NCBI GenBank assembly: GCA_020849855.1 | Contig: JADZFO010000038.1 | Location: 108,010-172,009 of the forward strand | Length of the DNA: 64,000 nucleotides | Source: a bacterium | Lineage (GTDB): Bacteria; 4484-113; JAFGCY01 | Reading direction: 5' to 3' | In this document: piece after piece, positions 1 to 64,000 of the stretch | Layout of the letters: every line of letters starts with the position of its first letter | Position numbering within the stretch: the stretch's first letter is position 1 | Position numbers and translations under genes: made by a program | Notes under the pieces: model-generated | The model's input: the letters and a program-made list of their open reading frames with translations, nothing else | What the model was told of the DNA's origin: nothing | Databases searched by the model: none

Positions 1-168
1 TAAGCCGCATTTGCGCTTGCGCGCAAAGGCGGGCGATGGGTCATTTTAGCAGGTCAGCCTGAAGATGGCAAATCCACCAGCTGAGACTATCGACCGGCGG
101 ACTTTGTGCCTGCAGGCGGGCGGCCGCCGCGGGCAATATTAAATGTAGGCCAGCGGGGCGAAAGACCC

Positions 169-1035
169 CTAGAAGGGGTCAAGCTGGGAGGCATGGCGCA
201 GGTTTTCGCCCATCTGCTGCAGCTCGCCGGCGGCGAAGCGGCTGACCAGGGCGCGCAGGCGGCGGCGGCTGGAGGGCCGCGTCTGGGGATCGGCGGCCTC
301 CTTCGCATGGCGCAGGACCTGCTCGACGGTCTGCAGCGGGCCGCTTAGCGTCAGGCCCGCGCCGCGCAGACGGCGCTGCTCATGGGCCAGGCTGACCTCG
401 CGCAGCAGATCGGCATGCAGGCGCAGCACGCCTTGTGGTCCCTGCAGGCGCTCCAGCCACTGGCCCTCCTCAGCGCTCAGGGGCCAGGGCGCCAGGCCGC
501 GGTCCAGCTCGTCCTCCAGCGCGGTGTTCTGGCTCAGCGGGCCGGCCAGCTGCCACTGCGGCTCCTCGGGGCGCGGCTGGTCGAGGCCGCAAAGCTCCTC
601 GATGCCGCGCTGCAGGCCGAACCACTGCTGCACCAGGCCGCTGTTGAACTCCGCCAGGCTCTGGCCGGCGGCGGCGATGCGCTGGCTGCGCCCCTGCTCC
701 GGGCTGAGACCGGCACGGGCGTCGGCGACGGCCTCGTCGAAGCTTGGCAGGTCCGGCACGATCTGGCGCGGGCGGGCGGTCACGGCGCGATTGGCCTCGC
801 TGAAGGCGCGGCTGGCCGGGTCGCCGCGGCCAAAAGTGAGGTTGAAGAAGCTGCCACTCTGGGGCGCGCCGCCCTCGCCGGCGGGGCCAAAGCCGCTGAG
901 CCCGCGGGCGCGGCTGTAGACCGCCGCTGCGCCGCCCGCCAGCAGGATCAGGATGCGCCACCAGAGGAAACCGGCGTCGCTGGTGCCCTCGTCGGCGGAG
1001 GACTGCAGCCAGATTAGCAGCAGGCTGAGGTTCAT
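169..1035 (-). CDS. hypothetical membrane-anchored protein (N-terminal TM helix, Pro/Gly-rich linker, conserved C-terminal ...L(D/R)PF domain); paralog of 1083..2108
   Basis: 288-aa ORF; hydrophobic N-terminus (LLLIWL.., ILILLAGGAAAV). C-terminal ~70 aa alignable with next gene (GPL..VL..A..RxRLRxxVxxFxxxELxxMxxNLxxAxxLDPF vs ..DRPF). No recognisable catalytic motif. Confidence 0.45.
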   Translation of the reverse strand: MNLSLLLIWLQSSADEGTSDAGFLWWRILILLAGGAAAVYSRARGLSGFGPAGEGGAPQSGSFFNLTFGRGDPASRAFSEANRAVTARPRQIVPDLPSFDEAVADARAGLSPEQGRSQRIAAAGQSLAEFNSGLVQQWFGLQRGIEELCGLDQPRPEEPQWQLAGPLSQNTALEDELDRGLAPWPLSAEEGQWLERLQGPQGVLRLHADLLREVSLAHEQRRLRGAGLTLSGPLQTVEQVLRHAKEAADPQTRPSSRRRLRALVSRFAAGELQQMGENLRHASQLDPF

Positions 1036-1082
1036 GCTGATGCAGAGGATACCGCTTTTCCGGGCCGCCGCAAGGGCCGTTT

Positions 1083-2108
1083 CTAGAAGGGCCGGTCTTG
1101 CAGCTCCTCGGCCTGCCAGAGGTTCGCGCGCATGCGGGGCAGTTCGCTGAGCAGGAAGTGCCGCACCTGCTGGCGCAGGCGCTCGCGCTCCAGCGGCGCC
1201 ACCCGCTCGTCGCAGGCGGCGAAGGCTTCCAGCAGCACTGTGCGCGCCTCCTCCAGCGGGCCCTGCAGGCGCAGCGGGAAGCCCATCAGGGTCTGGGCCT
1301 CGGCCAGCTCGCCCATCTGGCGGCGCAGCGCGGTGAGCAGCACGCCAGGCCCCTGCTCGGCCTCCAGCACCTGGCGCCAGGCGCGCTCGCTGAAGGAAAG
1401 CGGGAACCAGGGCTGGCCGCGCTGCTGCTCCAGCCGGTCGGGGACGCCGTTGTGGTTGCGGTCCTCCTGGGCATGGCGCTCAAGCTGCTGGCGGCTGATC
1501 ATCAGCGGGCCGGCAGCCGGCTGCTCAGCAGCGGCTGGATCTGCCCAGCCCTCCCCGGCCTCAGCGCCCAGCGGCTCCGCGCCCGGGGCCAGTGCATGGG
1601 GGCTGTCCCAGTTGCCGGGCTCAGCGAGCGCGGCTTTCTCAAGCATGAGCATGGAGTCCGCGAGGGCTTCCCACTGCGCGTGCATCTCCAGGGAGATGCG
1701 CGGCAGCTCGCGGCGCATGCGCAGCCGGCGGTCCCGCAGCAGCTCCAGTTCCTCGGCCTGGCTCAGGCGCCGGCCGGGCGGCAGCGCTGCTGCCGGCGCG
1801 GCGGGGAGATCCATGCCGTCAAGGTCCTGGGCGGTGATTTCGCCGGTGGAGTCATCCAGCAGCTGGCGCGGCGCGGCGCCGGCCTGGGACGGCGGCGGGC
1901 CGGCGGCTTTCGTGCGCGGCGGCCGCGGGCTGGGCTTCCAGTTGCGGGCGTCGCCAAAGCCGTCGCCGCCCTGCCAGAACCAGCCCCCCAGCAGGCTCAT
2001 GCCGCTGTTGGCGCTGAGCCAGATGCGCACGGCGGTAATGAGAATGATGGCCAGAATGGTGAGAGGTAAGTCCCAGCCAGTCCCATCGGAAGCAAAGATG
2101 ACGCTCAT
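1083..2108 (-). CDS. hypothetical membrane-anchored protein, paralog of 169..1035
   Basis: ORF track gives 1083..2180. Start trimmed to ATG at 2108 (MSVIFASDGTGWDLPLTILAIILITAV, a TM helix) because the ORF upstream of 2108 overlaps the putative nuoA promoter. Shares the C-terminal domain with 169..1035. Confidence 0.45.
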   Translation of the reverse strand: MSVIFASDGTGWDLPLTILAIILITAVRIWLSANSGMSLLGGWFWQGGDGFGDARNWKPSPRPPRTKAAGPPPSQAGAAPRQLLDDSTGEITAQDLDGMDLPAAPAAALPPGRRLSQAEELELLRDRRLRMRRELPRISLEMHAQWEALADSMLMLEKAALAEPGNWDSPHALAPGAEPLGAEAGEGWADPAAAEQPAAGPLMISRQQLERHAQEDRNHNGVPDRLEQQRGQPWFPLSFSERAWRQVLEAEQGPGVLLTALRRQMGELAEAQTLMGFPLRLQGPLEEARTVLLEAFAACDERVAPLERERLRQQVRHFLLSELPRMRANLWQAEELQDRPF

Positions 2109-2158
2109 TGTGTGGCCCGCGCAGCCTAGAGCATAACCAGCGGCCGCGCATTTGCAAG

Positions 2159-2188
2159 TTAAATCGTCCGCCTGCTGCACCTATAATC
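2159..2188 (+). promoter_or_regulatory. putative sigma70-type promoter of the complex-I-like operon (-35 TTAAAT, 18-nt spacer, -10 TATAAT)
   Basis: TATAAT at 2183-2188 and TTAAAT at 2159-2164, upstream of the nuoA-like start at 2264. AT-rich hexamers stand out in GC-rich DNA. Confidence 0.3.
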
Positions 2189-2263
2189 CATAACCTTAGC
2201 CGTATCAGGGCGTCTTAGAGCTGAGGGGCCCGGCCGCGGGCGGCTGTCGCAGGACCAGAGGGG

Positions 2264-2662
2264 ATGAACACAACAGGCGAATACAACTGGGTGGCGCTGT
2301 TCCTATTTGGCGGCGCCTGTGTGCTGGGGCTGGCCTTCGCCCTGGCCGCCCTGCTGCGCCCCAGCAACCCCGGCCTGTTCAAGCGCCTGACCTTCGAGAG
2401 CGGCGCGCGGGCCCTGGGCGACGCGCTGGTGCGCTTTAACGTGCGCTTCTATATCCTGGCCATCGTCTTCCTGATGTTCGACGTGGACGTGGTCTTCATC
2501 TTCCCCTGGGCCGCGGCCTTCCGCCTGCTGGTCTTTGGCGAGGAGAACCGCCTCTTCACCCCGATGGGCCCGGCCTGCCTGTGGGAGATGTTTGTCTTCA
2601 TCGGCATCCTGATGCTGGGCTGGGCCTATGCCTACCGCAAGGGGGCGCTGGAATGGGTCTAG
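2264..2662 (+). CDS. nuoA: NADH-quinone oxidoreductase subunit A-like (NuoA/Nqo7 family) membrane subunit
   Basis: 132 aa, 3 TM helices, diagnostic NuoA motif FDVDVVFIFPWA and a loop region ERLTFESGARALGDA. Confidence 0.85.
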   Translation: MNTTGEYNWVALFLFGGACVLGLAFALAALLRPSNPGLFKRLTFESGARALGDALVRFNVRFYILAIVFLMFDVDVVFIFPWAAAFRLLVFGEENRLFTPMGPACLWEMFVFIGILMLGWAYAYRKGALEWV

Positions 2663-2667
2663 GGAAG

Positions 2668-2878
2668 AGTGCTGATTGCGGATTGCTGATTTCTGATTCT
2701 CCGGAGCGCCTTGCCCATGGCAGGGCGCGCGGCAATCCCAGCATAGGCGAGTCGGCCGGTCGCAGCACTTGCTTCGATTTCCCCAGCTTTGGCCTGGAAT
2801 CAGCAGAGGCTTCTGCAAAGCTGACAGCTCTTAACAATCATCAATCAGCAATCATCACTCAGCAATCCGGCGGTGACT
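2668..2878. repeat. MITE-like intergenic element with terminal inverted repeats (TGCTGATTGCGGATTGCTGATT ... AATCATCAATCAGCAATCATCACTCAGCAATCC)
   Basis: The region between the nuoA-like and nuoB-like genes is flanked by ATTGCTGATTGC / GCAATCAGCAAT-type inverted repeats. A second copy of the same TIR family lies at 6340..6480. Confidence 0.5.
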
Positions 2879-2882
2879 CGGC

Positions 2883-3428
2883 ATGAGTATCGCAACTTCG
2901 CTGGAAAAGCTGATCCGCGAGTGCACCGCCCGCAGCCTCTGGCCGCTGACCCTGGGCCTGGACTATGCAACCCTCGAGATCTTCTCTGCCATCGGCCCGC
3001 AGTACGACATTGCGCGCCTGGGCAGCGAGGTGATGCGCCCCAGCCCGCGGCAGGTGGACCTGCTGATCATCGGCGGGGCGGTGACGGCCAAGATGGCGCC
3101 GGTGCTGCGCGGCCTGTATGAAAGCATGGCCGAGCCGCGCTTTGTGATGGCGCTGGGCAACGGGGCGATCAGCGGCGCGCCCTACAGCGGCAGCTACAAC
3201 GTGCTGCCGGGCATCGACGGGCTCCTGCCGGTGGACATCTTTGTGCCCGGCGACCCGCCGCGGCCGCAGCAGATCATGGAAGCGATCCTGCAGCTTGGCG
3301 AGGCCATCGCCAGCGGGAAGGCCCGCGGCGCGCAGAGCCTGGGCCGCTACCACCCCGAGCGCCTGGCCTACCTGCCGGCCGCGATGGTGGCGGGCAACAT
3401 CTGGCCGGAGGAAGACAATGCTTCCTGA
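2883..3428 (+). CDS. NuoB/Nqo6-like (NiFe-hydrogenase small-subunit fold) protein LACKING all four Fe-S cluster N2 cysteines
   Basis: 181 aa; clear NuoB backbone (WPLT.GL...RxGxEVxRxSPRQxD..I..G.VT.KMAP.L...Y..M.EP..V...G..A.SG.PY..SY.V..G.D...PVD..VPG.PPRP). The canonical CC is DY here (GLDYATLE), GACA is GNGA, and PGCPP is PGDPP. Confidence 0.85.
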   Translation: MSIATSLEKLIRECTARSLWPLTLGLDYATLEIFSAIGPQYDIARLGSEVMRPSPRQVDLLIIGGAVTAKMAPVLRGLYESMAEPRFVMALGNGAISGAPYSGSYNVLPGIDGLLPVDIFVPGDPPRPQQIMEAILQLGEAIASGKARGAQSLGRYHPERLAYLPAAMVAGNIWPEEDNAS

Positions 3429-4377
3429 GGCCGCGCTGAGTCTGCTGCGCGAGGTCAGTGAAGCCCACGGCGGCTGCCTGCTGATTGATGGCCGGCGCGG
3501 CCGCGCGCTGCTGTCGGATACCGCACGCCTGCTGGATGTGTGCAAGGGCCTGCGCCGCGGCGGCTTCACCCGCGCGATTGATTTCACAGCGATGCATGTA
3601 GGGGCGAGTCTTGACTCGCCCTCTTCAACAATGCGAGCATCAGGGAAGGCGGGTCAAGACCCGCCCCTACAGAATCAGGCGGGTCAAGACCCGCCCCTAC
3701 AGAATCAGGCGGGCCAGGACCCGCCACTACAGAATCAGGCAGGTCAGGACCCGCCACTACAGGAAGCGGCGGGCACAGAGGCCCGTTCCACCGAAGACGG
3801 GCCGAGACAAGCTCGGCCCCTACAAAACGACTTCGCCTTCTTCCTGCAGCTGCGGGCGCCGAAGTTCGGGCACAGCGGCATTCTGCTGAAATGGAAGTGG
3901 AGCCTGATTGAGCAGGCCCACCCGAGCCTGAGCCTGGTCTGGGCCTCCTGCGGCCTGGCCGAGCGCGAGATGCTGGAGATGCTGGGCGTCCCCTTCGCCG
4001 GGAATCCCGACCTGCGCCCGCTGCTGCTGGACATGCGCTTCGCCGGCCATCCCCTGCGCCGCGATTTCAAGAGCCCGCCGCCCCAGGACTACGCCAGCGC
4101 CCTGCTGGCGGACCGGCATGAGGCCGGGCTGATCTTTGGCCTGCGGCAGGCGGCGGAGAACAGGGGCACAACTCGGCCCTCAGGTTCCGCTTCCGACAAT
4201 ACAGGCGCATCGACTTCGCTCGACAGTCCCGCGTCCCGAGTCCTGAGTCCTGACGCACAAAAGCGCTCCGCCGAGGCAATGGACTACAGCGCAGAGCTGG
4301 GTATAGGCGAGAAGGGACTCAGGACCCAGGACTCAGGACAGCCCGGAAGCAGCGCGACGGAGGGCACAGCACCATGA
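3418..4377 (+). CDS. NuoC/Nqo5-like (30 kDa subunit) protein with an in-frame repeat insertion (4x GQDPPLQNQA) and a low-complexity C-terminal tail
   Basis: ORF track gives 3241..4377, but its 5' part overlaps nuoB in another frame. Start set at ATG 3418 (MLPEAALSLL), overlapping the nuoB stop. NuoC C-terminal signature W.SL...W.S..W.EREM.EM.GV.F.G.PDLR.LL......GHPLRRDF is present. An inserted segment is encoded by palindromic DNA repeats. Confidence 0.75.
   Translation: MLPEAALSLLREVSEAHGGCLLIDGRRGRALLSDTARLLDVCKGLRRGGFTRAIDFTAMHVGASLDSPSSTMRASGKAGQDPPLQNQAGQDPPLQNQAGQDPPLQNQAGQDPPLQEAAGTEARSTEDGPRQARPLQNDFAFFLQLRAPKFGHSGILLKWKWSLIEQAHPSLSLVWASCGLAEREMLEMLGVPFAGNPDLRPLLLDMRFAGHPLRRDFKSPPPQDYASALLADRHEAGLIFGLRQAAENRGTTRPSGSASDNTGASTSLDSPASRVLSPDAQKRSAEAMDYSAELGIGEKGLRTQDSGQPGSSATEGTAP
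3599..3780. repeat. in-frame palindromic repeat block: GGGGCGAGTCTTGACTCGCCC followed by 4 tandem ~30-bp units each containing the hairpin GGCGGGTC-AA-GACCCGCC
   Basis: Seen directly in the DNA. It is translated within the nuoC-like ORF as VGASLDSP...(AGQDPPLQNQ)x4. The same units recur in the nuoD-like gene, metG and aacS. Confidence 0.8.
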
Positions 4378-5606
4378 CGCTCTCCTCAATCCGCCGCGTT
4401 GAAAAGAGATACGACCCGCTGCTGACCGAGACCATCGTGGTCTCCGTCGGACCGCAGCACCCCTCCCTGGTCAGCCCGGTGCAGCTGCACATCCAGGCCG
4501 ACGGTGAGCTGATCGAGCGCGTCACCGTCGAGCAGGGATTCATGCACCGCGGCATCGAGATGCTGTGCAGCCAGCGCGACTGGGCCGGCTGCGCCGCGCT
4601 GCTTTCCCGCACTGAATGGCTGGCCGGGATGAACGGCCACTTCCTGCTGAGCAGCGCCATCGAGGAGCTTTCCGGCCTTGAAGTGCCGCAGCGCGCCCAG
4701 TTCCTGCGCAGCCTGGTGCTGGAGCTGGGGCGCCTGAGCAGCCACCTGTACTGGTTTGGCGACCTGGGCCTGGAGGTTGGCGCGGTGACGCCGGTCTTCT
4801 GGGCCATGCGCGAGCGCGAGCCGCTGCTGGAGCTGCTGGACATGCTTTCCGGCCACCGCTGGCACGGGGCCTACATCGTCCCAGGCGGGGTCAGCCATGA
4901 GCCGCCGGCGGCCTTCTATCAGCGCCTGCGCGCCTGGCTGCCCCTGATGCGCCGGCGGATCAACTCCTATGAGGAGTACTTCAGCGATAACGCCATCTGG
5001 GTCAACCGCAGCGAGCTGATCGGCGTGCTGGAAACCGACTACGCAATCAAGAACGGGGCCTCCGGCCCGGTGGCGCGGGCCAGCGCGGTGGACTGCGACC
5101 TGCGCCGCGACGCCCCTTATGCCGCCTACGGCGAGCTGAGCTTCAAGGTGCCGCTGGGCGAGTACGGCGACGCCCTCGACCGCTTCCGCGTCCGCTTTAT
5201 GGAAATGCGCGAAAGCATGAACATGGTCGAGCAGTGCCTGGATGCACTGGCCGGGGCCGAGCTTGGGTCCGCCCGGCTTGTAGGGGCGAGTCTTGACTCG
5301 CCCTCTTTAGCAGCAGGTATACAAGGGAAGGCGGGTCAAGACCCGCCACTACAGAATCAGGCGGGTCAAGACCCGCCCATACAAATCCCCGCCGGCGAGG
5401 CCTTTGTGTCGGTCGAAGGGCCGCGCGGCGAGCTGGCGCTGAGCGTCGTTTCCGACGGCGGGCACGGCCCGGCCCGTGTGCACCTGCGCGGGCCGAGCAT
5501 GTACCACCTGCACCTGCTGGACGAGCTTTGCCGCGGCTATCTGCTGGCCGACCTCTTCGTTATCTATGCCAGCCTCGACATCATGGTTGGGGAGGCGGAC
5601 CGATGA
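4374..5606 (+). CDS. NuoD/Nqo4-like (NiFe-hydrogenase large-subunit fold) protein without NiFe cysteines and without the conserved quinone-site His; carries an in-frame palindromic insertion
   Basis: 410 aa; ATGA overlap with nuoC. N-terminal GPQHPS...HRGIE (NuoD-like HRGxEK region) with no RxCGxC. C-terminal SLDIMVGEADR resembles the NuoD end SLDIVFGEVDR, not the hydrogenase DPCxxCxxH. The usual NFGPQHPAAHGVLRL is GPQHPSLVSPVQL (His absent). Insertion ...VGASLDSPSLAAGIQGKAGQDPPLQNQAGQDPPIQ.. at nt 5276-5395. Confidence 0.85.
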   Translation: MTLSSIRRVEKRYDPLLTETIVVSVGPQHPSLVSPVQLHIQADGELIERVTVEQGFMHRGIEMLCSQRDWAGCAALLSRTEWLAGMNGHFLLSSAIEELSGLEVPQRAQFLRSLVLELGRLSSHLYWFGDLGLEVGAVTPVFWAMREREPLLELLDMLSGHRWHGAYIVPGGVSHEPPAAFYQRLRAWLPLMRRRINSYEEYFSDNAIWVNRSELIGVLETDYAIKNGASGPVARASAVDCDLRRDAPYAAYGELSFKVPLGEYGDALDRFRVRFMEMRESMNMVEQCLDALAGAELGSARLVGASLDSPSLAAGIQGKAGQDPPLQNQAGQDPPIQIPAGEAFVSVEGPRGELALSVVSDGGHGPARVHLRGPSMYHLHLLDELCRGYLLADLFVIYASLDIMVGEADR

Positions 5607-5611
5607 GAGAG

Positions 5612-5782
5612 ATGGCTAATGGCAAATGGCTAATGGCTAATGGAGAAGACTGCCGACAAGATGTCGGCGCTCCGTTCGAGACCATCGACGGCGCAATTTG
5701 CCTACCTCCATTTGCCTTTTGCCTTTCCGGGCGCACTCTGTGCGCCCCTACATTAGCCATTAGCCATTCGACATTAGCCATG
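5612..5782. repeat. inverted-repeat (MITE/REP-like) element: ATGGCTAATGGCAAATGGCTAATGGCTAATGG ... CATTAGCCATTAGCCATTCGACATTAGCCAT, containing the REP-like palindrome GGGCGCACTCTGTGCGCCC
   Basis: Direct inspection of the 196-bp gap between the nuoD-like gene and the next gene. The internal palindrome recurs at 53958..54016. A related ATGGCTAATGG fragment is at 10860..10960. Confidence 0.55.
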
Positions 5783-5802
5783 GCCGCGCCGGAGGCAAGG
5801 CC

Positions 5803-6339
5803 GTGAGCATCAACCGCTTTGACAAGTACAAGAACGAGGTGCCGACCGAGGCCGAGCTGGCCGCGCCGAAGTTCCAGGCGGACTTCACACGCCCGCTGCT
5901 GCAGCGGGTCTGGGCCTATTACATGTGGCGCCTGCTGGCGCTGCTGATGTCCATTGCCTGCTTTGTCTGGTATGGCTACTGGTCCGGCAAGGCGGCGATG
6001 GTGGCGCGGGACGACTACCCGAACCTTTACGTTGAGATCAACAATTACCTGGCCAGCCCCTTCAACCACTACTTCGTGGCGCTTTGCGGGATCCTGCTGC
6101 TGGCGATGGCCTTCAGCCCCCTGGGCCTGCGCGGCATGGCCATGCTGGGCAACTGGCAGCTGCTGGTGATCGCCTACTGGGGCGCGCTGGTGGTCTTCCT
6201 GGTCCTGAAGCTGACCGAGCATGTCATCGACTTCGAGGCGCCCTCGGCGCTGAAGGCGGTCTTTTACCCTTATGTGCTGGTGGCCATCGCCCTGAGCTTC
6301 ATGGAGCTGCGCTCGCTGGAAGAAGAGGTGGCCTCATGA
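5803..6339 (+). CDS. hypothetical integral membrane protein (about 4 TM helices) encoded inside the complex-I-like operon
   Basis: 178-aa ORF with hydrophobic segments (LLALLMSIACFVWYGYW, FVALCGILLLAMAF, LLVIAYWGALVVFLVL, YVLVAIALSF). No similarity to a known Nuo subunit recognised. Confidence 0.45.
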   Translation: MSINRFDKYKNEVPTEAELAAPKFQADFTRPLLQRVWAYYMWRLLALLMSIACFVWYGYWSGKAAMVARDDYPNLYVEINNYLASPFNHYFVALCGILLLAMAFSPLGLRGMAMLGNWQLLVIAYWGALVVFLVLKLTEHVIDFEAPSALKAVFYPYVLVAIALSFMELRSLEEEVAS

Positions 6340-6480
6340 GGCGATTGCTGATTGCGGATTGCGGATTGCTGATTGCAAAGAGTGCCTCGCAGGGCAGCAG
6401 CACTGTGCTGCTGACTTCCGCGCGGCTCCGGGAAGTCATCAATCATCAATCATCAGTCAGCAATTGCAGCAAGCGAGGTG
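6340..6480. repeat. second copy of the ATTGCTGATTGC-TIR MITE-like element
   Basis: GATTGCTGATTGCGGATTGCGGATTGCTGATTGC ... TCATCAATCATCAATCATCAGTCAGCAATTGC flanks a GC-rich core. Same TIR family as 2668..2878. Confidence 0.5.
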
Positions 6481-6499
6481 CGACATCCTGAGCACACCC

Positions 6500-15682: not shown

Positions 15683-15688
15683 ATAATC
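15683..15688 (+). promoter_or_regulatory. -10 hexamer TATAAT 8 nt upstream of the purN ATG (putative leaderless transcript)
   Basis: CCCTATAATCCCTGCGCCATGG; no SD possible in 8 nt. The pattern recurs at many genes in the window. Confidence 0.4.
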
Positions 15689-15696
15689 CCTGCGCC

Positions 15697-16413
15697 ATGG
15701 ACAGCGTCCACCCCAGCCTGCGCATCGCCGCCCTGATCAGCGGCAGCGGCTCCACCCTGCTGAACATCCTGCAGCGCATCGCGGACGGCCGCCTGCGCGG
15801 CGTGGAGGTTTGCGGCGTGGCGGCCAGCCGGGACTGCCCGGGCCTGGAGCATGCCCGCGCCTTTGGCATCCCCTGGGTGATTGTGCCGCGCACAGCGCCG
15901 CCGGCCGAGGCCCTGCAGCCGGCGGAGGCCAGCGCCTTCACGGCCGCTTTTGACGCCGCCGAGTTCTCAGAGCGCCTGAGCGCCGAGCTGGACCGCTGGC
16001 AGCCGCAGCTGGTGGTCTGCGCCGGCTTCCTGAGCCTTTACCTGCCTGCGCCGCAGTACCGCCACAAAGTGCTGAACGTGCACCCCGCGCTGTTGCCGGC
16101 CTTCGGCGGGCCGGGGATGTATGGGCAGCGTGTCCACGAAGCCGTGCTGGCGAGCGGGGCAAAGGTCAGCGGCTGCACGGTGCACCTGACGGACGAGCAC
16201 TATGACTCCGGGCCGATCATCGCCCAGCGCACTGTGGCCGTCCTGCCGGATGACACGCCGGAGACGCTGTCAGCGCGGGTGCAGGCAGCGGAGAGGGAGC
16301 TGTACCCCCTGGTGCTGCAGGGCTTTGCCGACGGGCGCATCCGCATCAGTGCGGAGGGCGCGGTGGAGCTGGACCCGCGGGTGCTGACGCAGGAGCCGGG
16401 TGGCGCGGGCTGA
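15697..16413 (+). CDS. purN: phosphoribosylglycinamide formyltransferase
   Basis: 238 aa; N-terminal AALISGSGSTL (GSGSNL-type), HPALLPAFGG (NIHPSLLP-type catalytic His region), and a C-terminal D...L fold typical of PurN. Confidence 0.8.
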   Translation: MDSVHPSLRIAALISGSGSTLLNILQRIADGRLRGVEVCGVAASRDCPGLEHARAFGIPWVIVPRTAPPAEALQPAEASAFTAAFDAAEFSERLSAELDRWQPQLVVCAGFLSLYLPAPQYRHKVLNVHPALLPAFGGPGMYGQRVHEAVLASGAKVSGCTVHLTDEHYDSGPIIAQRTVAVLPDDTPETLSARVQAAERELYPLVLQGFADGRIRISAEGAVELDPRVLTQEPGGAG

Positions 16414-16417
16414 GGCC

Positions 16418-16837
16418 CTAGGCGCCGAGCAGGTGGTGCCGGGCGCTGTAGGCCCCGACGACAGCCAAGAAGGCGCCGCCGATGGCGGTGGCGGCGAGGG
16501 ACATCGCGCTGGCGCTGAGCGCCAGATCGCCCACCGTCAGGGAAAGGGTGGTATCAGCGAGCTCAAAGTTCCAGGCGGCCAGCAGGCCGTCCACGCCGGG
16601 CAGGGCCATGGCGCAGAGGCCCAGCGCGCCGATGCCAAGGGCCAGCTTCTCGCCGGTGCCAAGACGCCGCAGGGTATCCCAGAGCCCGGAGATGCCGCGG
16701 GGCTTGGCCAGCAGGACAGGGGCCGGCAGGCGGCTGATTGAATCCATCACCGAGCGCTTGAAGCCGGGGGACAGCTCATGCGGCTTCCCGGCCCGCAGCA
16801 GGCGCTCCAGCTTTTCCATTTTCCTTTCGTCACTCAT
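16418..16837 (-). CDS. putative anti-sigma factor / small membrane protein cotranscribed with the ECF sigma factor
   Basis: 139 aa immediately downstream of the ECF sigma gene on the same strand, with a C-terminal hydrophobic region. Position-based inference only. Confidence 0.35.
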   Translation of the reverse strand: MSDERKMEKLERLLRAGKPHELSPGFKRSVMDSISRLPAPVLLAKPRGISGLWDTLRRLGTGEKLALGIGALGLCAMALPGVDGLLAAWNFELADTTLSLTVGDLALSASAMSLAATAIGGAFLAVVGAYSARHHLLGA

Positions 16838-16917
16838 CTCGTCGTGTCCCTACAGCAATAGTACCCGTGTGTAACCCTTCCTGCAGTCCCGGCCTGCGGG
16901 CGGACATCCGTCCGCCC

Positions 16918-17523
16918 CTACTCATCCAGCAGGGCCGGGTCCAGGATCTCGGCCAGGCGCAGCTTGCCCCGGCGGATATGGGTCCGCACGGTGTTCAGGT
17001 TGAGCTGCATGGCCTCGGCAATCTCTTCATAGCTCAGTTCTTCAAAGTAATACAGGCACAGCGCCACCCGCTGCAGCTCCGGCAGGCGCTTCAGCGCGCG
17101 GCCCAGATCGGTGTTCTGGGCGTGGCCGGCGCTGGCCGACTGGCGCAGGTCCTGGGGCTGGACGCCCACTTCGGCCTGCTCCTCAATGCTCGCGCTGCCC
17201 GGGCGGCTGGCCTTGCGCTTGAGGTGCTGGCGGGCCACATTTATGGCAATGCGGTAGATCCAGCTAGAAAGCTTGGCCTCTCCGCGGAAGCCGCCAAGGC
17301 CCTTATAAGCATTGACAAAGGTCAGCTGGGCCAGGTCCTCGACATCGCTTGCTTCAACGCCCTGGGCGGAGATCACGCCGGCGACCAGGCTGGAGTAGCT
17401 GTCCACAATGCGGGCGAACAAATGGCTCTCGCCGGCGGCAATCCGCCGGCACAAGGCAAGCTCGTCTGTGCCCGTCTCCACTTTTGGCGCCATCCCCAGC
17501 CAGGTGTTGATCCGTGTGAGCAT
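16918..17523 (-). CDS. ECF-type RNA polymerase sigma factor (sigma-70 regions 2 and 4)
   Basis: 201 aa; LAQLTFVNAYKGLGGFRGEAKLSSWIYRIAINVARQHL (region 2) and LPELQRVALCLYYFEELSYEEIAEAMQLNLNTVRTHIRRGKLRL (region 4 HTH). Confidence 0.85.
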   Translation of the reverse strand: MLTRINTWLGMAPKVETGTDELALCRRIAAGESHLFARIVDSYSSLVAGVISAQGVEASDVEDLAQLTFVNAYKGLGGFRGEAKLSSWIYRIAINVARQHLKRKASRPGSASIEEQAEVGVQPQDLRQSASAGHAQNTDLGRALKRLPELQRVALCLYYFEELSYEEIAEAMQLNLNTVRTHIRRGKLRLAEILDPALLDE

Positions 17524-17639
17524 TGTCGCACTTTAAGAGCATTGCCGGCGCGCCTGAGTTTCAGCGCCCGGGGAAAACTTCAGGCGGCGCGGAATCCATC
17601 GTTACAATGTTGGCAGGCTGATGCATCACGGGGGATAGC

Positions 17640-18152
17640 GTGGCTACTGAGAGGGAACTGCAGGCGCTGGACTGGGCCGAAGACCTTGCCCGCGAGCTGG
17701 CGCCCGAAGAGCTGGACCTGGCCGGGCCGCTGCTGCAGGCCTATCTTGATGGCAGCGACCAGCTGCGCCCGGCCAGCCCGCACGGGAGCTTTGGCGCGGG
17801 GCAGATTGTGGCCCTGCTGCCCTTCGTCTTCAAGGGCCTGGGGGCCAGCGGCCCGCTGCTGGCCGAGCTGCTGGGCAGCGGCATGCTGCTGAAGGTGCTG
17901 GAGACCTGCGGCGCGGCCCTGACCGTGGTTGAGCTGGGGCGTCAGGCCCAGAAGCTGATGGGCGGGCACAGCACGGAGAACCGCCAGCTGCAGTCGCTGG
18001 TGCGGGTGGCCGAGGAGCTGCCAAAAGAGCTGGCTGCCAGCGGCATTTCCGCCGAGGAGGCCGAGCGCGCCAGCCTGAAGGTGCTGCGCCTCCTGCTGCG
18101 CGACCCCGCCGGGGCGAGCGAGTTTCTGCAGCTGCTGGAGCGCAGGAAGTAA
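17640..18152 (+). CDS. hypothetical protein
   Basis: 170-aa GTG-initiated ORF with extended -10-like TTACAAT upstream. No recognisable motif. Stop overlaps the start of the next gene (TAATG). Confidence 0.4.
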   Translation: MATERELQALDWAEDLARELAPEELDLAGPLLQAYLDGSDQLRPASPHGSFGAGQIVALLPFVFKGLGASGPLLAELLGSGMLLKVLETCGAALTVVELGRQAQKLMGGHSTENRQLQSLVRVAEELPKELAASGISAEEAERASLKVLRLLLRDPAGASEFLQLLERRK

Positions 18153-19840
18153 TGGACAGCCTGGCGGCCAGCCGCAGCGCGGGCAGCAAGGCTGCCGCAC
18201 CGGACTGGAAAGCCTATGCCATGGCGCCCTCGCTGCTGGCTAAAAAGATGTCCGCGGGCTGGACGCAGCTGCGCCTTGAGAACGCCGGCGCCGTGCCCTG
18301 GGTCTGGCTGATGACCTTCGGCCTGGGCCTCAACCCGCTGGCCGCGCTGGTCTCGCTGGTCCGCTTTGTTTATGACTACCTGCTGGGGATTGCGCCGCTG
18401 AATGCCTCCGGCGCGGTAATGCAGCCCTTCATGCTGCTGGCCCTGCACCTGCCGCTGATGGCGCTGTCAGGGGGGATCCCGCTGCTGGCCATCGGCTATG
18501 GCTCGCTGATGGTCTTCTTCCCCTCCGTGCGCCGGCGGCGGCTGGAGAATAGCTATGAGCTGAGGCCCTGGGAGCCGCTGGGGCCGGTGCAGATCGCCAT
18601 CTATGCCTTCGCCCGGCGCCTGATGCCGGATGTGGTCTTCACGGCCAACCTGAAGCACAGCCATCTGCTGGCCTTCGTCTATCCCGGCAGCGCCACCGAG
18701 GCCCGCCTGGCCGTCTTCGGCGGCCTGCTGCTGCTCTGGCAGCGCGACCGCGAGGCGGCGCAGTCCGTGATCGCCCATGAGCTGGCGCACTTCAGGCGCG
18801 GCGAGGCCCTGCACCTGGGGGCGGGCTCCGGCCTGGAGACCGCGCTGAAGGCCGGCATCTTCTCAATGGCCGGCGCGCTGGTCTTCTGGCTGCTGCTGGG
18901 CCTGCTGAACTGGAAGCTCACCGGCATCCTGCTCAGCTCGGCCCTGGGCGCCTTTGGGATCTATGCGGTGCTGCTGGCGGCCTTCTGGTGCAGCGAGTTT
19001 CAGGCCGACCGCCTGGCGGCCGAGGAGCTGGGCTCCAGCGATGGCCTGCTGCGGGCGCTGGAGCAGCAGCAGGAGCGCGGCAGCAGCTTAAGCCGCCTGC
19101 TGGCGCGCCTGACCCACCCGCCCCTGAGCTGGCGGCGCGCGATGCTGCAGCGGGGGGCCAGCCACGCGCTGCTGCTGAGCAACCTGATCTTCCTCGGCGG
19201 CCTGAGCCTGCGCAGCCTGCTGCTGGCCTTCAGCCTCGCCGGCGGCTATTTCTTCCTGGGGCGCGAGACAGCGCAGAGCATCGGAGCGGCGATGCCCTAT
19301 GGCAACGTGATCCGCGATATCGCCTTCTCCGGCACAGGCTTCATGGTGGCCGGGATGGGCTTCTTCATCTGGCCCCTGCTGCACTATCGCTGGGCCACCC
19401 TGTGGAGCCGCCAGCCGGTGCAGACCCGCCGCGCGCCTCTGTGGCCCTGGGGCCTCTCGATCCTGATCAGCACCGTCCTTGGCATTTTCAGCATGCTGCT
19501 GACGGCCTTCTGCTACTTCGAGCTGCTGGGCGCGCCCAGCGAGGACCCGGCGGTGAAAGCGCAGCGCGAGCGTGAGCGCGAGGAGCTGCTGCGCGGCATC
19601 ACCGAGCAGAATAACCGGATGCTGGAGTACTGGAACAGCGAGCCCGGCCAGGGCATTCTGAACTTTGACCCAGAGAGCCTGCAGGCGCCGGCCGGAACTG
19701 AGGGCGAGGCCGCCCCACAGGACTGGAACTTTAGCGATGGGCAAAGCGGCGGCGCCGACAGCACGGATCAAAGCGTCTGGGACAGCTTTGAGAACCTGGA
19801 GCCACAGAGCCAGAGCGGCGACTCATCCGGCGGCTACTGA
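18152..19840 (+). CDS. polytopic membrane protein with HExxH zinc-metallopeptidase motif (M48/M56-like)
   Basis: 562 aa; VIAHELAHFRRGEALHLG (HExxH) embedded between hydrophobic segments. Acidic Gln/Glu/Ser-rich C-terminal tail. Confidence 0.5.
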   Translation: MDSLAASRSAGSKAAAPDWKAYAMAPSLLAKKMSAGWTQLRLENAGAVPWVWLMTFGLGLNPLAALVSLVRFVYDYLLGIAPLNASGAVMQPFMLLALHLPLMALSGGIPLLAIGYGSLMVFFPSVRRRRLENSYELRPWEPLGPVQIAIYAFARRLMPDVVFTANLKHSHLLAFVYPGSATEARLAVFGGLLLLWQRDREAAQSVIAHELAHFRRGEALHLGAGSGLETALKAGIFSMAGALVFWLLLGLLNWKLTGILLSSALGAFGIYAVLLAAFWCSEFQADRLAAEELGSSDGLLRALEQQQERGSSLSRLLARLTHPPLSWRRAMLQRGASHALLLSNLIFLGGLSLRSLLLAFSLAGGYFFLGRETAQSIGAAMPYGNVIRDIAFSGTGFMVAGMGFFIWPLLHYRWATLWSRQPVQTRRAPLWPWGLSILISTVLGIFSMLLTAFCYFELLGAPSEDPAVKAQREREREELLRGITEQNNRMLEYWNSEPGQGILNFDPESLQAPAGTEGEAAPQDWNFSDGQSGGADSTDQSVWDSFENLEPQSQSGDSSGGY

Positions 19841-19855
19841 CGCAGCAGGAAGCGG

Positions 19856-20425
19856 CTACTTCTCCAGCAGCCACTCCGCCAGGGCGCTGAGCTCGTTGTC
19901 CGGGAAGCGCTGCGGCGGCATGGGCACGCTGTACTTACCCTTGTTGGCGCTCAGGCGCGGGTCGTTGGCGGCATAGCCGGCGGGGTCCTTGAAGTAGGCC
20001 ACCAACTTGGGCACGTCCCAGTTGGCCTTCAGGTCGCGCAGGGGCGGCCCCAGGGGCGTGCCGTTCTGGTCCTGGCCGTGGCACATGCCGCAGTTGCCGC
20101 TCTTGTAAAGCTCTTCCGCGGTCAGCATGGTGCGCGGCGCTTCCATTTCGTCCTTGGTGCTGTCGGGGCCGGCCTGCGGCACCTTGTCGCCGGAGGCGTC
20201 CGCAGCTTCCTGCTGCTCCATCGGCGTGTCAGGCGTTTCACCCGCAGCGGCAGGGCTGTCGGTAGCGGCGGCTCCACTGGCAGCAGTGCTGTCAGCGCTG
20301 CCCGCAGCGCCGGCCGGCGTCTGGCCCTCATCCTGCGCCTGCTGCTTGGGGCAGGCTGTGCAAAGCAGGGCGATAAACAGCAGGCCCAGGAAGGCCAGGC
20401 GGCGCTGATCTGAAGAACTGAACAT
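19856..20425 (-). CDS. c-type cytochrome (single CxxCH), lipoprotein
   Basis: Heme motif CGMCHG. Lipobox LLCTAC. Start trimmed from 20503 to ATG 20425 (MFSSSDQRRLAFLGLLFIALLCTAC) because TTATAAT lies 8 nt upstream on the coding strand. Confidence 0.7.
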   Translation of the reverse strand: MFSSSDQRRLAFLGLLFIALLCTACPKQQAQDEGQTPAGAAGSADSTAASGAAATDSPAAAGETPDTPMEQQEAADASGDKVPQAGPDSTKDEMEAPRTMLTAEELYKSGNCGMCHGQDQNGTPLGPPLRDLKANWDVPKLVAYFKDPAGYAANDPRLSANKGKYSVPMPPQRFPDNELSALAEWLLEK

Positions 20426-20509
20426 GGCTGGGATTATAACCATCGCCAGCAGGACGCGCCGGGGCCGTCCGCTCTTCAGCAGTCTCAGCTCTGGCGGCGG
20501 CATGCGGGC

Positions 20510-21715
20510 CTAGAGATCAGCGGGCAGATCTGCGGCCAGGCGCAGGGCCGCTGCGGGATACCAGGCGCCAAAGCGGCCCTTGCGGATCTTCCTGCGGGCC
20601 TGGCGCATCAGGTCGTAATAGAACTGCAGGTTGTGCAGCGTAGCGAAACGGGCGTAGCTGTGCTCCTGCAGCTTGAGCAGGTGCCGCAGGTAGGCCCGGC
20701 TGTGCCCGGCGCAGGTGGGACAGGCGCAGCGCGGATCGACGGGGCGGGCATCGTCCCTGAAGCGCGCGTTGTTCATCCGCAGCAGGCCCTGGCGGGTGTA
20801 GAGCACTCCATGGCGGGCCATGCGCGTGGGCTGCACGCAGTCGAACATGTCAAAGCCGGCGGCGATCGCATGCAGCAGGTCTGCCGGGTTGCCCACGCCC
20901 ATCAGATAACGCACTTTGTCCGCGGGCAACAGAGGGCCGCAGAAGGCCGTCAGGCGCAGGAAGTCCTCGCGCGGCTCGCCGACGGCCAGACCGCCCACAG
21001 CCAGGGCATCGAAACCCTGAGCGGCGACAAACTGGGCGCTCTCGCGCCGCAGGTCCTCTTCCAGGCCGCCCTGCACGATGCCGAACAGCGCGGGAGGATG
21101 GACGCGGGATGAGGCATGGGCTGCCTTCCTGCCGCGTTCACCCTTGCGCGCCGCCGCTTGCTGCCGCGCCAGCAGCTCCGGCCAGAGCTGGGCCTGTTCC
21201 CGGGCCCAGGAATGGGTCAGGGCCATGTCCTTCGCGGTGCGCTCGCGGGTGGCCGGCAGGCCGGTGCAGATGTCCAGGGGCATGGCGAAGTCGACGCCGA
21301 AGCAGAGCTGGGCCCGCAGCACGAATTCCGGGCTGAAGTGCCAGCGCTGGCCGCCGATATGGTCGCTGAAGCGCACCCCGTCCGGGCGGATGCTGCGCCG
21401 CGCGGCGAGGCTGTAGACCTGGTAGCCGCCTGAGTCGGTCAGCACAGAGCCGGCCCAGCCGGAAAAGGGCTTGATCCCGCCGAAGCCGGCGATGCTCTCC
21501 AGGCCGGGGCGGACCACCAGGTGGTAGGTGTTCATAAGCACATGGCGGTAGCCGATGCGCCGCAGGTCCTGCCAGTCCAGGGTTTTGAGGCTGGCGGCGG
21601 TGGCCACGGGCTGGAAGAGCGGAGTGGGCAGGCGCCGGCCGTCCATGCTGCGCAGCCAGCCGCTCCGGGCCTGGGTGGCCGGGTCGCGCGCCTGCAGTTT
21701 CCATACGCCGGGCAA
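20510..21715 (-). CDS. tgt: queuine tRNA-ribosyltransferase (tRNA-guanine transglycosylase)
   Basis: 401 aa; DSGGYQ, LFGIVQGG, YLMGVGNPADL, FDCVQPTRMARHG and the zinc site CACPTCAGH (CxCxxC...H) are all present. Confidence 0.9.
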   Translation of the reverse strand: MPGVWKLQARDPATQARSGWLRSMDGRRLPTPLFQPVATAASLKTLDWQDLRRIGYRHVLMNTYHLVVRPGLESIAGFGGIKPFSGWAGSVLTDSGGYQVYSLAARRSIRPDGVRFSDHIGGQRWHFSPEFVLRAQLCFGVDFAMPLDICTGLPATRERTAKDMALTHSWAREQAQLWPELLARQQAAARKGERGRKAAHASSRVHPPALFGIVQGGLEEDLRRESAQFVAAQGFDALAVGGLAVGEPREDFLRLTAFCGPLLPADKVRYLMGVGNPADLLHAIAAGFDMFDCVQPTRMARHGVLYTRQGLLRMNNARFRDDARPVDPRCACPTCAGHSRAYLRHLLKLQEHSYARFATLHNLQFYYDLMRQARRKIRKGRFGAWYPAAALRLAADLPADL

Positions 21716-21930
21716 GGGGCGCTATTCTAAGCTTTGCGCCGCAGACAGTGCGGGGAACTGAGCAGCCCGAAGGCTGGTCAGTTCAAGACCGGTGAAATCG
21801 CCGCCAGAGCAAAACCTTTTGCCCGGCTTTTTCGTCTGAACAGTGGGTATCAGTTATTGCCGGGCTGATGCGGCGAAGCAGTAGCCACACTGGTGTGGTA
21901 GTAAGACTGTCTCGCCGAGGGGGTTAACAG

Positions 21931-22446
21931 ATGCTCGACAAACAGAAACTGGCACAGGCGCTGGAGACCCTGCGCTCCGGAATTTTCGTGGTGACGAGCC
22001 AGGATGCCGGCAAGGCCGCCGGCTGTACGGCGGTCTGGGTCACGCGGGCTTCATTCAATCCGCCGCTGCTGTGCGTGACACTTTCGCCCACGCGGCACAC
22101 TTTCTCAGTGCTGCAGGCAGCGGGGAAGTTCTGCATCAATGTGCTGGGCGAAAGCAGCCTTGATGTGGCCCGCCGCTTCGGCTTCAACACGGGGCCGGAG
22201 AGCGGCAAATTTGACCAGGTGCCGAGCCACCTGGGCGAGAACGGCATGCCGATCCTTGACAACGCCGTGGCCTGGTTTGAATGCCGGGTCAGCCAGGTTC
22301 TGGAGGTTGGCGACCACCGCCTGGTGATCGGCGAGGTGCTGGCCTCAGCGCTGCAGAGCAATGAGGCGCCGGCGGTGTATGTGGCGGAGTCCTTCTACAG
22401 CGAAAGCCAGAATCAGGTCCGGGCCGGCGGCGGTTCCGGGGACTAG
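21931..22446 (+). CDS. flavin reductase-like (FMN-binding split-barrel) domain protein
   Basis: 171 aa; pattern FVVTS..G...G.T..W......PPLL.V.L......F.V.Q....F.INVL.......A..F typical of the HpaC/flavin reductase family. SD GAGGGGG upstream. Confidence 0.7.
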   Translation: MLDKQKLAQALETLRSGIFVVTSQDAGKAAGCTAVWVTRASFNPPLLCVTLSPTRHTFSVLQAAGKFCINVLGESSLDVARRFGFNTGPESGKFDQVPSHLGENGMPILDNAVAWFECRVSQVLEVGDHRLVIGEVLASALQSNEAPAVYVAESFYSESQNQVRAGGGSGD

Positions 22447-22552
22447 GCTGCAGGCCGTCAGGCCGCAAAAAGGGGAATAATGAAAGGCCGGGGCATGCCC
22501 CGGCCTTGTGCTTAAGCTGTCTGCTTGCCGGCCTGTGCTGCCGGCGGGCGCC

Positions 22553-23596
22553 TTACTTGTCGCCTTCCTTGCCCTTGCCGCCCTCAGACTTGTTCTCCGG
22601 GTCTGTGGCAGTGCTGCCCTCAGAACCGCTGAGCTTGCGCTTGGCTTCCTCGAACTCGGCCGCTTCGCGCTTGAGGTCTTCCTCGGTGCGCGGCTTGTTG
22701 CCTGAGCCGACCTTCTCATAGACCGTGTACTGGTAGTCCTGCATGCCCTTGACGTAGATCAGCTTCTTCTCGCTGGGGCGGTCCATGATCAGCAGCTCTT
22801 CAAAGACTGATCCGTCCGCCGTGCGCAGCTGCAGCTTTCCGGTGGCCTTGTCAAAGGTCCAGGGATAGTTGCCGTCGGAGACGATCTTGCCCTCGCGGAA
22901 CTCCTGGTAGCGGCAGATGCCGGAGTAGAAGATCTGCAGCAGCTTGTAGTACTGGTCGTTATGTTCGACGCGCACTTCGGCATCCGCATCCAGCACCTCT
23001 TTGGTGCTCTTCCACTCGCCCACCGGGTCCACGCAAAAGCGCAGGCTTTCCACGGCCATCGCCGCCGCCGGATCCACAGCCTGATTGTTCATCAGCTCGC
23101 CGGCGCCTTCGAAGTCCTTCATCACCGCCTTGGCGGCCTCTGGATCGCTCGCCTTGGCCTGGATCATGGCGATGAAGCGGGACTTGAAGGTGGTAATGGC
23201 CTTGGCGCGGATAGCGGGGTCATTCGCCCCGCCCTGGTTGATCGCCTCGCTGTAGACCAGGGGCACGATGTTGGCCACCGATACGCCGCCCTCGGGAAGG
23301 GGCGAGCCGGTGATGCTGTCCGTGTCCTTGGCATACTTGAAGCCGTCCTTCTCAAAGGCGACGATCAGCTCATCGCGGAGCTTCTTTTCGTCTTCGGGGT
23401 TCGGCAGGCCCGAGCCCACGGTCTCGTTGATCTCGATATTGCCCTGGCCGGCATCACCAGGCTTGATATCCGCCGGCTGGCGCAGCTCGGCGCTGGCGCC
23501 GTCGCGGTTCTCAGCCGCACGGTTGCCATTCTTGTTGCAGCCCAGCGCACAGATGAAGAGCATCAGTGCCAGTACCTGCAGGATAAACTTGAACAT
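22553..23596 (-). CDS. hypothetical lipoprotein
   Basis: 347 aa; signal peptide plus lipobox (LMLFICALGCNK). Lys/Glu-rich C-terminus. Confidence 0.5.
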   Translation of the reverse strand: MFKFILQVLALMLFICALGCNKNGNRAAENRDGASAELRQPADIKPGDAGQGNIEINETVGSGLPNPEDEKKLRDELIVAFEKDGFKYAKDTDSITGSPLPEGGVSVANIVPLVYSEAINQGGANDPAIRAKAITTFKSRFIAMIQAKASDPEAAKAVMKDFEGAGELMNNQAVDPAAAMAVESLRFCVDPVGEWKSTKEVLDADAEVRVEHNDQYYKLLQIFYSGICRYQEFREGKIVSDGNYPWTFDKATGKLQLRTADGSVFEELLIMDRPSEKKLIYVKGMQDYQYTVYEKVGSGNKPRTEEDLKREAAEFEEAKRKLSGSEGSTATDPENKSEGGKGKEGDK

Positions 23597-23651
23597 CCTC
23601 GTCTGCCTCCTAAGTCCCCGCCGCAGCGGGCTCAGCCAGTGCTGCTATGAC

Positions 23652-23684
23652 GCTAAAAGGACGCGCCTGCGCGCGTCCCGGTTC
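23652..23684 (-). terminator. rho-independent terminator downstream of metG
   Basis: GGGACGCGCGCAGGCGCGTCC hairpin followed by TTTTAGCG on the minus strand, just 3' of the metG stop. Confidence 0.55.
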
Positions 23685-23769
23685 ATGACCGATTAATAAT
23701 ACCCCTGGACCAGCCAGGAGATCGGCAAATCCGGCCCGGACTGAAGCTCCGCGGCCCCGCCGCCCGCGC

Positions 23770-25857
23770 CTAGCGCACCACGACGCCGGGATCCAGCGGC
23801 TGCTCAGGGGAGACCAGCGCCAGCTTGCCGCTGTCGCCGCCCGCCGCCAGCACCATGCCCTCGCTCATAAGTCCGCGCATCTTGCGCGGGGCCAGATTCG
23901 CCACGAACACGATCTGCTTGCCGACCAGGCTTTCCGGCGCGTAATACATGGCGATGCCGGCCAGGATGGTGCGCTCGCGCTCGCCGTCAAAAACGGTCAG
24001 CTTAAGCAGCTTGTCGGCGCCTTCCACCTTATCTGCGGCGCGGATTTCGCCGACCCGCAGCTGGACTTTGGCGAAGTCGTCAATCGTAATGAAGGCGTCG
24101 GGGGTTGCGGTCTCGGTGCGGCTCGGCGTGGCGGCGGGTCCTGACCCGCCTTCTCCCTGCTTGGCTTTGGGCGAGTCAAGACTCGCCCCAGCAGGAGCGG
24201 ACCCAGCCCCCGCGCCTGACTCCGCCAGCTTCTTTTCCCAGTCCACACGCATGAAGACCGGCTCGCTGGAGCCGGCCTTGTGTCCCGCGGGAATGCGCTC
24301 ATTTAGCGCGTCAGCCTGCAGGTCCTCAAGCCGGCCGCTGAGGCCCAGGATGCCCCAGAAGCGGTTGGCCGCGCCGGGGATGACCGGATAGGCCAGCAGC
24401 AGCACGGTGCGCAGCACCTGCATCAGGCGGTTGAATACCGTGCTGACCTCGTCCCGGCGCTCGGGCTTCTTCTTCAGCTCCCAGGGCTTCTTTTCGTCGA
24501 TGTACTTGTTGGCTTCGCCGATCAGCTCCCAGATGGCCTGCAGGGCTTCGCTGTACTGCAGGTTCTCAAAGTGCGCCTGGGCTTCATGGATGCTGCGCTT
24601 GCGGCGCTCTTCCAGGGCGTCGTCAAGGTCGCTGACGGCCAGCTCGTCGGGCACGACGCCCTCGAAGAGCTGGTCCAGCATGCTGACCGTGCGGTGCACC
24701 AGGTTGCCCAGGTCGTTGGCCAGGTCATAGTTGAAGCGCTTGACCAGGCGCTCGTGGCTGAAGTCGCCGTCGAGGCCCAGGGGCACCTCGCGGGCCAGGA
24801 AATAGCGCAGGCCGTCCACGCCGACCAGGGCCATGGCGTCCTGCGGGCTGACCACGTTGCCCAGGGACTTGCTCATCTTCTCGCCTTCGAAGTCCCAGTA
24901 GCCGTGGACCAGGAACTGCTTGGGCAGGGCCAGGCCGTAGCTTTCCAGCACCGCCGGGAAGATGATGCAGTGGAACCAGGGGATGTCCTTGGCCATGATG
25001 TGCAGGTCGCAGGGCCAGCGGTTCTGCGCCGGCTGGCTCTTCAGGTCCGCGCGGGTCACGCTGTAAAGGTCGCCGGGCGCCTCGCTGGAGCGGCTGGCCC
25101 AGTTGCCGGGCTCAAAGGTCTTTTCATAGGTATCTATGTCAAAGCCCGAGCCGGTGACATAAGTCAGCAGGGCGTCCATCCAGACATAGAAGACATGCTG
25201 CTCGTCCCAGGGCAGCTTGACGCCCCAGTCGGTGGAGGTGCGGCTGATGCAGATGTCCTTCAGGCCGCCGCGGATGCGGTTGAGCATCTCGTTGCGGCGC
25301 GAGTCCGGGGTGATCAGGCCGGGGTGGGTCTCATGCAGGGCCAGCAGCCAGTCCTGGTAGCGGCTGAGGCGGAAGTAATAGGCCTCTTCGGTCAGGTGCT
25401 TGAGGCGCGGGTGGCTTTCGGGGTTCTCCGGCACCTCGTCCTCGTCCAGGAAGCGGTTGTCGCTGGTGTGGTACCAGCCGCTGTAGGAGCCCTTATAGAT
25501 ATCGCCCTTCTGGTAGATGCGGTTGAAGAAGGTGCGCACCAGGTGATGGTGCCGGGGGTCGCTGGTGCGGTGGAACTCATAGCTCTGGATGTTCACCGCG
25601 GCCCAGGTGTCCCGGAAGCTCGGGACGATTTCATCGCAGAACTGCTGCGGGCTAAGGCCCCTGGCGGCGGCGAGGTCGGCGATGTTCTGGCTGTGCTCGT
25701 CGGAGCCGGTGACCAGCAGGGCCTCGCGGCCCATGAAGCGCGCATGGCGGCAGGCGATGTCCGCGATGATCGTCGTATAGCTGGTGCCGATGTGCGGCTT
25801 GCTGTTGACGTAATAGATCGGCGTCGTGACGTAAAAGCGCTTGTCGTGCTGACTCAT
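23770..25857 (-). CDS. metG: methionine--tRNA ligase with C-terminal tRNA-binding (EMAP/Trbp111-like) domain; carries an in-frame palindromic insertion
   Basis: Start at MSQHDKRFYVTTPIYYVNSKPHIGTSYTTI (HIGH motif). KMSKS motif present. C-terminal ...ITIDDFAKVQLRVGEIRAADKVEGADKLLKLTVFDG.. Insert AGASLDSPKAKQGEGGSGPAATPS is encoded by GGGCGAGTCAAGACTCGCCC and GGCGGGTCCTGACCCGCC at nt 24120-24200. ORF track extends to 25941 but the region upstream of 25857 lacks aaRS sequence. Confidence 0.9.
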   Translation of the reverse strand: MSQHDKRFYVTTPIYYVNSKPHIGTSYTTIIADIACRHARFMGREALLVTGSDEHSQNIADLAAARGLSPQQFCDEIVPSFRDTWAAVNIQSYEFHRTSDPRHHHLVRTFFNRIYQKGDIYKGSYSGWYHTSDNRFLDEDEVPENPESHPRLKHLTEEAYYFRLSRYQDWLLALHETHPGLITPDSRRNEMLNRIRGGLKDICISRTSTDWGVKLPWDEQHVFYVWMDALLTYVTGSGFDIDTYEKTFEPGNWASRSSEAPGDLYSVTRADLKSQPAQNRWPCDLHIMAKDIPWFHCIIFPAVLESYGLALPKQFLVHGYWDFEGEKMSKSLGNVVSPQDAMALVGVDGLRYFLAREVPLGLDGDFSHERLVKRFNYDLANDLGNLVHRTVSMLDQLFEGVVPDELAVSDLDDALEERRKRSIHEAQAHFENLQYSEALQAIWELIGEANKYIDEKKPWELKKKPERRDEVSTVFNRLMQVLRTVLLLAYPVIPGAANRFWGILGLSGRLEDLQADALNERIPAGHKAGSSEPVFMRVDWEKKLAESGAGAGSAPAGASLDSPKAKQGEGGSGPAATPSRTETATPDAFITIDDFAKVQLRVGEIRAADKVEGADKLLKLTVFDGERERTILAGIAMYYAPESLVGKQIVFVANLAPRKMRGLMSEGMVLAAGGDSGKLALVSPEQPLDPGVVVR

Positions 25858-25993
25858 CGAAATGCCCCTTCGCCCAAGCGCAGCGGCAGATGAGCCGCAG
25901 CCTGTGTTCGGGCGAAGGGGAAGTATAACGCGGGCGGGCATAGGCTGCCTGGATCTTTACGGCGGCCCGCCCCGCTAAGGGAGCTGCCTGGGC

Positions 25994-26350
25994 CTAGAGC
26001 CCCAGGCTCTTTCGAGAAGCCTGCACAAGTCTCTCTATCAGCTCCTCCGGAAGAGGCTTGGCAGGACTGAAGGTGATCCCGGTCTTGGTGGCCTTGAAGC
26101 CGGCGGCGGCGATCTCTTCGCTAAGTGAAGCGATGGCTTCCGGGCTGAGATAGATGCCGCACTGCTTGCTGAAGGCCGCATAGCCAGCAATGGTCTTGCC
26201 GGAGATGGCGAAGCCCGGCATGTTGTAGGCAATGATCTCCTCGGCGTCAGGCAGAAGATGGCGAAGCCGGCCGCGCAGTTCGCTTAGCGCCTGCCGCAGC
26301 GGCTCCGCCGCCTGAGCGATGTAGTCATCATGAGAGTCAACTTTGTTCAT
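25994..26350 (-). CDS. DUF1801 (YdhG-like) domain protein
   Basis: 118 aa; central ...EEIIAYNMPGFAISGKTIAGYAAFSKQCGIYL.. matches the conserved YNMPGF / I.G..A.KxHxxL core of the DUF1801 family. Confidence 0.6.
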   Translation of the reverse strand: MNKVDSHDDYIAQAAEPLRQALSELRGRLRHLLPDAEEIIAYNMPGFAISGKTIAGYAAFSKQCGIYLSPEAIASLSEEIAAAGFKATKTGITFSPAKPLPEELIERLVQASRKSLGL

Positions 26351-26439
26351 GCCGGGGCGATGGTAGCACGCCCGGCCGCATGTCTCTGTCAGGAATCAGC
26401 GGCGCGCTAGGCAGGTTGCCTGTGCCCAGCACGGAGATT

Positions 26440-26560
26440 AAACCGACTGCCTGCCCTGCCAGGCGGCTCCACGAAGGCTGCCCCGCACTGCCATGCGGGG
26501 CCACGAAAGCTGCCCGCACTGCCAGGCGGGGCCACATGCCAGAGGGTTATACTCAGCGGG
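26440..26560. repeat. about 3 imperfect tandem ~31-bp repeats (GCCAkGCGGsbCCACGAArGCTGCCCsGCACT) in the upstream region of the large lipoprotein gene
   Basis: ctgccctgccaggcggctccacgaaggctgccccgcact / gccatgcggggccacgaaagctgcccgcact / gccaggcggggccacatgcc, read directly. Confidence 0.5.
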
Positions 26561-26585
26561 CCGGTGCATCCGGCCGGGGAGAGCC

Positions 26586-29500
26586 ATGCTGCTGCTGTCT
26601 GGAAAGCCTGCCTGCCGGCAGTTGAGGTTTACTGGAGTACTGCTGATCACCCTGCTTTGCGCCGCCTGCGGCGGGCGCGGAAGCATCCAGCCCGAGGCCA
26701 TGCTGACAGAAGGCGAAGTGCTGAATAGCCGCAGCGCCAGTGTGCGGATTCTTCCCGAGACCTATCTGGCCGGCGGCAGTGCACGGGCCATCACGCTGAG
26801 CGAGCGCGAGGAAGGCGATGCGGTGCTGCTGGAACTGCGGGCGCAGGATGCGCAGCAGCTCAAGGCCCTGTACCTGCACCTGGAGTATGACCCCGCGCAG
26901 CTTTCGCCGGCCGGCGTGGAGAGCGCCTGGGCCTTTGCCGCGGAGCAGGACAGCCTGCAGCTGCTGCTTGCCGGCGAGCCCGGCGTGCTGGAGTATGGCG
27001 AGCAGTGCATCCGGCCGCAGGTAGCGGACCAGAGCGCGGCGCGCGGAGGCCTCAGCGGCGATGGCCTGCTGGCGACGATCCGCCTGGCCCGGCGGCCCTT
27101 CAGCCCTCTGCAGCGCGAAGCGGCGGCGCCGACGATCGCTGACCGCAGCCAGTCGATACTAAGCCTTGATGTGGACAGCTTCACCCTGAGCTGGGGTTAT
27201 GCCAGCAACGGCGACTACAACCAGAACGGCACGGTGGCTGTAACCGACCTGACGCCCATCGGCGCGCATTTTGGCGAGGATGTGCCGGATGAGGACCAGA
27301 GCACCATTCAGTCGGTGATTGATGGCAATGGCGACGGCAAGATCGGGGTGGCTGACCTGACCGCGATCGGACTCAACTTCCAGATCAGCGTGAACAGCTA
27401 CAACATCTACGCCGCCAACAACATTGATGCAGTGCCAACCAGCAATGCCGGGCCGAACGGCGCAGGGGCCGAACTGCGCGGAACAGTTCCCTTTGACCAG
27501 GTCCAGGGCGACCAGTTCTCAGCCCGGCGCAGCTTCAGCTTCGCGCTGCCAGTCAGCCAGATTGGCTGGTTCTACTGGGTGCGGCCGAACGACGCGGAGG
27601 ATGGCACAGGCGCGGACGGCACGCCCAGCAGTGTGGCCAGCTTCGGCGGCAAGCCCGAGAACCTCGACCCCCTGGCTGTGTTGAGCGCGGATCCTACAAG
27701 CGGCGACATCCCTCTGGAGGTGAGCTTTGACGCCAGCGGCTCCAGCGACCCGGACGGTCTAGCCGCAGACATCAGCGACATCGTGCAGTTCCAGTGGGAC
27801 TTTGACGGCAACGGTTTGATTGACGACGTGAGCTCTGAGCCGACCATCAGCCATACCTACCGGCGCGGCGGGCTTAAGCAGGCCAGGGTGCGGGTCTTCG
27901 ACAGCGGCGCTGCTTCCTCCGAGGCCGCGGTCAGTATCCTGGCCGGCGCGGCTGGCAACGAAGTCCCGGTTGCGGTTCTCAACGCATCGCTCAGCAGCGG
28001 CCAGGTACCGCTGACTGTGTTGTTCAGCACTGCAGGATCGGGCAGCGGTGATGCGGTTTCGAATGTGATCCAGACCGAGTTTGACTTTGAGGGCGATGGC
28101 ATCTTCGATGTTGCATCCGGCTTCCTCAGAAGCGAAATCTCACATACCTTCACTGAGATTGGCACTTTCAACACGACGGTGAGAATCACGGACAGTTTCC
28201 AGCTGCAGGCCACTGCCAACATTGAGATTACGGTAACACCGAATGTGGGCAACCAGGCACCTTTGATTGTGATCCAGCCGGACCCGCTGGTGTTTGACCT
28301 CGTGGACCAAGACTTCCAGGTGGTCGAGATCGACGTCAGCGGATGCAGCGACCCGGATGGAACAGTGCAGCGCATCGAGCTCGATGTCAGGTCAGATGGC
28401 TTTCCAGAAGCGTTCTACCAGAATGACGGAATCCGTCCGCCGGACCGGCTCTTCGTGCAGGTGGTCCCAATGCTCTCGACTATCACGATTTCAGTGGTTG
28501 ACGAGCTTGGCACCCAGACTCAGGAAGTACGGGACTTCAGGGTGTCGAAGAATGGCAACTTCCCGCCCCAGCTGGCATTAAGCCAGAACATTGTCGCCGG
28601 GGACAAACCCCTGCAGGTTGATTTCGACGCTTCCGCCAGCACAGACATTGACGGCAGCATCGTCAACTTCCGCTTTGAATTCAATGACAGCAGCCCGGCG
28701 TTGGATGACCCCGACGGGGTGCTGAGCCACATCTTTGAGAGCGGTGGCGACTTCTTTGTAAGCATCACGGCTGTGGATGACGATGGCCTGGAGGCCTCGG
28801 TGAACCGAGCTATCGAAGTGAACGCACCGAATAACCAGCCGCCCCAGGCGGCCTTCAGCTTGAGCGTCAGCAGCGGGGATGCCCCCCTGACCGTAACTAT
28901 TGACCCTTCCGCCAGCAGCGACCCTGACGGGAGCATCAGCGAGCTGGCCTGGGATTTCTCGGGGGACGGCTTTTTTGCGCCGCTTGATGATCCCACAACG
29001 CTTGCCCCCTTCGAGCAGACCTTCGTGCAGGATGGCAGTCGGCAGATCAGCCTCAGAGTCACCGACAACGATGGCGGGCAGGACACCTTTTCACTTCCGC
29101 TCACAGTAAGCGGCGGCATCCAGCTGGGAGTTGCTGTAGAGGACTTCTCTCAGCAGCGCTCGGATGACGACACGCTTTCTGCAGCGGTTATCCCTGCCGG
29201 GAACTCCGGGCTGGACAAGGCCGCGATAGCCTTCGTGCCAAACAGGAACGTAAACGTTTTCCCCTTCAGCGCTTTCTACACGGAGTGCCAGCCGGCTGAT
29301 CCCCTGCAGTGGTCAACGCCCGCGCCGGTCTTTGAAATGATTGACGAGAACGGTGACGGCATCGCGCAGCTCGGCTTCGTGGCCCGCAACATCAAGCTGC
29401 TGGAGGTAGGCGGCAACCCCGCGCTGGCCTTCGACGGCAATGGCAAGCGCACAGATGAGCTGACCGCCCCCAGTGAAGACGGCGTGTTCTTTGTGCGGGC

Positions 29501-30386
29501 AGAAGACAACAGCGGCTCCCTGTGGGGTGACCCGGTCAAGATCCCGCTGCTGGACGGCGACCTGGAAGGTGAGTTCAACAACACCTTTGTCTTTGAGGAC
29601 ATTGCCGCGGCAAAGATCATCAGCGGCCGGCCGGCAATGGCTTACGCCTTTACGAGGGGCGACTTCCAGAGGCGAGCCGTGCGCTATGTGCGGGCGCTGG
29701 ACAGCCTTGGCAGCCAGTGGCCACCGCCAGTGGAAGTGGATTCAGTACCGGATAACTCGATATTCTTCACTGACCTGAACTTGGAGGTTTTTGACGGGGT
29801 ACCAAGCCTGCTTTTCGCCAGGAACACGAACTCAGGCAGCCCGGCAGTCGAGCAGCCCAGCTATTCGCGGGCTGTTGATTCTGAAGGCTCGGCCTGGAGC
29901 CTGCCTGAGTCTGTTGAGGACGGAGACATTAACTCTGTCAGATCGCGCGGTTCACTGCTGCTGCGCAGTTCCGGCGGCCTGCCGGCTGCCTTTTACAACC
30001 GTCCTGACGGCCAGTCGCAGGGCGAACTTGGCAGCAGCGTGAGCGGCGGCTTTAGCGGCCCGCCAACGGTGGTGCCCTTTGATTCCGGAAGCAGGATGCA
30101 GGTAATCGACCTCTTCGAGAGCGGCGGCGACAGCTATGCGCTGCTCTTCGGCTTCCGCAGCTCGGCGCTCAACGATGGCTTTGTGAGCTCGATCTTCCTG
30201 TCCAGGGCGCTGAGCGAAGATCTGAGCAGCTGGGGCAACCCTGTCGTGGTGGCCAATTCCGGCAGCCGGATGTCTGCGCTTTCAGCCGCGGTGCTGAAGC
30301 TTAACGGGGACCTGGTGATCATCTTCGCGGACTCTGACGCCGGTAATGTGAAGGTGGCCGTCCTGCCGGACTTTGTGGGTTTCTAA
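26586..30386 (+). CDS. large surface lipoprotein: cohesin-like N-terminal domain, dockerin-type double Ca-binding repeat, four PKD-like domains, C-terminal beta-propeller-like repeats
   Basis: Start at MLLLSGKPACRQLRFTGVLLITLLCAACGG (lipobox). LKALYLHLEYDPAQL resembles the cohesin FxxxYDPxxL strand. DYNQNGTVAVTDLTPIGAHFGE...DGNGDGKIGVADLTAIGLNF is a dockerin-like tandem of 12-residue EF-hand loops. PKD-like PLEVSFDASGSSDPDG, PLTVLFSTAGSGSGD, PLQVDFDASASTDIDGSI, PLTVTIDPSASSDPDGSI. ORF track 26493..30386. Confidence 0.65.
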   Translation: MLLLSGKPACRQLRFTGVLLITLLCAACGGRGSIQPEAMLTEGEVLNSRSASVRILPETYLAGGSARAITLSEREEGDAVLLELRAQDAQQLKALYLHLEYDPAQLSPAGVESAWAFAAEQDSLQLLLAGEPGVLEYGEQCIRPQVADQSAARGGLSGDGLLATIRLARRPFSPLQREAAAPTIADRSQSILSLDVDSFTLSWGYASNGDYNQNGTVAVTDLTPIGAHFGEDVPDEDQSTIQSVIDGNGDGKIGVADLTAIGLNFQISVNSYNIYAANNIDAVPTSNAGPNGAGAELRGTVPFDQVQGDQFSARRSFSFALPVSQIGWFYWVRPNDAEDGTGADGTPSSVASFGGKPENLDPLAVLSADPTSGDIPLEVSFDASGSSDPDGLAADISDIVQFQWDFDGNGLIDDVSSEPTISHTYRRGGLKQARVRVFDSGAASSEAAVSILAGAAGNEVPVAVLNASLSSGQVPLTVLFSTAGSGSGDAVSNVIQTEFDFEGDGIFDVASGFLRSEISHTFTEIGTFNTTVRITDSFQLQATANIEITVTPNVGNQAPLIVIQPDPLVFDLVDQDFQVVEIDVSGCSDPDGTVQRIELDVRSDGFPEAFYQNDGIRPPDRLFVQVVPMLSTITISVVDELGTQTQEVRDFRVSKNGNFPPQLALSQNIVAGDKPLQVDFDASASTDIDGSIVNFRFEFNDSSPALDDPDGVLSHIFESGGDFFVSITAVDDDGLEASVNRAIEVNAPNNQPPQAAFSLSVSSGDAPLTVTIDPSASSDPDGSISELAWDFSGDGFFAPLDDPTTLAPFEQTFVQDGSRQISLRVTDNDGGQDTFSLPLTVSGGIQLGVAVEDFSQQRSDDDTLSAAVIPAGNSGLDKAAIAFVPNRNVNVFPFSAFYTECQPADPLQWSTPAPVFEMIDENGDGIAQLGFVARNIKLLEVGGNPALAFDGNGKRTDELTAPSEDGVFFVRAEDNSGSLWGDPVKIPLLDGDLEGEFNNTFVFEDIAAAKIISGRPAMAYAFTRGDFQRRAVRYVRALDSLGSQWPPPVEVDSVPDNSIFFTDLNLEVFDGVPSLLFARNTNSGSPAVEQPSYSRAVDSEGSAWSLPESVEDGDINSVRSRGSLLLRSSGGLPAAFYNRPDGQSQGELGSSVSGGFSGPPTVVPFDSGSRMQVIDLFESGGDSYALLFGFRSSALNDGFVSSIFLSRALSEDLSSWGNPVVVANSGSRMSALSAAVLKLNGDLVIIFADSDAGNVKVAVLPDFVGF

Positions 30387-30435
30387 GGCCGGGCCCAGCC
30401 ACAGCGCCTGCTGCGACGGCCTGCCTTTACTTCGC

Positions 30436-30441
30436 TATAAT
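30436..30441 (+). promoter_or_regulatory. -10 TATAAT upstream of frr (28-nt leader with AAGGATAAG Shine-Dalgarno)
   Basis: CTTCGCTATAATTTCCCTTCGAGCTTTACGAAGGATAAGTATG. Confidence 0.4.
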
Positions 30442-30469
30442 TTCCCTTCGAGCTTTACGAAGGATAAGT

Positions 30470-31033
30470 ATGAGCACGCTGAAGGATTACATCGAAAAAG
30501 CGCAGTCGCACATGGAGAGCAGCATCCACGCCTTTGAGCGTGAGATCAGCCATCTGCGGGCCGGCCGCGCCTCGACCGCGCTGGTTGAGCACATCAAGGC
30601 CGCCGTTTATGGCGCAGAGATGCCGCTGAACCAGATCTCGACGATCACCACCCCGGACGCCACCACCATTGCCATCGTGCCTTATGACAAGGCCAACCTG
30701 GGGGCGATCGACAAGGCCCTGCGCCTTTCCGAGCTGAACCTGACCCCGATGAACGACGGCACAACGGTGCGCCTGACCCTGCCGCCCCTGACCGAGGAGC
30801 GCCGCAAGGAGCTGATCAAGCTGGTGCACAAGCACGCCGAGGAGGGCCGCGTGGCCCTGCGCAACGTGCGCCGCGACGCCAACGACCACATCAAGAAGCT
30901 GCAGAAGAACAAGGAATGCAGCGAGGACGAGATGCACGACGCGCTGGCCCGCATCGATAAGTTGCTGGAAAAGGAGCTAGCCAGCCTGGAAGCGCTGCTC
31001 AAGGCGAAAGACAAGGAGATCACCGAGTTCTAG
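30470..31033 (+). CDS. frr: ribosome-recycling factor
   Basis: 187 aa, full-length RRF (…LRAGRASTALVEHIKAAVYG...NDGTTVRLTLPPLTEERRKELIKLVHKHAEEGRVALRNVRRDAN...). Confidence 0.9.
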   Translation: MSTLKDYIEKAQSHMESSIHAFEREISHLRAGRASTALVEHIKAAVYGAEMPLNQISTITTPDATTIAIVPYDKANLGAIDKALRLSELNLTPMNDGTTVRLTLPPLTEERRKELIKLVHKHAEEGRVALRNVRRDANDHIKKLQKNKECSEDEMHDALARIDKLLEKELASLEALLKAKDKEITEF

Positions 31034-31798
31034 ATGGCCACGGTGCTGCAAGCCTGCGCCCCCGAGAAGGCCGAGGAGATCCTCGCCTCGCTTGACCTGC
31101 AGGCGCTGCCCCGGCATGTGGCGATCATCATGGACGGCAACGGCCGCTGGGCCGAGGGCCGCGGGCTGTCGCGCTGCGAGGGCCACAGCGCCGGGGTGGA
31201 GGCGATCCGCCGCGCGGTGAACTCGGCCGACGACCTGGGTATCCGCTATCTGTCCATCTACAGCTTCAGCACCGAGAACTCCGAGCGGCCGGTGGAAGAG
31301 GTGGCTTACCTGTATGACCTCTTCACCCGCGTGCCGATGGCCGAGGCGCCCGAGCTGAACGCCAAGAACGTGCGCATGGTGGTCACGGGCCTGCTGGACT
31401 GGCTGCCCGAGGCGCCGGCGGCTAAGTTCCGCGAGGCGATTGAGCTGACTGCCGGCAACACCGGCCTGACCCTGAACATCTGCGTCATGTACGGCGGCCG
31501 CACGGAGATCCTTGACGCCGCGCGCTCGATGGCCGACGCAGCCATGCGCGGCGACTTCGACCTGACGCGCCTGACGGAGAACTCCTTCCGGCGCTTCCTG
31601 TACCACCCGGATATCCCCGACCCCGACATGGTGATCCGCACCTCCGGCGAGCAGCGTATCTCTAACTTCCTGCTCTGGCAGATCGCCTACAGCGAGCTGA
31701 TCTTCACCGAGGTGCTGTGGCCTGACTTCAGCAACGCTGACTTCCTGGCTGCGGTGCAGGAATATCAGGTGCGGCACCGCCGCTTTGGCAGGCTCTGA
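31034..31798 (+). CDS. uppS: ditrans,polycis-undecaprenyl-diphosphate synthase
   Basis: [13 protein letters not shown] catalytic motif; [11 protein letters not shown]; C-terminal RFGRL. Conserved frr-uppS-cdsA order. Confidence 0.9.
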
Positions 31799-32667
31799 TG
31801 CTGCAGCGCACCCTGACGGCGCTGCTGGGCGGGGCGCTATTCCTGTTTCTGTGCCTGCAGGGTTTCTGGTGGGCCCTGGGCGCGATGCTGCTGGCCAACC
31901 TGCTGGCGCAGATTGAGTACTTCCGCCTGATCCCCGGCCTCAGCCTGGCCCTGCGCCTGAGCTTCATCGGCCTGGGCGGCCTGCTGACGACGGCTACCGC
32001 GCTGGCCCTGATCAAGTGGACTTCCCTGCCGCTGCTGCCGGTGCTGCTCTTCATCATCTTTGGCGTCTGCTGCGCTGTGGCCCTGGCCGACTATGAGAAG
32101 GGCGGCGGGGGCGAGCGCGCCTGGCAGCTCTTGCGCGGCGCGCTGCTGATCAGCCTGCCGCTGGGCATCGCGGCGGCCATCGCCAGCTGGCCCGGGGACT
32201 ACCCCTATCTGCTGCTGCTGATCGGCGCTTCCTGGGGCGCGGACACGGGCAGCATCTGGGCCGGCAAGCTGGCGGGCAAAACACAGCTTTGCCGCGTCAG
32301 CCCCAAGAAGACTGTCGAGGGCCTGCTGGGCGGCGCGCTGGCCGCCGGGATGTGCTGGCTGGCCACGGCCGCCTTCTTCGGCCGCGAGCTGCAGTTCCTG
32401 GGCCACCGTCTGGACAGCCTGCGCATCGCCGCTGCGCCGGCGGATGGGCCCCTGGCGCTGCTCGGCCCGCTGGGCCTGATGTTCGTCTGCGGCGGCGTGG
32501 TCTCGCTGGCCGGGGTGCTGGGTGACCTGAGCTTCAGCCTGCTCAAGCGCCAGGCTGGGGTGAAGGACTATGGCGGCCTGCTGCCGGGACACGGCGGCAT
32601 CCTGGACCGCTTCGACAGCCTGATCTTCGTCGCCCCGCTGCTGTACCTTCTGCTGCTGGCGGTGTAA
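31798..32667 (+). CDS. cdsA: phosphatidate cytidylyltransferase
   Basis: 289 aa polytopic; [14 protein letters not shown] (SPxKTxEG CdsA signature) and C-terminal [10 protein letters not shown]. Confidence 0.85.
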
Positions 32668-32688
32668 AACTGCGCAGCCGGCGCGCCA

Positions 32689-32790
32689 GGGGTCTGAGTT
32701 TCACTTGCACATACAATGAAGCATGGATACAGGCCCGGCGCAGGGGACACATGAACAGGCCGCGCGCCAGCTTGAGCAGCTGCTGCTGGC
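32689..32790. repeat. direct repeat copy A (~100 bp, near-identical to 35569..35668), containing a truncated copy of the TPR-gene promoter and first 21 codons
   Basis: GAGTTTCACTTGCACATACAATGAAGCATGGATACAGGCCCGGCGCAGGGGACACATGAACAGGCCGCGC is identical at both sites. Copy A ORF MDTGPAQGTHEQAARQLEQLLLAV* terminates after 25 codons. Confidence 0.8.
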
Positions 32791-32805
32791 CGTGTGAAGC
32801 GGAGC

Positions 32806-35457
32806 TTATTGCGGCCTGAGCAGCACATTGTTCAATTCTTCGTCATAACCCGAGCTGAGGGGCAGGCCCGTGCCATCGATCAGACTCCAGAGCGAAAGCG
32901 GCTGCATGCACTCACTGACCCAGTCGTCACTCTCAGCCGGCTCCTCGACCAGGGCCGCGCAGTGGATGTTAACGCTGTTGTTGTAGTTATTGAGCCAAAT
33001 GCTGTACTGCACAACCAGCTTGCCGCCTACCAATGCTGTGGCATTCAGGCCAACGTCACCGCCAAGTGGCTTTGCAATCGTATAGTCTGCCCAGTCGCTG
33101 CTGTCGTCTGGCTCGGACTGCGCGGATTCCCAGTGAAACAGGTCAGCGTTGCTCTCGGCAATGAAGTGTGGATGACCATTAATGACATGCAGGGTATCGG
33201 TCACCCATTTCTCGCCTTCGACGGCCTGGGCCACCAGATGCTCCAGCCAATCGTCGCCGCTGTCTGGGTTACTCTGGACCGCGCGGATGTAGTGAAGCTC
33301 TTGCCCGCCGCCTGCAATGAAGGCTGGCCGCCCGGAAATGTCAACTATCGTTGTGTAGTCATCAAAGTAGAACGCCGCCGGCAGGCTCAGGGCGGTACTA
33401 AACTGCCAGTCCGATTGATCCTGCGGCTGAGAGCTGAGCGCGGCGGCGTAGCTAAGCGCGCCGGAGCCTGTCTGGTTATGCTTGAACATGAGTGCAGGAG
33501 TGCCGTTGACTACTGATAGCCGCAGTCCGCTGTAACTCTCACCTGGGGGCAGCGACTGAACTTCATGGCTTGTCCAGTCCTGCGGGCTGTCAGGCTGGGC
33601 TGAGCCGGCCAGCAACAGGTTGATGGAGTCCTGGGTCTGCCAGGCGATCGCGGGCCTGCCCTCATGCTCGGCGAGATAAAGCCAAGAACTGCCCAGGGCC
33701 ACATTGCCCGGATCGTGGGCCAGAGTGGTGATCCAGTCGTCCGGGCTGTCCGGCGTGGGCTCGACCGCCTGCACCAGGTAGATGGAATCGAAGGCTTCGC
33801 TCTTGCCCTCCATGGGGCCAACTGCCGCGAAAGCCGGGCGGCCGCCGACGGAGACCAGACGGGTGAAGGACAGATCATCGAGCATGTCAATCATTGTCCA
33901 ACGCGAGCGGTAACCAAGTTTCAGCGCGGTCGGCACGCTTTCATCAAGCCCTGCAGCCGACACTACATAGTAGTTGTGTGGCAGCAGATCCTGGGTTTGC
34001 AGGTCGGTGTAGTCGGCATCGCTGCTGACTCCAAGGAGAGTGTCATCGCTGCTATCACCACTGTCGATGTAGACTTTGTAGGCCACCGCGCCAGCTACAG
34101 GATTCCAGTTGAGCTCCACGCGGTCGGGGAGACCTTGTGAAACCTGCAGGCCGATTGGCGGGCTCAGCTCGCGGCGGCCGGTGTCCACCGGACTCCAGTG
34201 CGGGCTCGTGTCAGCGCCAAGCACGGCCCTGACCCGATACTCATAGCGGGTACGGTGCAGACTTTCCTTGCCCGGTGGAGAATTGAAGAAGTGGCTGAAT
34301 TTAGGCGAGGCATCGACGGTCTCGGCAAGCGGCACCCATAGCACCGGCTCACCACCATCGGCGTTTCGATACTCAATCTGATAGGCCTCGGCCTCTGGCA
34401 CAGCGGTCCAGACCAGGTCAATTCGGTCACCCAGCGTCGCAGGTTGCCATGGGTCGCTGTTGTCGTACTCGTCATAGGTGGCCGCAAGGAAGTCGACATC
34501 CCCGAGTGTTCGCAGACCGGCGACGCCAAATCCTGCCTCGCCGGTCAGCCCAACCCGCTGCAGGCGTAGACGGTAATAGACATTAACACCATAGGGCAGC
34601 AGGTTGGCCGCGCCGACTGCTTCCGAGTGCACATCGCTGTAGCTGTTCACGCCGGGCGGCAGGGTGGCCAGAGGCTCAAAGATGTAGGGCGGCTGCTGGG
34701 AGACGCTGCGCTCCAGTACGACGGCGTCGTACTGCAGGCCAGGATAACTGGCCGCCGGGTCATCCCAGCTCAGCTCAATGCGCCCGGGGTAGTCTCCGTA
34801 GCTCGCTGTCAGCCCCTGCGGGACCGGAAGCGCCGCATCCAGTTCCAGGCTGAGCCGCGAGACGCTGGCCTGCTGGGCGCCGTCGATCAGCACAATGCAG
34901 AACAGCGAGCCGTCAGGGCTGAGGGGCTCAAGCCCGGCAGCCAGGCTGAGCGTGTTTTCCGGCAGAGGCAGCGCCAGCCGGTACCAGCGCCAGCTCTGGC
35001 TGGCATAATCGCTGACAGCCAGCCAGGCCCTTTGCGGAAGTGGCTGGGCCAGCTCCAGCTTCAGGCTGAAGGTGGCGTCCTGCGGGCTGAGACCGCTGAA
35101 CTCGAACAAGGCCCAGCCAGGCTGGCCAGGGCTGGAGCTGAGCAGGGCAGTCTTACTGAAGGGGTTCACCATGGTGCTGGGGGCGGCTACGCTGAACTGC
35201 GATCCCGGCAGCACTATGGACCCCATGGCAAGCGCGGTGTGGGGCAGGCCGGAGCCGCCAGCTGGCAGCGCCGGAAGGCCGGACTGCTGCGGCAGGGCTG
35301 GAAGCTCAAGCCGCGGCGCGGCAGGGTCGACAAGTGGGGCCGCGGAATCAGTCGATGTTGTGACCGGCGCAGTCAAGGCGCCCGCGCCGCAGGATGACAG
35401 CATTAACGCGCAGAAGAGCAAAGCCAGACGCTGTGCGCCGTATCCCCACCTGACCAT
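32806..35457 (-). CDS. large surface lipoprotein (signal/lipobox, unknown conserved N-terminal module, FN3-like middle, beta-propeller-like C-terminal repeats)
   Basis: 883 aa; MVRWGYGAQRLALLFCALMLSSCGAGA lipobox. N-terminal module motif AWLAVSDYASQSWRWYRL is shared with the 43555..44997 and 58303..60210 proteins. Repeated P.DS.DDW / SxxDW blades in the C-terminal half. Gene is bracketed by the direct repeats. Confidence 0.55.
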   Translation of the reverse strand: MVRWGYGAQRLALLFCALMLSSCGAGALTAPVTTSTDSAAPLVDPAAPRLELPALPQQSGLPALPAGGSGLPHTALAMGSIVLPGSQFSVAAPSTMVNPFSKTALLSSSPGQPGWALFEFSGLSPQDATFSLKLELAQPLPQRAWLAVSDYASQSWRWYRLALPLPENTLSLAAGLEPLSPDGSLFCIVLIDGAQQASVSRLSLELDAALPVPQGLTASYGDYPGRIELSWDDPAASYPGLQYDAVVLERSVSQQPPYIFEPLATLPPGVNSYSDVHSEAVGAANLLPYGVNVYYRLRLQRVGLTGEAGFGVAGLRTLGDVDFLAATYDEYDNSDPWQPATLGDRIDLVWTAVPEAEAYQIEYRNADGGEPVLWVPLAETVDASPKFSHFFNSPPGKESLHRTRYEYRVRAVLGADTSPHWSPVDTGRRELSPPIGLQVSQGLPDRVELNWNPVAGAVAYKVYIDSGDSSDDTLLGVSSDADYTDLQTQDLLPHNYYVVSAAGLDESVPTALKLGYRSRWTMIDMLDDLSFTRLVSVGGRPAFAAVGPMEGKSEAFDSIYLVQAVEPTPDSPDDWITTLAHDPGNVALGSSWLYLAEHEGRPAIAWQTQDSINLLLAGSAQPDSPQDWTSHEVQSLPPGESYSGLRLSVVNGTPALMFKHNQTGSGALSYAAALSSQPQDQSDWQFSTALSLPAAFYFDDYTTIVDISGRPAFIAGGGQELHYIRAVQSNPDSGDDWLEHLVAQAVEGEKWVTDTLHVINGHPHFIAESNADLFHWESAQSEPDDSSDWADYTIAKPLGGDVGLNATALVGGKLVVQYSIWLNNYNNSVNIHCAALVEEPAESDDWVSECMQPLSLWSLIDGTGLPLSSGYDEELNNVLLRPQ

Positions 35458-35568
35458 TTCCTACCGTCCTGAATGCAGTTGCATCAAACAAGCTGCCCAA
35501 GCTTGCCCGCTCTCAGAACAGTTATACCCGCAAGCGCGTTCAGCGCGCCAGTCAGCGCCGGCGCGGCG

Positions 35569-35668
35569 GGGTTATGAGCTTCACTTGCACATACAATGAA
35601 GCATGGATACAGGCCCGGCGCAGGGGACACATGAACAGGCCGCGCAGCAGCTTGAGCAGCTGCTGGCC
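35569..35668. repeat. direct repeat copy B (intact promoter and 5' end of the TPR gene)
   Basis: See copy A. Contains TACAAT 5 nt upstream of the ATG at 35603. Confidence 0.8.
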
Positions 35669-36229
35669 GACGAGCAGCAGCGGCGCAGCCAGGGCCTGCA
35701 GCTTGACCCCGACCAGGTCCTGCGGCGCGGCAACCTGCTGGCCTTCCTTGGCCGCTTCGAGGATGCCCTGATGGCCTACAGCGAGGCCGCCGCCCTGCGC
35801 ACAGCGCTTGGCCTGGGGCCTGACCCCGACATTGAGATGAACCGCGGCAACTGCTATGACAGCATGGGCCGCAGCGCCGACGCCGCGGCCTGCTATACCC
35901 GCGCCGAGCAGCAGCAGGCCATCGGCCCGCCGGACTGGCGCCTGGCGGCCAACCGCGGCTCCAGCCACTACGGGGCGCGGCGCTTCATGGAGGCCCGGCG
36001 CGAGTTTGAGCTGGCCCAGAGCATCCGCGCGCAGCAGGGCCAGCAGCCCGATCCGGAGCTGTGCATCTTTCAGGCCATCGTGGACATGGAACTGGGCGAC
36101 AAGGCCGCCGCCTGCCGCCATGCCCGCCTGGCCCGCGACATCTACAGCGCCTCACAGCCCGCCGGCGAGCTGATCGAGGTGCCGCAGGTACTGGTGGCCC
36201 TGCTGCAGGAATGCAGCGATAAGTTCTAA
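35603..36229 (+). CDS. TPR-repeat protein
   Basis: 208 aa; three or four 34-residue helical repeats with small/large residue periodicity (e.g. GNLLAFLGRFEDALMAYSEAAAL, RGNCYDSMGRSADAAACYTRAE, RGSSHYGARRFMEARREFELAQ). Confidence 0.55.
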   Translation: MDTGPAQGTHEQAAQQLEQLLADEQQRRSQGLQLDPDQVLRRGNLLAFLGRFEDALMAYSEAAALRTALGLGPDPDIEMNRGNCYDSMGRSADAAACYTRAEQQQAIGPPDWRLAANRGSSHYGARRFMEARREFELAQSIRAQQGQQPDPELCIFQAIVDMELGDKAAACRHARLARDIYSASQPAGELIEVPQVLVALLQECSDKF

Positions 36230-36277
36230 GCCCGCAGCCCTGCGGCCGCAGCCAGACGCACTCTGCCCTGCCGGGAG

Positions 36278-38047
36278 CTAATGCGCCTGAACATGCGCAT
36301 GCTCTTCTTCCTGCGCGTGCTCGTCTTCGTGCCCATGCTCTTCTTCATGCCCATGCTCGTCTTCATGCTCGTGCCCATGCCCATGAGCGTGATCATGCTC
36401 GTGCTCTTCCTCGCTGTGGCCCGGCACCTCAAAGCTGGCGTCACCGGCGGGATGGTGGTGGCCGCCGATGCTCCAGTCGATGCCCAGCCAGAGGCTGCCA
36501 ACCCTGCGGCCCAGGTGCTGGGCGTCGTCGTGGTTGTACTGCAGGCGCACCCGCGTCGCCTCGCTGGGGTACCAGGCCAGCAGCGGGCTGATGCGGCTGC
36601 GCTCGTCGCGCAGGGGGTCGTGCTCGCTGCCGCCCACGCTTTCGCCGCTGCTGCCGGCAAACTCATAGCGCAGGCCGGCGGCCCACTGCGGGCGGAAGCC
36701 GTAGAGCAGCTGGCTGTAGGCCGCGCTGTCACGCAGGCTCAGAGCCGGCAGGTCTATCGGGTTTGCCAGGTCGCTGTCATCCTGCAGGGCCGCAGCATCA
36801 TAGCTGCGCAGGGCGTACTCGCTTTCCCAGAGCACAAAGGGCCATTCGCCCGGACAGGGCTGGTAGAGATAGCTCAGGTCCGCGCCATAGATGCTGGTTC
36901 GGCTGCCGGCACCGCTGCCATTGGGCCCCCACATGCCAGACAGGCCCAGGCGCCAGCGCGAGCTCTCCGACTGCCAGGTGTTCTCCCAGCGCAGTGTGGC
37001 GAGCAGGGCGGCTGAATCGTCCAGCTGCGGGCGCAGGCCCGGGCCGAGGCTTTCATAGCGCTCTTCCAGCAGCAGCAGCAGCGGGTCTTCCTCCTCTTCC
37101 TCCCCGCCGTGCTCCTCTTCCTCGCCATGGCTGTGGCCGGCGCCGCGGAAGCTGACCATGCTCTCGTCGGCGGCATTCTGCACACCGATGACCAGGCGGC
37201 TTTGCCAGTCTTCGTCCTCGTCCCAGTCCTCGCCGCTGTTCTTGTTCCAGGCCAGGGCCACACCACCGGCGCGGCCGCCTTCGGAGCCGAAGAAGCGGCT
37301 GACCAGCAGCTGCTGGTCCATCCAGCTCCAGCTGTGCGGGTGGCGCGCATTGTGCAGGCCGAAATCTGTATAGAACTGGCCGGCCTTCAGCTCGAAGCCG
37401 CGCCCGAGCTGGCTGAGCAGGTAGGCCTCCTCCAGCTCGGCGCCTTCCTCCCCAAAGCTGATGTTCAGCTGGCCGCGGGCGCGCGCTGTGACCCAGCCGC
37501 CGAGGCTGAGCTCGGCAATCGGCGTGCTGAAACCCTGGGCGCGCGGGTCATGGTGGCCGGCCTGCAGAGCTTCCAGCTCGGCGTCCTCCGCATCGCTGAA
37601 GCCCAGGTAGGACATCACGTTCAGGCCCAGCTCCAGCGGCAGGTCGTGGAAGTGCTCATGCCATGTGGCCGGCGGCTCGCAGTGCGTGGCCTCTGCCTGC
37701 TGCGGTGCCAGGGCGACCTCGACGCTGTCGCCGGCATGCGCCTCATGCGCCGCATGCCCTTCATGCCCGGCACCTTCAGCATGCTCATGCTCAGCATGTC
37801 CTGCTTGCTCTGCATGCCCGGCATTCTCGGCATGGGCCTGACCCGCTTCATGCTGGTGCCCGGCCTCATGCTCATCCTCAGCCGCAGCCGCGGTGAAGAG
37901 AGCGCTGCCCGGTACCACGCCCAGGGTCAGAACTAGGATCAGGCCCAGGAGCAGGCACAGCAGTCCATAGGCCCTGCTTGCCTTGACAAGGCCCGGAAAA
38001 CTACGCGGCTGGCAGCGCGGGCGAAAGGTGATGCACGGATTGCTCAT
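36278..38047 (-). CDS. His-rich metal-binding protein, probable outer-membrane/porin-like, predicted Zur/Fur-regulated
   Basis: 589 aa; signal peptide; N-terminal (HEAGHQHEAGQAHAENAGHAEQAGHAEHEHAEGAGHEGHAAHEAH) and C-terminal (HSEEEHEHDHAHGHGHEHEDEHGHEEEHGHEDEH) His/Glu-rich blocks. Middle region has alternating-polarity beta-strand-like stretches. Start codon abuts a Fur-box palindrome. Divergent from a Fur-family gene. Confidence 0.5.
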   Translation of the reverse strand: MSNPCITFRPRCQPRSFPGLVKASRAYGLLCLLLGLILVLTLGVVPGSALFTAAAAEDEHEAGHQHEAGQAHAENAGHAEQAGHAEHEHAEGAGHEGHAAHEAHAGDSVEVALAPQQAEATHCEPPATWHEHFHDLPLELGLNVMSYLGFSDAEDAELEALQAGHHDPRAQGFSTPIAELSLGGWVTARARGQLNISFGEEGAELEEAYLLSQLGRGFELKAGQFYTDFGLHNARHPHSWSWMDQQLLVSRFFGSEGGRAGGVALAWNKNSGEDWDEDEDWQSRLVIGVQNAADESMVSFRGAGHSHGEEEEHGGEEEEEDPLLLLLEERYESLGPGLRPQLDDSAALLATLRWENTWQSESSRWRLGLSGMWGPNGSGAGSRTSIYGADLSYLYQPCPGEWPFVLWESEYALRSYDAAALQDDSDLANPIDLPALSLRDSAAYSQLLYGFRPQWAAGLRYEFAGSSGESVGGSEHDPLRDERSRISPLLAWYPSEATRVRLQYNHDDAQHLGRRVGSLWLGIDWSIGGHHHPAGDASFEVPGHSEEEHEHDHAHGHGHEHEDEHGHEEEHGHEDEHAQEEEHAHVQAH

Positions 38048-38077
38048 GATAATGATAATAGCTTCTCATTATCATGA
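38044..38077. promoter_or_regulatory. Fur/Zur-box-like operator: perfect 12-bp inverted repeat TCATGATAATGA-N10-TCATTATCATGA (contains GATAATGATAAT)
   Basis: AT-rich palindrome in GC-rich DNA, at the 5' end of the His-rich protein gene and 250 bp upstream of the fur-family gene. Matches the classic Fur-box GATAATGATAATCATTATC. Confidence 0.6.
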
Positions 38078-38331
38078 TCGTCAAGCGATCTTAAGCGTGC
38101 AGACATATCAAACTGTTTGAGACAAAGGAACCTGCCGGCAGCGTCTTCAGGGCGTCTCACGGGCAGCACTGACACGGAACGGATCCTGCAGGGCCGCTGC
38201 CCTGCGGGTCCTTTTTTGAATTCATCCAGCACAGTAGAGACTGCAATCATGCTGGCGGCCCTGACCTGCTGGCTTAGTAAGCGGCTCTGCTGTCTGCAAG
38301 CCGCGCGGCGCAGCCCCGGTATAATCGGCCT

Positions 38332-38712
38332 GTGATGCAGCGCAACACCCGCCAGCGCGAGGTGATCCGCCGCGCCTTCGAGCGCGCGGCGCGGCCCCTG
38401 TCGCCGCAGCAGCTTCTGGCCCTGGCGCAGCAGGAGATGCCCAGCCTGGGCCTGGCGACGGTCTACCGCAGCCTCAAGGCCCTGAGCGAGGAAGGCTGGC
38501 TCACCACCGTGGAGCTGCCCGGCTCGATCCAGCACTATGAGATCGCCGGCCAGGCGCACCACCACCACTTCCACTGCCGGGCCTGCGACGGCGTGTTCGA
38601 GGTCCATGGCTGCCCGCCGCGGATCGACCAGCTCACCCCGCGGGGCTTCAAGCTGGAACAGCATGAGATCGTGCTCTACGGCCTCTGCGCCGACTGCAGC
38701 CGGGCCGCCTGA
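38332..38712 (+). CDS. zur: Fur-family metalloregulator (Zur-like)
   Basis: 126 aa; DNA-binding helix region LATVYRSLKAL (TVYRTL motif); metal sites HHHHFHC..CG and C-terminal C..C. TATAAT at 38320-38325 lies 6 nt upstream of the GTG at 38332 (9 nt from the in-frame ATG at 38335). Confidence 0.8.
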   Translation: MMQRNTRQREVIRRAFERAARPLSPQQLLALAQQEMPSLGLATVYRSLKALSEEGWLTTVELPGSIQHYEIAGQAHHHHFHCRACDGVFEVHGCPPRIDQLTPRGFKLEQHEIVLYGLCADCSRAA

Positions 38713-38821
38713 GCACTGCTGCAGCCACCATCGGCGGGCTTAACCTGAATTTCCCAACTCCATGCGCTGTGCGCCTGTGTGCCCGACGGGCTGTGGTGTT
38801 ACACTTGGCCCGGGAGGAACT

Positions 38822-39295
38822 ATGGCAATCTTCCGCGGCATCCTGGGCATCCTGGTCGGCGTGGGTCTGGCTTATCTGGCCGGCATTCTGCTGGACTATT
38901 TCAACCTCTACAAAGGGGCGGATTACACCCGGGTCTATCCCTTCCTGACCTCCCTGGGCGGCGCGGTGGCGGCCTTTGTCGCCATGCTGATCCGCGGCAC
39001 CGGCGGCAGCGCGCGGGTCGTGGTGGAGCGCGCCTCGAAGGTGCAGGCCAAGGATGACGCCATGAGCCGTCTGGCCCAGACCATGAGCACGCCAGCGGCC
39101 GGCGGCGGCAAGGCCACGCCGGGCGAAGGGCCCGGGCGCGTGACCACCCTGGGCGGCGCCTTCGGCTCCGGCAGCCCGGGCGATGGCCGCGTGAGCGTGG
39201 GCGAGAGCCGCGATGTGCCGGGGATGCCCAGCTTTGACGTGAAGCCCGCCAAGCCCGCCGAGGGTGGCGGCTCGCGGCCGAAGGTGCAGCAGTGA
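38822..39295 (+). CDS. hypothetical membrane protein with Gly-rich C-terminal tail
   Basis: Start taken at ATG 38822 (MAIFRGILGILVGVGLAYLAGILL, TM). ORF track 38762..39295. No motif recognised. Confidence 0.4.
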   Translation: MAIFRGILGILVGVGLAYLAGILLDYFNLYKGADYTRVYPFLTSLGGAVAAFVAMLIRGTGGSARVVVERASKVQAKDDAMSRLAQTMSTPAAGGGKATPGEGPGRVTTLGGAFGSGSPGDGRVSVGESRDVPGMPSFDVKPAKPAEGGGSRPKVQQ

Positions 39296-39870
39296 TGCAG
39301 GATGAAACGCAGCAGAAGGCGGCGCAGAGCGCAGAGCCCGGCGCGCCGGCCAGCCCCTGGTTTGACCGCCTGAAGCTGGTACAGGGCGATATCGCCCAGG
39401 CCAATACCGAGGCCATCGTCAACGCCGCGAACCACGAGCTGTGGATGGGCAGCGGGGTCGCCGGGGCGCTGAAGAAGGCCGGCGGCGCCAGCATAGAAGA
39501 AGAAGCCCTGCGCCAGGCGCCGATAGACGTGGGCGGCGCGATCATTACCGGCGCCGGCAGGCTGCAGGCCCTGCACGTGATCCACGCCGCGGCCCAGGCC
39601 GCCGGCCGGCCGACCACCCCCGAGGCGGTCTATGAGGCCACCCGCGCGGCCCTGCGCCTGGCCGCGGAGAACCGCATCGAGTCCATCGCCTTCCCGGCCC
39701 TGGGCACCGGGGCAGCCGGCCTGGGCTTTGGCGACTGCGCCAACAGCATGTTCCTGGCCTTCCGCGAGCACTGCCAGCACCACGCCCTGCCCGAGCGCAT
39801 TGAGCTGTGGCTCTGGGGCGACAACGCTCTGGCGGTCTTTGACGAGGCGCTGCAGAGCTTCATGAGCTGA
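39292..39870 (+). CDS. macro-domain (ADP-ribose-binding / O-acetyl-ADP-ribose deacetylase-like) protein
   Basis: 192 aa; LVQGDIAQANTEAIVNAANHELWMGSGVAGAL (macro N-terminal signature NAAN..L..GGGV.GA) and SIAFPALGTGAAGL (P-loop-like G.G..G of macro domains). Confidence 0.75.
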   Translation: MMQDETQQKAAQSAEPGAPASPWFDRLKLVQGDIAQANTEAIVNAANHELWMGSGVAGALKKAGGASIEEEALRQAPIDVGGAIITGAGRLQALHVIHAAAQAAGRPTTPEAVYEATRAALRLAAENRIESIAFPALGTGAAGLGFGDCANSMFLAFREHCQHHALPERIELWLWGDNALAVFDEALQSFMS

Positions 39871-39976
39871 CAGGCGCGCCAAAGCACCTGTCATGCGTGT
39901 AGTTTTCCCCGCTTAGCCGCCGCCCGGCGGAAATTTTCCAGGCTTTTCGTTACCGCTGCACTGGTAAACTGTCTGC

Positions 39977-40633
39977 ATGGGCGTGGGTTCATCCAGCCAG
40001 TACCGCCACGAGGGCCGCGAGGAGCAGGCAATGCCTGCTGGCGCGCCTCTGGATGCGCGGGCTGAGGATGGGCGGCGGCAGCAGTTCCTTGACCTGCTGA
40101 TGCCGTTTTATCCACAGGCGCTGGCCTACGCCCAGTCCATTACGGGCAGCCTGATGGACGGCGAAGACCTGGTCAGCGACGCAGTGCTGCGGGCCTATGA
40201 AGGGCTTGACACCCTCAAGGACCGCGGAAAGTTCAAGGAATGGTTCTTTTCGATCCTCCTGAACCGTTTCCGAAACCTGCGCAGCAGATCCCTGCTGCGG
40301 CCACTGACGCTGGTAGCCGATTTTGCCGGACCATCAGTTCTAAGGGAAGCCACGACCCGTGTAAGCGGTGATCCTGCAGAACTCGGCTACCAGCTCACCC
40401 TGGTCAAGGAACTCCTGGCCAGGCTCCAGCCTCGGGAACGCGACATCCTGCTTCTGCTCGGCCCCGCCGGCTTTTCCGTTGACGAAGTTGCTTCCATCCA
40501 GCGCGTCTCCAAGCGCGCAGTGATCCAGTGCGCCTACCGCGCCCGCCGCAAGCTGGCCCGCGCGCTGCCTGCCGACGCCCTGCCCTTTGCCTTTGGCGCT
40601 GAGGCCGCGGAGATTGAAGGAGGGCAGCAGTAA
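39977..40633 (+). CDS. ECF-type sigma factor
   Basis: 218 aa; region-2-like DLVSDAVLRAYEGLDTLKDRGKFKEWFFSILLNRFRNL and region-4 HTH LQPRERDILLLLGPAGFSVDEVASIQRVSKRAVIQCAYRARRKL. Confidence 0.7.
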   Translation: MGVGSSSQYRHEGREEQAMPAGAPLDARAEDGRRQQFLDLLMPFYPQALAYAQSITGSLMDGEDLVSDAVLRAYEGLDTLKDRGKFKEWFFSILLNRFRNLRSRSLLRPLTLVADFAGPSVLREATTRVSGDPAELGYQLTLVKELLARLQPRERDILLLLGPAGFSVDEVASIQRVSKRAVIQCAYRARRKLARALPADALPFAFGAEAAEIEGGQQ

Positions 40634-41349
40634 TGCCTGAGAACTTCAATCCGCGTCCTGATTCCTCTGCTGAGAAGCTGATCCATGAGGTCTTCGGCAC
40701 CCTGGAGCGCGAGGCCGACCCCACCATTGCCCGCCAGCGCCTGGCCAACCAGCTGCGCCGCGGCCGCGAGGACAACAGCGCGGCGGCGGTGGCCGCCCGG
40801 CCGCTGATGCGCCCCGTGTTCAAGGTGGCGGCCTTCCTCTGCGGCCTGATCCTGATGGCCTCCTTCGCCGGCAATATCCAGATCCCGGGCTGGGATGACG
40901 GCCAGCAGGTCACCCTGCTGCTGCCCCAGAGCTTCGAGGCCGACGACTACAACCACTGGGTGGCGCTGTTCGCCAACCGCGCCGACAACCTGGCGGCGGA
41001 CGGCGGGCACAGCCTGGTGGTGGACTACTACGAGGACGAGGGCCGCTGCTACCTCAAGCTCAACATCCTGGGCGTGAGCTACAGCGAGGCCAACGAATGG
41101 GTCCGCGGCGTGATGGCCACCATCCCCGACCTGGACCACACGCCCTACAGCATCCAGCAGCCCCTGGTGCCCTACTCCGTCACGGTGCGCGACATGCTGG
41201 CCTTCCAGCTTGGCAATACCGACGGCGTGGAGCGCAGTGTGATGCGCGCCTGGTATGCCGAGGGCCAGCGCCCCAGCCGCAACTGCTACATGTTCCTGGT
41301 GGCGCGTCCCAAGGACGCCCCGCGCCCGATCTTCGGCGAGAGCTTCTAG
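40633..41349 (+). CDS. putative cognate anti-sigma factor / membrane-anchored hypothetical protein
   Basis: ATGA overlap with the sigma gene; one TM helix (VFKVAAFLCGLILMASFAG) followed by a ~150-aa extracytoplasmic domain. Assignment is by context only. Confidence 0.35.
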   Translation: MPENFNPRPDSSAEKLIHEVFGTLEREADPTIARQRLANQLRRGREDNSAAAVAARPLMRPVFKVAAFLCGLILMASFAGNIQIPGWDDGQQVTLLLPQSFEADDYNHWVALFANRADNLAADGGHSLVVDYYEDEGRCYLKLNILGVSYSEANEWVRGVMATIPDLDHTPYSIQQPLVPYSVTVRDMLAFQLGNTDGVERSVMRAWYAEGQRPSRNCYMFLVARPKDAPRPIFGESF

Positions 41350-41397
41350 GCTGTCGCTTTCCGAACCACAGGCCAAACCTATAATGCAGGCGGACGG

Positions 41398-41886
41398 ATG
41401 TGGTTCCATTCAAGATATAGCCTGACTAAGCCTCGAGCAATCATTCAGAGTCTGCTGGCCCTTGCCTTAATTGGGACTGTCGCCGCAGCCATTCTGTGGC
41501 ACTACAACACTTTACTAAAACGTGACTATCCGATTCGGAATCTGGAGACCCTTGGCTCAATCTTGGAGTTTACCTACGAGGGGCCTTTCCCACTGAAGTC
41601 CATTCACCTGGTTCGACTTGATCAGGACCTGGGACCAGGCTTCAGCAATAAAATCAGTACGATTGATGACAACGTTGAGTTCGAAGGACTGGATGGGTGT
41701 GAGATTGTCTTCTCAGTGTTGGATCCGGAGCCAGTTGGAAAACGTGTTCCGTTTCCCCGAATCCTGTCGAACTCAATGGAATACGATTACAGAATTCCCG
41801 CAGCACCCTCAAGCCCTGCCGGGTTCACGTACCTGTTCATTCAACGGAACTCGTGGCAGGTCAACTGCTTCAAACTTACAGATTGA
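41398..41886 (+). CDS. hypothetical protein in a low-GC islet
   Basis: 162 aa; local G+C visibly lower (about 48%) than flanks. N-terminal TM helix. TATAAT 12 nt upstream of the ATG. Confidence 0.4.
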   Translation: MWFHSRYSLTKPRAIIQSLLALALIGTVAAAILWHYNTLLKRDYPIRNLETLGSILEFTYEGPFPLKSIHLVRLDQDLGPGFSNKISTIDDNVEFEGLDGCEIVFSVLDPEPVGKRVPFPRILSNSMEYDYRIPAAPSSPAGFTYLFIQRNSWQVNCFKLTD

Positions 41887-42068
41887 CTGACAACACAGCG
41901 CACATTGCAGCAAAACACAGCGCACCTTTTGCAAACCGAACTCGCATGCGAAAGCCGATTTCTACTTGAGGCGAGCTGCTCTATCTTGAGCTCTGCGGCT
42001 CCTTGGCTCCGGTGAACCGTGAGAAGGGCGGCGACTGCGCGCCGCCCCAACAGGGATAATGCATCTGC

Positions 42069-43382
42069 GTGCTACTCGCCGTTTACAACGCGCTGATCAG
42101 CGTGCTCTGGCCGCTGCTCTACCTTTACCCGCCCTTTCGGGGCACGATCCGCGCGCGCCTGGGGCACTTTGAGCTGGGCAGCTATGACCCCGCCGCGCCG
42201 GGGCTCAAAGTGCTGGTCAACGCAGTATCCGCCGGCGAGGTTGTCGCGATCAGCTCCTTTATCCGCGAGCTGAAGCGCCGGCGGCCGGACTGCCAGGTGG
42301 TCCTGCTGACCACCACCGACAGCGGGCAGGAGATGGCGCGGCAGAAGCTGGCCGATGCTGTGTCCCTGGCCTGTTATTTCCCCCTCGCCGACCTGCCCTT
42401 TGTGGTCAAGCGCTACCTGGATAAGCTGCGGCCGGAGCTTTACATCTCCTGCGAGTCCGAGCTGTGGCCCAACATCCAGAGCCAGTGCCGGCGGCGCGGG
42501 ATACCGGTGGCCCTGGTCAACGCGCGCCTGTACCTGCATAACAAGACCGGCCTGCGCGGCGCTGTCGTGCGCGGCCTGTATCAGCTTTGCGACCTGATTG
42601 TCTGCCAGGACGAAGACCAGCGCGGGAACTTCCTGAAGTTCGGCCTGCCGGATCAGGTGCTTGCCGTGAGCGGCAACACCAAGTTCGACTTCGAGGTTGA
42701 GGCCTGGGACGAGTGGCGCCTGGCCCAGTGGCGCGAGCTTTTCGCACTGGACCCGCAGCAGCCGGTGCTGGTGGCCGGCTCGACCCACCCCGGGGAGGAA
42801 GCGCTGATCTTCAGCGCCGTGCAGGAGCTGCGCGGCCGCGGAATGCATCTGCAGCTTGTCCTGGCGCCGCGGCACATTGAGCGCATCAGCGAGGTGCAGC
42901 AGAGCGCGCTGCAGGCCGGCTTCCGCCCGCGCCTGCTGAGCCAGCTGCAGGCGCCGGAGGAACACCACGCCAGCCTTGGGGCGCACCACCGCCACGACCT
43001 GGTGCTGGTGGACAGATACGGCGTGCTGCTGGACTGCTACCGCCTGGCGGATCTGGTGCTCATGGGCGGCACCTTCCATCCGAAGGTGGGCGGGCACAAC
43101 ATCCTGGAGGCGACGATCCTGGGCAAGCCGGTGCTGGCCGGGCCGCATGTCTACAGCATCCTGGCCCAGACAGCGATGCTGGAGCGCGCCGAGGCCCTGC
43201 TGCGCGCGGACTGCGACATCTCCAGCGCCGACGGCCCGGCCGCGCTGGCTTCCGCGCTGCAGACCCCGCTGCAGCATCCGGCCCGCAGCGCGGAGCTAGG
43301 GGAGCGCGCGCGCAAGCTGACCCTGGCCAACCAGGGCTCGGCAAAGCGCGCGGTGGACGCAGTGCTGAAGCTGATCCGCTAG
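42069..43382 (+). CDS. waaA: 3-deoxy-D-manno-octulosonic acid (Kdo) transferase
   Basis: 437 aa; LKVLVNAVSAGEVVAISSFIREL (WIHAVSVGE-type motif), CESELWPNI (ETELWPN motif), C-terminal GGTFHPKVGGHNILEATILGKPVLAGPHVYS (glycosyltransferase GT30 C-domain). GTG start with GATAAT 8 nt upstream. Confidence 0.85.
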   Translation: MLLAVYNALISVLWPLLYLYPPFRGTIRARLGHFELGSYDPAAPGLKVLVNAVSAGEVVAISSFIRELKRRRPDCQVVLLTTTDSGQEMARQKLADAVSLACYFPLADLPFVVKRYLDKLRPELYISCESELWPNIQSQCRRRGIPVALVNARLYLHNKTGLRGAVVRGLYQLCDLIVCQDEDQRGNFLKFGLPDQVLAVSGNTKFDFEVEAWDEWRLAQWRELFALDPQQPVLVAGSTHPGEEALIFSAVQELRGRGMHLQLVLAPRHIERISEVQQSALQAGFRPRLLSQLQAPEEHHASLGAHHRHDLVLVDRYGVLLDCYRLADLVLMGGTFHPKVGGHNILEATILGKPVLAGPHVYSILAQTAMLERAEALLRADCDISSADGPAALASALQTPLQHPARSAELGERARKLTLANQGSAKRAVDAVLKLIR

Positions 43383-43554
43383 AGCCTGTACTTGCAAGGG
43401 TGCAGGCCTGCCTGCACTTGTAGGGTGCAGGCCTGCCTGCACCATTTCCGGAGGTGCACGCACGCCTGCACCCTACCGACCTCGATAGCAGAGCGCCCGG
43501 GCGGGATGCCCGGGCGCAATGTCACCTGACTCGCAGGTCAGCCGATAGAGATGA

Positions 43555-44997
43555 CTAAGGTTGGAAGGCCCCGTCTTCCCACTTCTGGAAGAGGGCCTTC
43601 TGGGAGTCCGTCAGGTTGATGGTCGCGTGGAAGCCGAAGGGCGGCATGGAGCCGCTCTGAGCGCGCGAGTTGCCGTGTTGCTTGAAGGTCAAGTCCGTTC
43701 CACCATATGTGTCCCAGTTAACATCCGGATGTGCGCCGTGCCGCTCAGCCCCGGTATAGGCGCTGTTATGGCAGTTCATGCAGACCGGCTCAAAGACCAG
43801 GGGCTTCATGTGCGTGGCATAGCTCACGGTGTCAGGAATCGTGTAGGCCGTCGCCGTGAAGTCCTGGGTCTGGTCATGGTCTCCGGTGAGGAAGGCTTTG
43901 GGTGGATCAAAGCTGAAGCCGCTCAGCAGGGGCACCACGCGGAAGTCCTCGATCTCATTCAGGATCTCGAAGCTGTAGTTACCCTGCGCGTCGGTCACGG
44001 TATCCAGCTGCTCAAAGGGCACCATCACGGTCACGCCGGCCAGCGGAGTATCGCCGTCCATGATCTTGCCGCTGATGGTGAAGGGCGGGCCGCCGCCCTG
44101 CAGGGTGCCGACAAAGTTCTGGCCGCTGACATCCGCGTTGCTCACCGTCACGTCCCGGTTGGGCGGGGCGAAGGTGAAGCCCGTCAGGCTGGGGGTCAGC
44201 GTGTAGTCCCCGGCTTCGATATCCTCAAAGCTGAAACTGCCGTCAATGCCGGACTGGGCCACATGGCCGCCGGGCTGCAGGCTGAGGTTGACGCCGGGCA
44301 GCGCGACGGAGCCCGCGCTGTTGGTGACGGTGCCGCTGACGGTGAAGCTGGGGGTCTGGCCGTCGTCGACGGTCAATTGGACCTGCTGCACCGAAGCGGT
44401 GGTGGAGTCATAGGCGAGGGCCAGGCCATAAACCCGGCCGCCGGGGGACTTGTAATTCCCGTTGTTGAGGTTCAGGAAGGCCTTGGCGCCGGCCAGTGTG
44501 GGATAAGGCCCCTTGAAGTCCCAGGCCAGGCGCTCATAGTTGGCGATGGCGATCCAGGCGCTGCCCGGGGAGCTGACGTCCATGGTGAAGACAAGGGCCT
44601 GCAGCGTACCGGCGGGCGGGGTGAACTCAAACATGCCGTACTCGAAGCCGCCGGCAGGCGCGACGAGGGACAGGTTGGAGCCGTCGTTGACGGCGCCGGC
44701 CGAACGCGGGCTGGCCTGGCTGCCGGTGAGGGTCAGGGTCTGCAGCACCGTGGCCCCGCGCGCGCTGTCCATCGGGATAGGCGGCAGGCCGCGCAGCATG
44801 GCAGCCAGCGGTGGCTGGGAGCCGGGACGCGCATCCGAGGGGCGTGCGTCCGTCTGGCGTGCGTCGGTCTGGCGCAGGTTCTCAAGGCTGCCGCTTTCCG
44901 GCCTGCCTGCGCAGGCGGAGAGTGCTGCTGCGAGCAGACAGACTGCGACAGTCTGAACAGCCCGGATAAACAAGGGGACACTGGTCTTTATGCTCAT
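43555..44997 (-). CDS. secreted lipoprotein with shared N-terminal module, two carboxypeptidase-regulatory-like (Cna-B/CarbopepD_reg) domains and a C-terminal CxxCH heme-binding domain
   Basis: 480 aa; lipobox LLAAALSACAG. AWIAIANYERLAWDFKGP N-module motif. Two ~80-aa segments with G.V...G.P..G..V.L......T...G.Y.F pattern. C-terminal VCMNCHNSAYTGAERHGAHPD. Confidence 0.55.
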   Translation of the reverse strand: MSIKTSVPLFIRAVQTVAVCLLAAALSACAGRPESGSLENLRQTDARQTDARPSDARPGSQPPLAAMLRGLPPIPMDSARGATVLQTLTLTGSQASPRSAGAVNDGSNLSLVAPAGGFEYGMFEFTPPAGTLQALVFTMDVSSPGSAWIAIANYERLAWDFKGPYPTLAGAKAFLNLNNGNYKSPGGRVYGLALAYDSTTASVQQVQLTVDDGQTPSFTVSGTVTNSAGSVALPGVNLSLQPGGHVAQSGIDGSFSFEDIEAGDYTLTPSLTGFTFAPPNRDVTVSNADVSGQNFVGTLQGGGPPFTISGKIMDGDTPLAGVTVMVPFEQLDTVTDAQGNYSFEILNEIEDFRVVPLLSGFSFDPPKAFLTGDHDQTQDFTATAYTIPDTVSYATHMKPLVFEPVCMNCHNSAYTGAERHGAHPDVNWDTYGGTDLTFKQHGNSRAQSGSMPPFGFHATINLTDSQKALFQKWEDGAFQP

Positions 44998-45217
44998 TCC
45001 TTACCTCCCGTATCAGCCGTGAAGAAAGAAAGCCCGGAGGCTGTCTGTGCGGAAGAACCAGCCCACCCGGGCAGTGAGTCAGACCCGTGTGCGAGCAGCC
45101 GGTTCCCGCATTATTAGGATACCCTTGAATCAGGCCGAGTCAGTTAAGGCTGGGTTTAGTCCGCAGACAAGCATGTGGATCATTCCAGCTTTGACAGGGT
45201 GCTGGCGCTGGCCGCGA

Positions 45218-45843
45218 CTAGCGGATCTCCGGCTCGCCGTCGATCTCGACCCAGACATTGATCTGGCCGAAGTCCTGCTTGAGGGTGTCGACGGCATAGT
45301 CCAGCAGCGCGTCGATGCCGCTTTCCGGCAGGCCGAGCATGTAGCGCCGCATGGGCTCGTGGTAGAGCTGGCCTTCATAAACCCAGGCGCCCTGCGCATC
45401 AGAGCGGGTGAAGCCGCCGGCCAGTTCGCACAGGCGCTTCTCCAGGGCATCCAGCTGGGCGGCCGGGATCGGCTCGCCGCTGTTGAAGTTCACGGGGCAG
45501 TGGAAGACGAAAGTGTGCAGCTCCGGGCTGCTGTCAGCCGGCAGCGGCTGCGCCTGTGTTGTCTCGACCACCAGGGCCGCGCCCTCGGCCTCGATCGCAG
45601 CGCTGCTGCTGGCGCCAATGGCGATGCCGCCGCCGCCGGCCTCGATCATGTCGGCATAGGGGCCGAGATAGAAGCCGTACTGGGCCAGCACCTTGAGCAC
45701 GGCATCAGCATCGATGGAGGCGCTGGCCGCCGCCGCGGTGTTGTCGCAGCACTCATCACAGCAGCATTCGTGGGCGCGCGCCAGCACAGGCGCGCTGAGC
45801 ATCAGGGTCGCAAAGACAGCCAGCAGGCTGATGGTGATACGCA
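45218..45843 (-). CDS. secreted hypothetical protein with N-terminal HECCCDECCD cysteine cluster
   Basis: Start at ATG 45843 (MRITISLLAVFATLMLSAPVLA signal peptide), then HECCCDECCDNT. ORF track 45218..45955. CTACCAT -10-like hexamer just upstream of the ATG. Confidence 0.45.
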
Positions 45844-45891
45844 TGCGGGGATGGTAGCACGGTAGGCTGCACGCGTGCCTGCACCTCTGGG

Positions 45892-46341
45892 ATGGGAACC
45901 CGATCCAACGCAGAGGCGCAGAGAACGCAGAGTTTCGCTGAGGAAGACCATGCACTTGAGGCTATACTCGCATTGGTGCGACCCGGCAACCAGCCGTGCG
46001 GTTGCGCGACGCTATTGGCAGTTTACTCATATGACGAACTCGTCAAGATAGTGATGGAGCATCCTTCTCACAGAGTACTCTGGGACAAGGATGTTAAGGC
46101 CGACGACATCCTAAACATAAGTTTTGGAAGCAGCACCATTCACTTTGGATCGTTTCAAGCCTACCTGCACGGGCATCGCGGCGAAGTGCTTCTTTACTTC
46201 GACGCGAATGGTGACTTGTTAGACATCGAGATTTGCTCTTTCCCAAAATCTTCCTGGTCTGCCACAGGCCGTAAGCAGCCCACCATAGCCATCCGCTGGC
46301 TCAACTTCGTTGACAGACTTCGCTGGGCTCTCAGGATCTAG
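45892..46341 (+). CDS. hypothetical protein in a low-GC islet
   Basis: 149 aa; G+C of 45990-46330 visibly about 47%. No motif recognised. Confidence 0.35.
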   Translation: MGTRSNAEAQRTQSFAEEDHALEAILALVRPGNQPCGCATLLAVYSYDELVKIVMEHPSHRVLWDKDVKADDILNISFGSSTIHFGSFQAYLHGHRGEVLLYFDANGDLLDIEICSFPKSSWSATGRKQPTIAIRWLNFVDRLRWALRI

Positions 46342-46505
46342 GTCAGTTTATTCGGCTCTGCGTAACTCTGCGCCCTCTGCGTCTCTGCGTTTGGATCGGA
46401 ACGCAGCATTCGTGCGAGCTGTAACGGATAGAAGAATGCCGGCTAAAGCCGGCGCTCCGACAGGAAGGGGAAGGTGCAGGCACGCATGCATCCTACAATA
46501 ATGCG

Positions 46506-48836
<2,331 letters not shown>

Positions 48837-48867
48837 GAGGCTCTTAAAGGGAGCCAGCCTGGGGGTA

Positions 48868-49335
48868 GTGATGGAGCGAGCAGTACAGCTGGCTTTGTTG
48901 TGTCTTGCAGTTGCGTGGATGTCGTCGGCCTGCACGCCGGAAGCCGGCGGCAGGACCACTGAATGGATATCGAGATACTCCTCTCCTTTCTTCTTTACCA
49001 GTCTGGAGCCTTATACGCAGCTTGAGTCCAATACTGTAGTTACTACGGAGACAGTTCTGTACGCCTATGTTTATACATACGGCCACACCGGCGAGCGCTA
49101 CGACTCCTGGGTCAAGGTCGAGATAGACCTGGGTGATGGAACTGGCTGGATCGATATCACCGACAAGACGCGCAGCTATTACAAGAAGGGGGCCAGGGAG
49201 TTTAATGCGCTGGCGGTTACTTATGGACGCCCAGGCACCTATCATGTGCGGTCGCGAACAACTTTCAGAGGTGGCGAAATTGTCTACTCCAATAGCTTTG
49301 GAGAATCAACAGGCCTGGTCGTAAGCGCTCCCTAA
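48868..49335 (+). CDS. hypothetical lipoprotein (lower-GC)
   Basis: 155 aa; LLCLAVAWMSSACT lipobox. Thr/Tyr-rich beta-type composition. G+C about 50%. Confidence 0.4.
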   Translation: MMERAVQLALLCLAVAWMSSACTPEAGGRTTEWISRYSSPFFFTSLEPYTQLESNTVVTTETVLYAYVYTYGHTGERYDSWVKVEIDLGDGTGWIDITDKTRSYYKKGAREFNALAVTYGRPGTYHVRSRTTFRGGEIVYSNSFGESTGLVVSAP

Positions 49336-49383
49336 TGTACTGACCTGACGGATCCACCAGTCGGCTCAGGACTGCTACACTGA

Positions 49384-50289
49384 TTGCAGATGCAACAGGA
49401 GCGCAGAGCCGGGCAATTGCAGGCCGATGGACTACTTCCAGAGCTGGAGTCAGTCGCGCTTAACACCTCTACCGACTCGCAGCCGGCTGAAGGCGGCCTG
49501 GGCGACGACTTGCTGGCCAGAATTGAAGTCCGACTGGGGCGGAAGCTGGCCCCCACTGAGCGAGCAATCCTCGCGCGCCCACCTGCCAAAGAGCCCAGTC
49601 TTTCCTTCCTGGCTTACCAGATCCTCGGCGAGCTGCGCCATCGGCGCGAGAAGCTGCTGCTGCCGCTCAGCAGCGTGCTTACAAACGATCTCACGGCAAG
49701 CGGCATGGAAATGCGTTCGCGCCCCTGGGCCGAAATCCTGCTGGGTCTGTGGCCGGTGCCTTTTATTGTTTCTGATTACGCAGGCGGCGGCCAGCCCAGC
49801 CTGCTGCTGCCAGGGCTGCTGGTGCTGGGCGTCGTGCAGACGGTCCTGGTGCTGGCCAGTGAGCTGCGTCTCAAGAAGAAGGTCGATGCGGGCCTGCGGG
49901 ACATCAGCCTGATCATGCGCGCGATTGAAGCTGACCCGGGGCTGCTGGAGATCCGCGAGCACGTGCCGCCACCCTGGAGCTGGCTTTTCTTTAGCGGGAA
50001 GTACAGGAGCCTGAAGGATTATGTCGCCCTGCTAAGCGCCAACCTGGACTGGTATCTGGGCCCGCCGCGGATGCTGCTGCGCTGGAGCTGGATCACGGGC
50101 CCGCTGGGCGCGGCGGCACTGGCCAGCGCAGTGTGGTTCTGGGGCCTCGGCCCCGGCGGCGCGCCAGGCGTAAACACCATGGCAGTCGCAATGGCGGGCT
50201 TTTACCTGCTGGTATATGCCTTGCGGCATGAGTCATCGCGCCGGGCCTACTTTATCGACAAGCTGATTGAAGTGCTGCGGACCCCCTGA
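49384..50289 (+). CDS. hypothetical polytopic membrane protein
   Basis: 301 aa; several TM helices (LLGLWPVPFIVSDY, LLLPGLLVLGVVQTVLVLA, WSWITGPLGAAALASAVWFWGL, AVAMAGFYLLVYAL). Confidence 0.4.
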   Translation: MQMQQERRAGQLQADGLLPELESVALNTSTDSQPAEGGLGDDLLARIEVRLGRKLAPTERAILARPPAKEPSLSFLAYQILGELRHRREKLLLPLSSVLTNDLTASGMEMRSRPWAEILLGLWPVPFIVSDYAGGGQPSLLLPGLLVLGVVQTVLVLASELRLKKKVDAGLRDISLIMRAIEADPGLLEIREHVPPPWSWLFFSGKYRSLKDYVALLSANLDWYLGPPRMLLRWSWITGPLGAAALASAVWFWGLGPGGAPGVNTMAVAMAGFYLLVYALRHESSRRAYFIDKLIEVLRTP

Positions 50290-50308
50290 AACTTCAGGCG
50301 GTCGCGCC

Positions 50309-50956
50309 TCAGACCGGTCGCAGGCGCAGACCCGGCTGCATCTCGCGCATCAGCAGGTACATATCCAGCGCGCAATAGCGCTGTAACGTTTCCGGTGTGC
50401 CCCGCAAGCTGTGGCACAGCCGCGGAAGATCCGGTTCATTCCCGCGCAGAAGGCTGATCATCGCCAGTGCGTTGTCCTTCTCCCAGACGAACTCGTGCTC
50501 ATCCGAGGCGGCGATCCGCTCGGTGCTGGCGATCAGCAGCCGCAGGTCGCCAAGGAAATAGGCGAGGCTGGCGGCGCGCACCGCGGCAATCATGCCATGA
50601 CGCAATTGAAAGTCGAAGTACTGCTTCAGGCAGCGCGGATCGTCCAGCCGTGCTGCAACCATAATGTAGTCAAGGCAGAAGGCGTCCCAGCCGACAAGGC
50701 TTGAGCCGCCTGAAACCTGAATGCGTCCGGCGAACCGGGCGAGGTTGTCAAGGGGTCGGCGGTCGAAGGTGCGGCTGCAGGTATAGGCGGCCACGTAGGC
50801 CGTCTGCAGCGGCCAGCGCTCATCCCCGAAATCGCTGTGGGCGGACAGTTCGCAGAACCTGTTCATCGCAGTGAGCGACGACAGGAACAGCCTTGATTCT
50901 ACAAACCTGCTGTAAAGCACTCTCCCCCACCTCGCTGTAACAGCCTTGCCAGCCAC
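50309..50956 (-). CDS. uncharacterized ~220-aa all-alpha-type protein, paralog 3 of a tandem triplet
   Basis: 215 aa; shares with 51104..51778 and 51829..52497 the blocks Y(V/I)(E/D)S..F(L/I)SS...M..F, ERWP(L/I)..AY.AAYTCSRTFD, Y.MVAARLDDP..L..YF, AAVR.ASLAY.LG. No known catalytic motif recognised. Confidence 0.45.
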   Translation of the reverse strand: MAGKAVTARWGRVLYSRFVESRLFLSSLTAMNRFCELSAHSDFGDERWPLQTAYVAAYTCSRTFDRRPLDNLARFAGRIQVSGGSSLVGWDAFCLDYIMVAARLDDPRCLKQYFDFQLRHGMIAAVRAASLAYFLGDLRLLIASTERIAASDEHEFVWEKDNALAMISLLRGNEPDLPRLCHSLRGTPETLQRYCALDMYLLMREMQPGLRLRPV

Positions 50957-51103
50957 CAGATACTAACGAACAAATCAGATATGCGCTGGAGTTTGGCCCC
51001 AAGTTTGCACGGAGCGCACCAGCGCTGATGCAGGCAATAAGAAAGAGTGCGGATAAATGCACTATGCCGGACAAGCAGGGAATTGACTGACGGTCAGCTT
51101 GCG

Positions 51104-51778
51104 TCAGGCAGCTTCCGTACGCAGACCTGGATGCATCAGTCGCAGCAGGAGATTCAGGTCGAGCGTGCAGTACTGCATATGTTCCGGCTGAGCATGTTTC
51201 AGCTGTCTGCACAGTGCCGGCAGGTCCGGCGATCTGCGCCGCAGCAGGCGGTACAGCGCGGTCGCGTTCTCGGCTTCCCAGCGGAAACTCGGCTGCGGGT
51301 CAGCCTTGATGCGTTCTATGCTCTCGGCTAGCAGCTCCGGCATTCCGAGATAGTGCGCCAGGCTCGCCGTGCGGACAGCAGTTATCGTTCCGCGGTAGTC
51401 AGGGTTGGCAAAGTAGGGGCGCAGGACCTGCGGATCATCCAGTCTTGCTGCAACCATCACGTAATCGGCGCAGAAAGACTCCCACCAGCTCAGCGAACCC
51501 TGCAGAAAGCTGCTCTCCCTGGCTAAGAGCAGCGCAATCTCTTCAAGCGCAGGCGCATCGAAAGTCCGGCTGCAGGTATAAGCTGCGAGGTAGGCGGTGC
51601 GAATCGGCCAGCGCTCGTTCTGCAGGCCCAGCCGGCAGGTGTCGCGCACGAAGCTGCGCATCCCGTTGCTGGATGACAAGAAGAGCCCCGACTCGACATA
51701 CTTGCTGCAGAGCATCGCCTTTAGAATCCGAAGCCGCCTTCGGGTCTCGAATTCTAACATGCCAGGTCGCATGTACAT
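51104..51778 (-). CDS. uncharacterized ~220-aa protein, paralog 2 of tandem triplet
   Basis: 224 aa; see paralog block description (CSKYVESGLFLSSSNGMRSF...NERWPIRTAYLAAYTCSRTFD...YVMVAARLDDPQVLRPYF). Confidence 0.45.
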   Translation of the reverse strand: MYMRPGMLEFETRRRLRILKAMLCSKYVESGLFLSSSNGMRSFVRDTCRLGLQNERWPIRTAYLAAYTCSRTFDAPALEEIALLLARESSFLQGSLSWWESFCADYVMVAARLDDPQVLRPYFANPDYRGTITAVRTASLAHYLGMPELLAESIERIKADPQPSFRWEAENATALYRLLRRRSPDLPALCRQLKHAQPEHMQYCTLDLNLLLRLMHPGLRTEAA

Positions 51779-51828
51779 GCAAGTGTTCGCCGCCTGTAAC
51801 AGCGAATTCGCTTAGCAGCCAGGAGTGC

Positions 51829-52497
51829 TTAGGCGCTGCCTGTTGTGCCGCCGGGGCAGCGGGCCAGACTGCGCTGGAGGATCTGCACATCTGTTGAAAC
51901 ATAGGGCAGGTAGCTGCAGCCCTCAAGGCGGCTGGCCGTCCGGCACAGGCTGACAAGGTCCGCCCGGCCGCACTTGAGCGCGGAGTACATCGCCTCCGCG
52001 AACTCCAGCTCCCATTCCTTGTCCGGCGGCGCGATGGGACGGCGGTTAATCTCCGCGCGCTGCGCGCGCACGCTGGCGAAGAGCAGCACCTCATCGCGGA
52101 GAAAATAGGCCAGCGAGGCTATGCGCGTCGCGCAGCGGAATGCGTCGTCGCCTTCAAGCTCAAGGTAGGGCAGCAGCACTGCGCTGTCGAGCTCCCGCGC
52201 GGCAACCAGAGCATAGTTGTAGCGAAACTCGTCTTCCCAGCTCTCGATGCGCGAGGCGTAATGGTGCGCAAGCTGCGCCATGCGGGGCAATGGCCGTTCA
52301 TCCCACATCCGTGTGCAGGTAAAAACAACCACAGCGATCACGCGCAGCGGGTTGCGCTCCTTGTCGAAGTCCGCGGTCAGAGACTCTTCCAGGAAGGCCT
52401 CCATGGACACCAGCGATGAAATGAAGGCACACGAATCGATGTAGCGGTCGAAGAGCGATCCTTCAATCTTCTTTACTTCTGTTGTTAGAGTATTCAC
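51829..52497 (-). CDS. uncharacterized ~220-aa protein, paralog 1 of tandem triplet (most divergent)
   Basis: 222 aa; FDRYIDSCAFISSLVSMEAF...KERNPLRVIAVVVFTCTRMWD...YALVAARELDSAVLLPYL. GTG start overlaps the stop of the small ORF (GTGA). Confidence 0.45.
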   Translation of the reverse strand: MNTLTTEVKKIEGSLFDRYIDSCAFISSLVSMEAFLEESLTADFDKERNPLRVIAVVVFTCTRMWDERPLPRMAQLAHHYASRIESWEDEFRYNYALVAARELDSAVLLPYLELEGDDAFRCATRIASLAYFLRDEVLLFASVRAQRAEINRRPIAPPDKEWELEFAEAMYSALKCGRADLVSLCRTASRLEGCSYLPYVSTDVQILQRSLARCPGGTTGSA

Positions 52498-52718
52498 GAA
52501 TCACCTGGGCAGTCTTTCAGACAGTAACAGCGGTACAGGGCATTGGCGACTTGCGGCAGGCTCATGGCGTTGATTGTGGCTGGTGCCAAGGGCGGAACCC
52601 CTCCGTCTGGATAGTCATAAACTATCCACCAGGCATCCCAGCGCCATTGGTTAGTGGTACCAGAAGTCATCGACATCAACTGGCCCAGAATCTGCTGTTC
52701 TGAATACTGGCAAGCCAT
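52494..52718 (-). CDS. small Trp/Cys-rich protein (74 aa) translationally coupled to the paralog triplet; possible precursor-peptide-like gene
   Basis: MACQYSEQQILGQLMSMTSGTTNQWRWDAWWIVYDYPDGGVPPLAPATINAMSLPQVANALYRCYCLKDCPGDS. On its coding strand: TATAAT, 27 nt, GGGGGA SD 5 nt before the ATG. Stop overlaps the next gene's GTG. Confidence 0.4.
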   Translation of the reverse strand: MACQYSEQQILGQLMSMTSGTTNQWRWDAWWIVYDYPDGGVPPLAPATINAMSLPQVANALYRCYCLKDCPGDS

Positions 52719-52877
52719 AACGTCCCCCGAAACTCGGAGACATTATATCTGCGCAGACTTTGGCCCTGCGGCAGCGGCATAGTGATTTAACCTGATTTTA
52801 GGCCTGCCAGAACCGCCGTCAGCACACATCAATTCAGTGCTCGCCCTGATGCCGCAGCAGCAGTGCTATAACGGGAA

Positions 52878-53930
52878 ATGCGCTACGGAATACGTCCTGA
52901 CAACCTGCCTGAGCATTTGGCGCTTCTCGCAAAGCAGGTGCCGCTGCCAGTCGTGGACACGCTGCTGGCACTGCTGCAGGCGCGTGGAATCATGGCCGCG
53001 GTGAAGCTGGGACTCTTTGAAGCCATGCGCGAGGAGCGCAGCCACAGCGCCGCCGAGCTGGCCGGCCGGATGGGCTGCGACGCGCCCTGCCTGGAATTGC
53101 TTCTGCGCCAGCTTGTGTCCTCTGGGTACATGGAGCGCCGCCCGGGCGGCTTCAGCCTCAGCGCGGCGGCGCGGCGCTGGCTGCTTCGCGGCAGCCAGTT
53201 TGACCTCAGCGCATCCGTGCTGTTCTGCTTCCACGAACTGCGCATGCTGGACTCGCTGGAAGAGCTGATCCGCAGCGGCCGCGGCCTGGACTTCCATTCC
53301 AGTCTTGAGGACCCCGAAGTCTGGCAGGTCTACCAGCGCAGCATGTTTGAGCTGGCGCGCGGGGAAGCCCCGCATCTGGCCGGCCTGGTGCAGCTGGCGC
53401 CGGGTGCCCGGCTGCTGCTGGACATCGCCGGCAGCCACGGCTATCTGGGGGCGGAGCTGTGCCGGCGCAACCCGCCCCTGAAGAGCATCGTGCTGGACCT
53501 GCCGGCGGCGCTGCCGCATGCGCGGGCGCTGGCGCAGGAGGCCGGGATCACGGATGTCGTGGAGCACCGCGAAGGCAATATGCTGGCGGGCGAGTTCCCC
53601 GGCCCGGCAGACGCAGTGCTGCTGAGCAACATCCTGCATCACTTCAGCGAGGCGCAGATCATCGACATCCTGAAACGCGGCCTGCGCGCCCTGAACCCCG
53701 GCGGCAGCCTGCTGATCTGGGATGCCGAGCGGCGCGCCGACAACGCCCGGCCGGACATCGCCGGCGATGCCCTGGCGCTGTGGTTCCGCCTGACCAGCGA
53801 GAGCCAGGTCTATGAAGACAAGGACTACGTGCGCTTCATGAAAGCGGCAGGCTTCAGCAGGGTCAAGGTCAAGCGCAGTATTCTGTCGCCAGTGATGGTC
53901 TGCGTCCAGGGGCAGAAGGCTCAGGGTTGA
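52878..53930 (+). CDS. class I SAM-dependent O-methyltransferase (N-terminal dimerisation/winged-helix domain plus Methyltransf_2-type catalytic domain)
   Basis: 350 aa; LLDIAGSHGYLGAEL (SAM motif I, VDVGGG.G-like), IVLDLP...(DLP motif), NILHHFSE (motif typical of plant/bacterial OMTs, NxLH.W.D-like). TATAAC 7 nt upstream of the ATG. Confidence 0.75.
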   Translation: MRYGIRPDNLPEHLALLAKQVPLPVVDTLLALLQARGIMAAVKLGLFEAMREERSHSAAELAGRMGCDAPCLELLLRQLVSSGYMERRPGGFSLSAAARRWLLRGSQFDLSASVLFCFHELRMLDSLEELIRSGRGLDFHSSLEDPEVWQVYQRSMFELARGEAPHLAGLVQLAPGARLLLDIAGSHGYLGAELCRRNPPLKSIVLDLPAALPHARALAQEAGITDVVEHREGNMLAGEFPGPADAVLLSNILHHFSEAQIIDILKRGLRALNPGGSLLIWDAERRADNARPDIAGDALALWFRLTSESQVYEDKDYVRFMKAAGFSRVKVKRSILSPVMVCVQGQKAQG

Positions 53931-53957
53931 GGGCTGAGCGTACAGGCTCAAAGTATC

Positions 53958-54016
53958 GCGCCGGGCGCAGGCTGTGCGCCCCCACATATCGGATCCGGGC
54001 GCACTCTGTGCGCCCC
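53958..54016. repeat. two REP-like palindromes (GGGCGCAGGCTGTGCGCCC and GGGCGCACTCTGTGCGCCCCTAC) in the convergent gap between the methyltransferase and kinase-like genes
   Basis: Same palindromic unit as at 5718-5740. Could double as a bidirectional terminator. Confidence 0.5.
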
Positions 54017-54061
54017 TACCCTTCAGCAACACTGCCTTGTGCCTTGCGACTTTTGTCCTGA

Positions 54062-57000
54062 TTAGCCCAGGTCCTCTTCGCTGACGTCGATCTCCGGGTT
54101 GTCGTGGATCCTCGTGCGGCCGTCGTCGGACAGGCGGGCGCGCGGCGGGACGAGCATCTTCAGCAGCTTGGTATCCAGCGCGCCGCGGCGCTTCACCGCC
54201 AGCATGCGGTCGCGGAAGGCCGTCCCATGCTGCGGGTTCAGCTCCAGGGCGTGGCTGCAGTAGAGGATTGCCTCGTCATAGTTGCGCACCGCCAGCAGCT
54301 CGCGGCCCAGCAGGGCATAGAGGTCGGCGTCGCGGCAGCCCTCGGCCACCGCCTTGCGCAGCAGGGGCAACACTTCGCGCTGGCGCTTGAGCTGGCGCAG
54401 GATGTCCACAATCTCGATGTAGCTCGCCGCCAGCTTGGAGTTCAGCTCCAGGGCGCGGTCAAAGCAGCTCTGGCTGTAACTGAACAGGCCCTTACGCTTG
54501 TAGGCCACGCCAAGCTGGTGGTGCAGGATGGCGAAGTTCGGGTTGATCTGCAGGGCCTGGTTGTACTGCTCGATGGCCTCGTCAATGCGGCTGTCGTTCA
54601 GGAAGGTGTCGCCCTGGGCCAGGAAGTTGCGGGCCAGCAGGCCCTTCTTGGAGTGGCTGACGCCCTCCTCAGCGAATACCGCCGTGTTACCGACACCCAG
54701 CAGCACGCAGGAGATGGTGCCCTCGAGGCGGCGGCGGATGGCGTCGCCCTTGATCAGCTCCATGGCCTGGGCCGGCTCGCTGGTACTGGTGATCAGCTCC
54801 TTGATCTCGGAGATCGACAGCGCGCTGGAAAGGTTGCGGCTGAGCAGCAGCAGCTGGTCGCCATCCTTCAGGCGGCGCTTCAGACGGTGCACGCGGGCCA
54901 GCTCGCCAAAGCCCAGACGGTCGTGGATCGTGTTTGACAAGGCTTTCTCACCGTCGCCGATGACGACCTCGTCGTTGATGGTCCACTTGTCGTCCGAATG
55001 GTCCAGCAGGTGTCCCTGGGCCAGGATGGTGAAATCAGCCTCGCCGCAGCTGTGCAGATAAAGCGTGTTCTCCTGCACCATGCCGACGATGGCGGACAGG
55101 CCATAGTGCCCGGTCTTGCCAAGGCCAAAGGCCTCGCGGTAGAGGCGCTGGTTCAGCAGGTCAAGCACCTGGTCCAGGAACTTCTCGGGGTCGGTCTTCT
55201 GCATCTTGGCCAGCTCAGGGCTGACCGCGCCGGCGCTGAAAAGCAGCTCACGCATGCTCTTGAGGGCGCTGGTGGCCGCGCGGCTGGAATCGCCCAGTTC
55301 ATTGCCGTGGCCGACCAGCAGGGCAATCGCGCCGCGGGCACGGTTGTTTACCGCAGGCAGGCGGATGGCCAGGGTTTCCTCACCCTTCTCGCGGGTGTTC
55401 TTGCCCACCATCGACAGCTCGGCGAAATCAAAGCGCAGGTTTGGCACCTGGACCTGCTGCTTCTTGTCGTAGCCCAGCAGGTGGCTGAGTTCCTCGCCCA
55501 GCTCGCCGGCCGCCGCATAGCGCCCGGTGGGGTTCTTCTCCAGCATCCGGATCAGCATGTCCTTGATCTCGGGATGCAGCAGCGAGGCCTCAACACGGGT
55601 GGCCGCGTTCAGGTGCAGGTGTTCGTCGCGGATCTCCTGCTCCACCTTGAAGCAGAAGGGCGGGTGGCCCACCATCATCTCGAAGAGCAGGATGCCCAGC
55701 TGGTAGATATCGCTGCGCTGGTCCTGGCTCTGCTGGCGGATGAACTCCGGGGTGTAATACTCGGCGCCGATGAAGTTCAGGTTGCCATTCTGCAGGAAGG
55801 CATCCGCCACCAGCGGGTCGGCGATCTTGACCGAGCGCAGGTCCGTGGTCAGGAAGATATTGCTCGGGCGCAGGGCGCCGTGATAAGGCAGGTGGTGGAA
55901 GTAGAGGCCCTCAAGGCCCTTGCAGATCTGGAAAACGATGCGGCCGGCATCAGGCATCGGCAGGGTGCCGCGCTTGATCAGCAGCTGCTCGAGGCTCTGC
56001 AGGCCGGACTCCATGGCGATATAGCCGTTCTCGAAGTGGATGCCGACGTCATAGACCTGCAGGACATTCTCGTGATGGATGTTCGGCAAGGCCTTGAAGC
56101 GGGTCTGGAACAGACCCTGCAGCTCGGGATGGCTGCGCAGGTCGACCAGCTTGACCACGCAGCGCTGCTGGCCGTCCTCGGAGCGGGTGTCGATCGCGGA
56201 ATAGATGCGGCTGACGCGGCCCGAGCCGATCTCGGAGACCAGCTTGAAGCGGCCGTTGATCAGGGTATCGAGGATGAAGGTCTGGAAGCGCAGGCCGGAC
56301 TGTTCTTCGCCGCAGAGCTTCTGGACATCATCCAGGGCCTGCTTGAAACCGCCGTAGCGCTGCTCCAGGACCGGAGAAAGCAATTTGTATAGCAGCTCCT
56401 GCACCGGCAGGGGCAGCTTGGTTTCGTCACTGAGCACCTGGCGCAGGCGGTCGGGACGCAGGCGCTCGGCCGGCGGGAAGATGGCGCTGGCCGGGGTGGC
56501 CGTGGCCAGCTCCAGCGCGATCAGGCCGAGGCCGTAAAGGTCGCACTGCTGCGCGGAGAAGAGGCCGCTGGGCGCGCCGTCGAAACCCTCGGGCAATGCG
56601 CCCGCCTCGCCGGCGGCGCCGTTATCCTGGCCCGCCTCAAAGCCGTGGCCGCTCTCCAGGGCCGGCAGTCCGGCCAGCAGCTCGCGTGGCGGCAGATAGG
56701 CCAGCAGGTTGGCGGCTTCAGAAGTCAGCGCCAGATCGTCATGGATCGTGACCGTCGGATAGCCAAAGAAGCCCAGCTTGACCTGGCCCTGTTCCAGGCT
56801 GATGCGGATGTTGTCCGGGTGAACACTCTGGTGCGAAAGCACTTCCTTGCTCTCGGCAAAGAGCAGCGCGCGCAGCACACCGCGCATCAGCACCAGCAGC
56901 TCAGCCGGCGGCAGGGCCTTGAGGTTCTCGAACTGGCTCAGGGGCCGGCCGAAATCGGGATAGACAAGGTAGGGACGCCCTTCCTTGCCGCCGAAGGCCA

Positions 57001-57352
57001 GCGGCCGCAGCACGTTCTCGTGCTCTTTCTGGGCCAGGATGATGTTGACGCGCTTGAGCTCCTCGAGCTGCTCGACGGAAATCAGCGGATCGTTGATCAG
57101 CAGACAGACCACTGGCTGCTGGTCCTCAAGGCTGAAACCTGAGTAGCGGTCGCCCAGAACGCCCTGCGATTGCAGGTTATTAATGTGAAATCTGTCTACC
57201 TGGAAGGGTATCTGCATGCCTCGCCCCAATCGTTCCTGATTATATCGGGCTGGCAGCGTCTGCCCTGCACTCTCCATGCCCCCATTGATTCCCCCGAACT
57301 CGATGGTGTCATGCGCACCGTTGACTGATGTCTCCGGCAGTCCTAGACCCAT
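54062..57352 (-). CDS. multidomain signalling protein: two degenerate Ser/Thr-kinase-like (pseudokinase) domains, PP2C/SpoIIE-like phosphatase domain, C-terminal TPR repeats
   Basis: 1096 aa. Kinase-like 2: IGSGRVSRIY (Gly loop), CVVKL (VAIK), HHENVL, YHGALRPSNIF in place of HRDLKPxN (catalytic Asp absent), YYTPEF (APE). Kinase-like 1 similarly degenerate (SHQSVHPDNI). LLVGHGNELGDSSRAATSAL and following region are PP2C-like. C-terminal TPRs (AILHHQLGVAYKRKGLFSYSQSCFDRALELN.., ADLYALLGRELLAVRNYDEAILYCSHALELNP). Confidence 0.65.
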   Translation of the reverse strand: MGLGLPETSVNGAHDTIEFGGINGGMESAGQTLPARYNQERLGRGMQIPFQVDRFHINNLQSQGVLGDRYSGFSLEDQQPVVCLLINDPLISVEQLEELKRVNIILAQKEHENVLRPLAFGGKEGRPYLVYPDFGRPLSQFENLKALPPAELLVLMRGVLRALLFAESKEVLSHQSVHPDNIRISLEQGQVKLGFFGYPTVTIHDDLALTSEAANLLAYLPPRELLAGLPALESGHGFEAGQDNGAAGEAGALPEGFDGAPSGLFSAQQCDLYGLGLIALELATATPASAIFPPAERLRPDRLRQVLSDETKLPLPVQELLYKLLSPVLEQRYGGFKQALDDVQKLCGEEQSGLRFQTFILDTLINGRFKLVSEIGSGRVSRIYSAIDTRSEDGQQRCVVKLVDLRSHPELQGLFQTRFKALPNIHHENVLQVYDVGIHFENGYIAMESGLQSLEQLLIKRGTLPMPDAGRIVFQICKGLEGLYFHHLPYHGALRPSNIFLTTDLRSVKIADPLVADAFLQNGNLNFIGAEYYTPEFIRQQSQDQRSDIYQLGILLFEMMVGHPPFCFKVEQEIRDEHLHLNAATRVEASLLHPEIKDMLIRMLEKNPTGRYAAAGELGEELSHLLGYDKKQQVQVPNLRFDFAELSMVGKNTREKGEETLAIRLPAVNNRARGAIALLVGHGNELGDSSRAATSALKSMRELLFSAGAVSPELAKMQKTDPEKFLDQVLDLLNQRLYREAFGLGKTGHYGLSAIVGMVQENTLYLHSCGEADFTILAQGHLLDHSDDKWTINDEVVIGDGEKALSNTIHDRLGFGELARVHRLKRRLKDGDQLLLLSRNLSSALSISEIKELITSTSEPAQAMELIKGDAIRRRLEGTISCVLLGVGNTAVFAEEGVSHSKKGLLARNFLAQGDTFLNDSRIDEAIEQYNQALQINPNFAILHHQLGVAYKRKGLFSYSQSCFDRALELNSKLAASYIEIVDILRQLKRQREVLPLLRKAVAEGCRDADLYALLGRELLAVRNYDEAILYCSHALELNPQHGTAFRDRMLAVKRRGALDTKLLKMLVPPRARLSDDGRTRIHDNPEIDVSEEDLG

Positions 57353-57451
57353 TTCGTCACCACCCCATGGTTTGTCACTTATATAGAGTATGTCTTACCC
57401 GCTTAGGTTGCGTTAGAAGAAGGACAAAGTTTGGATAAGTCAGGCAACAAG

Positions 57452-57476
57452 CAATCAAAAGCCGGGTCGAATGCAG
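57452..57476 (-). terminator. putative rho-independent terminator after the lipoate-ligase-like gene
   Basis: GAATGCAGGCC-T-GGCCTGCATTC hairpin followed (minus strand) by CTTTTG. Confidence 0.4.
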
Positions 57477-57489
57477 GCCTGGCCTGCAT

Positions 57490-58179
57490 TCAGGCCGCTC
57501 CGGCCGCAGCTGTAAATTCTGCTTCCAGGGCTGCCATCACGTCCTCCGCGCTGCAGTCGAGCCCCTGCTCCTCCAGGCTGGTGACGAAATCGCTGTGCCG
57601 TACCCCGGGGCGGTTGGGCGGAATAGGAAGGTAGCGCTCAATGGCGGCAATGTCGCAGCGCAGCATCAGGGTGGCGTGGTGCAGCACAAGGCCGCTGGAC
57701 AGGCGCATGGCAGAGCCGCTGACCTTGCGGCCGCTCAGTGCTATGTCAGACAGGCCGCTGGCGCTGAAGCCCGGGCCGAGGCGGGCAAAGGCGCGCAGGG
57801 CCAGGCCGCGGAAGTACTCGATGAAATGCGTGGTCGCCGGCCCGCCGGGCTGTCCGGTCTGCGCCGCCTCCACGCTGGCCCGCGAGAGTATGAAGCTAAA
57901 GTTCAGGTTATGCAGGTCGTGATAGACCGTGCCGCCGCCGGAGAAGCGCCGCAGCACCGGGATGCCGTCCGCCGCGCAGGCCTGCTGGTCGACCCACTCC
58001 TCATCCCTGTTGCTGCGGCCCAGGACCACGCAGGGCGAATTGACATAGAACAGCAGGGTCGGCCGGACTGCTGCGCTGTTTTGCGGCCGCAGGCTGTCAT
58101 ATAGCGCTTCTTCATGGGCGAGGTTGGCGGCGGGATCGTGCCCCGCCCGGCGGAGTACCTGGATCTGCACACTTCGCAT
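57490..58179 (-). CDS. lipoate-protein ligase / octanoyltransferase family (BPL_LplA_LipB catalytic domain) protein
   Basis: 229 aa; RRFSGGGTVYHDLHNLNFSFI (RRxSGGGAVxHD LplA/LipB signature) and a downstream conserved Lys region (SGRKVSGSA). Confidence 0.65.
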   Translation of the reverse strand: MRSVQIQVLRRAGHDPAANLAHEEALYDSLRPQNSAAVRPTLLFYVNSPCVVLGRSNRDEEWVDQQACAADGIPVLRRFSGGGTVYHDLHNLNFSFILSRASVEAAQTGQPGGPATTHFIEYFRGLALRAFARLGPGFSASGLSDIALSGRKVSGSAMRLSSGLVLHHATLMLRCDIAAIERYLPIPPNRPGVRHSDFVTSLEEQGLDCSAEDVMAALEAEFTAAAGAA

Positions 58180-58302
58180 TCTAGGCTCTGCCTTCGCTCG
58201 TCAGATCCTGGCCCGGACGCTCCATCAAAAGCTGCATAAAGGTGAAACTATGAACGCTGGCCGCTGCTCTTAGCCCGGTTTGCCCAAGCCATGGAGGTTG
58301 AA

Positions 58303-60210
58303 ATGCAAACGGCAAGAAGCAATTGGAAGCGCGTCCCCGGCACATTGTGTGTGCTGCTGATCCTCTCCGCACTGGGCTGCGGCGGCGGCCATGAGGGCGC
58401 CTTCGGCAACACCCTGGAGAACAGCACCGCCCCGGCAAGCCTGCCGGGCAGCACGCTTAGTCCCGCGCCGCCGGCTTTGGCTGCGCCCGCTGCCCGGGTC
58501 AGTTCCGGCATCTTCGAGCCGGGCGAGCTGTACCAGAGCAGCGCCTCCGGCGCAAGCTGGAGCGGCAGCACTGTGAGCCTTGACGCCGGCGGACTGGACC
58601 TGGCCTACAGCGTGGTGGGCCTCAATGCAGACGCCGGACTGCTGGAGCAGGTCAGCCTGCAGGGCAGCGGCAGCGCGGTCTGGCTGGGCGTCAGCAACTA
58701 TGCCAGCTCTGCCTGGGACTGGGTCGCCGGCCCGCTGGACGCTGAAACTGAAACGACCCTGCATGTACTGGACAGCAGCAGCCCGGACTGCTATTCGCCG
58801 GACGGCAGCATCTATCTGGCGCTGGTGACGACCGCGCAGGCCAGCCTGAGGCTGGAATGCAGCTTCAGCGACGCTCAGCTCAGCGTGGCGCTGAGCGGGC
58901 CGGACATCGGCAATGAGTGCCTGCCCCTGCTGGGCGTCAACGCCGGCCCCTACCCTTCTGGCGAGCCAGGCAACCCGGACCTGATTGAGCAGTACCACGC
59001 CGTCGGGGTGAACTATGTCCGCACCCACGACTTCTATGGCCCGCTGGACCTGGCACAGATGTATCCCGACCGCGATGCGAACCCGACACTGGAGTCCAGC
59101 TTCGACTTCACAGAGAGCGATCTGCGCTGGCAGGCGATCCTGGACAGCGGCGCGCGGCCTTATCTGCGCCTGGGCGACAGCTTTAACAACCCGACACCTC
59201 CGGAGAACCCGATGCAGCGGGCGCGGATGGCTGAGGCCTGCGTGCAGATCATCAAGCACTACATGGAGGGGCAGTGGGGCGGCTTCAACACACCCATCGA
59301 CTACGTTGAGATCTGGAACGAGCCGGACGGCCAGTTCTGGCCCGGCCACAGCCAGGCTGAGTTCTTCCAGTTCTTCGCCGCCGTAGAGAACGCGATCCAC
59401 GCCCAGTGGCCGGTGCTCAAGGTTGGCGGTCCGGGCTTCACCCCGGCCGGCTATCTGACCCCTTCAGGCCAGGCTTATGTCATTGACTTCCTGGACTATA
59501 TGTCGGTCTATGCCACGCGCCTCGACTTCATCTCCTGGCACATGTACTCCAACAACCCGCAGGATTTCGCTGAGGCCGCAGCCTGGTACCGCGTGCAGCT
59601 TGACGACAACGGCTTCGCCGCCGCCGAGAACCACATCACGGAGTGGAACACCTCCATCAGCAATGACGGAACGCAGACGGATGAAGAGATCGAGCTGCGC
59701 AGCGGGCCGACGGGCGCGGCCCTGCTGAGCGCGAGCTGGATCGAGCTGCAGCAGAGCGATGTGGCGGTGTCCTGCTTCTATCGCGGGCCGGACCCGAACA
59801 TTGAAGTCCCCAGCTTCTATGGGATGTGGTACGCCGATGGAACGCCGAAGAAGATCGGCGAGGCCTTTGCCCTCTGGCGCGAGTTCTGCCACAGCGGCAG
59901 CTTCCAGAGCCTTGAGCTGAGCGGAGAGGGCGCGGAGCAGCTCTATGCCCTCGTCGGCCGCGACAGCGAAAGTGACTATCTGCTGCTGCTGGCGAACACC
60001 TCAGACAACGCGGTGACCTACAGCCTGGACTTCCAGGACATCATCAGCGGCGAGCTCAGCCCGGTGCAGGAACTGTACCGCTGCACCCTTCGCGAGGTCA
60101 GCGCCGATGACGACGGCCGCGCGATACATGACCTGCCGCTGAGCACCGTCTCCATCCCGGCACACGCTGTGCAGCTGCTGAAGGTGGACTGGTACGACAG
60201 CGACGACTAA
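58303..60210 (+). CDS. clan GH-A glycoside hydrolase lipoprotein (GH39/GH5-like) with shared N-terminal module
   Basis: Start at ATG 58303 (SD GGAGG 5 nt upstream; MQTARSNWKRVPGTLCVLLILSALGCGGG lipobox). ORF track 58291. N-module motif VWLGVSNYASSAWDWVAGP. Catalytic core with acid/base EIWNEPD (NEP) and nucleophile ITEWN, separated by ~110 aa as in (beta/alpha)8 GH-A enzymes. Confidence 0.65.
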   Translation: MQTARSNWKRVPGTLCVLLILSALGCGGGHEGAFGNTLENSTAPASLPGSTLSPAPPALAAPAARVSSGIFEPGELYQSSASGASWSGSTVSLDAGGLDLAYSVVGLNADAGLLEQVSLQGSGSAVWLGVSNYASSAWDWVAGPLDAETETTLHVLDSSSPDCYSPDGSIYLALVTTAQASLRLECSFSDAQLSVALSGPDIGNECLPLLGVNAGPYPSGEPGNPDLIEQYHAVGVNYVRTHDFYGPLDLAQMYPDRDANPTLESSFDFTESDLRWQAILDSGARPYLRLGDSFNNPTPPENPMQRARMAEACVQIIKHYMEGQWGGFNTPIDYVEIWNEPDGQFWPGHSQAEFFQFFAAVENAIHAQWPVLKVGGPGFTPAGYLTPSGQAYVIDFLDYMSVYATRLDFISWHMYSNNPQDFAEAAAWYRVQLDDNGFAAAENHITEWNTSISNDGTQTDEEIELRSGPTGAALLSASWIELQQSDVAVSCFYRGPDPNIEVPSFYGMWYADGTPKKIGEAFALWREFCHSGSFQSLELSGEGAEQLYALVGRDSESDYLLLLANTSDNAVTYSLDFQDIISGELSPVQELYRCTLREVSADDDGRAIHDLPLSTVSIPAHAVQLLKVDWYDSDD

Positions 60211-60307
60211 GGCGTGAAGCTGCGCAGCAGCAGGCTTCGCCAGCGATGGCACCAGCCCAGGCGGCCCGTGTAATGCGGGCCGCCGCTGCGCTGTATCATC
60301 CCCTGCT

Positions 60308-61213
60308 GTGATCTGGATCTACATTGTCGCCGGGCTCCTGATCGCGCTGCTCGGGGCGCGGCTGCTTGGCCGTCTGCGCTGGCGCAGCGCCTCGGCCCGG
60401 CTGGTGGAAAACCTGCGCAGCCACAAGCTGGCAGACGGCCCCGCGCCCCTGTCCGCTGCTGCACTTGAGGGCCTGCCGGCACCGGTAGCGCGCTATCTGA
60501 AGCTGGCACTGGGCGATGCGCTCTCGGCCGGCTCGACACTGCCCGGCTGGGTCAGCCTGCAGCAGCGCGGCGAGATGCGTCTTGGCGAGGGGCCGCAGGC
60601 CTGGAAGCCCTTCACGGCGACGCAGAACATCTGCGCCCGGCGGCCAGGCTTCGTCTGGGAGGCGGTATTCAACATGGGCCCCGCGATGAGCGTGCTGGTG
60701 CGGGACAGCTACTGCGCCGGCGAGGGGGCGATGCAGGCCTCCATGCTGGGCCTGCTTGGCATCGTCAACCAGCATGGCACAGCCCAGATCGGCGCCGCAT
60801 CGCTCCAGCGCTGGCTGGCCGAGGCGCCCTGGCTGCCGACGGCCCTGCTGCCCGAGAGCATCGAGGCCCGGGCCCTGCATGCCGCAGGCGCGGGAGCAGA
60901 AGGCGGCGGCGCATCGCTGCGCTGGGAGGGCATCGACGAGCGGCGGGCGCTCGCGCTGCTGCGCGACGGCGCGCTGGAAGTCAGCGTGGAATTCCGCTTC
61001 AACGCCGCCGGCGAAGTGGAGAGCATCTACTGCCCGGCGCGCTTCAGGGATGTGAAGGGCACGCCGGTGGCCACACCCTGGGAAGGCCGTTTCAGCGAGT
61101 ACCGCGCCTTCGATGGCCTGCGCATCCCGACGCGCGCCGAGGTCGGCTGGCACATCGACGGCGAGTACCAGCCCTACTGGCGCGGGGAGATTGAGAGCGC
61201 GAGTGTCAGTTGA
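60308..61213 (+). CDS. hypothetical protein with N-terminal TM helix
   Basis: 301-aa GTG-initiated ORF (IWIYIVAGLLIALLGARLLG). TATCAT 8 nt upstream. No motif recognised. Confidence 0.4.
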   Translation: MIWIYIVAGLLIALLGARLLGRLRWRSASARLVENLRSHKLADGPAPLSAAALEGLPAPVARYLKLALGDALSAGSTLPGWVSLQQRGEMRLGEGPQAWKPFTATQNICARRPGFVWEAVFNMGPAMSVLVRDSYCAGEGAMQASMLGLLGIVNQHGTAQIGAASLQRWLAEAPWLPTALLPESIEARALHAAGAGAEGGGASLRWEGIDERRALALLRDGALEVSVEFRFNAAGEVESIYCPARFRDVKGTPVATPWEGRFSEYRAFDGLRIPTRAEVGWHIDGEYQPYWRGEIESASVS

Positions 61214-61285
61214 CGGCATGCTGAGGAACGAGCCTGGTCCTGCCGTCCGGCACACTGTCAGCAGCCACGAGGGTATACTCCAGGC

Positions 61286-61507
61286 ATGAAAGCAGTGGTT
61301 GCCATGCACCAGGACGAGGATGGCATGTGGATCGCCGAGTGCCTCAGCATGCCGGGCTGTGTTTCGGAAGGCGCAAGCCGGGCCGAAGCACTGAAGATGC
61401 TGCAGGACGCAATGCAAGGCTGGCTGGCGGTGATGCGAGAAGATCACCCCGGCATTGATCTTCCACTACTTGCAGTTGAAGTCAGCGAGATTGAGGTGGC
61501 CGCTTAG
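61286..61507 (+). CDS. hicB: HicB-family antitoxin (UPF0150 / RNase-H-like fold)
   Basis: 73 aa; MKAVVAMHQDEDGMWIAECLSMPGCVSEGASRAEALKMLQDAMQGWL matches the HicB N-domain consensus (Y......EDGGY.A.VP.LPGC.S.G.T.EEA..N..EA...). TATACT 6 nt upstream of the ATG. Confidence 0.7.
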   Translation: MKAVVAMHQDEDGMWIAECLSMPGCVSEGASRAEALKMLQDAMQGWLAVMREDHPGIDLPLLAVEVSEIEVAA

Positions 61508-61534
61508 TTGCCACCCCTTCCTTCCGCCTCAGGC

Positions 61535-61741
61535 ATGGAAGTTCTGGCTGCATTCGAGCGCCTTGGCTGGATCTACCGGCGCCGTGAATCGAGCCACATG
61601 ATTTTGACCAGGCCAGGCGTCTTTGGCGCTCTAGCCATTCCGAATAAGCCGGCAGTTGCAAGAGGAACGCTACGCGCACTGCTTAGAGTTGTCGGGGTCA
61701 GTGTAGAAGAGTTCACAGCGGCGCTCCGGAGCAAGTCTTAA
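61535..61741 (+). CDS. hicA: HicA-family mRNA-interferase toxin (YcfA-like)
   Basis: Start placed at ATG 61535 (MEVLAAFERLGWIYRRRESSHMILTRPG....IPNKPAVARGTLRALLRVVGVS), matching HicA (M...L.K.L...GW...R..GSH........G...IP.H....I..GTL..ILKQAG) including the catalytic His in SSH. ORF track starts at TTG 61508. Confidence 0.65.
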   Translation: MEVLAAFERLGWIYRRRESSHMILTRPGVFGALAIPNKPAVARGTLRALLRVVGVSVEEFTAALRSKS

Positions 61742-61756
61742 CACTTCAAAAGTCGA

Positions 61757-61790
61757 AACAAAAAGGCCGCCCATTCGGGCGGCCTTCTTC
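61757..61790. terminator. bidirectional rho-independent terminator between hicA(+) and pilT(-)
   Basis: AAAAAGGCCGCCC-ATTC-GGGCGGCCTTCTTCG: 8-bp GC stem with A-run upstream and T-rich run downstream, so it reads as a terminator in both orientations. Confidence 0.6.
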
Positions 61791-61828
61791 GTACGCTTTG
61801 TAATACCCGCGCGCGGCGGGTCTGAAAA

Positions 61829-62992
61829 CTAGACGCCGATGCTGGCGCCTTCGAGGGTCGGGCCGCGGTCGGAGCCGCCGCGCCCGCCGGGGCGGCTGCC
61901 CTTGCCCGGGCCGCCCTGCTCGCCGGCCACTGCCGAGGAGATCAGGCGCTGCAGGTTGCCGACGTTGCCGGCGTGGGCCATCGCCACCTCGAGGCTGATC
62001 AGGCGGTCCAGATAGCGGTCCCTCAGGCACTGGTCCATCGTCATCATACCCAGCTTGGAGTGGGTCATCATGACCGAGTGGATCTGGAACTCCTTCTTTT
62101 CGCGGATGAGGTTGCGGATCGCCGGGATGTTGAGCATGACCTCAAAGGTCGCCACGCGGCCGCCGCCTTCCGCCAGCGGCAGGAGCTGCTGGGACATGAT
62201 GCACTGCAGGGAGTTGGCCAGCTGGGCGCGGATCTGGTCCTGCTGCTCTGAGGGGAACACGTCGACGATACGGTCGATGGTCAGGGGCGCGTTGTTGGTG
62301 TGCAGGGTGGCGAAGACCAGGTGGCCGGTTTCCGCCGCGGTGATCGCGGTGGAGATGGTTTCCAGGTCGCGCATCTCGCCCACCAGGATCACGTCCGGGT
62401 CCTGACGCAGCACGCGCTTCAGCGCGCCGGCGAAGGACAGGGTGTCGGAGCCGATCTCGCGCTGGTTGACGTTGCAGCGCTTGTGCTGGTGCACGTACTC
62501 GATCGGGTCCTCCATCGTGACGATGTGGATGTCCTTGGTTTCGTTGATCACGTTGAGCATCGCGGCCAGCGATGTCGACTTACCCGAACCGGTCGGGCCG
62601 GTCACGAGACACAGGCCGCGGGGCAGCATGATCACTTCCTTCATGATGGGCGGAAGGATCAGCTCCTCCATGGTCGGGATCTTCTCGGAGATCGCTCGCA
62701 TGACCATGTACACGCTTTCGCGCTGGAAGGCCATGTTGCAGCGGAAGCGGCCGATACCCTTCTGGCTGTAGCCGAAGTCCAGCTCGCGCTCCATTTCCAG
62801 CTTCTTACGCTGGTCTTCACGGATCATCGAGAAGGCCAGGGCGCGCACGTCGTCCGGCGTCAGCGGCTTGTAGTCCAGACGGACCAGCTTGCCGTGGACG
62901 CGCAGCGTGGGGGGCACGCCAGCCGTCAGGTGCAGATCGGAAGCGCCATGCTCCACCAGCTGCACGAGGAGGTCGAGAATCGTATAGTCCAT
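61829..62992 (-). CDS. pilT: twitching-motility ATPase PilT (type IV pilus retraction) with Gly/Arg-rich C-terminal extension
   Basis: 387 aa; Walker A GPTGSGKST, Asp box/Walker B DVILVGEMRDLETI, His box LVFATLHTNNA; PilT-type N-terminus MDYTILDLLVQLVEHGASDLHLTAG. Extra C-terminal ~40 aa GEQGGPGKGSRPGGRGGSDRGP. Confidence 0.9.
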   Translation of the reverse strand: MDYTILDLLVQLVEHGASDLHLTAGVPPTLRVHGKLVRLDYKPLTPDDVRALAFSMIREDQRKKLEMERELDFGYSQKGIGRFRCNMAFQRESVYMVMRAISEKIPTMEELILPPIMKEVIMLPRGLCLVTGPTGSGKSTSLAAMLNVINETKDIHIVTMEDPIEYVHQHKRCNVNQREIGSDTLSFAGALKRVLRQDPDVILVGEMRDLETISTAITAAETGHLVFATLHTNNAPLTIDRIVDVFPSEQQDQIRAQLANSLQCIMSQQLLPLAEGGGRVATFEVMLNIPAIRNLIREKKEFQIHSVMMTHSKLGMMTMDQCLRDRYLDRLISLEVAMAHAGNVGNLQRLISSAVAGEQGGPGKGSRPGGRGGSDRGPTLEGASIGV

Positions 62993-63051
62993 ATGCCGTC
63001 CCTGCTCCGGCGGGCGCCGGAGTAACCATTAATTTTAACATGCAGGGCGGC

Positions 63052-63852
63052 TCAGGTGGCCCTCAGCCCGGCTGAATCTGGCTGCGCGGGGCTTTCGGGC
63101 TCCAGATCCGCGCCGTCAGGGGCCGGCTGCGCCCCCTTGGCCGCGCTGCTGTCTGCCTTCGCGGCTGCTCCGGCCGCCGCCACCTGCGCCGCCTGCATGG
63201 CAGCCAGGCCTTCCGCGGGCTCATTGCGGTAGCTGTCCAGCAGGTACAGGAACAGCTCCTCGCTGCGCAGGTTGTAGTCCCGGCCGAGCCCCACGCGGCG
63301 GATCGCGCTGCTTAGCACCATTTGCAGCAGAAAGGGCTGGGTGATCAGGCCCCACCAGCCATGGATGTTCTGCCGCGAGGCGTACATGCCGACAAAGAAC
63401 GCGACCCACAGCGCCTGGGCCGTCCAGTAGAAGCGCGGGCTGAGCATGGCGGCGCAGATCGTCCGGCCGGCACTGATTGGCTTGTCGGGGTCGAGGTACC
63501 AGTCGAGGAAGGTGCAGACATGCAGAGCCAGCTCACTGTTGCTGCGCGGACGCAGGAAGGGCGCGCACCAGCGCATCCAGGGGCTGCTTTCGAATATGTC
63601 CGGCAGCATGTCAAGACCGGCGGGCAGGACTGCCGCCAGGCCGCTCTGCCGCAGCCGCAGGCGCAGTTCCCGCCGCGGCCCCTCGCTGAACTCAACTGGC
63701 AGCTTGCGCTCCCGCAAGCGCTGGTAGAAGCCGCCGCTGCCGCCGTAGTTGTCGTCCTCACTGAGCGCAATCAGCATGTCCAGCGCCGGGCGGCTGGCAA
63801 GCAGCTCGCCCAGAAACTCACGCGCTGGACTGGTTTTGAGCTTCGGCGCCAC
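63052..63852 (-). CDS. hypothetical protein (helical, one or two hydrophobic segments, Ala-rich C-terminal tail)
   Basis: 266-aa ORF. No motif recognised. Confidence 0.35.
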   Translation of the reverse strand: MAPKLKTSPAREFLGELLASRPALDMLIALSEDDNYGGSGGFYQRLRERKLPVEFSEGPRRELRLRLRQSGLAAVLPAGLDMLPDIFESSPWMRWCAPFLRPRSNSELALHVCTFLDWYLDPDKPISAGRTICAAMLSPRFYWTAQALWVAFFVGMYASRQNIHGWWGLITQPFLLQMVLSSAIRRVGLGRDYNLRSEELFLYLLDSYRNEPAEGLAAMQAAQVAAAGAAAKADSSAAKGAQPAPDGADLEPESPAQPDSAGLRAT

Positions 63853-64000
63853 GGGCAGAGTATAGGGTTCTCCTGCTTAGCCGGCTGTGCGAATCCATGC
63901 TGCGCAGGGCTGAGGTGCTTACCGGCTTGCTACACTTGACCTGCAAATGCCGGAGCCGCATTACAGCCCGCACATTGGCACCAGCCGCAGCATCTGGCCG

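What the first reader, a model, noticed from the sequence alone, without database searches (positions are those of the whole stretch)
2883..3428. NuoB homolog with all four N2 cysteines replaced (CC->DY, GACA->GNGA, PGCPP->PGDPP)
Cluster N2 is the terminal electron donor to quinone in every characterised complex I and group-4 hydrogenase. Clean substitution of every ligand, in an otherwise well-conserved NuoB backbone, indicates loss of redox function while the fold is retained. Asp at two former Cys positions could conceivably bind a cation instead.
Basis: seen in the sequence. Interest (0 to 1): 0.7.

Follow-up and report, generated by a model that had tools for sequence, protein, structure and literature searches.

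The report
Complex I relative stripped of redox cofactors
This gene is a conserved, intact NuoB that cannot hold its iron-sulfur cluster, and it belongs to a ten-gene relative of respiratory complex I that has lost its whole electron path but kept its ion-pumping membrane parts, so it probably moves ions without any redox chemistry.

Summary
ORF 2883-3428 is a real NuoB (E 2e-36 to solved NuoB chains) with none of the four N2 cysteines. The gapless register is ACCA->DYAT, so the CC pair became Tyr28-Ala29 and Asp27 replaces the preceding Ala. The other two are Cys->Gly94 and Cys->Asp124.

This is not decay. Thirty further homologue clusters (54-99% identity) keep the same pattern, many have no cysteine at all, and dN/dS against the closest relative is 0.25.

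The loss covers the whole complex. The operon is nuoA-B-C-D-x-H-(toxin/antitoxin)-I*-J-K-L-M.
- There is no nuoEFG and no nuoN.
- NuoD has lost both quinone ligands (His->Val, Tyr->Trp).
- The "hypothetical" 339-aa gene is a cysteine-free NuoI fused to a membrane domain.
- The proton-path residues of NuoH, K, L and M are kept.

A sister lineage with the same ten-gene layout keeps every cofactor ligand. A third lineage lost them separately.

Best reading: a redox-dead derivative of complex I. That part I hold at about 0.9. That it now acts as an Mrp-like cation/proton translocator is inference, at about 0.4. I found no prior description in the searchable literature.

The parts
2264..2662 (+). 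nuoA homologue (132 aa). The conserved Glu is kept. The quinone-cavity loop Cys is replaced by Ser46, and Trp55 and Tyr65 by Leu.
   Evidence: PF00507 E 2.5e-28; comparison of conserved columns
2883..3428 (+). nuoB homologue without N2 ligands: Asp27-Tyr28-Ala29 (2961-2969), Gly94 (3162-3164), Asp124 (3252-3254).
   Evidence: dN/dS 0.25
3418..4377 (+). nuoC homologue (319 aa). Its start overlaps the nuoB stop. It carries an in-frame 30-bp x 3.9 tandem repeat at 3647-3762.
   Evidence: PF00329 E 6.3e-17; repeat
4374..5606 (+). nuoD homologue (410 aa) without quinone head-group ligands. At the Nqo4 positions, His38 is Val33 (4470-4472), Tyr87 is Trp82 (4617-4619) and Asp139 is Glu134. His161 and His164 are specific to this clade.
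   Evidence: PF00346 E 1.1e-76; PDB alignment; 67 canonical against 6 variant sequences
5803..6339 (+). 178-aa predicted membrane protein with no family match. Among the fetched loci it has a counterpart only in the closest relative (L002), at the same place in the operon. Probably an accessory subunit.
6359..8314 (+). nuoH homologue, about twice the normal length. The longest ORF has 651 aa. The true start is probably the ATG at about 6497 (605 aa), because relatives align only from residue 37-50 onward. 46 of 55 canonical-invariant columns are kept, including nearly all charged residues.
   Evidence: PF00146 E 8.9e-97
8311..8942 (+). Embedded MntA (nucleotidyltransferase, 8311-8607) and HepT (8604-8942) toxin-antitoxin pair. 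It sits where relatives carry a 145-177 aa membrane-protein gene. Probably an insertion and not a subunit.
   Evidence: PF01909 E 2.7e-13, PF01934 E 1.9e-24
8939..9958 (+). nuoI homologue without cysteines (residues ~195-330) fused to an N-terminal helical membrane domain of ~195 aa. Deposited as 'hypothetical protein'.
9955..10860 (+). nuoJ homologue (301 aa, with an N-terminal extension).
   Evidence: PF00499 E 8.6e-35
10974..11483 (+). nuoK homologue (169 aa, with an N-terminal extension). Both membrane glutamates are kept, and 11 of 11 canonical-invariant columns are kept.
   Evidence: PF00420 E 4.5e-26; dN/dS 0.06
11477..13711 (+). nuoL homologue (744 aa) with a C-terminal lateral-helix region. 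The TM5 Glu, TM7 Lys, HAxxKA His/Lys and TM12 Lys-Asp are kept. The HxWLPDA motif has degenerated to CFWLSGA.
13757..15667 (+). nuoM-type antiporter-like subunit (636 aa). All key Glu, Lys and His residues are kept. It is the last gene of the operon; purN follows and there is no nuoN.

Best explanation
**What it is.** ORF 2883-3428 is a functional NuoB homologue, maintained by selection, that cannot bind cluster N2. It is one subunit of a ten-subunit complex derived from complex I: NuoA, B, C, D, H, a membrane-anchored NuoI, J, K, L and M, plus small lineage-specific membrane proteins.

**What has been lost.** Every element of the electron path is gone.
- The operon has no NuoEFG input module.
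- The NuoI domain has none of the cysteines for N6a and N6b.
- NuoB has none for N2.
- NuoD lacks the His and Tyr that hold the quinone head group.

**What has been kept.** The ion-translocating membrane arm is preserved and under purifying selection: the E-channel carboxylates of NuoH, A and K, and the Lys/Glu/His chains of NuoL and NuoM.

**How I think it works.** The complex no longer does redox chemistry. Its membrane arm most likely works as a secondary cation/proton translocator. With two antiporter-like subunits it resembles Mrp in composition. The cofactor-free B-C-D-I cap would be kept as a structural lid or gate over the NuoH/NuoA entrance to the E-channel.

**Shown versus inferred.**
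- Shown: absence of the ligands, conservation of the family, selection, and retention of the membrane-arm residues.
- Inferred: absence of any redox activity (about 0.9), ion-antiport function (about 0.4), and a gating or cation-binding role for the Asp27/Tyr28/Asp124 region facing NuoD His164.
For: **Loss of N2 ligands**
- Shown by gapless alignment to solved NuoB chains.
- Fixed in 31 of 31 family members, many with no cysteine at all.
- 77 of 78 canonical nuoB genes keep all three motifs.

**Loss of the quinone site**
- The NuoD quinone His is invariant in 67 of 67 canonical sequences and is V/P/A in the variants. The Tyr (67 of 67) is Trp in 6 of 6. Asp139 is Glu.

**Loss of the NuoI clusters**
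- It has no conserved cysteine.

**Missing modules**
- No nuoE, F, G or N in the operon in the window or in loci L001, L002, L005, L085, L088 and L091.

**Membrane arm kept**
- NuoK: 11 of 11 canonical-invariant columns kept. NuoH: 46 of 55, including nearly all charged residues.
- NuoM and NuoL key residues kept.

**Selection**
- dN/dS between the window and L002 is 0.06-0.31 for the ten genes with a true L002 counterpart (the nuoM row is a mis-hit, because L002 ends before nuoM).

**Evolutionary context**
- Sister lineage L091 has the same ten-gene order with every cofactor ligand intact. L088 has lost them with different residues (NuoB SE/G/S, NuoD W/I).
- A neighbour-joining tree of NuoA+D+H+K (835 columns) gives (L088,(L091,variant clade)) with 96% and 99.5% bootstrap. 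This implies two independent losses.

**Precedent for ion exchange without redox turnover**
- Deactive mammalian complex I is a Na+/H+ antiporter (PMC3464577).
- Mrp is the redox-free relative with two antiporter-like subunits (PMC7419157).
Against: - No transport or expression data exist, so the antiporter function is pure inference.
- No sequence signature for Na+ selectivity was found.
- Why a secondary transporter would keep a four-subunit cytoplasmic cap under selection is not explained. That cap may have a new, unknown ligand or partner.
- NuoL's HxWLPDA motif has degenerated and one conserved Glu in the NuoH loop is lost. The membrane arm is therefore not wholly canonical.
- In this window a toxin-antitoxin pair replaces a small membrane-protein gene that relatives have.
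- I could not check whether NuoEFG, NuoN or a canonical complex I is encoded elsewhere in the genome.
- The tree is a simple distance tree.
Confidence: 0.5

Rival explanations
1. The complex uses the proton-motive force as a conformational machine for some other chemistry or transport. Examples would be vectorial CO2 hydration, as in DAB or cyanobacterial NDH-1MS, or movement of another substrate. The working module would be the lineage-specific parts: the NuoI membrane domain with its DPLDxIH motif, the doubled NuoH, and the small membrane proteins.
For: - The extra membrane domain and accessory proteins are conserved within the family.
- Asp121, Asp124 and His127 of the NuoI fusion are invariant or nearly so.
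- NuoM's best solved match is NdhD3 of NDH-1MS, by a small margin.
- A retained cytoplasmic cap fits a machine better than a plain antiporter.
Against: - No carbonic-anhydrase-like, CupA or DabA domain was detected: there are no Pfam or NCBIfam hits on the accessory proteins.
- The membrane domain of the NuoI fusion already exists in the redox-competent sister lineage, and His127 is not conserved there.
- The small accessory genes differ from genome to genome.
Confidence: 0.15
2. The complex serves as a regulator, sensor or scaffold and is not a bulk ion transporter. It might sense pmf or pH, act as an assembly platform or supercomplex partner, or borrow missing subunits (NuoN, NuoEFG) from a canonical complex I encoded elsewhere.
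For: - NuoN and NuoEFG are absent from the operon.
- The organism has c-type cytochrome genes nearby, so it probably respires by other means.
- The cap is retained without cofactors.
Against: - The operon supplies its own cofactor-free NuoB, NuoD and NuoI, so borrowed input modules would have no wire to feed.
- The redox-competent sister lineage also lacks NuoN and NuoEFG in the operon, so the ten-gene set looks self-sufficient.
- The proton-path residues are strongly conserved, which argues for real ion movement.
Confidence: 0.15
3. The complex is still redox-active through a cofactor not bound by cysteine. One candidate is a mononuclear metal or a cluster bound by Asp27/Asp124 of NuoB and His161/His164 of NuoD.
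For: - The carboxylates and histidines specific to this clade gather around the former N2 site. Asp27 and Asp124 are invariant in all 31 family members. His161 and His164 are invariant in 6 of 6 variants and absent from 67 canonical sequences.
- His164 falls at the position of Nqo4 His169 by a constant +5 offset.
Against: - There is no upstream wire, because the NuoI domain has no cysteines.
- There is no acceptor site, because the quinone His and Tyr are gone.
- The independently degenerate L088 lineage uses different residues (SE/G/S) and lacks the His pair.
Confidence: 0.07
4. The cluster is a decaying relic, a set of pseudogenes on the way out.
For: - Loss of every catalytic ligand.
- A toxin-antitoxin insertion and in-frame repeat expansions inside the operon in this genome.
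Against: - All ten nuo-type genes are intact, several with overlapping stop and start codons.
- The substitutions are identical across about 30 clusters down to 54% identity.
- dN/dS is 0.06-0.31.
- Gene order is kept in more than six distinct genomes, including a complete 4.1-Mb genome.
- Membrane-arm functional residues are invariant.
Confidence: 0.03

Closest known systems
Canonical respiratory complex I (NuoA-N; T. thermophilus Nqo1-14, E. coli Nuo)
   Same: - Homologous NuoA, B, C, D, H, I, J, K, L and M in the canonical gene order.
- Best solved-structure matches are complex I chains: NuoB E 2e-36, NuoD E 3.5e-75.
- E-channel and antiporter-like key residues are kept.
   Different: - No NuoEFG and no NuoN.
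- No ligands for N2, N6a or N6b.
- No quinone His or Tyr.
- NuoI is fused to a membrane domain.
- NuoH is about twice as long, and there are extra small membrane proteins.
The redox-competent ten-gene sister lineage (loci L091/L092; proteins P0136, P0139, P0141, P0144, P0146). As far as I could find it is itself undescribed.
   Same: - Same A-B-C-D-H-(membrane domain + NuoI)-J-K-L-M layout.
- Same two antiporter-like subunits.
- Same NuoI membrane domain.
- It forms a clade with the variant family at 96% bootstrap.
   Different: It keeps the CC/C/C ligands of NuoB, the 2 x CxxCxxCxxxCP of NuoI, and the NuoD His, Tyr and Asp. It is therefore presumably a working oxidoreductase.
Ehr (energy-converting hydrogenase-related) complexes and the Mbx/Mbs and group 4 [NiFe]-hydrogenase branch
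   Same: - Complex-I-superfamily modules with an altered or missing catalytic site.
- Function largely unknown (PMC6349859, PMC10284858).
   Different: - Ehr is defined by loss of the NiFe cysteines in the large subunit and sits near group 4f hydrogenases.
- The present proteins are of the complex-I type, not the hydrogenase type: E 1e-36 and 1e-75 against E 1e-18 to 1e-21 and 1e-24 to 1e-35 for Mbh/FHL. The Mbs chains (6u8y) score nearer, at 5e-21 for NuoB and 5e-64 for NuoD.
- The operon includes NuoA, NuoJ, NuoK and a long NuoL.
Mrp multisubunit cation/proton antiporter
   Same: - No redox cofactors.
- One NuoL-like and one NuoM/N-like subunit plus a NuoK-like subunit.
- This is the proposed functional analogue (PMC7419157).
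   Different: - No MrpB, E, F or G homologues were detected.
- The present complex keeps NuoH, NuoA and a four-subunit cytoplasmic cap that Mrp lacks.
Deactive mammalian complex I acting as a Na+/H+ antiporter
   Same: The ion-transfer domain works while uncoupled from the redox domain (PMC3464577).
   Different: That is a reversible state of a fully cofactor-loaded enzyme. Here the uncoupling would be permanent and written into the genes.

Membership tests
NuoB / Nqo6 / PSST (PF01058, TIGR01957) | Sequence scores above the curated family cut-offs | tested here: met
   PF01058 65.9 bits (cut-off 27); NF005012 159.5 (116); TIGR01957 151.5 (142.7)
NuoB / Nqo6 / PSST (PF01058, TIGR01957) | Four cysteines that bind [4Fe-4S] cluster N2 (CCxxE ... 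GxCA ... GCPP) | tested here: not met
   The positions hold Tyr28, Ala29, Gly94 and Asp124
NuoB / Nqo6 / PSST (PF01058, TIGR01957) | Encoded between nuoA and nuoC/D in a nuo-type operon | tested here: met
Respiratory complex I (NADH:quinone oxidoreductase) | NuoE/F/G NADH-oxidising module | tested here: not met
   Absent from the operon in the window and in seven related loci. The rest of the genome could not be searched.
Respiratory complex I (NADH:quinone oxidoreductase) | NuoI with two CxxCxxCxxxCP motifs (N6a, N6b) | tested here: not met
   The NuoI-homologous domain has no cysteine, and no conserved Cys column exists among 46 sequences
Respiratory complex I (NADH:quinone oxidoreductase) | NuoD His38 and Tyr87 (T. 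thermophilus numbering) that bind the quinone head group | tested here: not met
   Val33 and Trp82. Canonical sequences have His and Tyr in 67 of 67 each
Respiratory complex I (NADH:quinone oxidoreductase) | Three antiporter-like subunits (NuoL, M, N) | tested here: not met
   Only two PF00361-type genes; tblastn finds no third in 64 kb
Respiratory complex I (NADH:quinone oxidoreductase) | E-channel carboxylates (NuoH, A, K) and Lys/Glu/His chains in the antiporter-like subunits | tested here: met
Ehr / group 4 [NiFe]-hydrogenase-related complexes | Small and large subunits closer to group 4 hydrogenase subunits than to NuoB/NuoD | tested here: not met
   Complex I chains E 1e-29..2e-36 and 1e-56..3.5e-75. 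MbhJ/HycG score 2.6e-18 and 5.7e-17; MbhL/HycE score 1e-35 and 1e-24; Mbs 6u8y_J 4.8e-21 and 6u8y_L 5.4e-64. No Ehr sequence was available for a direct comparison.
Mrp-type cation/proton antiporter | MrpA-like plus MrpD-like antiporter subunits, an MrpC/NuoK-like subunit, and no redox cofactor | tested here: met
   NuoL, NuoM and NuoK homologues are present, and there are no cofactor ligands anywhere in the complex
Mrp-type cation/proton antiporter | MrpB, E, F and G subunits | tested here: not met
   No Pfam or NCBIfam match on any accessory ORF
Mrp-type cation/proton antiporter | Cation/H+ exchange activity | not testable with these tools
   Needs proteoliposome or complementation assays

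The most novel reading that the evidence does not exclude
An uncultured bacterial lineage carries a natural version of respiratory complex I with no cofactors at all. The three Fe-S clusters of the Q-module and the quinone site have been erased, and this happened twice independently within one small ten-subunit family. The peripheral-arm scaffold and the proton-translocating membrane arm are still maintained by selection. If so, the Q-module has a role that does not depend on redox chemistry, such as gating or ligand or cation sensing through the Asp27/Tyr28/Asp124 region of NuoB facing NuoD His161/His164. That role would control an ion translocator derived from complex I. This would be a reversal, back towards an Mrp-like state, of the path by which Mrp-like antiporters are thought to have given rise to complex I.
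Probability: 0.45. Interest if true: 0.88.

Novelty: new variant of a known kind. Interest (0 to 1): 0.78.

Why it matters
**A natural test of the coupling problem.** How events at the quinone site drive proton pumps up to 200 Å away is the main open question for complex I. Here the redox chemistry is deleted by evolution, yet the coupling hardware stays under selection: the NuoH, NuoA and NuoD loops, the E-channel, and the antiporter-like subunits.
- A redox-competent sister complex with the same architecture is available for direct comparison.
- A structure and transport assays could show what the peripheral arm and E-channel do on their own.
- They could also test whether a complex I scaffold runs as a secondary antiporter.

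**Evolution.** The family documents loss of function in the opposite direction to the accepted Mrp-to-complex-I path, apparently twice.

**Annotation.** Pipelines label these genes 'NADH-quinone oxidoreductase subunit B/D', because they pass the NCBIfam cut-offs, and label the NuoI fusion 'hypothetical'. Metabolic reconstructions of these organisms would therefore wrongly credit them with a working complex I.

Tried and rejected
**Searches that gave little**
- The genome-contig scan with the variant NuoB profile returned almost only canonical NuoB. Only L005 and L042 belonged to the family.
- Taxonomy stayed unresolved. NCBI records say only 'bacterium'. One relative's title says UBP7, but the published description of UBP7 (0.8-1.4 Mb genomes, PMC11382960) does not fit a 4.1-Mb genome.
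- An Rfam scan of the window found nothing.
- Five literature searches for a complex I or NuoB lacking N2 or Fe-S clusters and a reading of Spero et al. 2015 found no prior description. One search on Ehr complexes led only to Ehr papers, which concern hydrogenase-type complexes. Three further attempts failed on query format.

**Structure work**
- The afdb50 fold library was unavailable.
- The NuoB AlphaFold model was only moderately confident (pLDDT 69.6) and no coordinates are returned. The geometry of Asp27, Asp124 and His164 could not be measured.

**Technical points**
- The first bootstrap tree run timed out and was redone with a faster distance method.
- dN/dS for the distant pairs (L001, L005) is unreliable, because synonymous sites are saturated and codon bias is strong. 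Only the window-L002 pair is used. The nuoM value for L002 is a mis-hit, because that locus ends before nuoM.

**Readings rejected**
- Pseudogene decay.
- Membership of Ehr.
Full report
**1. The observation**

The ORF at 2883-3428 (+) encodes a 181-aa protein.
- It matches Pfam PF01058 at E 3.9e-18.
- It passes the NCBIfam NuoB subfamily cut-offs.
- It matches 43 distinct solved chains. Complex I NuoB/Nqo6/PSST chains score E 2e-36 to 5e-29. The hydrogenase-type small subunits Mbs (6u8y_J), MbhJ and HycG score only 5e-21 to 6e-17.

The HMMER alignments to M. smegmatis NuoB and T. thermophilus Nqo6 have no gaps across the three ligand motifs.
- `FGLACCAIEM` aligns with `LGLDYATLEI`.
- `MGACASSGG` aligns with `LGNGAISGA`.
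- `PGCPPRP` aligns with `PGDPPRP`.

All four N2 ligands are therefore replaced. Cys45 and Cys46 of Nqo6 align with Tyr28 and Ala29. Asp27 replaces the Ala that precedes the CC pair. Cys111 aligns with Gly94 and Cys140 with Asp124. Among 78 canonical nuoB genes fetched from other genomes, 77 carry all three Cys motifs, so this is not ordinary variation.

**2. Conserved, not decaying**

A search of 5.8 billion proteins returned a sharply separated family.
- Hits P0001-P0030 (57-99% identity) all carry DY(A/S/T)..G-x-G-A..PGDPP.
- Many of them contain no cysteine at all.
- Canonical NuoB sequences, at or below about 50% identity, all keep the four Cys.

One odd member, P0031, comes from a 503-bp contig. 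It keeps the CC pair but has the other two variant motifs. It may be an assembly chimera or an intermediate.

Against the closest relative (L002, 85% amino-acid identity), dN/dS is 0.25 for nuoB. For the other nine operon genes with a true L002 counterpart it is 0.06-0.31.

**3. The operon**

| Window coordinates | Gene |
|---|---|
| 2264-2662 | nuoA |
| 2883-3428 | nuoB* |
| 3418-4377 | nuoC |
| 4374-5606 | nuoD* |
| 5803-6339 | 178-aa membrane protein |
| about 6497-8314 | nuoH |
| 8311-8942 | MntA/HepT toxin-antitoxin pair |
| 8939-9958 | 339-aa 'hypothetical' gene |
| 9955-10860 | nuoJ |
| 10974-11483 | nuoK |
| 11477-13711 | nuoL |
| 13757-15667 | nuoM |

purN follows nuoM.
- Several neighbouring genes overlap stop with start.
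- There is no nuoE, F or G.
- tblastn finds no third antiporter-like gene in the 64-kb window.

The same order recurs in a 2.7-Mb contig (L001), in GCA_964512635.1 (L002), in two GTDB species representatives (L005, L042), and in a complete 4.1-Mb genome, CP060262.1 (L085). The 339-aa protein is 100% identical to NCBI 'hypothetical protein IT575_09860 [bacterium]'. The window therefore comes from an unclassified MAG.

**4. NuoD has lost the quinone site**

I aligned six variant NuoD sequences with 67 canonical ones.
- 55 of the 86 columns that are invariant in canonical sequences are kept.
- The beta1-beta2 loop T-H-G-V-x-R is replaced by L-x-x-P. The quinone-binding His (Nqo4 His38, invariant in 67 of 67) is V, P or A.
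- The quinone-binding Tyr (Nqo4 Tyr87, 67 of 67) is Trp in 6 of 6.
- Asp139 is Glu.

The assignment of these residues as head-group ligands comes from established knowledge of the T. thermophilus and Y. lipolytica structures. The +5 numbering offset comes.

Residues that line the cavity in partner subunits change together with them.
- NuoA loop Cys becomes Ser, Trp55 becomes Leu and Tyr65 becomes Leu.
- NuoH Trp356 becomes Tyr, Gln373 becomes Met and one loop Glu becomes Ser or Gln.

**5. The 'hypothetical' 339-aa gene is a cysteine-free NuoI**

- Its family (46 aligned sequences) has no Pfam or NCBIfam match.
- An AlphaFold2 model (pLDDT 85.8) shows an N-terminal helical membrane domain and a C-terminal alpha/beta domain.
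- Profile-profile comparison with 12 canonical NuoI sequences gives probability 94% and E 1.3e-7. It aligns residues 195-330 to essentially the whole of NuoI, including the YP..(L)P..(Y/F)RG motif.
- No cysteine column is conserved. The window protein has no Cys in this domain.

Clusters N6a, N6b and N2 are thus all gone, while their protein scaffolds remain.

**6. The membrane arm is preserved**

- NuoK keeps 11 of 11 canonical-invariant columns, including both glutamates.
- NuoH keeps 46 of 55, including nearly every conserved charged residue.
- NuoA keeps its Glu.
- NuoM keeps the TM5 Glu, the TM7 and TM8 Lys, the His and the TM12 Glu.
- NuoL keeps the TM5 Glu, TM7 Lys, HAxxKA, TM12 Lys-Asp and the C-terminal lateral-helix region.
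- NuoL's HxWLPDA motif has degenerated.

**7. Evolutionary context**

A profile search of the NuoI-fusion family against 1.84 billion representative proteins found only 27 hits. Among them:
- P0136, P0139, P0141, P0144 and P0146 have the same N-terminal membrane domain fused to a canonical NuoI with both CxxCxxCxxxCP motifs.
- P0143 has one motif lost and the other reduced to CxxCxxC.

Their loci show the same ten-gene layout. They differ in the ligands.

| Locus | NuoB ligand positions | NuoD quinone ligands |
|---|---|---|
| L091 (P0139) | CC / C / C intact | His, Tyr, Asp, Arg all intact |
| L088 (P0143) | SE / G / S, no Cys | His->Trp, Tyr->Ile |
| Window clade | YA / G / D | His->V/P/A, Tyr->Trp |

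A neighbour-joining tree of NuoA+D+H+K (835 columns, 48 taxa, 200 bootstraps) gives two results.
- All three lineages group together to the exclusion of 41 canonical enzymes (99.5%).
- The redox-competent L091 is sister to the variant clade (96%), with L088 outside.

Since regaining about 14 ligands is implausible, the electron path was probably lost twice. The method is simple, so this topology needs confirmation.

**8. Mechanism**

*Shown.* No ligands remain for any Fe-S cluster or for quinone. No input module is present in the operon. The proton-path residues are intact and under selection.

*Inferred.* The complex does no redox chemistry (about 0.9). It moves ions down or against gradients as a secondary cation/proton translocator (about 0.4).

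The precedents for the second inference are these.
- Mrp, the redox-free relative with two antiporter-like subunits (PMC7419157).
- Deactive mammalian complex I, whose membrane domain exchanges Na+/H+ when disconnected from the redox domain (PMC3464577).
- Several relatives come from saline activated sludge, judging by the L042, L086 and L087 record names and PMC8495973. This is only weak circumstantial support.

The retained cap needs an explanation. Polar residues specific to this clade gather at the former N2 site.
- In NuoB: Asp27, Tyr28 and Asp124.
- In NuoD: His161 and His164. His164 falls at the Nqo4 His169 position next to N2.

These residues could fill the cavity, bind a cation or form a protonatable gate.

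**9. Comparison with known systems**

The complex is not canonical complex I. It fails on NuoEFG, on the NuoI cysteines, on the N2 cysteines, on the quinone ligands and on having three antiporter-like subunits.

It is not Ehr. Ehr is defined by loss of the NiFe ligands in hydrogenase-type subunits and lies near group 4f hydrogenases (PMC6349859, PMC10284858). The subunits here are of the complex I type, and NuoA, NuoJ, NuoK and a long NuoL are present.

It resembles Mrp in having no cofactors and two antiporter-like subunits. It lacks MrpB, E, F and G, and it has NuoH, NuoA and a cytoplasmic cap.

Five literature searches for a complex I or NuoB without N2 or Fe-S clusters, one search on Ehr complexes, and a reading of a phylogenomic survey of bacterial complex I found no description of such a complex. 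The library does not cover most subscription journals.

**10. Verdict**

I rate it a new variant of a known kind, with interest 0.78.

The main gaps are:
- no functional data;
- no view of the rest of the genome;
- unresolved taxonomy;
- a distance-based tree.

Noticed in passing
window 2670-2698, 2835-2867, 4315-4339, 5612-5643, 5751-5781, 6343-6376, 6436-6464, 47457-47485, 47545-47572: Short tandem arrays of 7-bp units (TGCTGAT, CAATCAG, ATGGCTA, CATTAGC, GATTGCG, TCATCAA and others; 4-5 copies each). Most lie in the intergenic spacers of the nuo-like operon. They recall the cyanobacterial STRR heptamer repeats. Origin and role are unknown.
   Followed up: no
window 3647-3762 (in nuoC) and about 5268-5399 (in nuoD): An in-frame 30-bp tandem repeat (3.9 copies, encoding AGQDPPLQNQ) lies inside nuoC. 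A related copy, preceded by a shared 'ASLDSPS' segment, lies inside a variable surface loop of nuoD. The closest relative (L002) has shorter versions. The same repeat element has expanded inside two different coding genes without breaking either frame.
   Followed up: partly
window 8311-8607 and 8604-8942: A MntA (nucleotidyltransferase) / HepT (HEPN RNase) toxin-antitoxin pair sits inside the operon. Its stop and start codons overlap those of nuoH and the nuoI fusion. It occupies exactly the place where relatives (L001, L002, L005, L042, L085) carry a 145-177 aa membrane-protein gene. The window has no copy of that gene.
   Followed up: partly
protein P0031 (503-bp ENA contig): A NuoB that keeps the tandem CC motif but has the variant GSGAISGAP and PGDPP motifs. 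It is either an assembly chimera or a real intermediate in the loss of N2.
   Followed up: no
locus L088 6045-15753 (ENA ERZ27262642); also L089, L090: A second lineage with the same ten-gene layout has lost the cofactors using different residues. NuoB has SE/G/S and no Cys. In NuoD, His is Trp and Tyr is Ile. NuoI has one motif gone and the other reduced to CYFCGLC. It branches outside the pair formed by the redox-competent lineage and the variant clade, which suggests convergent loss.
   Followed up: partly
window 6359-8314, 9955-10860, 10974-11483: NuoH is about 600 aa, against about 330-350 normally, with N-terminal, internal and C-terminal additions that are conserved in the family. NuoJ (301 aa) and NuoK (169 aa) carry N-terminal extensions. 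The start of nuoH is uncertain: the longest ORF begins at 6359 inside heptamer repeats, but relatives align only from about residue 37-50.
   Followed up: partly
window 11477-13711 (NuoL, motif around residues 250-262): The conserved HxWLPDAM motif of NuoL reads CFWLSGAM here, SFWLPDAM in L001 and TGWLARAM in L088. It is canonical (HVWLPDAM) in the redox-competent L091. The His is lost in both cofactor-free lineages.
   Followed up: partly
window 2883-3428, 4374-5606, 8939-9958: Annotation hazard. The cofactor-free NuoB and NuoD pass curated NCBIfam cut-offs and are named 'NADH-quinone oxidoreductase subunit B/D' in public records. The NuoI fusion is deposited as 'hypothetical protein'. Automated metabolic reconstructions would credit these genomes with a working complex I.
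   Followed up: yes
window 19856-20503 (-), 21931-22446 (+): A c-type cytochrome gene (PF00034) and a flavin reductase gene lie a few kb downstream of the operon. The organism probably has other respiratory components. No link to the operon was established.
   Followed up: no

What the first reader, a model, noticed from the sequence alone, without database searches (positions are those of the whole stretch)
3599..5395. Palindromic GC-rich elements inserted in frame into nuoC-like and nuoD-like genes, creating peptide repeats (VGASLDSP..., 4x AGQDPPLQNQ)
GGGGCGAGTCTTGACTCGCCC and the hairpin unit GGCGGGTC-AA-GACCCGCC (tandemly repeated four times in nuoC, twice in nuoD) sit inside the reading frames without disrupting them, lengthening surface loops of otherwise conserved proteins. 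The same two units occur in metG and related ones in aacS. This resembles Rickettsia palindromic elements (RPEs), which also spread into coding sequences in frame. Apart from RPEs I know of few described cases, so this may be a new family in this lineage. Additional AGTCCTG/CAGGACT-type palindromic runs occupy the nuoC C-terminal tail (4230-4340).
Basis: seen in the sequence. Interest (0 to 1): 0.7.

Follow-up and report, generated by a model that had tools for sequence, protein, structure and literature searches.

The report
In-frame GTAG palindromic repeats in genes
Short GC-rich hairpin repeats of the well-known REP/REPIN type (small bacterial repeats thought to be copied around by a dedicated transposase) have settled in frame inside flexible loops and tails of several housekeeping genes of this Planctomycetes-like bacterium, a phenomenon already described in other bacteria, so this is a clear new example rather than a new kind of element.

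Summary
GGGGCGAGTCTTGACTCGCCC occurs three times exactly, and the 18-mer hairpin 17 times at ≤3 mismatches against 0.2 expected. All copies lie inside intact ORFs (nuoC, nuoD, metG). The units are GTAG-tagged REPs: a 9-bp stem with a 2-nt loop (8-bp stem, 4-nt loop under DNA folding), arranged as inverted doublets (GTAG-hairpin…hairpin-CTAC) with a 30-bp tandem expansion.

- **Genuine insertions.** Orthologues lack them, the closest genome carries different repeat combinations at the same sites, GC3 falls from ~0.9 to ~0.5 inside them, and AlphaFold models place them in disordered loops.
- **Maintained as nucleic acid.** Both hairpins of the shared nuoD doublet are identical between two genomes whose 4-fold sites differ by 33%.
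- **Cognate transposase.** In other phyla the same REP is extragenic and flanks a REP-associated tyrosine transposase gene. No such gene was found in the sequence held for this lineage.

Intragenic GTAG REPs were described by Di Nocera et al. (2013), most abundantly in the PVC bacterium Opitutus terrae, and Rickettsia RPE-4/6 belong to the sister CGTC class. Verdict: a new member of a known kind.

The AGTCCTG runs belong to a second, poorly described family of inverted heptamer-array elements that also insert in frame.

The parts
3418..4377 (+). nuoC-like host gene (319 aa as read here; NCBI's model P0121 starts at the internal ATG inside the insert)
   Evidence: Pfam Complex1_30kDa. The N-terminal 60 aa are conserved in orthologues and fold with the core.
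3598..3828 (+). nuoC internal insert, 231 nt = 77 codons: a cluster of GTAG REP units
   Evidence: Absent from orthologues P0123, P0126-P0128 and L112, which have ~5 aa here. GC3 0.57 against 0.92 in the core. pLDDT ~40 coil between strands 52-61 and 138-147.
3598..3621 (+). Left REP unit GTAGGGGCGAGTCTTGACTCGCCC (A.T stem variant, GTAG head)
3647..3762 (+). 30-bp tandem array x3.9 of CTAC-tailed units (AGGCGGGTCAAGACCCGCCCCTACAGAATC), inverted relative to the left unit
   Evidence: 27-nt arms 89% complementary (I3). Folds at -24.6 kcal/mol, z = -6.3.
3799..3823 (-). Second REP subtype GTAGGGGCCGAGCTTGTCTCGGCCC inside the nuoC insert
   Evidence: The same subtype occupies this site in the relative.
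4226..4339 (.). Inverted heptamer-array element, (AGTCCTG)n...(CAGGACT)n, forming most of the nuoC C-terminal tail, in frame
   Evidence: Folds with z = -3.0. The relative has a GC-palindrome doublet here instead.
4374..5606 (+). nuoD-like host gene (410 aa)
   Evidence: Pfam Complex1_49kDa. dN/dS 0.11 against the relative. Model TM ~0.8 to complex I 49-kDa subunits.
5280..5387 (+). nuoD insert (36 codons): head-to-head REP doublet plus one extra 30-bp unit
   Evidence: Units at 5280-5303(+), 5330-5352(-) and 5360-5382(-). GC3 0.47. pLDDT <50 coil (residues 308-332). Shared with the relative minus one unit. Folds with z = -7.6.
24133..24189 (-). Degenerate REP doublet (both GTAG/CTAC tags lost) in the metG linker between the anticodon-binding and tRNA_bind domains
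   Evidence: Folds with z = -3.7.
46921..46991 (+). REP-like hairpin (GGGCGGGGACAAGCCCCGCCC with a CTGC tail) within a 36-bp tandem, in frame in the aacS-like gene
47452..47572 (.). Inverted heptamer-array element (AGTCCTG type), in frame in the aacS-like gene
   Evidence: 82.6% identical over 115 bp to a copy inside MutS of the relative.
5729..5751 (-). Intergenic GTAG REP, subtype GTAGGGGCGCACAGAGTGCGCCC, abutting a heptamer array
16898..16921 (-). Intergenic GTAG REP whose TAG supplies the stop codon of gene 16918-17523(-)
43420..43476 (.). Intergenic head-to-head REP doublet (GTAGGGTGCAGGC...) between convergent genes
53975..54019 (-). Two tandem intergenic REP units (GGGCGCA..TGCGCCCC[C/T]AC) between convergent genes

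Best explanation
The GC-rich palindromes are members of the GTAG-tagged REP superfamily. Each is a roughly 24-nt unit: a 5' GTAG followed by a 9-bp stem and a 2-nt loop as read from the palindrome (an 8-bp stem with a 4-nt loop under DNA folding). Most are arranged as head-to-head inverted doublets (REPIN-like), which fold into one long hairpin as single strands. Such elements are non-autonomous. The accepted model is that a single-copy REP-associated tyrosine (HUH/Y1) transposase, RAYT, recognises the GTAG-hairpin on single-stranded DNA and cuts and joins it. In this lineage copies have landed in intergenic spacers, as is usual, and also inside genes. Only those that fell in the one stop-free frame (the other two frames of the GTAG strand contain TAG and TGA), had a length divisible by three, and hit structurally permissive places survived selection. 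Those places are a beta-turn in NuoC, a degenerate loop in NuoD, an inter-domain linker in MetRS, and C-terminal tails. The survivors are now translated as disordered peptide (xGASLDSP..., AGQDPPLQ). The 30-bp unit (REP plus a 7-nt spacer, divisible by three) then expanded by slippage or unequal recombination. Shown here: the anatomy, the insertion status, turnover between two genomes, nucleic-acid-level conservation, and linkage of this same REP to a RAYT gene in other genomes. Inferred: RAYT-driven mobility in this genome, and that the inserts are translated and tolerated rather than useful.
For: GTAG head on 117 of 126 units. The variable stem pair is only G.C (109) or A.T (17), never mismatched. 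44% of units have an inverted partner, median spacer 30 nt. The doublets fold far better than shuffles, z = -6.3 and -7.6. Orthologues lack the inserts: NuoC P0123 and others, NuoD P0021 and P0026. Other orthologues carry different palindrome doublets at the same NuoD loop (L112, L113). The closest genome (NuoD 89% identical by BLASTP) has different REP combinations at the nuoC site and tail, and one unit fewer in nuoD. GC3 is 0.47-0.57 in the inserts against 0.86-0.92 in the host segments. The host nuoD has dN/dS 0.11, yet both hairpin units are unchanged at 33% four-fold divergence (P ~ 4e-9) while the spacer is scrambled. The inserts are low-pLDDT coil between confident secondary-structure elements. 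The relative also has in-frame copies in MutS, a radical-SAM HemW-like protein and BshC, as well as intergenic copies, and coding copies always read GA[S/G]LD[S/P]P. The same REP flanks a RayT-type gene in L045, 33 nt upstream and 18 nt downstream; it matches Pfam Y1_Tnp, and its best NCBIfam hit is 'REP-associated tyrosine transposase' at 79.3 bits against a cutoff of 80. Published precedent for intragenic GTAG REPs: PMC3733652.
Against: No RAYT-like ORF was found in the 64-kb window or in about 78 kb of the relative. However, only a fraction of either genome is held, and the screen was a motif search. No target-site duplication and no high-identity 'empty site' allele was seen, so recent transposition is not demonstrated. 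Several copies have degenerate tags (metG has lost both; nuoD has ATAC; the relative has CTGC) and may be immobile fossils. Perfect conservation of the hairpins could equally reflect local selection for a function, or gene conversion. Translation through the inserts is inferred from intact ORFs and purifying selection on the flanks, not observed.
Confidence: 0.75

Rival explanations
1. The hairpins are kept because they do something locally as RNA or DNA. For example, intra-operon mRNA stem-loops could set the relative stability or translation rate of the nuo cistrons, pause ribosomes for co-translational assembly, or act as gyrase/IHF-type DNA sites. Their presence inside ORFs would then be selected, not merely tolerated. 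This can coexist with a REP origin.
For: Both hairpin units of the nuoD doublet are identical between genomes at 33% neutral divergence while the spacer is not. Strict stem covariation. Stable folds. REP and heptamer elements occupy the same nuo junctions in both genomes. Published REP roles in mRNA stabilisation are summarised in PMC3733652.
Against: The conserved sequence is the family master sequence, found unchanged in unrelated phyla. This points to constraint from the mobilising enzyme, or to copy-to-copy homogenisation, rather than a locus-specific role. The nuoC site holds different REP subtypes in the two genomes, and orthologues manage with none. The hosts are functionally unrelated: NuoC/D, MetRS, AacS, MutS, HemW-like and BshC.
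Confidence: 0.15
2. The repeats are protein-level features: selected flexible linkers or interaction motifs (PPLQ-type decapeptide repeats) that happen to be encoded by palindromic DNA.
For: The frame is preserved, the same peptide recurs in three proteins, and the 30-bp tandem gives a regular decapeptide.
Against: Synonymous positions inside the hairpins are as conserved as non-synonymous ones. GC3 is non-host-like. Identical DNA occurs intergenically and in other frames (GGSRPAPT, GRVKTRPY). The peptide frame is forced by stop codons in the other two frames. The predicted structure is disordered. Orthologues lack the segment.
Confidence: 0.05
3. Artefact or decay: collapsed or chimeric assembly of repeats, or nuoC/nuoD are pseudogenes being invaded by repeats.
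For: The window is probably from a metagenome-assembled genome (its NuoD is deposited at NCBI only as '[bacterium]' on a 224-kb contig), and the relative is a MAG. The relative's assembly has an N-gap and a duplicated gene end exactly at a heptamer element. NCBI's NuoC model is truncated at the insert. The operon is non-canonical.
Against: Two independent assemblies place the nuoD doublet at the same codon. All host ORFs are uninterrupted. nuoD has dN/dS 0.11. The tandem array spans 116 nt, and every insert is a multiple of three. Copy number in the tandem array is the only feature an assembler could plausibly mis-state.
Confidence: 0.03

Closest known systems
GTAG-tagged REPs, including intragenic copies (Di Nocera, De Gregorio & Rocco 2013, BMC Genomics 14:522, PMC3733652); REPINs (Bertels & Rainey 2011, PMC3116915)
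   Same: A 5' GTAG tag. A short GC-rich stem (6-13 bp) with a 2-4-nt loop. Complementary stem variants. Head-to-head dimers with 20-100-nt spacers. Tandem clusters. Intergenic copies between convergent genes. The GTAG supplying a TAG stop codon. In-frame intragenic dimers and clusters encoding 20-80 aa in known proteins, including NADH dehydrogenase subunits and tRNA synthetases. Greatest intragenic load in a PVC bacterium (O. terrae). A RAYT gene flanked by the REP (REPtron), seen here for this REP in L045.
   Different: This stem sequence (GGGCG[A/G]GTC-TT-GAC[T/C]CGCCC) and its peptides are not in the paper's supplementary tables, nor in any text in the searchable library (the paper's Figure 1 could not be read). 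The host is an uncultured Planctomycetes-like lineage. About four of nine or ten REP sites in the window are intragenic, a high share. A RAYT has not been found in the sequence held for this lineage.
Rickettsia palindromic elements (RPE; Ogata et al. 2000, as summarised in PMC10969869 and PMC3733652)
   Same: Palindromic repeats inserted in frame into unrelated housekeeping genes, adding peptide segments judged compatible with the fold. Copies occur both within and between genes.
   Different: RPE-1-type elements are ~100-150 bp, AT-rich and confined to Rickettsia. RPE-4/6 carry the CGTC tag, not GTAG, and no transposase is linked to CGTC repeats. There is no sequence relationship to the present units.
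Paired tandem-repeat sites and heptanucleotide-repeat elements of Geobacter metallireducens (Aklujkar et al. 2009, PMC2700814); cyanobacterial STRR heptamers (recalled from memory, not checked here)
   Same: For the AGTCCTG-type elements only. These are multicopy elements made of 3-5 tandem 7-9-nt repeats, occurring as opposite-strand pairs at variable distance. One class has the consensus MTYCTGA (compare xTCCTGA here). Another heptamer family occurs within as well as between genes.
   Different: In Geobacter they were annotated as putative regulator binding sites, without evidence. No in-frame analysis, mobility or conserved core was reported. Relatedness to the elements here is untested.

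Membership tests
GTAG-REP superfamily / REPIN | Short (20-40 nt) palindromic unit forming a stem-loop, with a stem of 6-13 bp and a small loop | tested here: met
   9-bp perfect stem with a 2-nt loop as read from the palindrome; an 8-bp stem with a 4-nt loop under DNA folding.
GTAG-REP superfamily / REPIN | Unpaired GTAG tetranucleotide at one end, conserved in >90% of members | tested here: met
   117 of 126 units (93%) across 110 loci have GTA immediately 5' of GGGGCG. The window copies at 3598 and 5280 have it; the metG copy has lost it.
GTAG-REP superfamily / REPIN | Sub-families differing by complementary (compensated) stem changes | tested here: met
   The stem pair is G.C in 109 units and A.T in 17, with no A.C or G.T, although the search pattern allowed them.
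GTAG-REP superfamily / REPIN | Inverted dimers (GTAG outward, 'HH'; REPIN) with ~20-100-nt spacers that can fold into a longer hairpin | tested here: met
   56 of 126 units have an inverted partner, median spacer 30 nt. Window doublets at nuoC, nuoD and metG fold with z = -6.3, -7.6 and -3.7.
GTAG-REP superfamily / REPIN | Dispersed, multi-copy within a genome | tested here: inconclusive
   The window has at least 19 GTAG-type units at 9-10 sites in 64 kb. No whole genome of this lineage could be scanned.
GTAG-REP superfamily / REPIN | Cognate RAYT (REP-associated tyrosine transposase) gene flanked by the REP (REPtron) in the same genome | tested here: inconclusive
   Met for the same REP in Oscillospiraceae loci (L045, L079, L007). 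No HUH...Y ORF in the window or in the ~78 kb held of the relative. The rest of both genomes is not available.
GTAG-REP superfamily / REPIN | Mobilisation by RAYT (cleavage and joining at the GTAG-hairpin) | not testable with these tools
   Requires biochemistry or population data. Only turnover between two genomes is seen.
Rickettsia palindromic elements (RPE) | Membership of one of the Rickettsia RPE sequence families (RPE-1-type ~100-150 bp; RPE-4/6 CGTC-tagged) | tested here: not met
   The tag is GTAG, not CGTC; the units are 24 nt and GC-rich; the host is not Rickettsia. No direct sequence comparison with RPE sequences was run.
Rickettsia palindromic elements (RPE) | In-frame insertion into unrelated conserved genes at structurally permissive sites | tested here: met
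   NuoC, NuoD, MetRS and AacS in the window; MutS, HemW-like and BshC in the relative. The NuoC and NuoD inserts are low-pLDDT coil. This is a shared behaviour, not shared ancestry.
Classical MITE | Terminal inverted repeats plus target-site duplication, derived from an IS with a DDE transposase | tested here: not met
   Inverted arms are present (27 nt, 89%), but no direct duplication flanks the nuoC, nuoD or metG inserts. The associated enzyme in other genomes is a Y1/HUH type, which makes no duplications (general knowledge of the IS200/IS605 family).

The most novel reading that the evidence does not exclude
The inverted heptamer-array elements may be an undescribed class of small non-autonomous mobile element whose terminal inverted repeats are built from tandem heptamers. 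The arms consist of 4-5 tandem 7-mers, with at least three heptamer 'flavours', around 60-140-nt hairpin-rich cores. This class can also insert in frame (nuoC tail, aacS, MutS of the relative). It co-occurs with GTAG REPs in distant phyla, which hints at a shared mobilising or generating mechanism.
Probability: 0.3. Interest if true: 0.6.

Novelty: new member of a known kind. Interest (0 to 1): 0.35.

Why it matters
It adds a clean, well-controlled example of REP/REPIN-type selfish DNA becoming part of essential proteins, in a phylum where this had only been noted for small hypothetical ORFs. One case shows the same protein loop colonised independently by three different palindrome families, which is useful for studying how proteins acquire disordered segments.

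There are also practical consequences:
- These inserts mislead gene callers. NCBI's NuoC model starts inside the insert.
- They break assemblies.
- They inflate 'novel' peptide motifs in metagenomic protein catalogues.

The exact conservation of a 24-nt REP across phyla and GC contents bears on the debate over whether REP-RAYT systems are purely vertically inherited.

Tried and rejected
**Protein-level census of in-frame copies**
- A 48-aa profile gave only 7 hits, all with E > 0.1, and did not even recover the source proteins.
- The exhaustive search with the 80-aa nuoC insert returned 32 hits. The only genuine one was the source protein P0121; the other 31 carried no REP motif, and those read were unrelated low-complexity decapeptide-repeat proteins.
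- This approach was abandoned in favour of DNA-level tallies.

**Other searches that led nowhere**
- Rfam found no family in the window.
- A loose 'GTAG plus any hairpin' screen had too much background (25 observed against ~14 simulated), so only GTAGGG heads with perfect stems of at least 8 bp were used.
- The HUH...Y motif screen for a RAYT was negative in the window and the relative.
- The window's own contig could not be retrieved, and one orthologue locus had no DNA.
- A literature search on STRR/heptamer terms was mostly noise.

**Ideas considered and rejected**
- nuoC split into two genes in the relative: the extra ORF there is a separate 176-aa gene absent from the window.
- Heptamer arrays as an integral part of the REP element: in the Oscillospiraceae loci they share intergenic space but are not consistently inverted around the REP.
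Full report
**1. The observation**

- GGGGCGAGTCTTGACTCGCCC is exact at 3601, 5283 and 24169(-). There are 8 matches at up to 3 mismatches against 0.01 expected.
- GGCGGGTCAAGACCCGCC gives 17 matches against 0.21 expected.
- A 30-bp unit is repeated 3.9 times at 3647-3762.

All copies lie inside uninterrupted ORFs that Pfam identifies as NuoC (3418-4377), NuoD (4374-5606) and MetRS (23770-25941, minus strand). The three exact copies are all read as GASLDSP. This frame is forced: on the GTAG strand the other two frames contain TAG and TGA, as the sequence shows directly.

**2. Anatomy**

Each unit is a GTAG head followed by a 9-bp stem and a 2-nt loop as read from the palindrome (an 8-bp stem with a 4-nt loop under DNA folding). 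In nuoC and nuoD a left unit (GTAGGGGCGAGTCTTGACTCGCCC) faces one or more inverted right units (…GGCGGGTCAAGACCCGCCCCTAC). This gives 27-nt arms that are 89% complementary. As single strands they fold into one long hairpin well beyond shuffled controls, z = -6.3 and -7.6.

Across 110 public loci that contain the 20-mer:
- 117 of 126 units carry the GTAG head.
- The one variable stem pair is always G.C (109) or A.T (17), never mismatched, although the pattern allowed mismatches.
- 44% have an inverted partner, at a median distance of 30 nt.

Other GTAG subtypes occur in the window at 3799, 5729, 16898, 43420/43453 and 53975/53997. Most lie between convergent genes. The copy at 16898-16921 supplies the TAG stop codon of gene 16918-17523(-).

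**3. Are they insertions?**

Yes. In NuoC, orthologues such as P0123, P0126-P0128 and the L112 protein have about five residues where the window has 77. In NuoD, the whole clade has lost the canonical 'ALIHHFK' helix segment and has a variable loop instead. P0021 and P0026 have nothing in that loop. P0010 and P0014 carry other palindrome doublets there, as their DNA shows (L112, GGTGG…CCACC-ended; L113, GTAG-headed).

The closest genome is GCA_964512635.1, labelled 'uncultured Planctomycetales', with NuoD 89% identical by BLASTP. Compared with the window:
- it shares the nuoD doublet minus one 30-bp unit;
- it has a different REP subtype combination at the nuoC site;
- it has a GC-palindrome doublet in the nuoC tail where the window has a heptamer element.

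GC3 is 0.47-0.57 inside the inserts against 0.86-0.92 in the host segments.

AlphaFold models place the inserts in low-confidence coil:
- NuoD (pTM 0.82): the segment with pLDDT below 50 (residues 308-332) lies in coil between helix 267-294 and strand 340-349. The fold matches complex I 49-kDa subunits at TM ~0.8.
- NuoC: residues 62-137, between strands 52-61 and 138-147, both with pLDDT ≥ 89. The C-terminal tail (253-319) is also disordered.
- MetRS: the copy lies between the anticodon-binding and tRNA_bind domains.

**4. What maintains them**

nuoD is under purifying selection between the two genomes (dN/dS 0.11, dS 0.46). Four-fold sites differ by 33%. Yet both hairpin units of the shared doublet are identical (P ~ 4e-9 if neutral), while the spacer between them is scrambled. 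So conservation acts on the nucleic-acid hairpin, not the peptide.

The same 24-mer is found unchanged in unrelated phyla, including genomes of 28-36% GC. There it is extragenic in all 24 metagenome stretches examined. In Oscillospiraceae loci it flanks Y1/HUH genes. These match Pfam Y1_Tnp, and their best NCBIfam hit is 'REP-associated tyrosine transposase' (79.3 bits against a cutoff of 80, for a slightly truncated query). In L045 the gene has the REP 33 nt upstream and 18 nt downstream, which is a REPtron. No such gene was found in the window or in the ~78 kb held from the relative. That leaves RAYT mobilisation in this lineage inferred rather than shown.

**5. Extent in the lineage**

In the window about four of nine or ten REP sites are intragenic: nuoC, nuoD, metG and aacS. 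In the relative, in-frame copies occur in MutS, a radical-SAM HemW-like protein and BshC, beside intergenic copies. All coding copies use the single open frame.

**6. Comparison with what is known**

Di Nocera et al. (2013, PMC3733652) defined the GTAG and CGTC REP superfamilies, 24 and 4 families in more than 80 species, including Planctomycetes and Verrucomicrobia. They described head-to-head dimers and complementary stem variants. They noted that GTAG ends supply stop codons. They listed REPs inside known genes, mostly dimers or groups encoding 20-30 aa, with clusters up to 82 aa. Their list includes:
- an NADH:ubiquinone oxidoreductase subunit in O. terrae;
- NuoC in R. conorii;
- several tRNA synthetases.

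They also equated RPE-4/6 with CGTC REPs. The present stem sequence and its peptides are not in their tables, nor in any searchable paper. The finding is therefore a new member of a known kind. It works like RPEs but is not an RPE.

**7. The AGTCCTG runs**

These belong to a second family: inverted pairs of heptamer arrays around 60-140-nt cores.
- There are five in the window: 2667-2867, 4226-4339, 5612-5781, 6340-6464 and 47452-47572. The window holds 11 heptamer arrays against 1-5 in simulations.
- Three sit at nuo intergenic junctions, and the relative has elements at the same three junctions. At two of these the arms are almost unchanged while the cores diverge. At the third the heptamer itself differs.
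- The AGTCCTG type is in frame in the nuoC tail, in aacS and in the relative's MutS, with near-identical arms and a partly shared core.

The nearest precedent found is the set of paired tandem-repeat sites and heptanucleotide elements of G. metallireducens, whose function was never tested. This part remains only partly explained.

**8. Verdict**

The best explanation is that GTAG-REP/REPIN elements have become fixed in frame at permissive sites (confidence 0.75). Interest is moderate to low, because the phenomenon is published. The heptamer elements are the most novel loose end.

Noticed in passing
window 2667-2867, 5612-5781, 6340-6464 (intergenic, nuo operon); 4226-4339 and 47452-47572 (in frame); L111 5920-6121, 9294-9414, 9977-10098; L082 4649-4770: Inverted pairs of tandem heptamer arrays (flavours GATTGCK, ATGGCTA, AGTCCTG) around hairpin-rich cores. 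The arms are conserved between genomes and the cores are not. The AGTCCTG type is dispersed in three different genes. Heptamer arrays are also enriched (97 against 18 simulated) in unrelated Oscillospiraceae loci that carry the same GTAG REP.
   Followed up: partly
window 2264-15667 (nuoA, B, C, D, orf178, H, orf339, J, K and two antiporter-like genes): The complex-I-like operon looks non-redox. NuoB lacks all four N2-cluster cysteines (CC->DY, C->G, C->D against the solved NuoB chain 8e9g_B). NuoD reads GPQHPSLVSP where close canonical NuoD homologues read GPQHPSTHG; that this His is the conserved quinone-site residue is from general knowledge. NuoD also lacks the ALIHHFK helix. No NuoE/F/G/I-like gene is present, and there are only two antiporter-like subunits. 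It may be an Ehr-like or otherwise undescribed complex-I relative.
   Followed up: partly
window 3418-3630 against the NCBI protein P0121: The public gene model for this NuoC (248 aa) starts at the ATG inside the REP insert (aa 72 of the ORF). This omits a conserved 60-aa N-terminus that the model folds confidently with the core, so it is probably an annotation error caused by the repeat.
   Followed up: yes
L007 2198-2716 (shown on the minus strand); L045 1236-1963: In an Oscillospiraceae MAG the RAYT-like gene itself carries an in-frame copy of the REP (…LINVFVGAGLDPPAKC…). In L045 the RAYT gene is flanked by the REP on both sides (REPtron).
   Followed up: partly
L123, L127, L137 (28-36% GC) and many other loci: The identical 24-nt GC-rich REP occurs in very distant taxa and GC backgrounds: Firmicutes, Planctomycetes, Gammaproteobacteria, Chloroflexi, Acidobacteria and Gemmatimonadota. 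This suggests either horizontal spread of the REP-RAYT pair or very strong sequence constraint.
   Followed up: no
window 8152-8942: A nucleotidyltransferase/HepT-like (MNT-HEPN) toxin-antitoxin pair sits inside the nuo operon between nuoH and the next gene. Its GC3 is lower (0.64 for HepT), which suggests a recent insertion. The relative has a different 177-aa ORF there.
   Followed up: no
L111 about 9140-9290: The relative's assembly has a run of N and a duplicated nuoD 3' end exactly where the window has a heptamer element, so these repeats break short-read assemblies.
   Followed up: no
window 36292-36404 and 37731-37834, inside gene 36278-38047(-): Several overlapping 9/12/18/30/36-bp tandem repeats (CATGCCCATGCTCGTCTT and others) lie within one 590-aa ORF. 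They probably encode a Met/His/Gly-rich repetitive protein. Not examined.
   Followed up: no
L111 6674-7204: The relative has an extra 176-aa ORF (no Pfam hit) between nuoB and nuoC that is absent from the window.
   Followed up: no

What the first reader, a model, noticed from the sequence alone, without database searches (positions are those of the whole stretch)
15683..15699. Recurrent TAnnnT hexamer 5-9 nt upstream of start codons: widespread leaderless transcription
Examples read directly: purN (TATAAT, 8 nt, ATG 15697); cytochrome c (TTATAAT, 8 nt, ATG at 20425, minus); zur (TATAAT, 6 nt to GTG 38332 / 9 nt to the in-frame ATG 38335); TPR gene (TACAAT, 5 nt, ATG 35603); hypothetical 41398 (TATAAT, 12 nt); waaA (GATAAT, 8 nt, GTG 42069); 45843 gene and DUF1801 gene (CTACCAT, 7-9 nt, minus); aacS (TACAAT, 6 nt, ATG 46506); O-methyltransferase (TATAAC, 7 nt, ATG 52878); 60308 ORF (TATCAT, 8 nt, GTG); hicB (TATACT, 6 nt, ATG 61286). 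None of these has room for a Shine-Dalgarno sequence, whereas internal operon genes (MNT, GH lipoprotein, flavin reductase) do show GGAGG-type SDs. This implies a large fraction of monocistronic or first genes are leaderless, which is useful for start-codon annotation in this organism.
Basis: seen in the sequence. Interest (0 to 1): 0.55.

Follow-up and report, generated by a model that had tools for sequence, protein, structure and literature searches.

The report
Promoter boxes abutting start codons
About a third of the genes in this stretch of an uncultured bacterium's chromosome have a promoter "-10 box" only 5-10 bases before the start codon, so they are probably made as leaderless mRNAs; this way of expressing genes is well known from Deinococcus and actinobacteria and is simply seen here in a new lineage.

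Summary
With gene starts chosen mechanically, 12-14 of 53 genes have TANNNT 4-10 nt before the start codon. Upstream control windows give about 2, dinucleotide shuffles 2-3 (0 of 2000 reach the observed count), and the same pipeline gives 6% in unrelated high-GC contigs. The unselected middle positions spell TATAAT. TG extended -10s are enriched and there is no -35. The hexamers never coincide with a Shine-Dalgarno sequence (17 versus 17 genes, no overlap) and sit almost only before first genes of transcription units. In a relative at about 80% identity, 12 orthologous promoters keep the hexamer (35/36 key positions) and mostly the spacer length, while the 20 nt upstream are only 40% identical. 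So roughly one third of genes are very probably leaderless or have leaders of 1-4 nt. No transcript 5' ends were mapped. The phenomenon and this exact signature are published (Zheng 2011, de Groot 2014, GeneMarkS-2, a 2025 Deinococcus-Thermus study). NCBI's annotation of this MAG already uses 20 of the 21 starts checked. The only news is the lineage, probably GTDB phylum 4484-113.

The parts
15682..15699 (+). purN promoter and start: TATAAT, 9 nt, ATG
   Evidence: Hexamer, spacer and ATG are identical in the relative L084 while the sequence just upstream differs. The Pfam Formyl_trans_N match starts at residue 9. Same start in NCBI protein MCC7478752.1.
1033..1051 (-). Hypothetical gene 169-1035: TATCCT, 10 nt, ATG (weakest case)
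   Evidence: Same start in NCBI. Not covered by a relative's locus.
17521..17535 (-). ECF sigma factor gene: TAAAGT, 6 nt, ATG
   Evidence: The relative has TACAGT with the same spacer and a 17-nt indel just upstream. Same start in NCBI.
20423..20438 (-). Cytochrome c gene: TATAAT, 7 nt, ATG 20425
   Evidence: The relative keeps the hexamer and the spacer length with 3 of 7 spacer bases changed. Upstream indels are not multiples of 3, so the longer ORF from 20503 is not coding. NCBI protein of 189 aa. The relative's gene call is 185 aa.
21713..21729 (-). tgt: TAGAAT, 8 nt, TTG start
   Evidence: An in-frame TAG inside the hexamer and the TGT domain starting at residue 15 leave TTG as the only possible start. 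Hexamer, spacer length and TTG are conserved in L084. NCBI protein of 401 aa is identical.
26348..26365 (-). DUF1801 gene: TGcTACCAT (extended -10), 9 nt, ATG
   Evidence: Same start in NCBI.
35592..35605 (+). TPR protein gene: TACAAT, 5 nt, ATG
   Evidence: Same start in NCBI.
38045..38084 (-). Gene 36278-38047: TTGACG, 18 nt, TATTAT, 7 nt, ATG, overlapped by a Fur-box-like palindrome
   Evidence: The only promoter here with a good -35. Inverted repeat 38044-38058 / 38063-38077 contains GATAATGATAAT. Same start in NCBI.
38320..38337 (+). zur (FUR family): TATAAT, 6 nt to GTG 38332 or 9 nt to ATG 38335
   Evidence: The relative keeps TATAAT with a spacer one base shorter. NCBI uses the ATG (125 aa).
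39965..39979 (+). Second ECF sigma gene: TGgTAAACT (extended -10), 6 nt, ATG
   Evidence: Identical in the relative. Same start in NCBI.
42055..42071 (+). waaA (Kdo transferase): GATAAT, 8 nt, GTG. Near-consensus, not TAnnnT
   Evidence: Hexamer and spacer length conserved in L001. Same start in NCBI.
45842..45856 (-). Hypothetical gene 45218-45844: TGcTACCAT, 6 nt, ATG
   Evidence: The relative has TACTAT with the same spacer, and 26 nt of indels lie just upstream. Same start in NCBI.
46494..46508 (+). aacS (acetoacetyl-CoA synthetase-like): TACAAT, 6 nt, ATG
   Evidence: In the relative the hexamer is identical and all 6 spacer bases differ while the length is kept. This exact protein was not found in the NCBI-derived collection.
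49376..49392 (+). Hypothetical gene 49390-50289: TGcTACACT, 8 nt, ATG
   Evidence: Same start in NCBI. No alignable upstream region in the relative.
52867..52880 (+). O-methyltransferase gene: TGcTATAAC, 5 nt, ATG
   Evidence: The relative has TGcTATAAG with spacer 6, and the changes after the ATG fall mostly at third codon positions. Same start in NCBI.
57227..57244 (-). Ser/Thr kinase-TPR gene: TATAAT, 9 nt, TTG 57229 (uncertain)
   Evidence: NCBI uses this TTG. However, the whole 60 nt upstream are nearly identical in the relative, whose gene is called longer at 1100 aa. The hexamer may therefore lie in coding or otherwise constrained sequence.
58168..58183 (-). lipB-like gene: TAGAAT, 7 nt, GTG
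   Evidence: The relative has TAAGAT, a 7-nt spacer of different sequence, and GTG. The window's alternative ATG at 58179 is absent there. Same start in NCBI.
60294..60310 (+). DUF6920 gene: TATCAT, 8 nt, GTG
   Evidence: Identical in the relative L088, with divergence further upstream. Same start in NCBI.
61274..61288 (+). hicB antitoxin gene: TATACT, 6 nt, ATG
   Evidence: Same start in NCBI. The gene is absent from the relative.
63850..63864 (-). Hypothetical gene 63052-63852: TATACT, 6 nt, GTG
   Evidence: Same start in NCBI.
41380..41400 (+). TATAAT, 12 nt, ATG of the doubtful ORF 41398-41886
   Evidence: Coding score 2.2 and GC3 0.55. The ORF is absent from the relative, which has 70 bp where the window has 700 bp. 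It is annotated as hypothetical by NCBI.

Best explanation
The hexamers are -10 elements (consensus TATAAT, often with a TG extension and without a recognisable -35) of housekeeping sigma-70-type promoters placed so that transcription starts at, or 1-4 nt before, the start codon. The resulting mRNAs have no Shine-Dalgarno sequence and would be translated by the leaderless route, with a 70S ribosome or initiator tRNA binding a 5'-terminal AUG or GUG. About one third of all genes in the window use this arrangement (17 strict plus 2 near-consensus of 55), or roughly 40-45% of first genes of transcription units. Operon-internal genes and the remaining first genes use GGAGG-type Shine-Dalgarno sequences.

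What is shown: the motif, its position, its exclusivity with SD, its conservation, and the start-codon assignments. What is inferred: that transcription really starts there, and that the mRNAs are translated without a leader.
For: 1. Position-specific enrichment with motif-blind starts. 12-14 of 53 genes against about 2-3 expected, and 0 of 2000 shuffles reach this. TAnnnT has the highest enrichment ratio of the 64 XYnnnZ patterns, and the next (GGnnnA) is the SD sequence.

2. The positions not used in the search are T 11/20, A 15/20 and A 14/20 (p = 8e-4, 3e-7, 3e-6), which gives TATAAT. TG at -15/-14 occurs in 5/20 (p = 0.006), all at the weaker hexamers.

3. The spacer has its mode at 6 and a range of 5-10. 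This is the distance from a -10 box to +1.

4. No overlap with SD: 17 genes with the hexamer, 17 with SD, 0 with both (Fisher p = 4.7e-4). 16 of 41 non-internal genes against 1 of 14 internal genes.

5. Footprint in a relative at about 80% identity, over 12 promoter pairs. Key positions are 35/36 identical and middle positions 32/36. The spacer is 76% identical, the 20 nt upstream 40% and the coding sequence 76%. Spacer length is kept in 10/12. For aacS and lipB the spacer sequence has changed but its length has not.

6. Starts are pinned. tgt has an in-frame TAG two codons upstream. The zur, purN and lipB Pfam domains begin at residues 4-12. NCBI's annotation has the same start for 20 of 21.

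7. The same pipeline gives 6% in unrelated high-GC contigs.

8. Other members of the clade, with gene calls made by others, show it too. L089 has 6/18, five of them with spacer exactly 6, including tgt. Pooled, the distant members give 15/86.

9. The same signature has been tied to mapped leaderless TSSs in D. deserti (PMC4007540). It has been validated by mutation in D. radiodurans (PMC12340547).
Against: - There is no transcript 5'-end or ribosome data for this organism or any relative.
- No -35 element supports promoter identity, except at 38047.
- 6-7 of the 19 starts are GTG or TTG. In E. coli and Haloferax leaderless translation needs AUG, and in D. deserti TTG never occurs at a 0-nt leader (PMC4007540).
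- Spacers of 8-10 nt (purN, tgt, DUF1801, 1035, waaA, DUF6920, 49390) predict short leaders, not strictly leaderless mRNAs.
- The sample is 55 genes from one 64-kb window. The relative's loci are syntenic, so they are not independent counts.
- NCBI's gene finder may itself use the -10 signal, so its agreement is not fully independent.
Confidence: 0.8

Rival explanations
1. The hexamers are real -10 promoter elements, but the genes are mainly expressed from other, upstream promoters as leadered, SD-less mRNAs. The start-proximal promoters would be minor or conditional.
For: Several of these genes lie in long intergenic regions of 200-700 nt that could hold further promoters. TTG and GTG starts (tgt, STK, waaA, lipB, 60308, 63852) are poor leaderless starts in model organisms (PMC4007540).
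Against: Sequence upstream of the hexamer is essentially unconserved in the relative (40% identity with frequent indels), whereas the hexamer is 97% conserved at its key positions. No SD or other conserved upstream signal is present. purN has only 29 nt between the preceding stop codon and its ATG.
Confidence: 0.1
2. The A/T-rich hexamer acts in the mRNA, not the DNA. It would be an unstructured, S1-binding translational enhancer or non-SD ribosome-binding motif about 12 nt before the start codon, as proposed for SD-poor phyla.
For: Nakagawa et al. 2017 (PMC5397173) note that AT-rich bias at -20 to -10 cannot always be told apart from RPS1 sites. The motif replaces SD at a similar distance.
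Against: The information lies at positions 1, 2 and 6 (T, A, T). The consensus is TATAAT rather than general A/U richness. There is an upstream TG extension and G/C-rich flanks. The motif is absent before operon-internal genes, which would also need such a signal (1/14). In the relative, substitutions keep TAnnnT (TAAAGT to TACAGT, TACCAT to TACTAT, TAGAAT to TAAGAT). Spacing peaks at 6 nt, the -10-to-+1 distance.
Confidence: 0.05
3. It is a chance or compositional artefact. Intergenic DNA is more A/T-rich, and the reader chose start codons to fit the motif.
For: Intergenic TANNNT density is 3.5 times the window average. One example (41398) is probably not a gene.
Against: Starts chosen without reference to the motif give the same result. 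0 of 2000 dinucleotide shuffles and none of five upstream control windows come near it. Unrelated high-GC contigs give 6%. The motif is conserved across species.
Confidence: 0.02

Closest known systems
Leaderless genes of Deinococcus-Thermus with the '-10-motif' TANNNT adjacent to the ORF (de Groot et al. 2014, PMC4007540; Life Sci Alliance 2025, PMC12340547)
   Same: The motif is the same (TANNNT), the genome is also high-GC, and there is the same two-class picture of a -10-motif or GGAG before ORFs. The share of ORFs is similar (about 30% on average in that phylum; 31-35% in this window). ATG predominates, with a GTG minority.
   Different: The lineage is different and unrelated. Here nothing is experimentally mapped. 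The middle positions are more informative here (TATAAT rather than TAnnnT). Two TTG starts occur, a class almost absent in D. deserti (3 of 1174, all with 1-5 nt leaders).
Mycobacterial and actinobacterial leaderless transcripts (Cortes 2013; Shell et al. 2015, PMC4633059) and GeneMarkS-2 'group C' genomes (Lomsadze et al. 2018, PMC6028130)
   Same: A Pribnow box lies 6-8 nt from the start of first genes in operons, the -35 is weak or absent, internal genes use SD, and 25-50% of operons are leaderless.
   Different: Group C was reported mainly for Actinobacteria and Deinococcus-Thermus, and was rare in Proteobacteria and Firmicutes. The main text of that paper does not mention Planctomycetes, the NCBI label under which relatives of this MAG are filed.
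'TA-led' genes of Zheng et al. 2011 (PMC3160421)
   Different: That survey covered 953 cultured-organism genomes available in 2011. It could not include this uncultured candidate lineage.

Membership tests
Bacterial leaderless genes with a start-proximal -10 box (TA-led / GeneMarkS-2 group C type) | A -10-like TANNNT signal is enriched at a fixed short distance (first T about 11-16 nt) upstream of translation starts | tested here: met
   12-14 of 53 motif-blind starts against 2-3 expected. 0 of 2000 shuffles reach this. 6% in unrelated high-GC contigs.
Bacterial leaderless genes with a start-proximal -10 box (TA-led / GeneMarkS-2 group C type) | These genes lack a Shine-Dalgarno sequence, while other genes of the genome have one | tested here: met
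   17 genes with the hexamer and 17 with SD, none with both (Fisher p = 4.7e-4). 8 of 14 internal genes have SD.
Bacterial leaderless genes with a start-proximal -10 box (TA-led / GeneMarkS-2 group C type) | The signal is restricted to first genes of transcription units | tested here: met
   16/41 non-internal against 1/14 internal (p = 0.04). The one 'internal' case, purN, follows the nuo operon after a 29-nt gap.
Bacterial leaderless genes with a start-proximal -10 box (TA-led / GeneMarkS-2 group C type) | The transcription start site coincides with, or lies no more than 5 nt before, the start codon | not testable with these tools
   This needs dRNA-seq, Cappable-seq or 5'-RACE. None exists for this uncultured organism.
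Bacterial leaderless genes with a start-proximal -10 box (TA-led / GeneMarkS-2 group C type) | The protein is translated from the 5'-terminal start codon | not testable with these tools
   Only indirect support is available. Starts are pinned by in-frame stops and domain N-termini, and they agree with the NCBI annotation.
Sigma-70 housekeeping promoter | A -10 hexamer with invariant A at position 2 and T at position 6, and consensus TATAAT | tested here: met
   Position counts. The middle positions, not used in the search, are significantly T, A, A.
Sigma-70 housekeeping promoter | A -35 hexamer TTGACA 16-19 nt upstream | tested here: not met
   The mean best match is 2.8 of 6 against 2.64 at random positions. 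Only the 38047 promoter has TTGACG at 18 nt. This is usual for high-GC leaderless promoters. TG extended -10s (5/20) partly substitute.
GTDB phylum 4484-113 ('Candidatus Niteriota') | Phylogenetic placement with the 4484_113 genome | tested here: inconclusive
   PilT is 86% identical to 'Planctomycetales bacterium 4484_113' and lies in a tight 81-93% cluster. The nearest genome is labelled 'uncultured Planctomycetales'. Tgt has no named Planctomycetes among its best 120 hits. The phylum name and its genome-size range come from PMC11382960. No marker-gene tree was built.

The most novel reading that the evidence does not exclude
An uncultured candidate phylum (probably GTDB 4484-113) would join Deinococcus-Thermus and Actinobacteria as a lineage in which a third or more of genes are expressed as leaderless mRNAs. 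These would include conserved GUG- and even UUG-initiated ones such as tgt, whose TTG start is pinned and conserved. That would imply that its translation apparatus tolerates non-AUG 5'-terminal starts.
Probability: 0.3. Interest if true: 0.4.

Novelty: new member of a known kind. Interest (0 to 1): 0.25.

Why it matters
The finding confirms that start-proximal -10 boxes can be used to fix gene starts and to delimit transcription units in this uncultured lineage. It also extends the phylogenetic spread of heavy leaderless usage beyond the two classic phyla. It changes no concept. The signature, the inference and the software that exploits it are all published, and the public annotation of this genome already reflects them. 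The one mildly unusual point is the conserved TTG and GTG starts behind such promoters, which would be worth a look if transcript 5' ends are ever mapped.

Tried and rejected
- Rfam scan of the whole window found no RNA family, so no riboswitch leaders bear on the question.
- The metagenome scan with aacS returned only hits of 55% identity or less from other bacteria. They were useless for promoter comparison and were reused as a negative control.
- The look-up of encoding contigs does not hold the window's own genome, so the analysis could not be extended along the 224-kb contig.
- One look-up returned gene calls but no DNA.
- The two-hexamer promoter scan finds only the 38047 promoter, because the others have no -35.
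- A first attempt to anchor orthologous starts by fuzzy matching failed on diverged N-termini. It was replaced by explicit anchors.
- The longer ORF of cytochrome c from 20503 was rejected because of frame-breaking indels in the relative.
- The ATG at 58179 for lipB was rejected because it is absent in the relative.
- The 45892-46341 ORF was rejected as a gene because of indels in the relative and no Pfam match.
- The heptad-like ATCAATC repeats in the nuo intergenic regions are not significant.
Full report
**What the window is.** The window is 64 kb of a bacterial chromosome at 65% G+C. My own codon-bias gene caller finds 53 genes, and Pfam names most of them. They include:
- a nuo operon, purN and two ECF sigma factor genes;
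- an M48 peptidase, a cytochrome c, tgt and metG;
- frr-uppS-cdsA, a FUR-family regulator ('zur') and waaA;
- an acetoacetyl-CoA-synthetase-like gene, an O-methyltransferase, a Ser/Thr kinase with TPR repeats, a lipB-like gene, a GH39 protein, hicB and pilT.

The proteins are identical to NCBI entries MCC7478737-MCC7478794 (locus tags IT575_), from a MAG labelled only '[bacterium]', on a contig of 223,974 bp.

**Checking the observation.**
- At the given coordinates TATAAT occupies 15682-15687, nine bases follow, and the purN ATG is at 15697.
- Two hexamers (GATAAT, TATAAC) do not fit TAnnnT.
- The 41398 ORF is doubtful. Its coding score is 2.2 and its GC3 is 0.55, and the relative has 70 bp where the window has 700 bp.
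STK 57229 is a ninth, less certain one.

**Is it more than chance?**
- I chose starts without looking at the motif, using either the longest ORF or the best coding score. TANNNT then lies 4-10 nt before the start of 12 or 14 of 53 genes.
- Five control windows further upstream average 1.8-2.4 genes. The intergenic density of the motif predicts about 3.
- None of 2000 dinucleotide-preserving shuffles of the upstream 40 nt reaches the observed count (means 3.0 and 2.1).
- Among all 64 patterns of the form XYnnnZ, TAnnnT has the highest enrichment ratio. The next is GGnnnA, which is the Shine-Dalgarno sequence.
- The same pipeline on 28 unrelated high-GC metagenome contigs gives 23 of 383 genes (6%). 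Fisher p against the window is 2e-5.

**What the motif is.**
- I aligned 20 sites on the hexamer. The three positions not used in the search are T 11/20, A 15/20 and A 14/20, against an intergenic A or T frequency of 0.21 (p = 8e-4, 3e-7, 3e-6). The consensus is therefore TATAAT.
- TG sits at -15/-14 in 5 of 20 sites (p = 0.006), all at the weaker hexamers: TACCAT twice, TAAACT, TACACT and TATAAC.
- There is no -35 signal. The mean best match is 2.8 of 6 against 2.64 at random positions. The exception is the 38047 promoter, TTGACG-18-TATTAT.
- The spacer to the start codon has its mode at 6 and ranges from 5 to 10. Six bases is the distance from a -10 box to +1 in sigma-70 promoters (established knowledge).

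**Relation to Shine-Dalgarno sequences and operon position.**
- The curated list has 55 genes. It differs from the mechanical list by three starts corrected from comparative evidence and by the addition of hicB and hicA.
- 17 genes carry the strict hexamer and 17 carry GGAG, GAGG or AGGA 3-12 nt upstream. None carries both (Fisher p = 4.7e-4).
- The hexamer precedes 16 of 41 genes that are not operon-internal, but only 1 of 14 internal genes. That one is purN, 29 nt after the last nuo gene.
- With the two near-consensus cases (waaA, OMT), 19 of 55 genes (35%) have a start-proximal -10 box.
The flavin reductase gene (21931) and the GH39 gene (58303, GGAGG; NCBI start confirmed) are first genes with leaders.

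**Comparative evidence.**
- The nearest genome in the GTDB species set is a MAG (GCA_964512635.1, contig CAZEJB010000009.1) with about 80% identity. Three overlapping loci from it (L001, L084, L088) are syntenic with window 10.5-26 kb and 38-64 kb.
- Twelve promoters have orthologues. Hexamer positions 1, 2 and 6 are identical in 35 of 36 comparisons, and positions 3-5 in 32 of 36.
- The spacer is 76% identical, and its length is the same in 10 of 12 pairs. The first 30 coding bases are 76% identical. The 20 nt upstream of the hexamer are only 40% identical and full of indels.
- Where the hexamer changes it stays TAnnnT: TAAAGT to TACAGT, TACCAT to TACTAT, and TAGAAT to TAAGAT.
- For aacS all six spacer bases differ but the length is kept. 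For lipB the spacer sequence differs, the length of 7 is kept, and the window's alternative ATG at 58179 is missing in the relative.
- This footprint fits a DNA element read by position, not a leader sequence.

**Are the start codons right?**
- For tgt an in-frame TAG lies inside the hexamer, two codons before the TTG, and the TGT domain begins at residue 15. The TTG is therefore the only possible start, and it is conserved in the relative.
- The FUR domain of zur starts at residue 4, Formyl_trans_N of purN at residue 9, and the LplA-B domain of the lipB-like protein at residue 12.
- Exact-sequence look-ups show that the NCBI annotation uses the same start for 20 of the 21 genes asked. These include the TTG of the kinase, the GTGs of waaA, lipB, 60308 and 63852, and the ATG (not the GTG) of zur. 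Only aacS was not found.
- To my knowledge NCBI's pipeline uses GeneMarkS-2+, which models start-proximal Pribnow boxes. This agreement is therefore not wholly independent.

**Lineage.**
- PilT falls in a tight cluster of 81-93% identity that includes 'Planctomycetales bacterium 4484_113' at 86%.
- Tgt has no named Planctomycetes among its best 120 hits. Its closest relatives (58-79%) are unnamed or '[bacterium]'.
- 4484-113 is a GTDB placeholder phylum, proposed as 'Candidatus Niteriota', with 12 genomes of 1.54-4.11 Mb (PMC11382960). One Tgt relative sits on a complete 4,112,261-bp genome, CP060262.1.
- I take the organism to be a member of this phylum or a close neighbour, but I built no tree.

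**Other members of the clade.** These counts use gene calls made by others.

| Locus | Source | G+C | Genes with TANNNT at spacer 4-10 |
|---|---|---|---|
| L089 | CP060262.1 | 62% | 6 of 18 |
| L090 | ENA contig | 62% | 3 of 17 |
| L086 | ENA contig | 60% | 3 of 17 |
| L087 | JGI contig | 57% | 2 of 20 |
| L091 | NCBI contig | 56% | 1 of 14 |

In L089 five of the six have a spacer of exactly 6, and one of them is tgt itself. Pooled, the five loci give 15 of 86, against 6% in unrelated contigs (p = 0.0015). The habit therefore seems clade-wide and strongest in the high-GC members. The samples are small.

**Mechanism.**
These are housekeeping promoters whose -10 box is placed so that RNA polymerase starts at the A or G of the start codon (spacers 5-7) or 1-4 nt before it (spacers 8-10). 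The mRNAs have no ribosome-binding site and are translated by the leaderless route.
- The motif, position, exclusivity with SD, conservation and start assignment are shown. The transcription start and the mode of translation are inferred.
- I put this at 0.8.
- The main rival (0.1) is that the genes are mostly expressed from further upstream. The lack of any conserved upstream sequence argues against it.
- An mRNA-level A/U-rich enhancer (0.05) does not fit the T-A-n-n-n-T information pattern, the TG extension, or the absence of the motif before internal genes.
- Chance is excluded.

**Comparison with what is known.**
- The criterion is exactly that of Zheng et al. 2011: TANNNT about 12 bp upstream of the start means a leaderless gene (PMC3160421).
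- Mapped transcription starts in Deinococcus deserti tie the signature to leaderless mRNAs, which make up 60% of mRNAs there. ATG accounts for 83% of their starts and GTG for 17%, and TTG occurs only with leaders of 1-5 nt (PMC4007540).
- A 2025 study validated the '-10-motif' by mutation in D. radiodurans. It put its frequency at about 30% of ORFs in Deinococcus-Thermus, the highest of the phyla it surveyed (PMC12340547).
- GeneMarkS-2 assigns 1028 of 4769 bacterial genomes to its leaderless 'group C' (PMC6028130).
- The window's 31-35% is at the level of Deinococcus.
- What is new is the lineage, plus a somewhat high share of non-ATG starts (4-5 GTG and 1-2 TTG of 19), all but one with spacers of 6-9.

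**Verdict.** The feature is real, correctly interpreted and ordinary in kind. It is a new member of a well-known class, and existing annotation software already captures it. Interest 0.25.

Noticed in passing
window 38044-38084 (- strand promoter of gene 36278-38047, divergent from zur at 38335): A Fur-box-like palindrome (arms TCATGATAATGATAA / TTCTCATTATCATGA, 93% complementary, containing GATAATGATAAT) covers the -10 box, the predicted transcription start and the ATG of a 589-aa protein with no Pfam match. It sits next to the FUR-family regulator gene. This looks like a metal-regulated leaderless promoter whose operator overlaps the start codon.
   Followed up: partly
window 43399-43472, 45868-45885 (-), 46473-46490 (+): A palindromic repeat GGTGCAGGCnnGCCTGCA gives 8 matches against 0.57 expected. 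Three tandem copies lie after the waaA stop codon. Single copies abut the -10 boxes of the two divergent leaderless promoters (45844 and aacS), where a -35 would be. The relative lacks both promoter copies (indels there). It could be a REP-like element or an operator.
   Followed up: partly
window 8311-8942: An MNT nucleotidyltransferase / HepT toxin-antitoxin pair, with 4-nt overlaps and GGAGG or GAGG Shine-Dalgarno sequences, is inserted inside the nuo operon. It lies between the nuoH-like gene (6500-8314) and the next gene (8939-9958).
   Followed up: no
window 62993-63040 (- strand, upstream of pilT): pilT has a leadered promoter (TGtTAAAAT) followed by a hairpin, CTCCGGCgcccGCCGGAG, whose 3' arm contains the GGAG Shine-Dalgarno sequence. 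The whole leader is conserved in the relative, with changes only in the loop. This suggests a structured 5' UTR that controls translation.
   Followed up: no
window 61286-61741: hicB (61286-61507) precedes a hicA-like ORF (61508 or 61535 to 61741), the reverse of the usual hicA-hicB order. The pair is absent from the relative.
   Followed up: no
window 41350-42068 and 45845-46505: Two long gaps (719 and 661 bp) hold no convincing gene. The annotated ORF 41398-41886 has GC3 0.55 and is missing from the relative. The 45892-46341 ORF is broken by indels in the relative.
   Followed up: partly
L084 10001 (tgt) and 13961 (ECF sigma) in the relative MAG: The gene calls stored for the relative miss the conserved leaderless-type starts. 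tgt is called 37 aa too short from an internal GTG, and the sigma factor 30 aa too long. This illustrates how gene finders that favour Shine-Dalgarno sequences misplace starts in this lineage.
   Followed up: yes

What the first reader, a model, noticed from the sequence alone, without database searches (positions are those of the whole stretch)
24120..24200. Same palindromic element inserted in frame in metG (between the catalytic core and the C-terminal tRNA-binding domain)
The minus-strand metG carries GGCGGGTCCTGACCCGCC and GGGCGAGTCAAGACTCGCCC, translated as ...GGSGPAA... and ...AGASLDSPKAK.... Because the elements are palindromic they yield the same peptide (GASLDSP) regardless of insertion orientation. 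This is independent evidence of mobility into an essential gene at a linker position.
Basis: seen in the sequence. Interest (0 to 1): 0.55.

Follow-up and report, generated by a model that had tools for sequence, protein, structure and literature searches.

The report
REP hairpin pair inside metG linker
Two small GC-rich palindromes of the widespread "GTAG-tagged REP" repeat type sit in frame in the flexible tether between two domains of the methionyl-tRNA synthetase gene of an uncultured Planctomycetes-like bacterium, adding about 22 apparently tolerated residues; the case is real and clear, but this kind of repeat inside genes has been described before.

Summary
GGCGGGTCCTGACCCGCC (24133-24150) and GGGCGAGTCAAGACTCGCCC (24169-24188) lie in the minus-strand metG ORF and read ...PAGASLDSPKAKQGEGGSGPAAT.... 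Together they form one unit, a head-head dimer of REP-type hairpins. The same dimer occurs in frame in nuoC and nuoD of this window.

The metG copy lies between the anticodon-binding and C-terminal tRNA_bind domains, in the only internal low-confidence stretch of an AlphaFold model. The two closest MetRS orthologs (86% and 74% identity) have no palindrome there. Three more distant orthologs carry different hairpins in the same linker.

In the sister genome all five exact copies are in frame inside genes, including nuoD at the same site. In Oscillospiraceae genomes the same dimer is almost always intergenic. With intact GTAG tags only one reading frame per strand lacks stop codons, which explains the recurring VGASLDSP peptide.

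Intragenic GTAG REPs, including in tRNA synthetases and a PVC bacterium, were described by Di Nocera et al. 2013. I rate this a new member of a known kind.

Still open: no RAYT transposase in the window, no clean empty site, a uniform sense orientation, and unusually strong hairpin conservation.

The parts
23770..25860 (-). metG (methionyl-tRNA synthetase with a C-terminal tRNA_bind/Trbp111-like domain). The ORF is intact. The longest ORF extends to 25941; the probable start is MSQHDKRF at 25860.
   Evidence: ORF list; Pfam tRNA-synt_1g, Anticodon_3, tRNA_bind; PDB MetRS matches; orthologs of 667-755 aa; AF2 mean pLDDT 90.5.
24128..24192 (-). REP head-head dimer (REPIN-like), 65 nt, read in frame as about A557-T578 of the 696-aa protein (AGASLDSPKAKQGEGGSGPAAT).
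   Evidence: Alignment with the nuoC and nuoD dimers; head, spacer and tail table; the sense strand as RNA folds into one long hairpin, -48.9 kcal/mol, z -3.2, 0/200 shuffles.
24169..24188 (-). Hairpin 1: GGGCGAGTC-TT-GACTCGCCC on the coding strand (9-bp stem), coding GASLDSP.
   Evidence: Identical 20-mer in nuoC, nuoD, 5 loci of the sister MAG and many other genomes.
24189..24192 (-). Degenerate head tag GCTG in place of GTAG. The TAG stop of the canonical tag is lost.
   Evidence: The sister nuoC-tail copy has GCAG.
24151..24168 (-). 18-nt spacer (AAAGCCAAGCAGGGAGAA), coding KAKQGE. This is the short-spacer class, shared with sister locus L036.
24133..24150 (-). Hairpin 2: GGCGGGTC-AG-GACCCGCC on the coding strand (8-bp stem), coding GGSGPA.
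24128..24131 (-). Degenerate tag of hairpin 2: CCAC on the coding strand, which is GTGG on the other strand (a GTRG-type variant of GTAG).
   Evidence: GTRG and GTGG variants are described in PMC3733652.
3598..3823 (+). Related in-frame REP block in nuoC: GTAG-hairpin 1, a 26-nt spacer, four tandem 30-nt hairpin-2 units coding (AGQDPPLQNQ)x4, and a further GGGCCGAG...CTCGGCCC-CTAC hairpin.
   Evidence: The Pfam Complex1_30kDa match resumes at profile position 37 straight after the block.
5280..5382 (+). Related in-frame REP dimer plus one extra 30-nt unit in a variable loop of nuoD. The site is shared with the sister genome.
46860..46994 (+). In-frame block of related GYAG/CTRC-tagged hairpins in an AMP-binding (acetyl/acetoacetyl-CoA synthetase-like) gene, between the ACAS_N and AMP-binding domains.

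Best explanation
Positions 24128-24192 are a head-head dimer of GTAG-class REP hairpins (two inverted REPs, REPIN-like) lodged in frame in the disordered tether between the anticodon-binding domain and the C-terminal tRNA-binding domain of MetRS. It belongs to a repeat superfamily with a conserved GTAGGGGC...GCCCCTAC clamp and a variable inner stem. This superfamily is found in many phyla. In this Planctomycetes-like lineage it has repeatedly settled in variable loops, linkers and tails of housekeeping proteins. SHOWN: the identity of the element, its in-frame position in an intact gene, its absence from the two closest orthologs, recurrent colonisation of the same linker and of a NuoD loop by different hairpins, and the fact that only one frame per strand is free of stops. 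INFERRED: (a) the copy arose by insertion in the window's lineage after it split from the sister species; (b) only insertions that kept the frame and landed in a permissive tether survived, so the roughly 22 extra residues are a tolerated passenger and not a functional module; (c) spread is catalysed in trans by a single-copy RAYT/TnpA-REP HUH tyrosine transposase acting on folded single-stranded hairpins, as established for other GTAG REPs.
For: Same element. Linker position: Pfam; the hairpin-coded residues fall in alignment gaps against solved full-length MetRS 9shc; the only internal AF2 segment with pLDDT below 50 is residues 553-587, which contains the element. Absence from the closest orthologs P0001 (86%) and P0002 (74%), at both protein and DNA level. 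Other hairpins in the same linker in P0007, P0008 and P0011. REP nature: GTAG head and CTAC tail on the nuo copies. GTAGGGGC is found 10 times against 1.76 expected, 8 of them next to hairpins. The same dimer is intergenic and multicopy in an Oscillospiraceae MAG, and in metagenomes. The long-hairpin fold has z -3.2. Frame filter. In the sister MAG 5/5 exact copies are in frame in genes, including nuoD at the same site. The NuoD loop is hypervariable (46-91 aa) and other REP-like peptides occur there in other orthologs. Literature: intragenic GTAG REPs and dimers coding 20-30 aa, most numerous in the PVC bacterium Opitutus terrae and also present in tRNA synthetases, proposed to be tolerated in linkers and loops (PMC3733652). 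RAYT/TnpA-REP processes single-stranded REPs in vitro (PMC8266576). A Y1_Tnp gene lies on a contig carrying the identical REP (L082).
Against: There is no clean empty site. The linker is not alignable between the window and its closest relative, and the net length difference is 10 codons, not about 22, so insertion with later indels cannot be told apart from other histories. Both tags of the metG copy are degenerate (GCTG, GTGG). No Y1_Tnp/RAYT was found in the window: 33 ORFs were scanned with Pfam, and motif, phmmer and jackhmmer probes were also run. The rest of the genome could not be searched. The 65-nt dimer is not a multiple of three, so the true ends of the inserted unit are unknown. 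At the shared nuoD site the hairpins are 100% conserved between species while the spacer is only about 45% identical. All 7 independent coding sites are in sense orientation. A purely neutral passenger does not predict either of these two observations.
Confidence: 0.8

Rival explanations
1. The hairpins are retained because they act within the gene or its mRNA, for example as a ribosome pause at the domain boundary, as an mRNA stability or processing signal, or as a DNA site for gyrase, IHF or a similar factor. On this view they are selected and not merely tolerated.
For: At the orthologous nuoD site both hairpins are 24/24 and 20/20 identical between species whose coding DNA is about 86-90% identical, while the spacer is about 45% identical. 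Third codon positions in metG are only 77% identical. All 7 independent coding sites in the two genomes have the same sense orientation, on both absolute strands, two-sided p about 0.016. Insertions recur at domain boundaries and loops. The RNA fold is strong. REPs have reported roles in mRNA stability and in gyrase or IHF binding (abstracts; PMC3733652).
Against: The closest orthologs work without it. The contents of such blocks turn over quickly: nuoC site 1 differs between window and sister, and unit numbers vary. The same element is mostly intergenic elsewhere. Conservation of REP sequences within and between genomes is also expected from recognition by a transposase or from concerted evolution. 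The long-hairpin fold has one G.U and one A.C on either strand, so the RNA shows no strand asymmetry. The conservation statistic under protein-level constraint alone is weak (p about 0.05).
Confidence: 0.1
2. The segment reached metG by homologous or templated recombination (gene conversion) from another REP-bearing locus, or by replication slippage at palindromes, and not by transposase-mediated insertion.
For: No target-site signature or clean boundaries can be defined. Tandem 30-nt unit amplification in nuoC and nuoD shows that slippage and recombination act on these blocks. No RAYT is present in the window. The 18-nt-spacer variant is shared with a copy in another gene of the sister genome.
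Against: Outside the hairpins there is no flanking homology between the metG linker and the other copies to guide recombination. Dispersal of one dimer into many unrelated genes and into intergenic sites across phyla fits transposition better.
Confidence: 0.07
3. Assembly or sequencing artefact: palindromic repeats misjoined into metG during metagenome assembly.
For: The window appears to come from a MAG (its NuoD is annotated only as '[bacterium]' in NCBI). Its MetRS is absent from the protein collection, although its NuoD and a truncated NuoC are present. Read coverage could not be checked.
Against: The reading frame is preserved through the segment in an otherwise complete MetRS. The same dimer sits at the same nuoD site in an independently assembled sister genome. 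The metG copy is a distinct variant (own spacer, tags and loop), not a duplicate of a neighbouring copy.
Confidence: 0.02
4. Chance palindromes in a GC-rich, low-complexity linker.
For: The linker is A/P/G-rich and the genome is 65% GC.
Against: 0.03 and 0.14 matches expected against 9 and 17 found. The match to copies in other genes and other genomes is exact over 20 nt. The dimer architecture is shared.
Confidence: 0.01

Closest known systems
GTAG-tagged REPs and their head-head dimers, including intragenic copies (Di Nocera, De Gregorio and Rocco 2013, BMC Genomics 14:522, PMC3733652)
   Same: Short GC-rich palindrome with a 6-9 bp stem and a 2-nt TY-type loop, tagged by GTAG. Two inverted units with the GTAG termini outside, separated by a short spacer that varies in sequence. 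Several stem variants coexist in one genome. Copies inside known genes code peptides beginning VG..., and dimers code 20-30 aa. Hosts include a PVC bacterium (Opitutus terrae), Planctomycetes and Chloroflexi, and decorated genes include tRNA synthetases and NADH dehydrogenase subunits.
   Different: This stem sequence and this host lineage are not listed there: GASLDSP and LDSP are absent from their table of intragenic REPs. The GTAG families are printed in a figure I could not read. In the two genomes seen here, every exact copy of this subfamily is intragenic and in sense orientation, whereas they report that REPs are mostly intergenic. The spacer here is 17-26 nt, at or below their usual 20-100 bp.
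REPIN-RAYT systems (Bertels and Rainey; Nunvar et al. 2010, PMC2817692; PMC3337134; TnpA-REP biochemistry, PMC8266576)
   Same: Two inverted REPs that can fold into one long hairpin. GTAG motif next to the stem. Multicopy and dispersed. A Y1_Tnp gene lies on one contig carrying the identical REP (L082).
   Different: No RAYT was found in the window or in the sister loci, so the defining association is untested for this genome. REPINs are described as extragenic.
Rickettsia palindromic elements (RPE-1 and relatives; Ogata et al. 2000, cited in PMC3733652)
   Same: Palindromic repeats inserted in frame in many housekeeping genes, adding peptide segments that are thought not to disturb the fold.
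   Different: There is no sequence relationship. RPE-1 is longer (about 100-150 bp by my own knowledge) and AT-rich. The shorter RPE-4 and RPE-6 belong to the CGTC-tagged superfamily, not the GTAG one. The host is an alphaproteobacterial intracellular parasite.
Bacterial MITEs occasionally found in coding regions (review PMC10969869)
   Same: Small non-autonomous repeats that can be carried in frame.
   Different: MITEs have terminal inverted repeats and target-site duplications derived from an IS element. No such features are seen here.

Membership tests
GTAG-tagged REP superfamily | Short (20-40 bp) GC-rich palindrome with a 6-13 bp stem and a short loop | tested here: met
   9-bp and 8-bp perfect stems with 2-nt loops.
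GTAG-tagged REP superfamily | GTAG (or GYAG/GTRG) tetranucleotide directly flanking the stem | tested here: inconclusive
   Met for the nuoC, nuoD and sister copies (GTAG/CTAC). In the metG copy hairpin 2 has GTGG (GTRG type), but hairpin 1 has GCTG, which fits none of the published degenerate forms.
GTAG-tagged REP superfamily | Multicopy and dispersed in the genome | tested here: inconclusive
   3 dimers of this subfamily plus about 10 other clamp-type hairpins in 64 kb. GTAGGGGC occurs 10 times against 1.76 expected. There are 5 exact copies in the sister MAG and about 35 in an Oscillospiraceae MAG. The whole source genome is not available.
GTAG-tagged REP superfamily | Predominantly extragenic location | tested here: not met
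   All 3 window copies and 5/5 sister copies of this subfamily are in frame inside genes. Other clamp-type hairpins in the window are intergenic. Intragenic copies are a documented minority state of the family.
REP head-head dimer / REPIN | Two REPs in inverted orientation with a short spacer, able to fold into one long hairpin | tested here: met
   Architecture. The RNA minimum-free-energy structure pairs hairpin 1 with hairpin 2, -48.9 kcal/mol, z -3.2. With DNA parameters the two local hairpins form and the fold is not significant, z -1.7.
REPIN-RAYT system | A cognate single-copy RAYT (Y1_Tnp, HUH) gene in the same genome, typically flanked by its REPs | not testable with these tools
   None in the 64-kb window (Pfam on 33 ORFs; probes). 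A Y1_Tnp was found only on the unrelated contig L082.
REPIN-RAYT system | Cleavage and strand transfer of the REP by the RAYT | not testable with these tools
   This needs biochemistry.
Rickettsia palindromic elements (RPE) | Membership of the RPE sequence families of Rickettsia | tested here: not met
   The sequence carries GTAG-type tags and is GC-rich. The short RPEs are CGTC-tagged. The host is a Planctomycetes-like MAG.
Rickettsia palindromic elements (RPE) | In-frame insertion in housekeeping genes that leaves the ORF intact (behaviour, not membership) | tested here: met
   metG, nuoC, nuoD and the acs-like gene are all open across their blocks.
Curated RNA families (Rfam 15) | Match at gathering score | tested here: not met
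   No match in the window. Only chance-level hits at the site.

The most novel reading that the evidence does not exclude
In this Planctomycetes-like lineage, one REP-dimer subfamily may be specialised for, or selectively kept in, coding DNA. Every exact copy seen (7 independent sites in two genomes) lies in frame, in sense orientation, and at a loop, linker or tail of a housekeeping protein. The hairpins are held invariant between species while the spacer drifts. That would imply either transcription-coupled targeting of the displaced strand by the transposase, or a function of the hairpins within mRNAs, such as pausing translation at domain boundaries.
Probability: 0.1. Interest if true: 0.7.

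Novelty: new member of a known kind. Interest (0 to 1): 0.35.

Why it matters
This is a clean, well-anchored case of selfish palindromic DNA living inside essential genes of a poorly studied lineage. It shows how a stop-codon filter and permissive linkers shape which insertions survive.

There is also a practical point. Such blocks mislead annotation. The public NuoC of this genome starts at a Met inside the repeat block, and the MetRS is missing from the protein collection. They also inflate apparent linker and loop variability in alignments.

The uniform sense orientation and the invariant hairpins are worth testing on complete genomes. If they hold up, they would bear on how REPs are targeted or why they persist.

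Tried and rejected
- **Source contig.** Exact look-ups of the window's MetRS (723 and 696 aa) and of NuoD P0121 found no record. Strain-level presence/absence could therefore not be tested.
- **Clean empty site in metG.** A codon alignment against L001 and L004 shows that the linker is not alignable.
- **Metagenome scans.** The subfamily-specific 25-mer gave 0 hits. The general 20-mer returned mostly gut and rumen Firmicutes intergenic copies and no new Planctomycete sites.
- **Census of proteins carrying the translated dimer.** The word-index search found no candidates. The exhaustive HMMER search returned unrelated decapeptide-repeat proteins, apart from the source's own truncated NuoC.
- **Possible decayed copy in the window's nuoC tail (GASTSLDSPA).** The tails of window and sister do not align and this DNA is not palindromic, so I do not claim it.
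- **NuoD as a replacement.** I first read the NuoD case as replacement of the canonical MEALIHHFK helix. The ortholog alignment shows that the whole clade lacks that helix and that the site is a variable loop, so I rejected that reading.
- **RNA strand asymmetry.** I considered sense-only G.U pairing as an explanation for the orientation bias. Both strands give one wobble and one mismatch, so I rejected it.
- **RAYT search.** Two regex prefilters, phmmer with TnpA and RayT sequences recalled from memory, jackhmmer with the L082 protein and Pfam on 33 window ORFs found none, except on L082.
- **Rfam.** Nothing matched.
Full report
**1. The observation.**

The + strand carries GGCGGGTCCTGACCCGCC at 24133-24150 and GGGCGAGTCAAGACTCGCCC at 24169-24188. 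Both lie in the minus-strand ORF 23770..25941, whose translation contains ...GAGSAPAGASLDSPKAKQGEGGSGPAATPSRTE.... Pfam identifies the ORF as a methionyl-tRNA synthetase, with Anticodon_3 at aa 430-569 and a C-terminal tRNA_bind domain at aa 628-719.

Searches allowing up to 3 mismatches find 9 and 17 matches, against 0.03 and 0.14 expected from shuffles. The other matches cluster at 3600-3760 and 5280-5380. These lie inside ORFs that Pfam calls Complex1_30kDa (nuoC) and Complex1_49kDa (nuoD).

**2. Anatomy.**

On the coding strand the three loci align as one unit:
- a 4-nt head;
- hairpin 1, GGGCGAGTC-TT-GACTCGCCC;
- a spacer;
- hairpin 2, GGCGGGTC-A(A/G)-GACCCGCC;
- a tail.

In nuoC and nuoD the head is GTAG, the tail is (C/A)CTAC and the spacer is 26 nt. 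In metG the head is GCTG, the tail reads CCAC (GTGG on the other strand) and the spacer is 18 nt. A copy in the sister genome's nuoC tail (L036) also has an 18-nt spacer, with a GCAG head. The 8-nt difference in spacer length is why hairpin 2 is read as GGSGPA in metG and as AGQDPP in the nuo genes.

This layout is two inverted units with the GTAG termini on the outside. It matches the head-head REP dimer of Di Nocera et al. 2013: stems of 6-9 bp, short TY loops, spacers that keep their length better than their sequence, and degenerate tags such as GTRG and GTGG (PMC3733652).

As RNA, the sense strand folds best into one long hairpin in which hairpin 1 pairs with hairpin 2 (-48.9 kcal/mol, z -3.2, 0/200 shuffles). 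This is the REPIN geometry. With DNA parameters the two local hairpins form, and the fold is not significant (z -1.7). No Rfam family matches.

**3. A wider family in the window.**

A hairpin scan and the clamp GTAGGGGC (10 copies against 1.76 expected, 8 of them next to hairpins) reveal a family with conserved outer bases (GTAGGGGC...GCCCCTAC) and variable inner stems.
- Intergenic copies lie at about 5729, 16898, 43400-43443 and 53963-54019.
- In-frame blocks lie in nuoC (3598-3823, including four tandem 30-nt units coding AGQDPPLQNQ), in nuoD (5280-5382), in metG, and in an AMP-binding acs-like gene (46860-46994, between the ACAS_N and AMP-binding domains).

**4. Where the metG copy sits in the protein.**

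Against a solved full-length MetRS (9shc), the hairpin-coded residues fall in alignment gaps within the interdomain linker. An AlphaFold2 model built from 70 orthologs has mean pLDDT 90.5. Its only internal low-confidence stretch is residues 553-587, which contains the element-coded residues, about 557-578. The catalytic and anticodon-binding parts and the tRNA_bind domain are complete. The gene looks functional, and the insert lies in a disordered tether.

**5. Comparison with orthologs.**

The closest MetRS is P0001, at 86% identity. It comes from GCA_964512635.1, labelled 'uncultured Planctomycetales bacterium', on a contig syntenic with the window. The next closest is P0002, at 74%.

Neither has GASLDSP or any hairpin with a stem of 7 bp or more in the linker. 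Among 45 orthologs the linker varies from 48 to 76 residues between fixed anchors. The window has 72 and P0001 has 62. The rest of the gene is 86% identical at the nucleotide level, but the linker does not align, so no clean empty site can be drawn.

Three more distant orthologs carry different GC-rich hairpins in the same linker:
- P0007 has GGCGGGT-acggag-ACCCGCC-CCAC.
- P0008 has GCGGCACT-ga-AGTGCCGC-CTAC.
- P0011 has a pair of hairpins.

Absence from the nearest relatives and from the outgroup, together with independent colonisation of the same tether elsewhere, supports gain by insertion into a permissive site. No such ortholog was found.

**6. The same element elsewhere.**

The exact 20-mer occurs in 59 loci of reference genomes.
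- Five are in the sister MAG. All five are in frame in long ORFs and read VGASLDSP: an IleRS-like gene (L035), an amidohydrolase-like gene (L042), an unnamed gene (L024), the nuoC C-terminal tail (L036), and nuoD at exactly the window's site (L054).
- About 35 are in one Oscillospiraceae MAG. There the whole dimer recurs (GTAG-hairpin 1, a spacer of about 30 nt, GGGCGGGTCAAGACCCGCCC-CTAC) but is almost always intergenic.
- Some Chloroflexota and Lawsonibacter loci have it in long ORFs, in either orientation.
- In metagenome contigs it is again mostly intergenic, and it occurs even in genomes of 28-36% GC.
- One such contig (L082) holds many clamp variants. It also holds a Y1_Tnp (IS200-like) gene with an HUH motif and a YIKLNP tyrosine motif.

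**7. Why the peptide is always the same.**

With intact tags, each strand of the dimer has only one frame without stops. The other frames hit TAG in the GTAG tag or TGA in cTTGAc. Any surviving coding copy must therefore read VGASLDSP...AGQDPPL in the sense orientation, or VGAGLDPP...ASQDSPL in the antisense orientation.

It is not tested by these copies, because all of them are in one orientation.

**8. Evolutionary behaviour.**

At the shared nuoD site, hairpin 1 with its tag (24/24) and hairpin 2 (20/20) are identical between the two species. The 26-nt spacer is about 45% identical, the flanking conserved coding DNA is about 90% identical, and the window has one extra 30-nt unit.

In metG, third codon positions are 77% identical between the two genomes, and 80% of conserved-residue codons are unchanged. 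Full identity of the 13 hairpin codons is therefore only mildly unlikely if protein-level constraint is assumed (p about 0.05). It is very unlikely if the hairpins drifted like the spacer.

NuoD orthologs of this clade lack the canonical ...MEALIHHFK... helix. They have a hypervariable loop there of 46-91 aa. Several carry other REP-like peptides in it, for example VGATHASP...RATHASPLQ in P0133. The nuoC internal block also exists in the sister genome, but with different contents apart from one KAGQDPPLQN unit. These blocks therefore turn over by gain, loss and unit amplification, while individual hairpins stay intact.

**9. Mechanism.**

*Shown:* the element's identity, family, position and frame, its presence/absence among relatives, and the stop-codon filter.

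*Inferred from established knowledge of GTAG REPs* (PMC2817692, PMC3337134, PMC8266576, PMC3733652): dispersal by a RAYT/TnpA-REP HUH tyrosine transposase acting on folded single-stranded REPs, followed by survival of only those insertions that keep the frame in a tolerant segment.

No Y1_Tnp was found in the window. Pfam was run on 33 ORFs, and motif and HMM probes were also run. This is expected for a single-copy gene in a 64-kb sample, and it leaves the transposase step untested. The 65-nt dimer is not a multiple of three, so the real ends of the inserted unit are unknown.

**10. Unexplained points.**

All 7 independent coding sites in the two genomes carry GTAG-hairpin 1 first on the sense strand, although the antisense orientation is equally open. 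The window copies lie on both absolute strands, so the bias follows transcription and not the replication strand. The two-sided p is about 0.016 on a small sample.

Taken with the invariant hairpins, this leaves room for a functional or targeting explanation, which I put at about 10%.

**11. Comparison with what is known, and verdict.**

Di Nocera et al. 2013 already report GTAG REPs inside genes. They are most numerous in the PVC bacterium Opitutus terrae. Dimers code 20-30 residues, and decorated genes include tRNA synthetases and NADH dehydrogenase subunits. The authors suggest that such inserts are tolerated in flexible linkers or loops. Rickettsia RPEs behave in the same way but belong to other sequence families.

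The present case is a new member of a known kind: a different stem variant and a new host lineage. It is well supported but not surprising to a specialist. Interest 0.35.

Noticed in passing
window 3598-3823 (nuoC): About 225 nt of REP hairpins lie in frame in nuoC, including four tandem 30-nt units coding (AGQDPPLQNQ)x4. The public protein for this gene (P0242, 248 aa) starts at a Met inside the block, so the annotation appears to have truncated NuoC at the repeat.
   Followed up: partly
window 5280-5382 (nuoD); L054: The REP dimer lies at the same nuoD site in the sister species. NuoD proteins of this whole clade lack the canonical ...MEALIHHFK... helix and have a hypervariable loop (46-91 aa) in its place, which other orthologs fill with other REP-like peptides.
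   Followed up: partly
window 46860-46994: An acetyl/acetoacetyl-CoA-synthetase-like AMP-binding gene carries an in-frame block of four related hairpins (PAGAGQSPRP...APLQDKDGRGQAPPLQDKD...) between its ACAS_N and AMP-binding domains. One of these hairpins, GCCGGCTaaAGCCGGC, also occurs just upstream of the gene at 46438.
   Followed up: partly
window 5729-5751, 16898-16921, 42026-42047, 43400-43443, 53963-54019: Intergenic clamp-type hairpins (GGGC...GCCC, most followed by CTAC) with other inner stems lie close to gene ends.
   Followed up: partly
L082:6851-7354: A RAYT-like Y1_Tnp gene in a 36% GC metagenome contig is itself interrupted in frame, just after its HUH motif, by a GTAG REP dimer coding VGAGFMPARIKRATTGVAPT. 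The same contig holds at least nine different GTAGGGGC... variants, including the exact hairpin 1 of this finding.
   Followed up: partly
L035, L042, L024 (sister MAG GCA_964512635.1): An IleRS-like gene, an amidohydrolase-like gene and a third gene each carry in-frame composite REP blocks that begin with VGASLDSP. Gene identities rest on my reading of the translations, not on a family search.
   Followed up: no
L064, L065, L066 (MetRS orthologs P0007, P0008, P0011): Different GC-rich hairpins, some with a CTAC or CCAC tail, occupy the same MetRS interdomain linker in three distant relatives.
   Followed up: partly
window 23770-25941: The source genome's MetRS is not in the 5.8-billion-protein collection, although its NuoD (100% match, P0121) and truncated NuoC are. 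The gene may have been left unannotated or marked as a pseudogene in the public record.
   Followed up: partly
window 2264-15667: The nuo cluster appears to run nuoA, B, C, D, then a 178-aa protein with no Pfam hit, then a long nuoH-like ORF, with no obvious nuoE/F/G between D and H. Most of these identities are read from the translations and were not tested.
   Followed up: no
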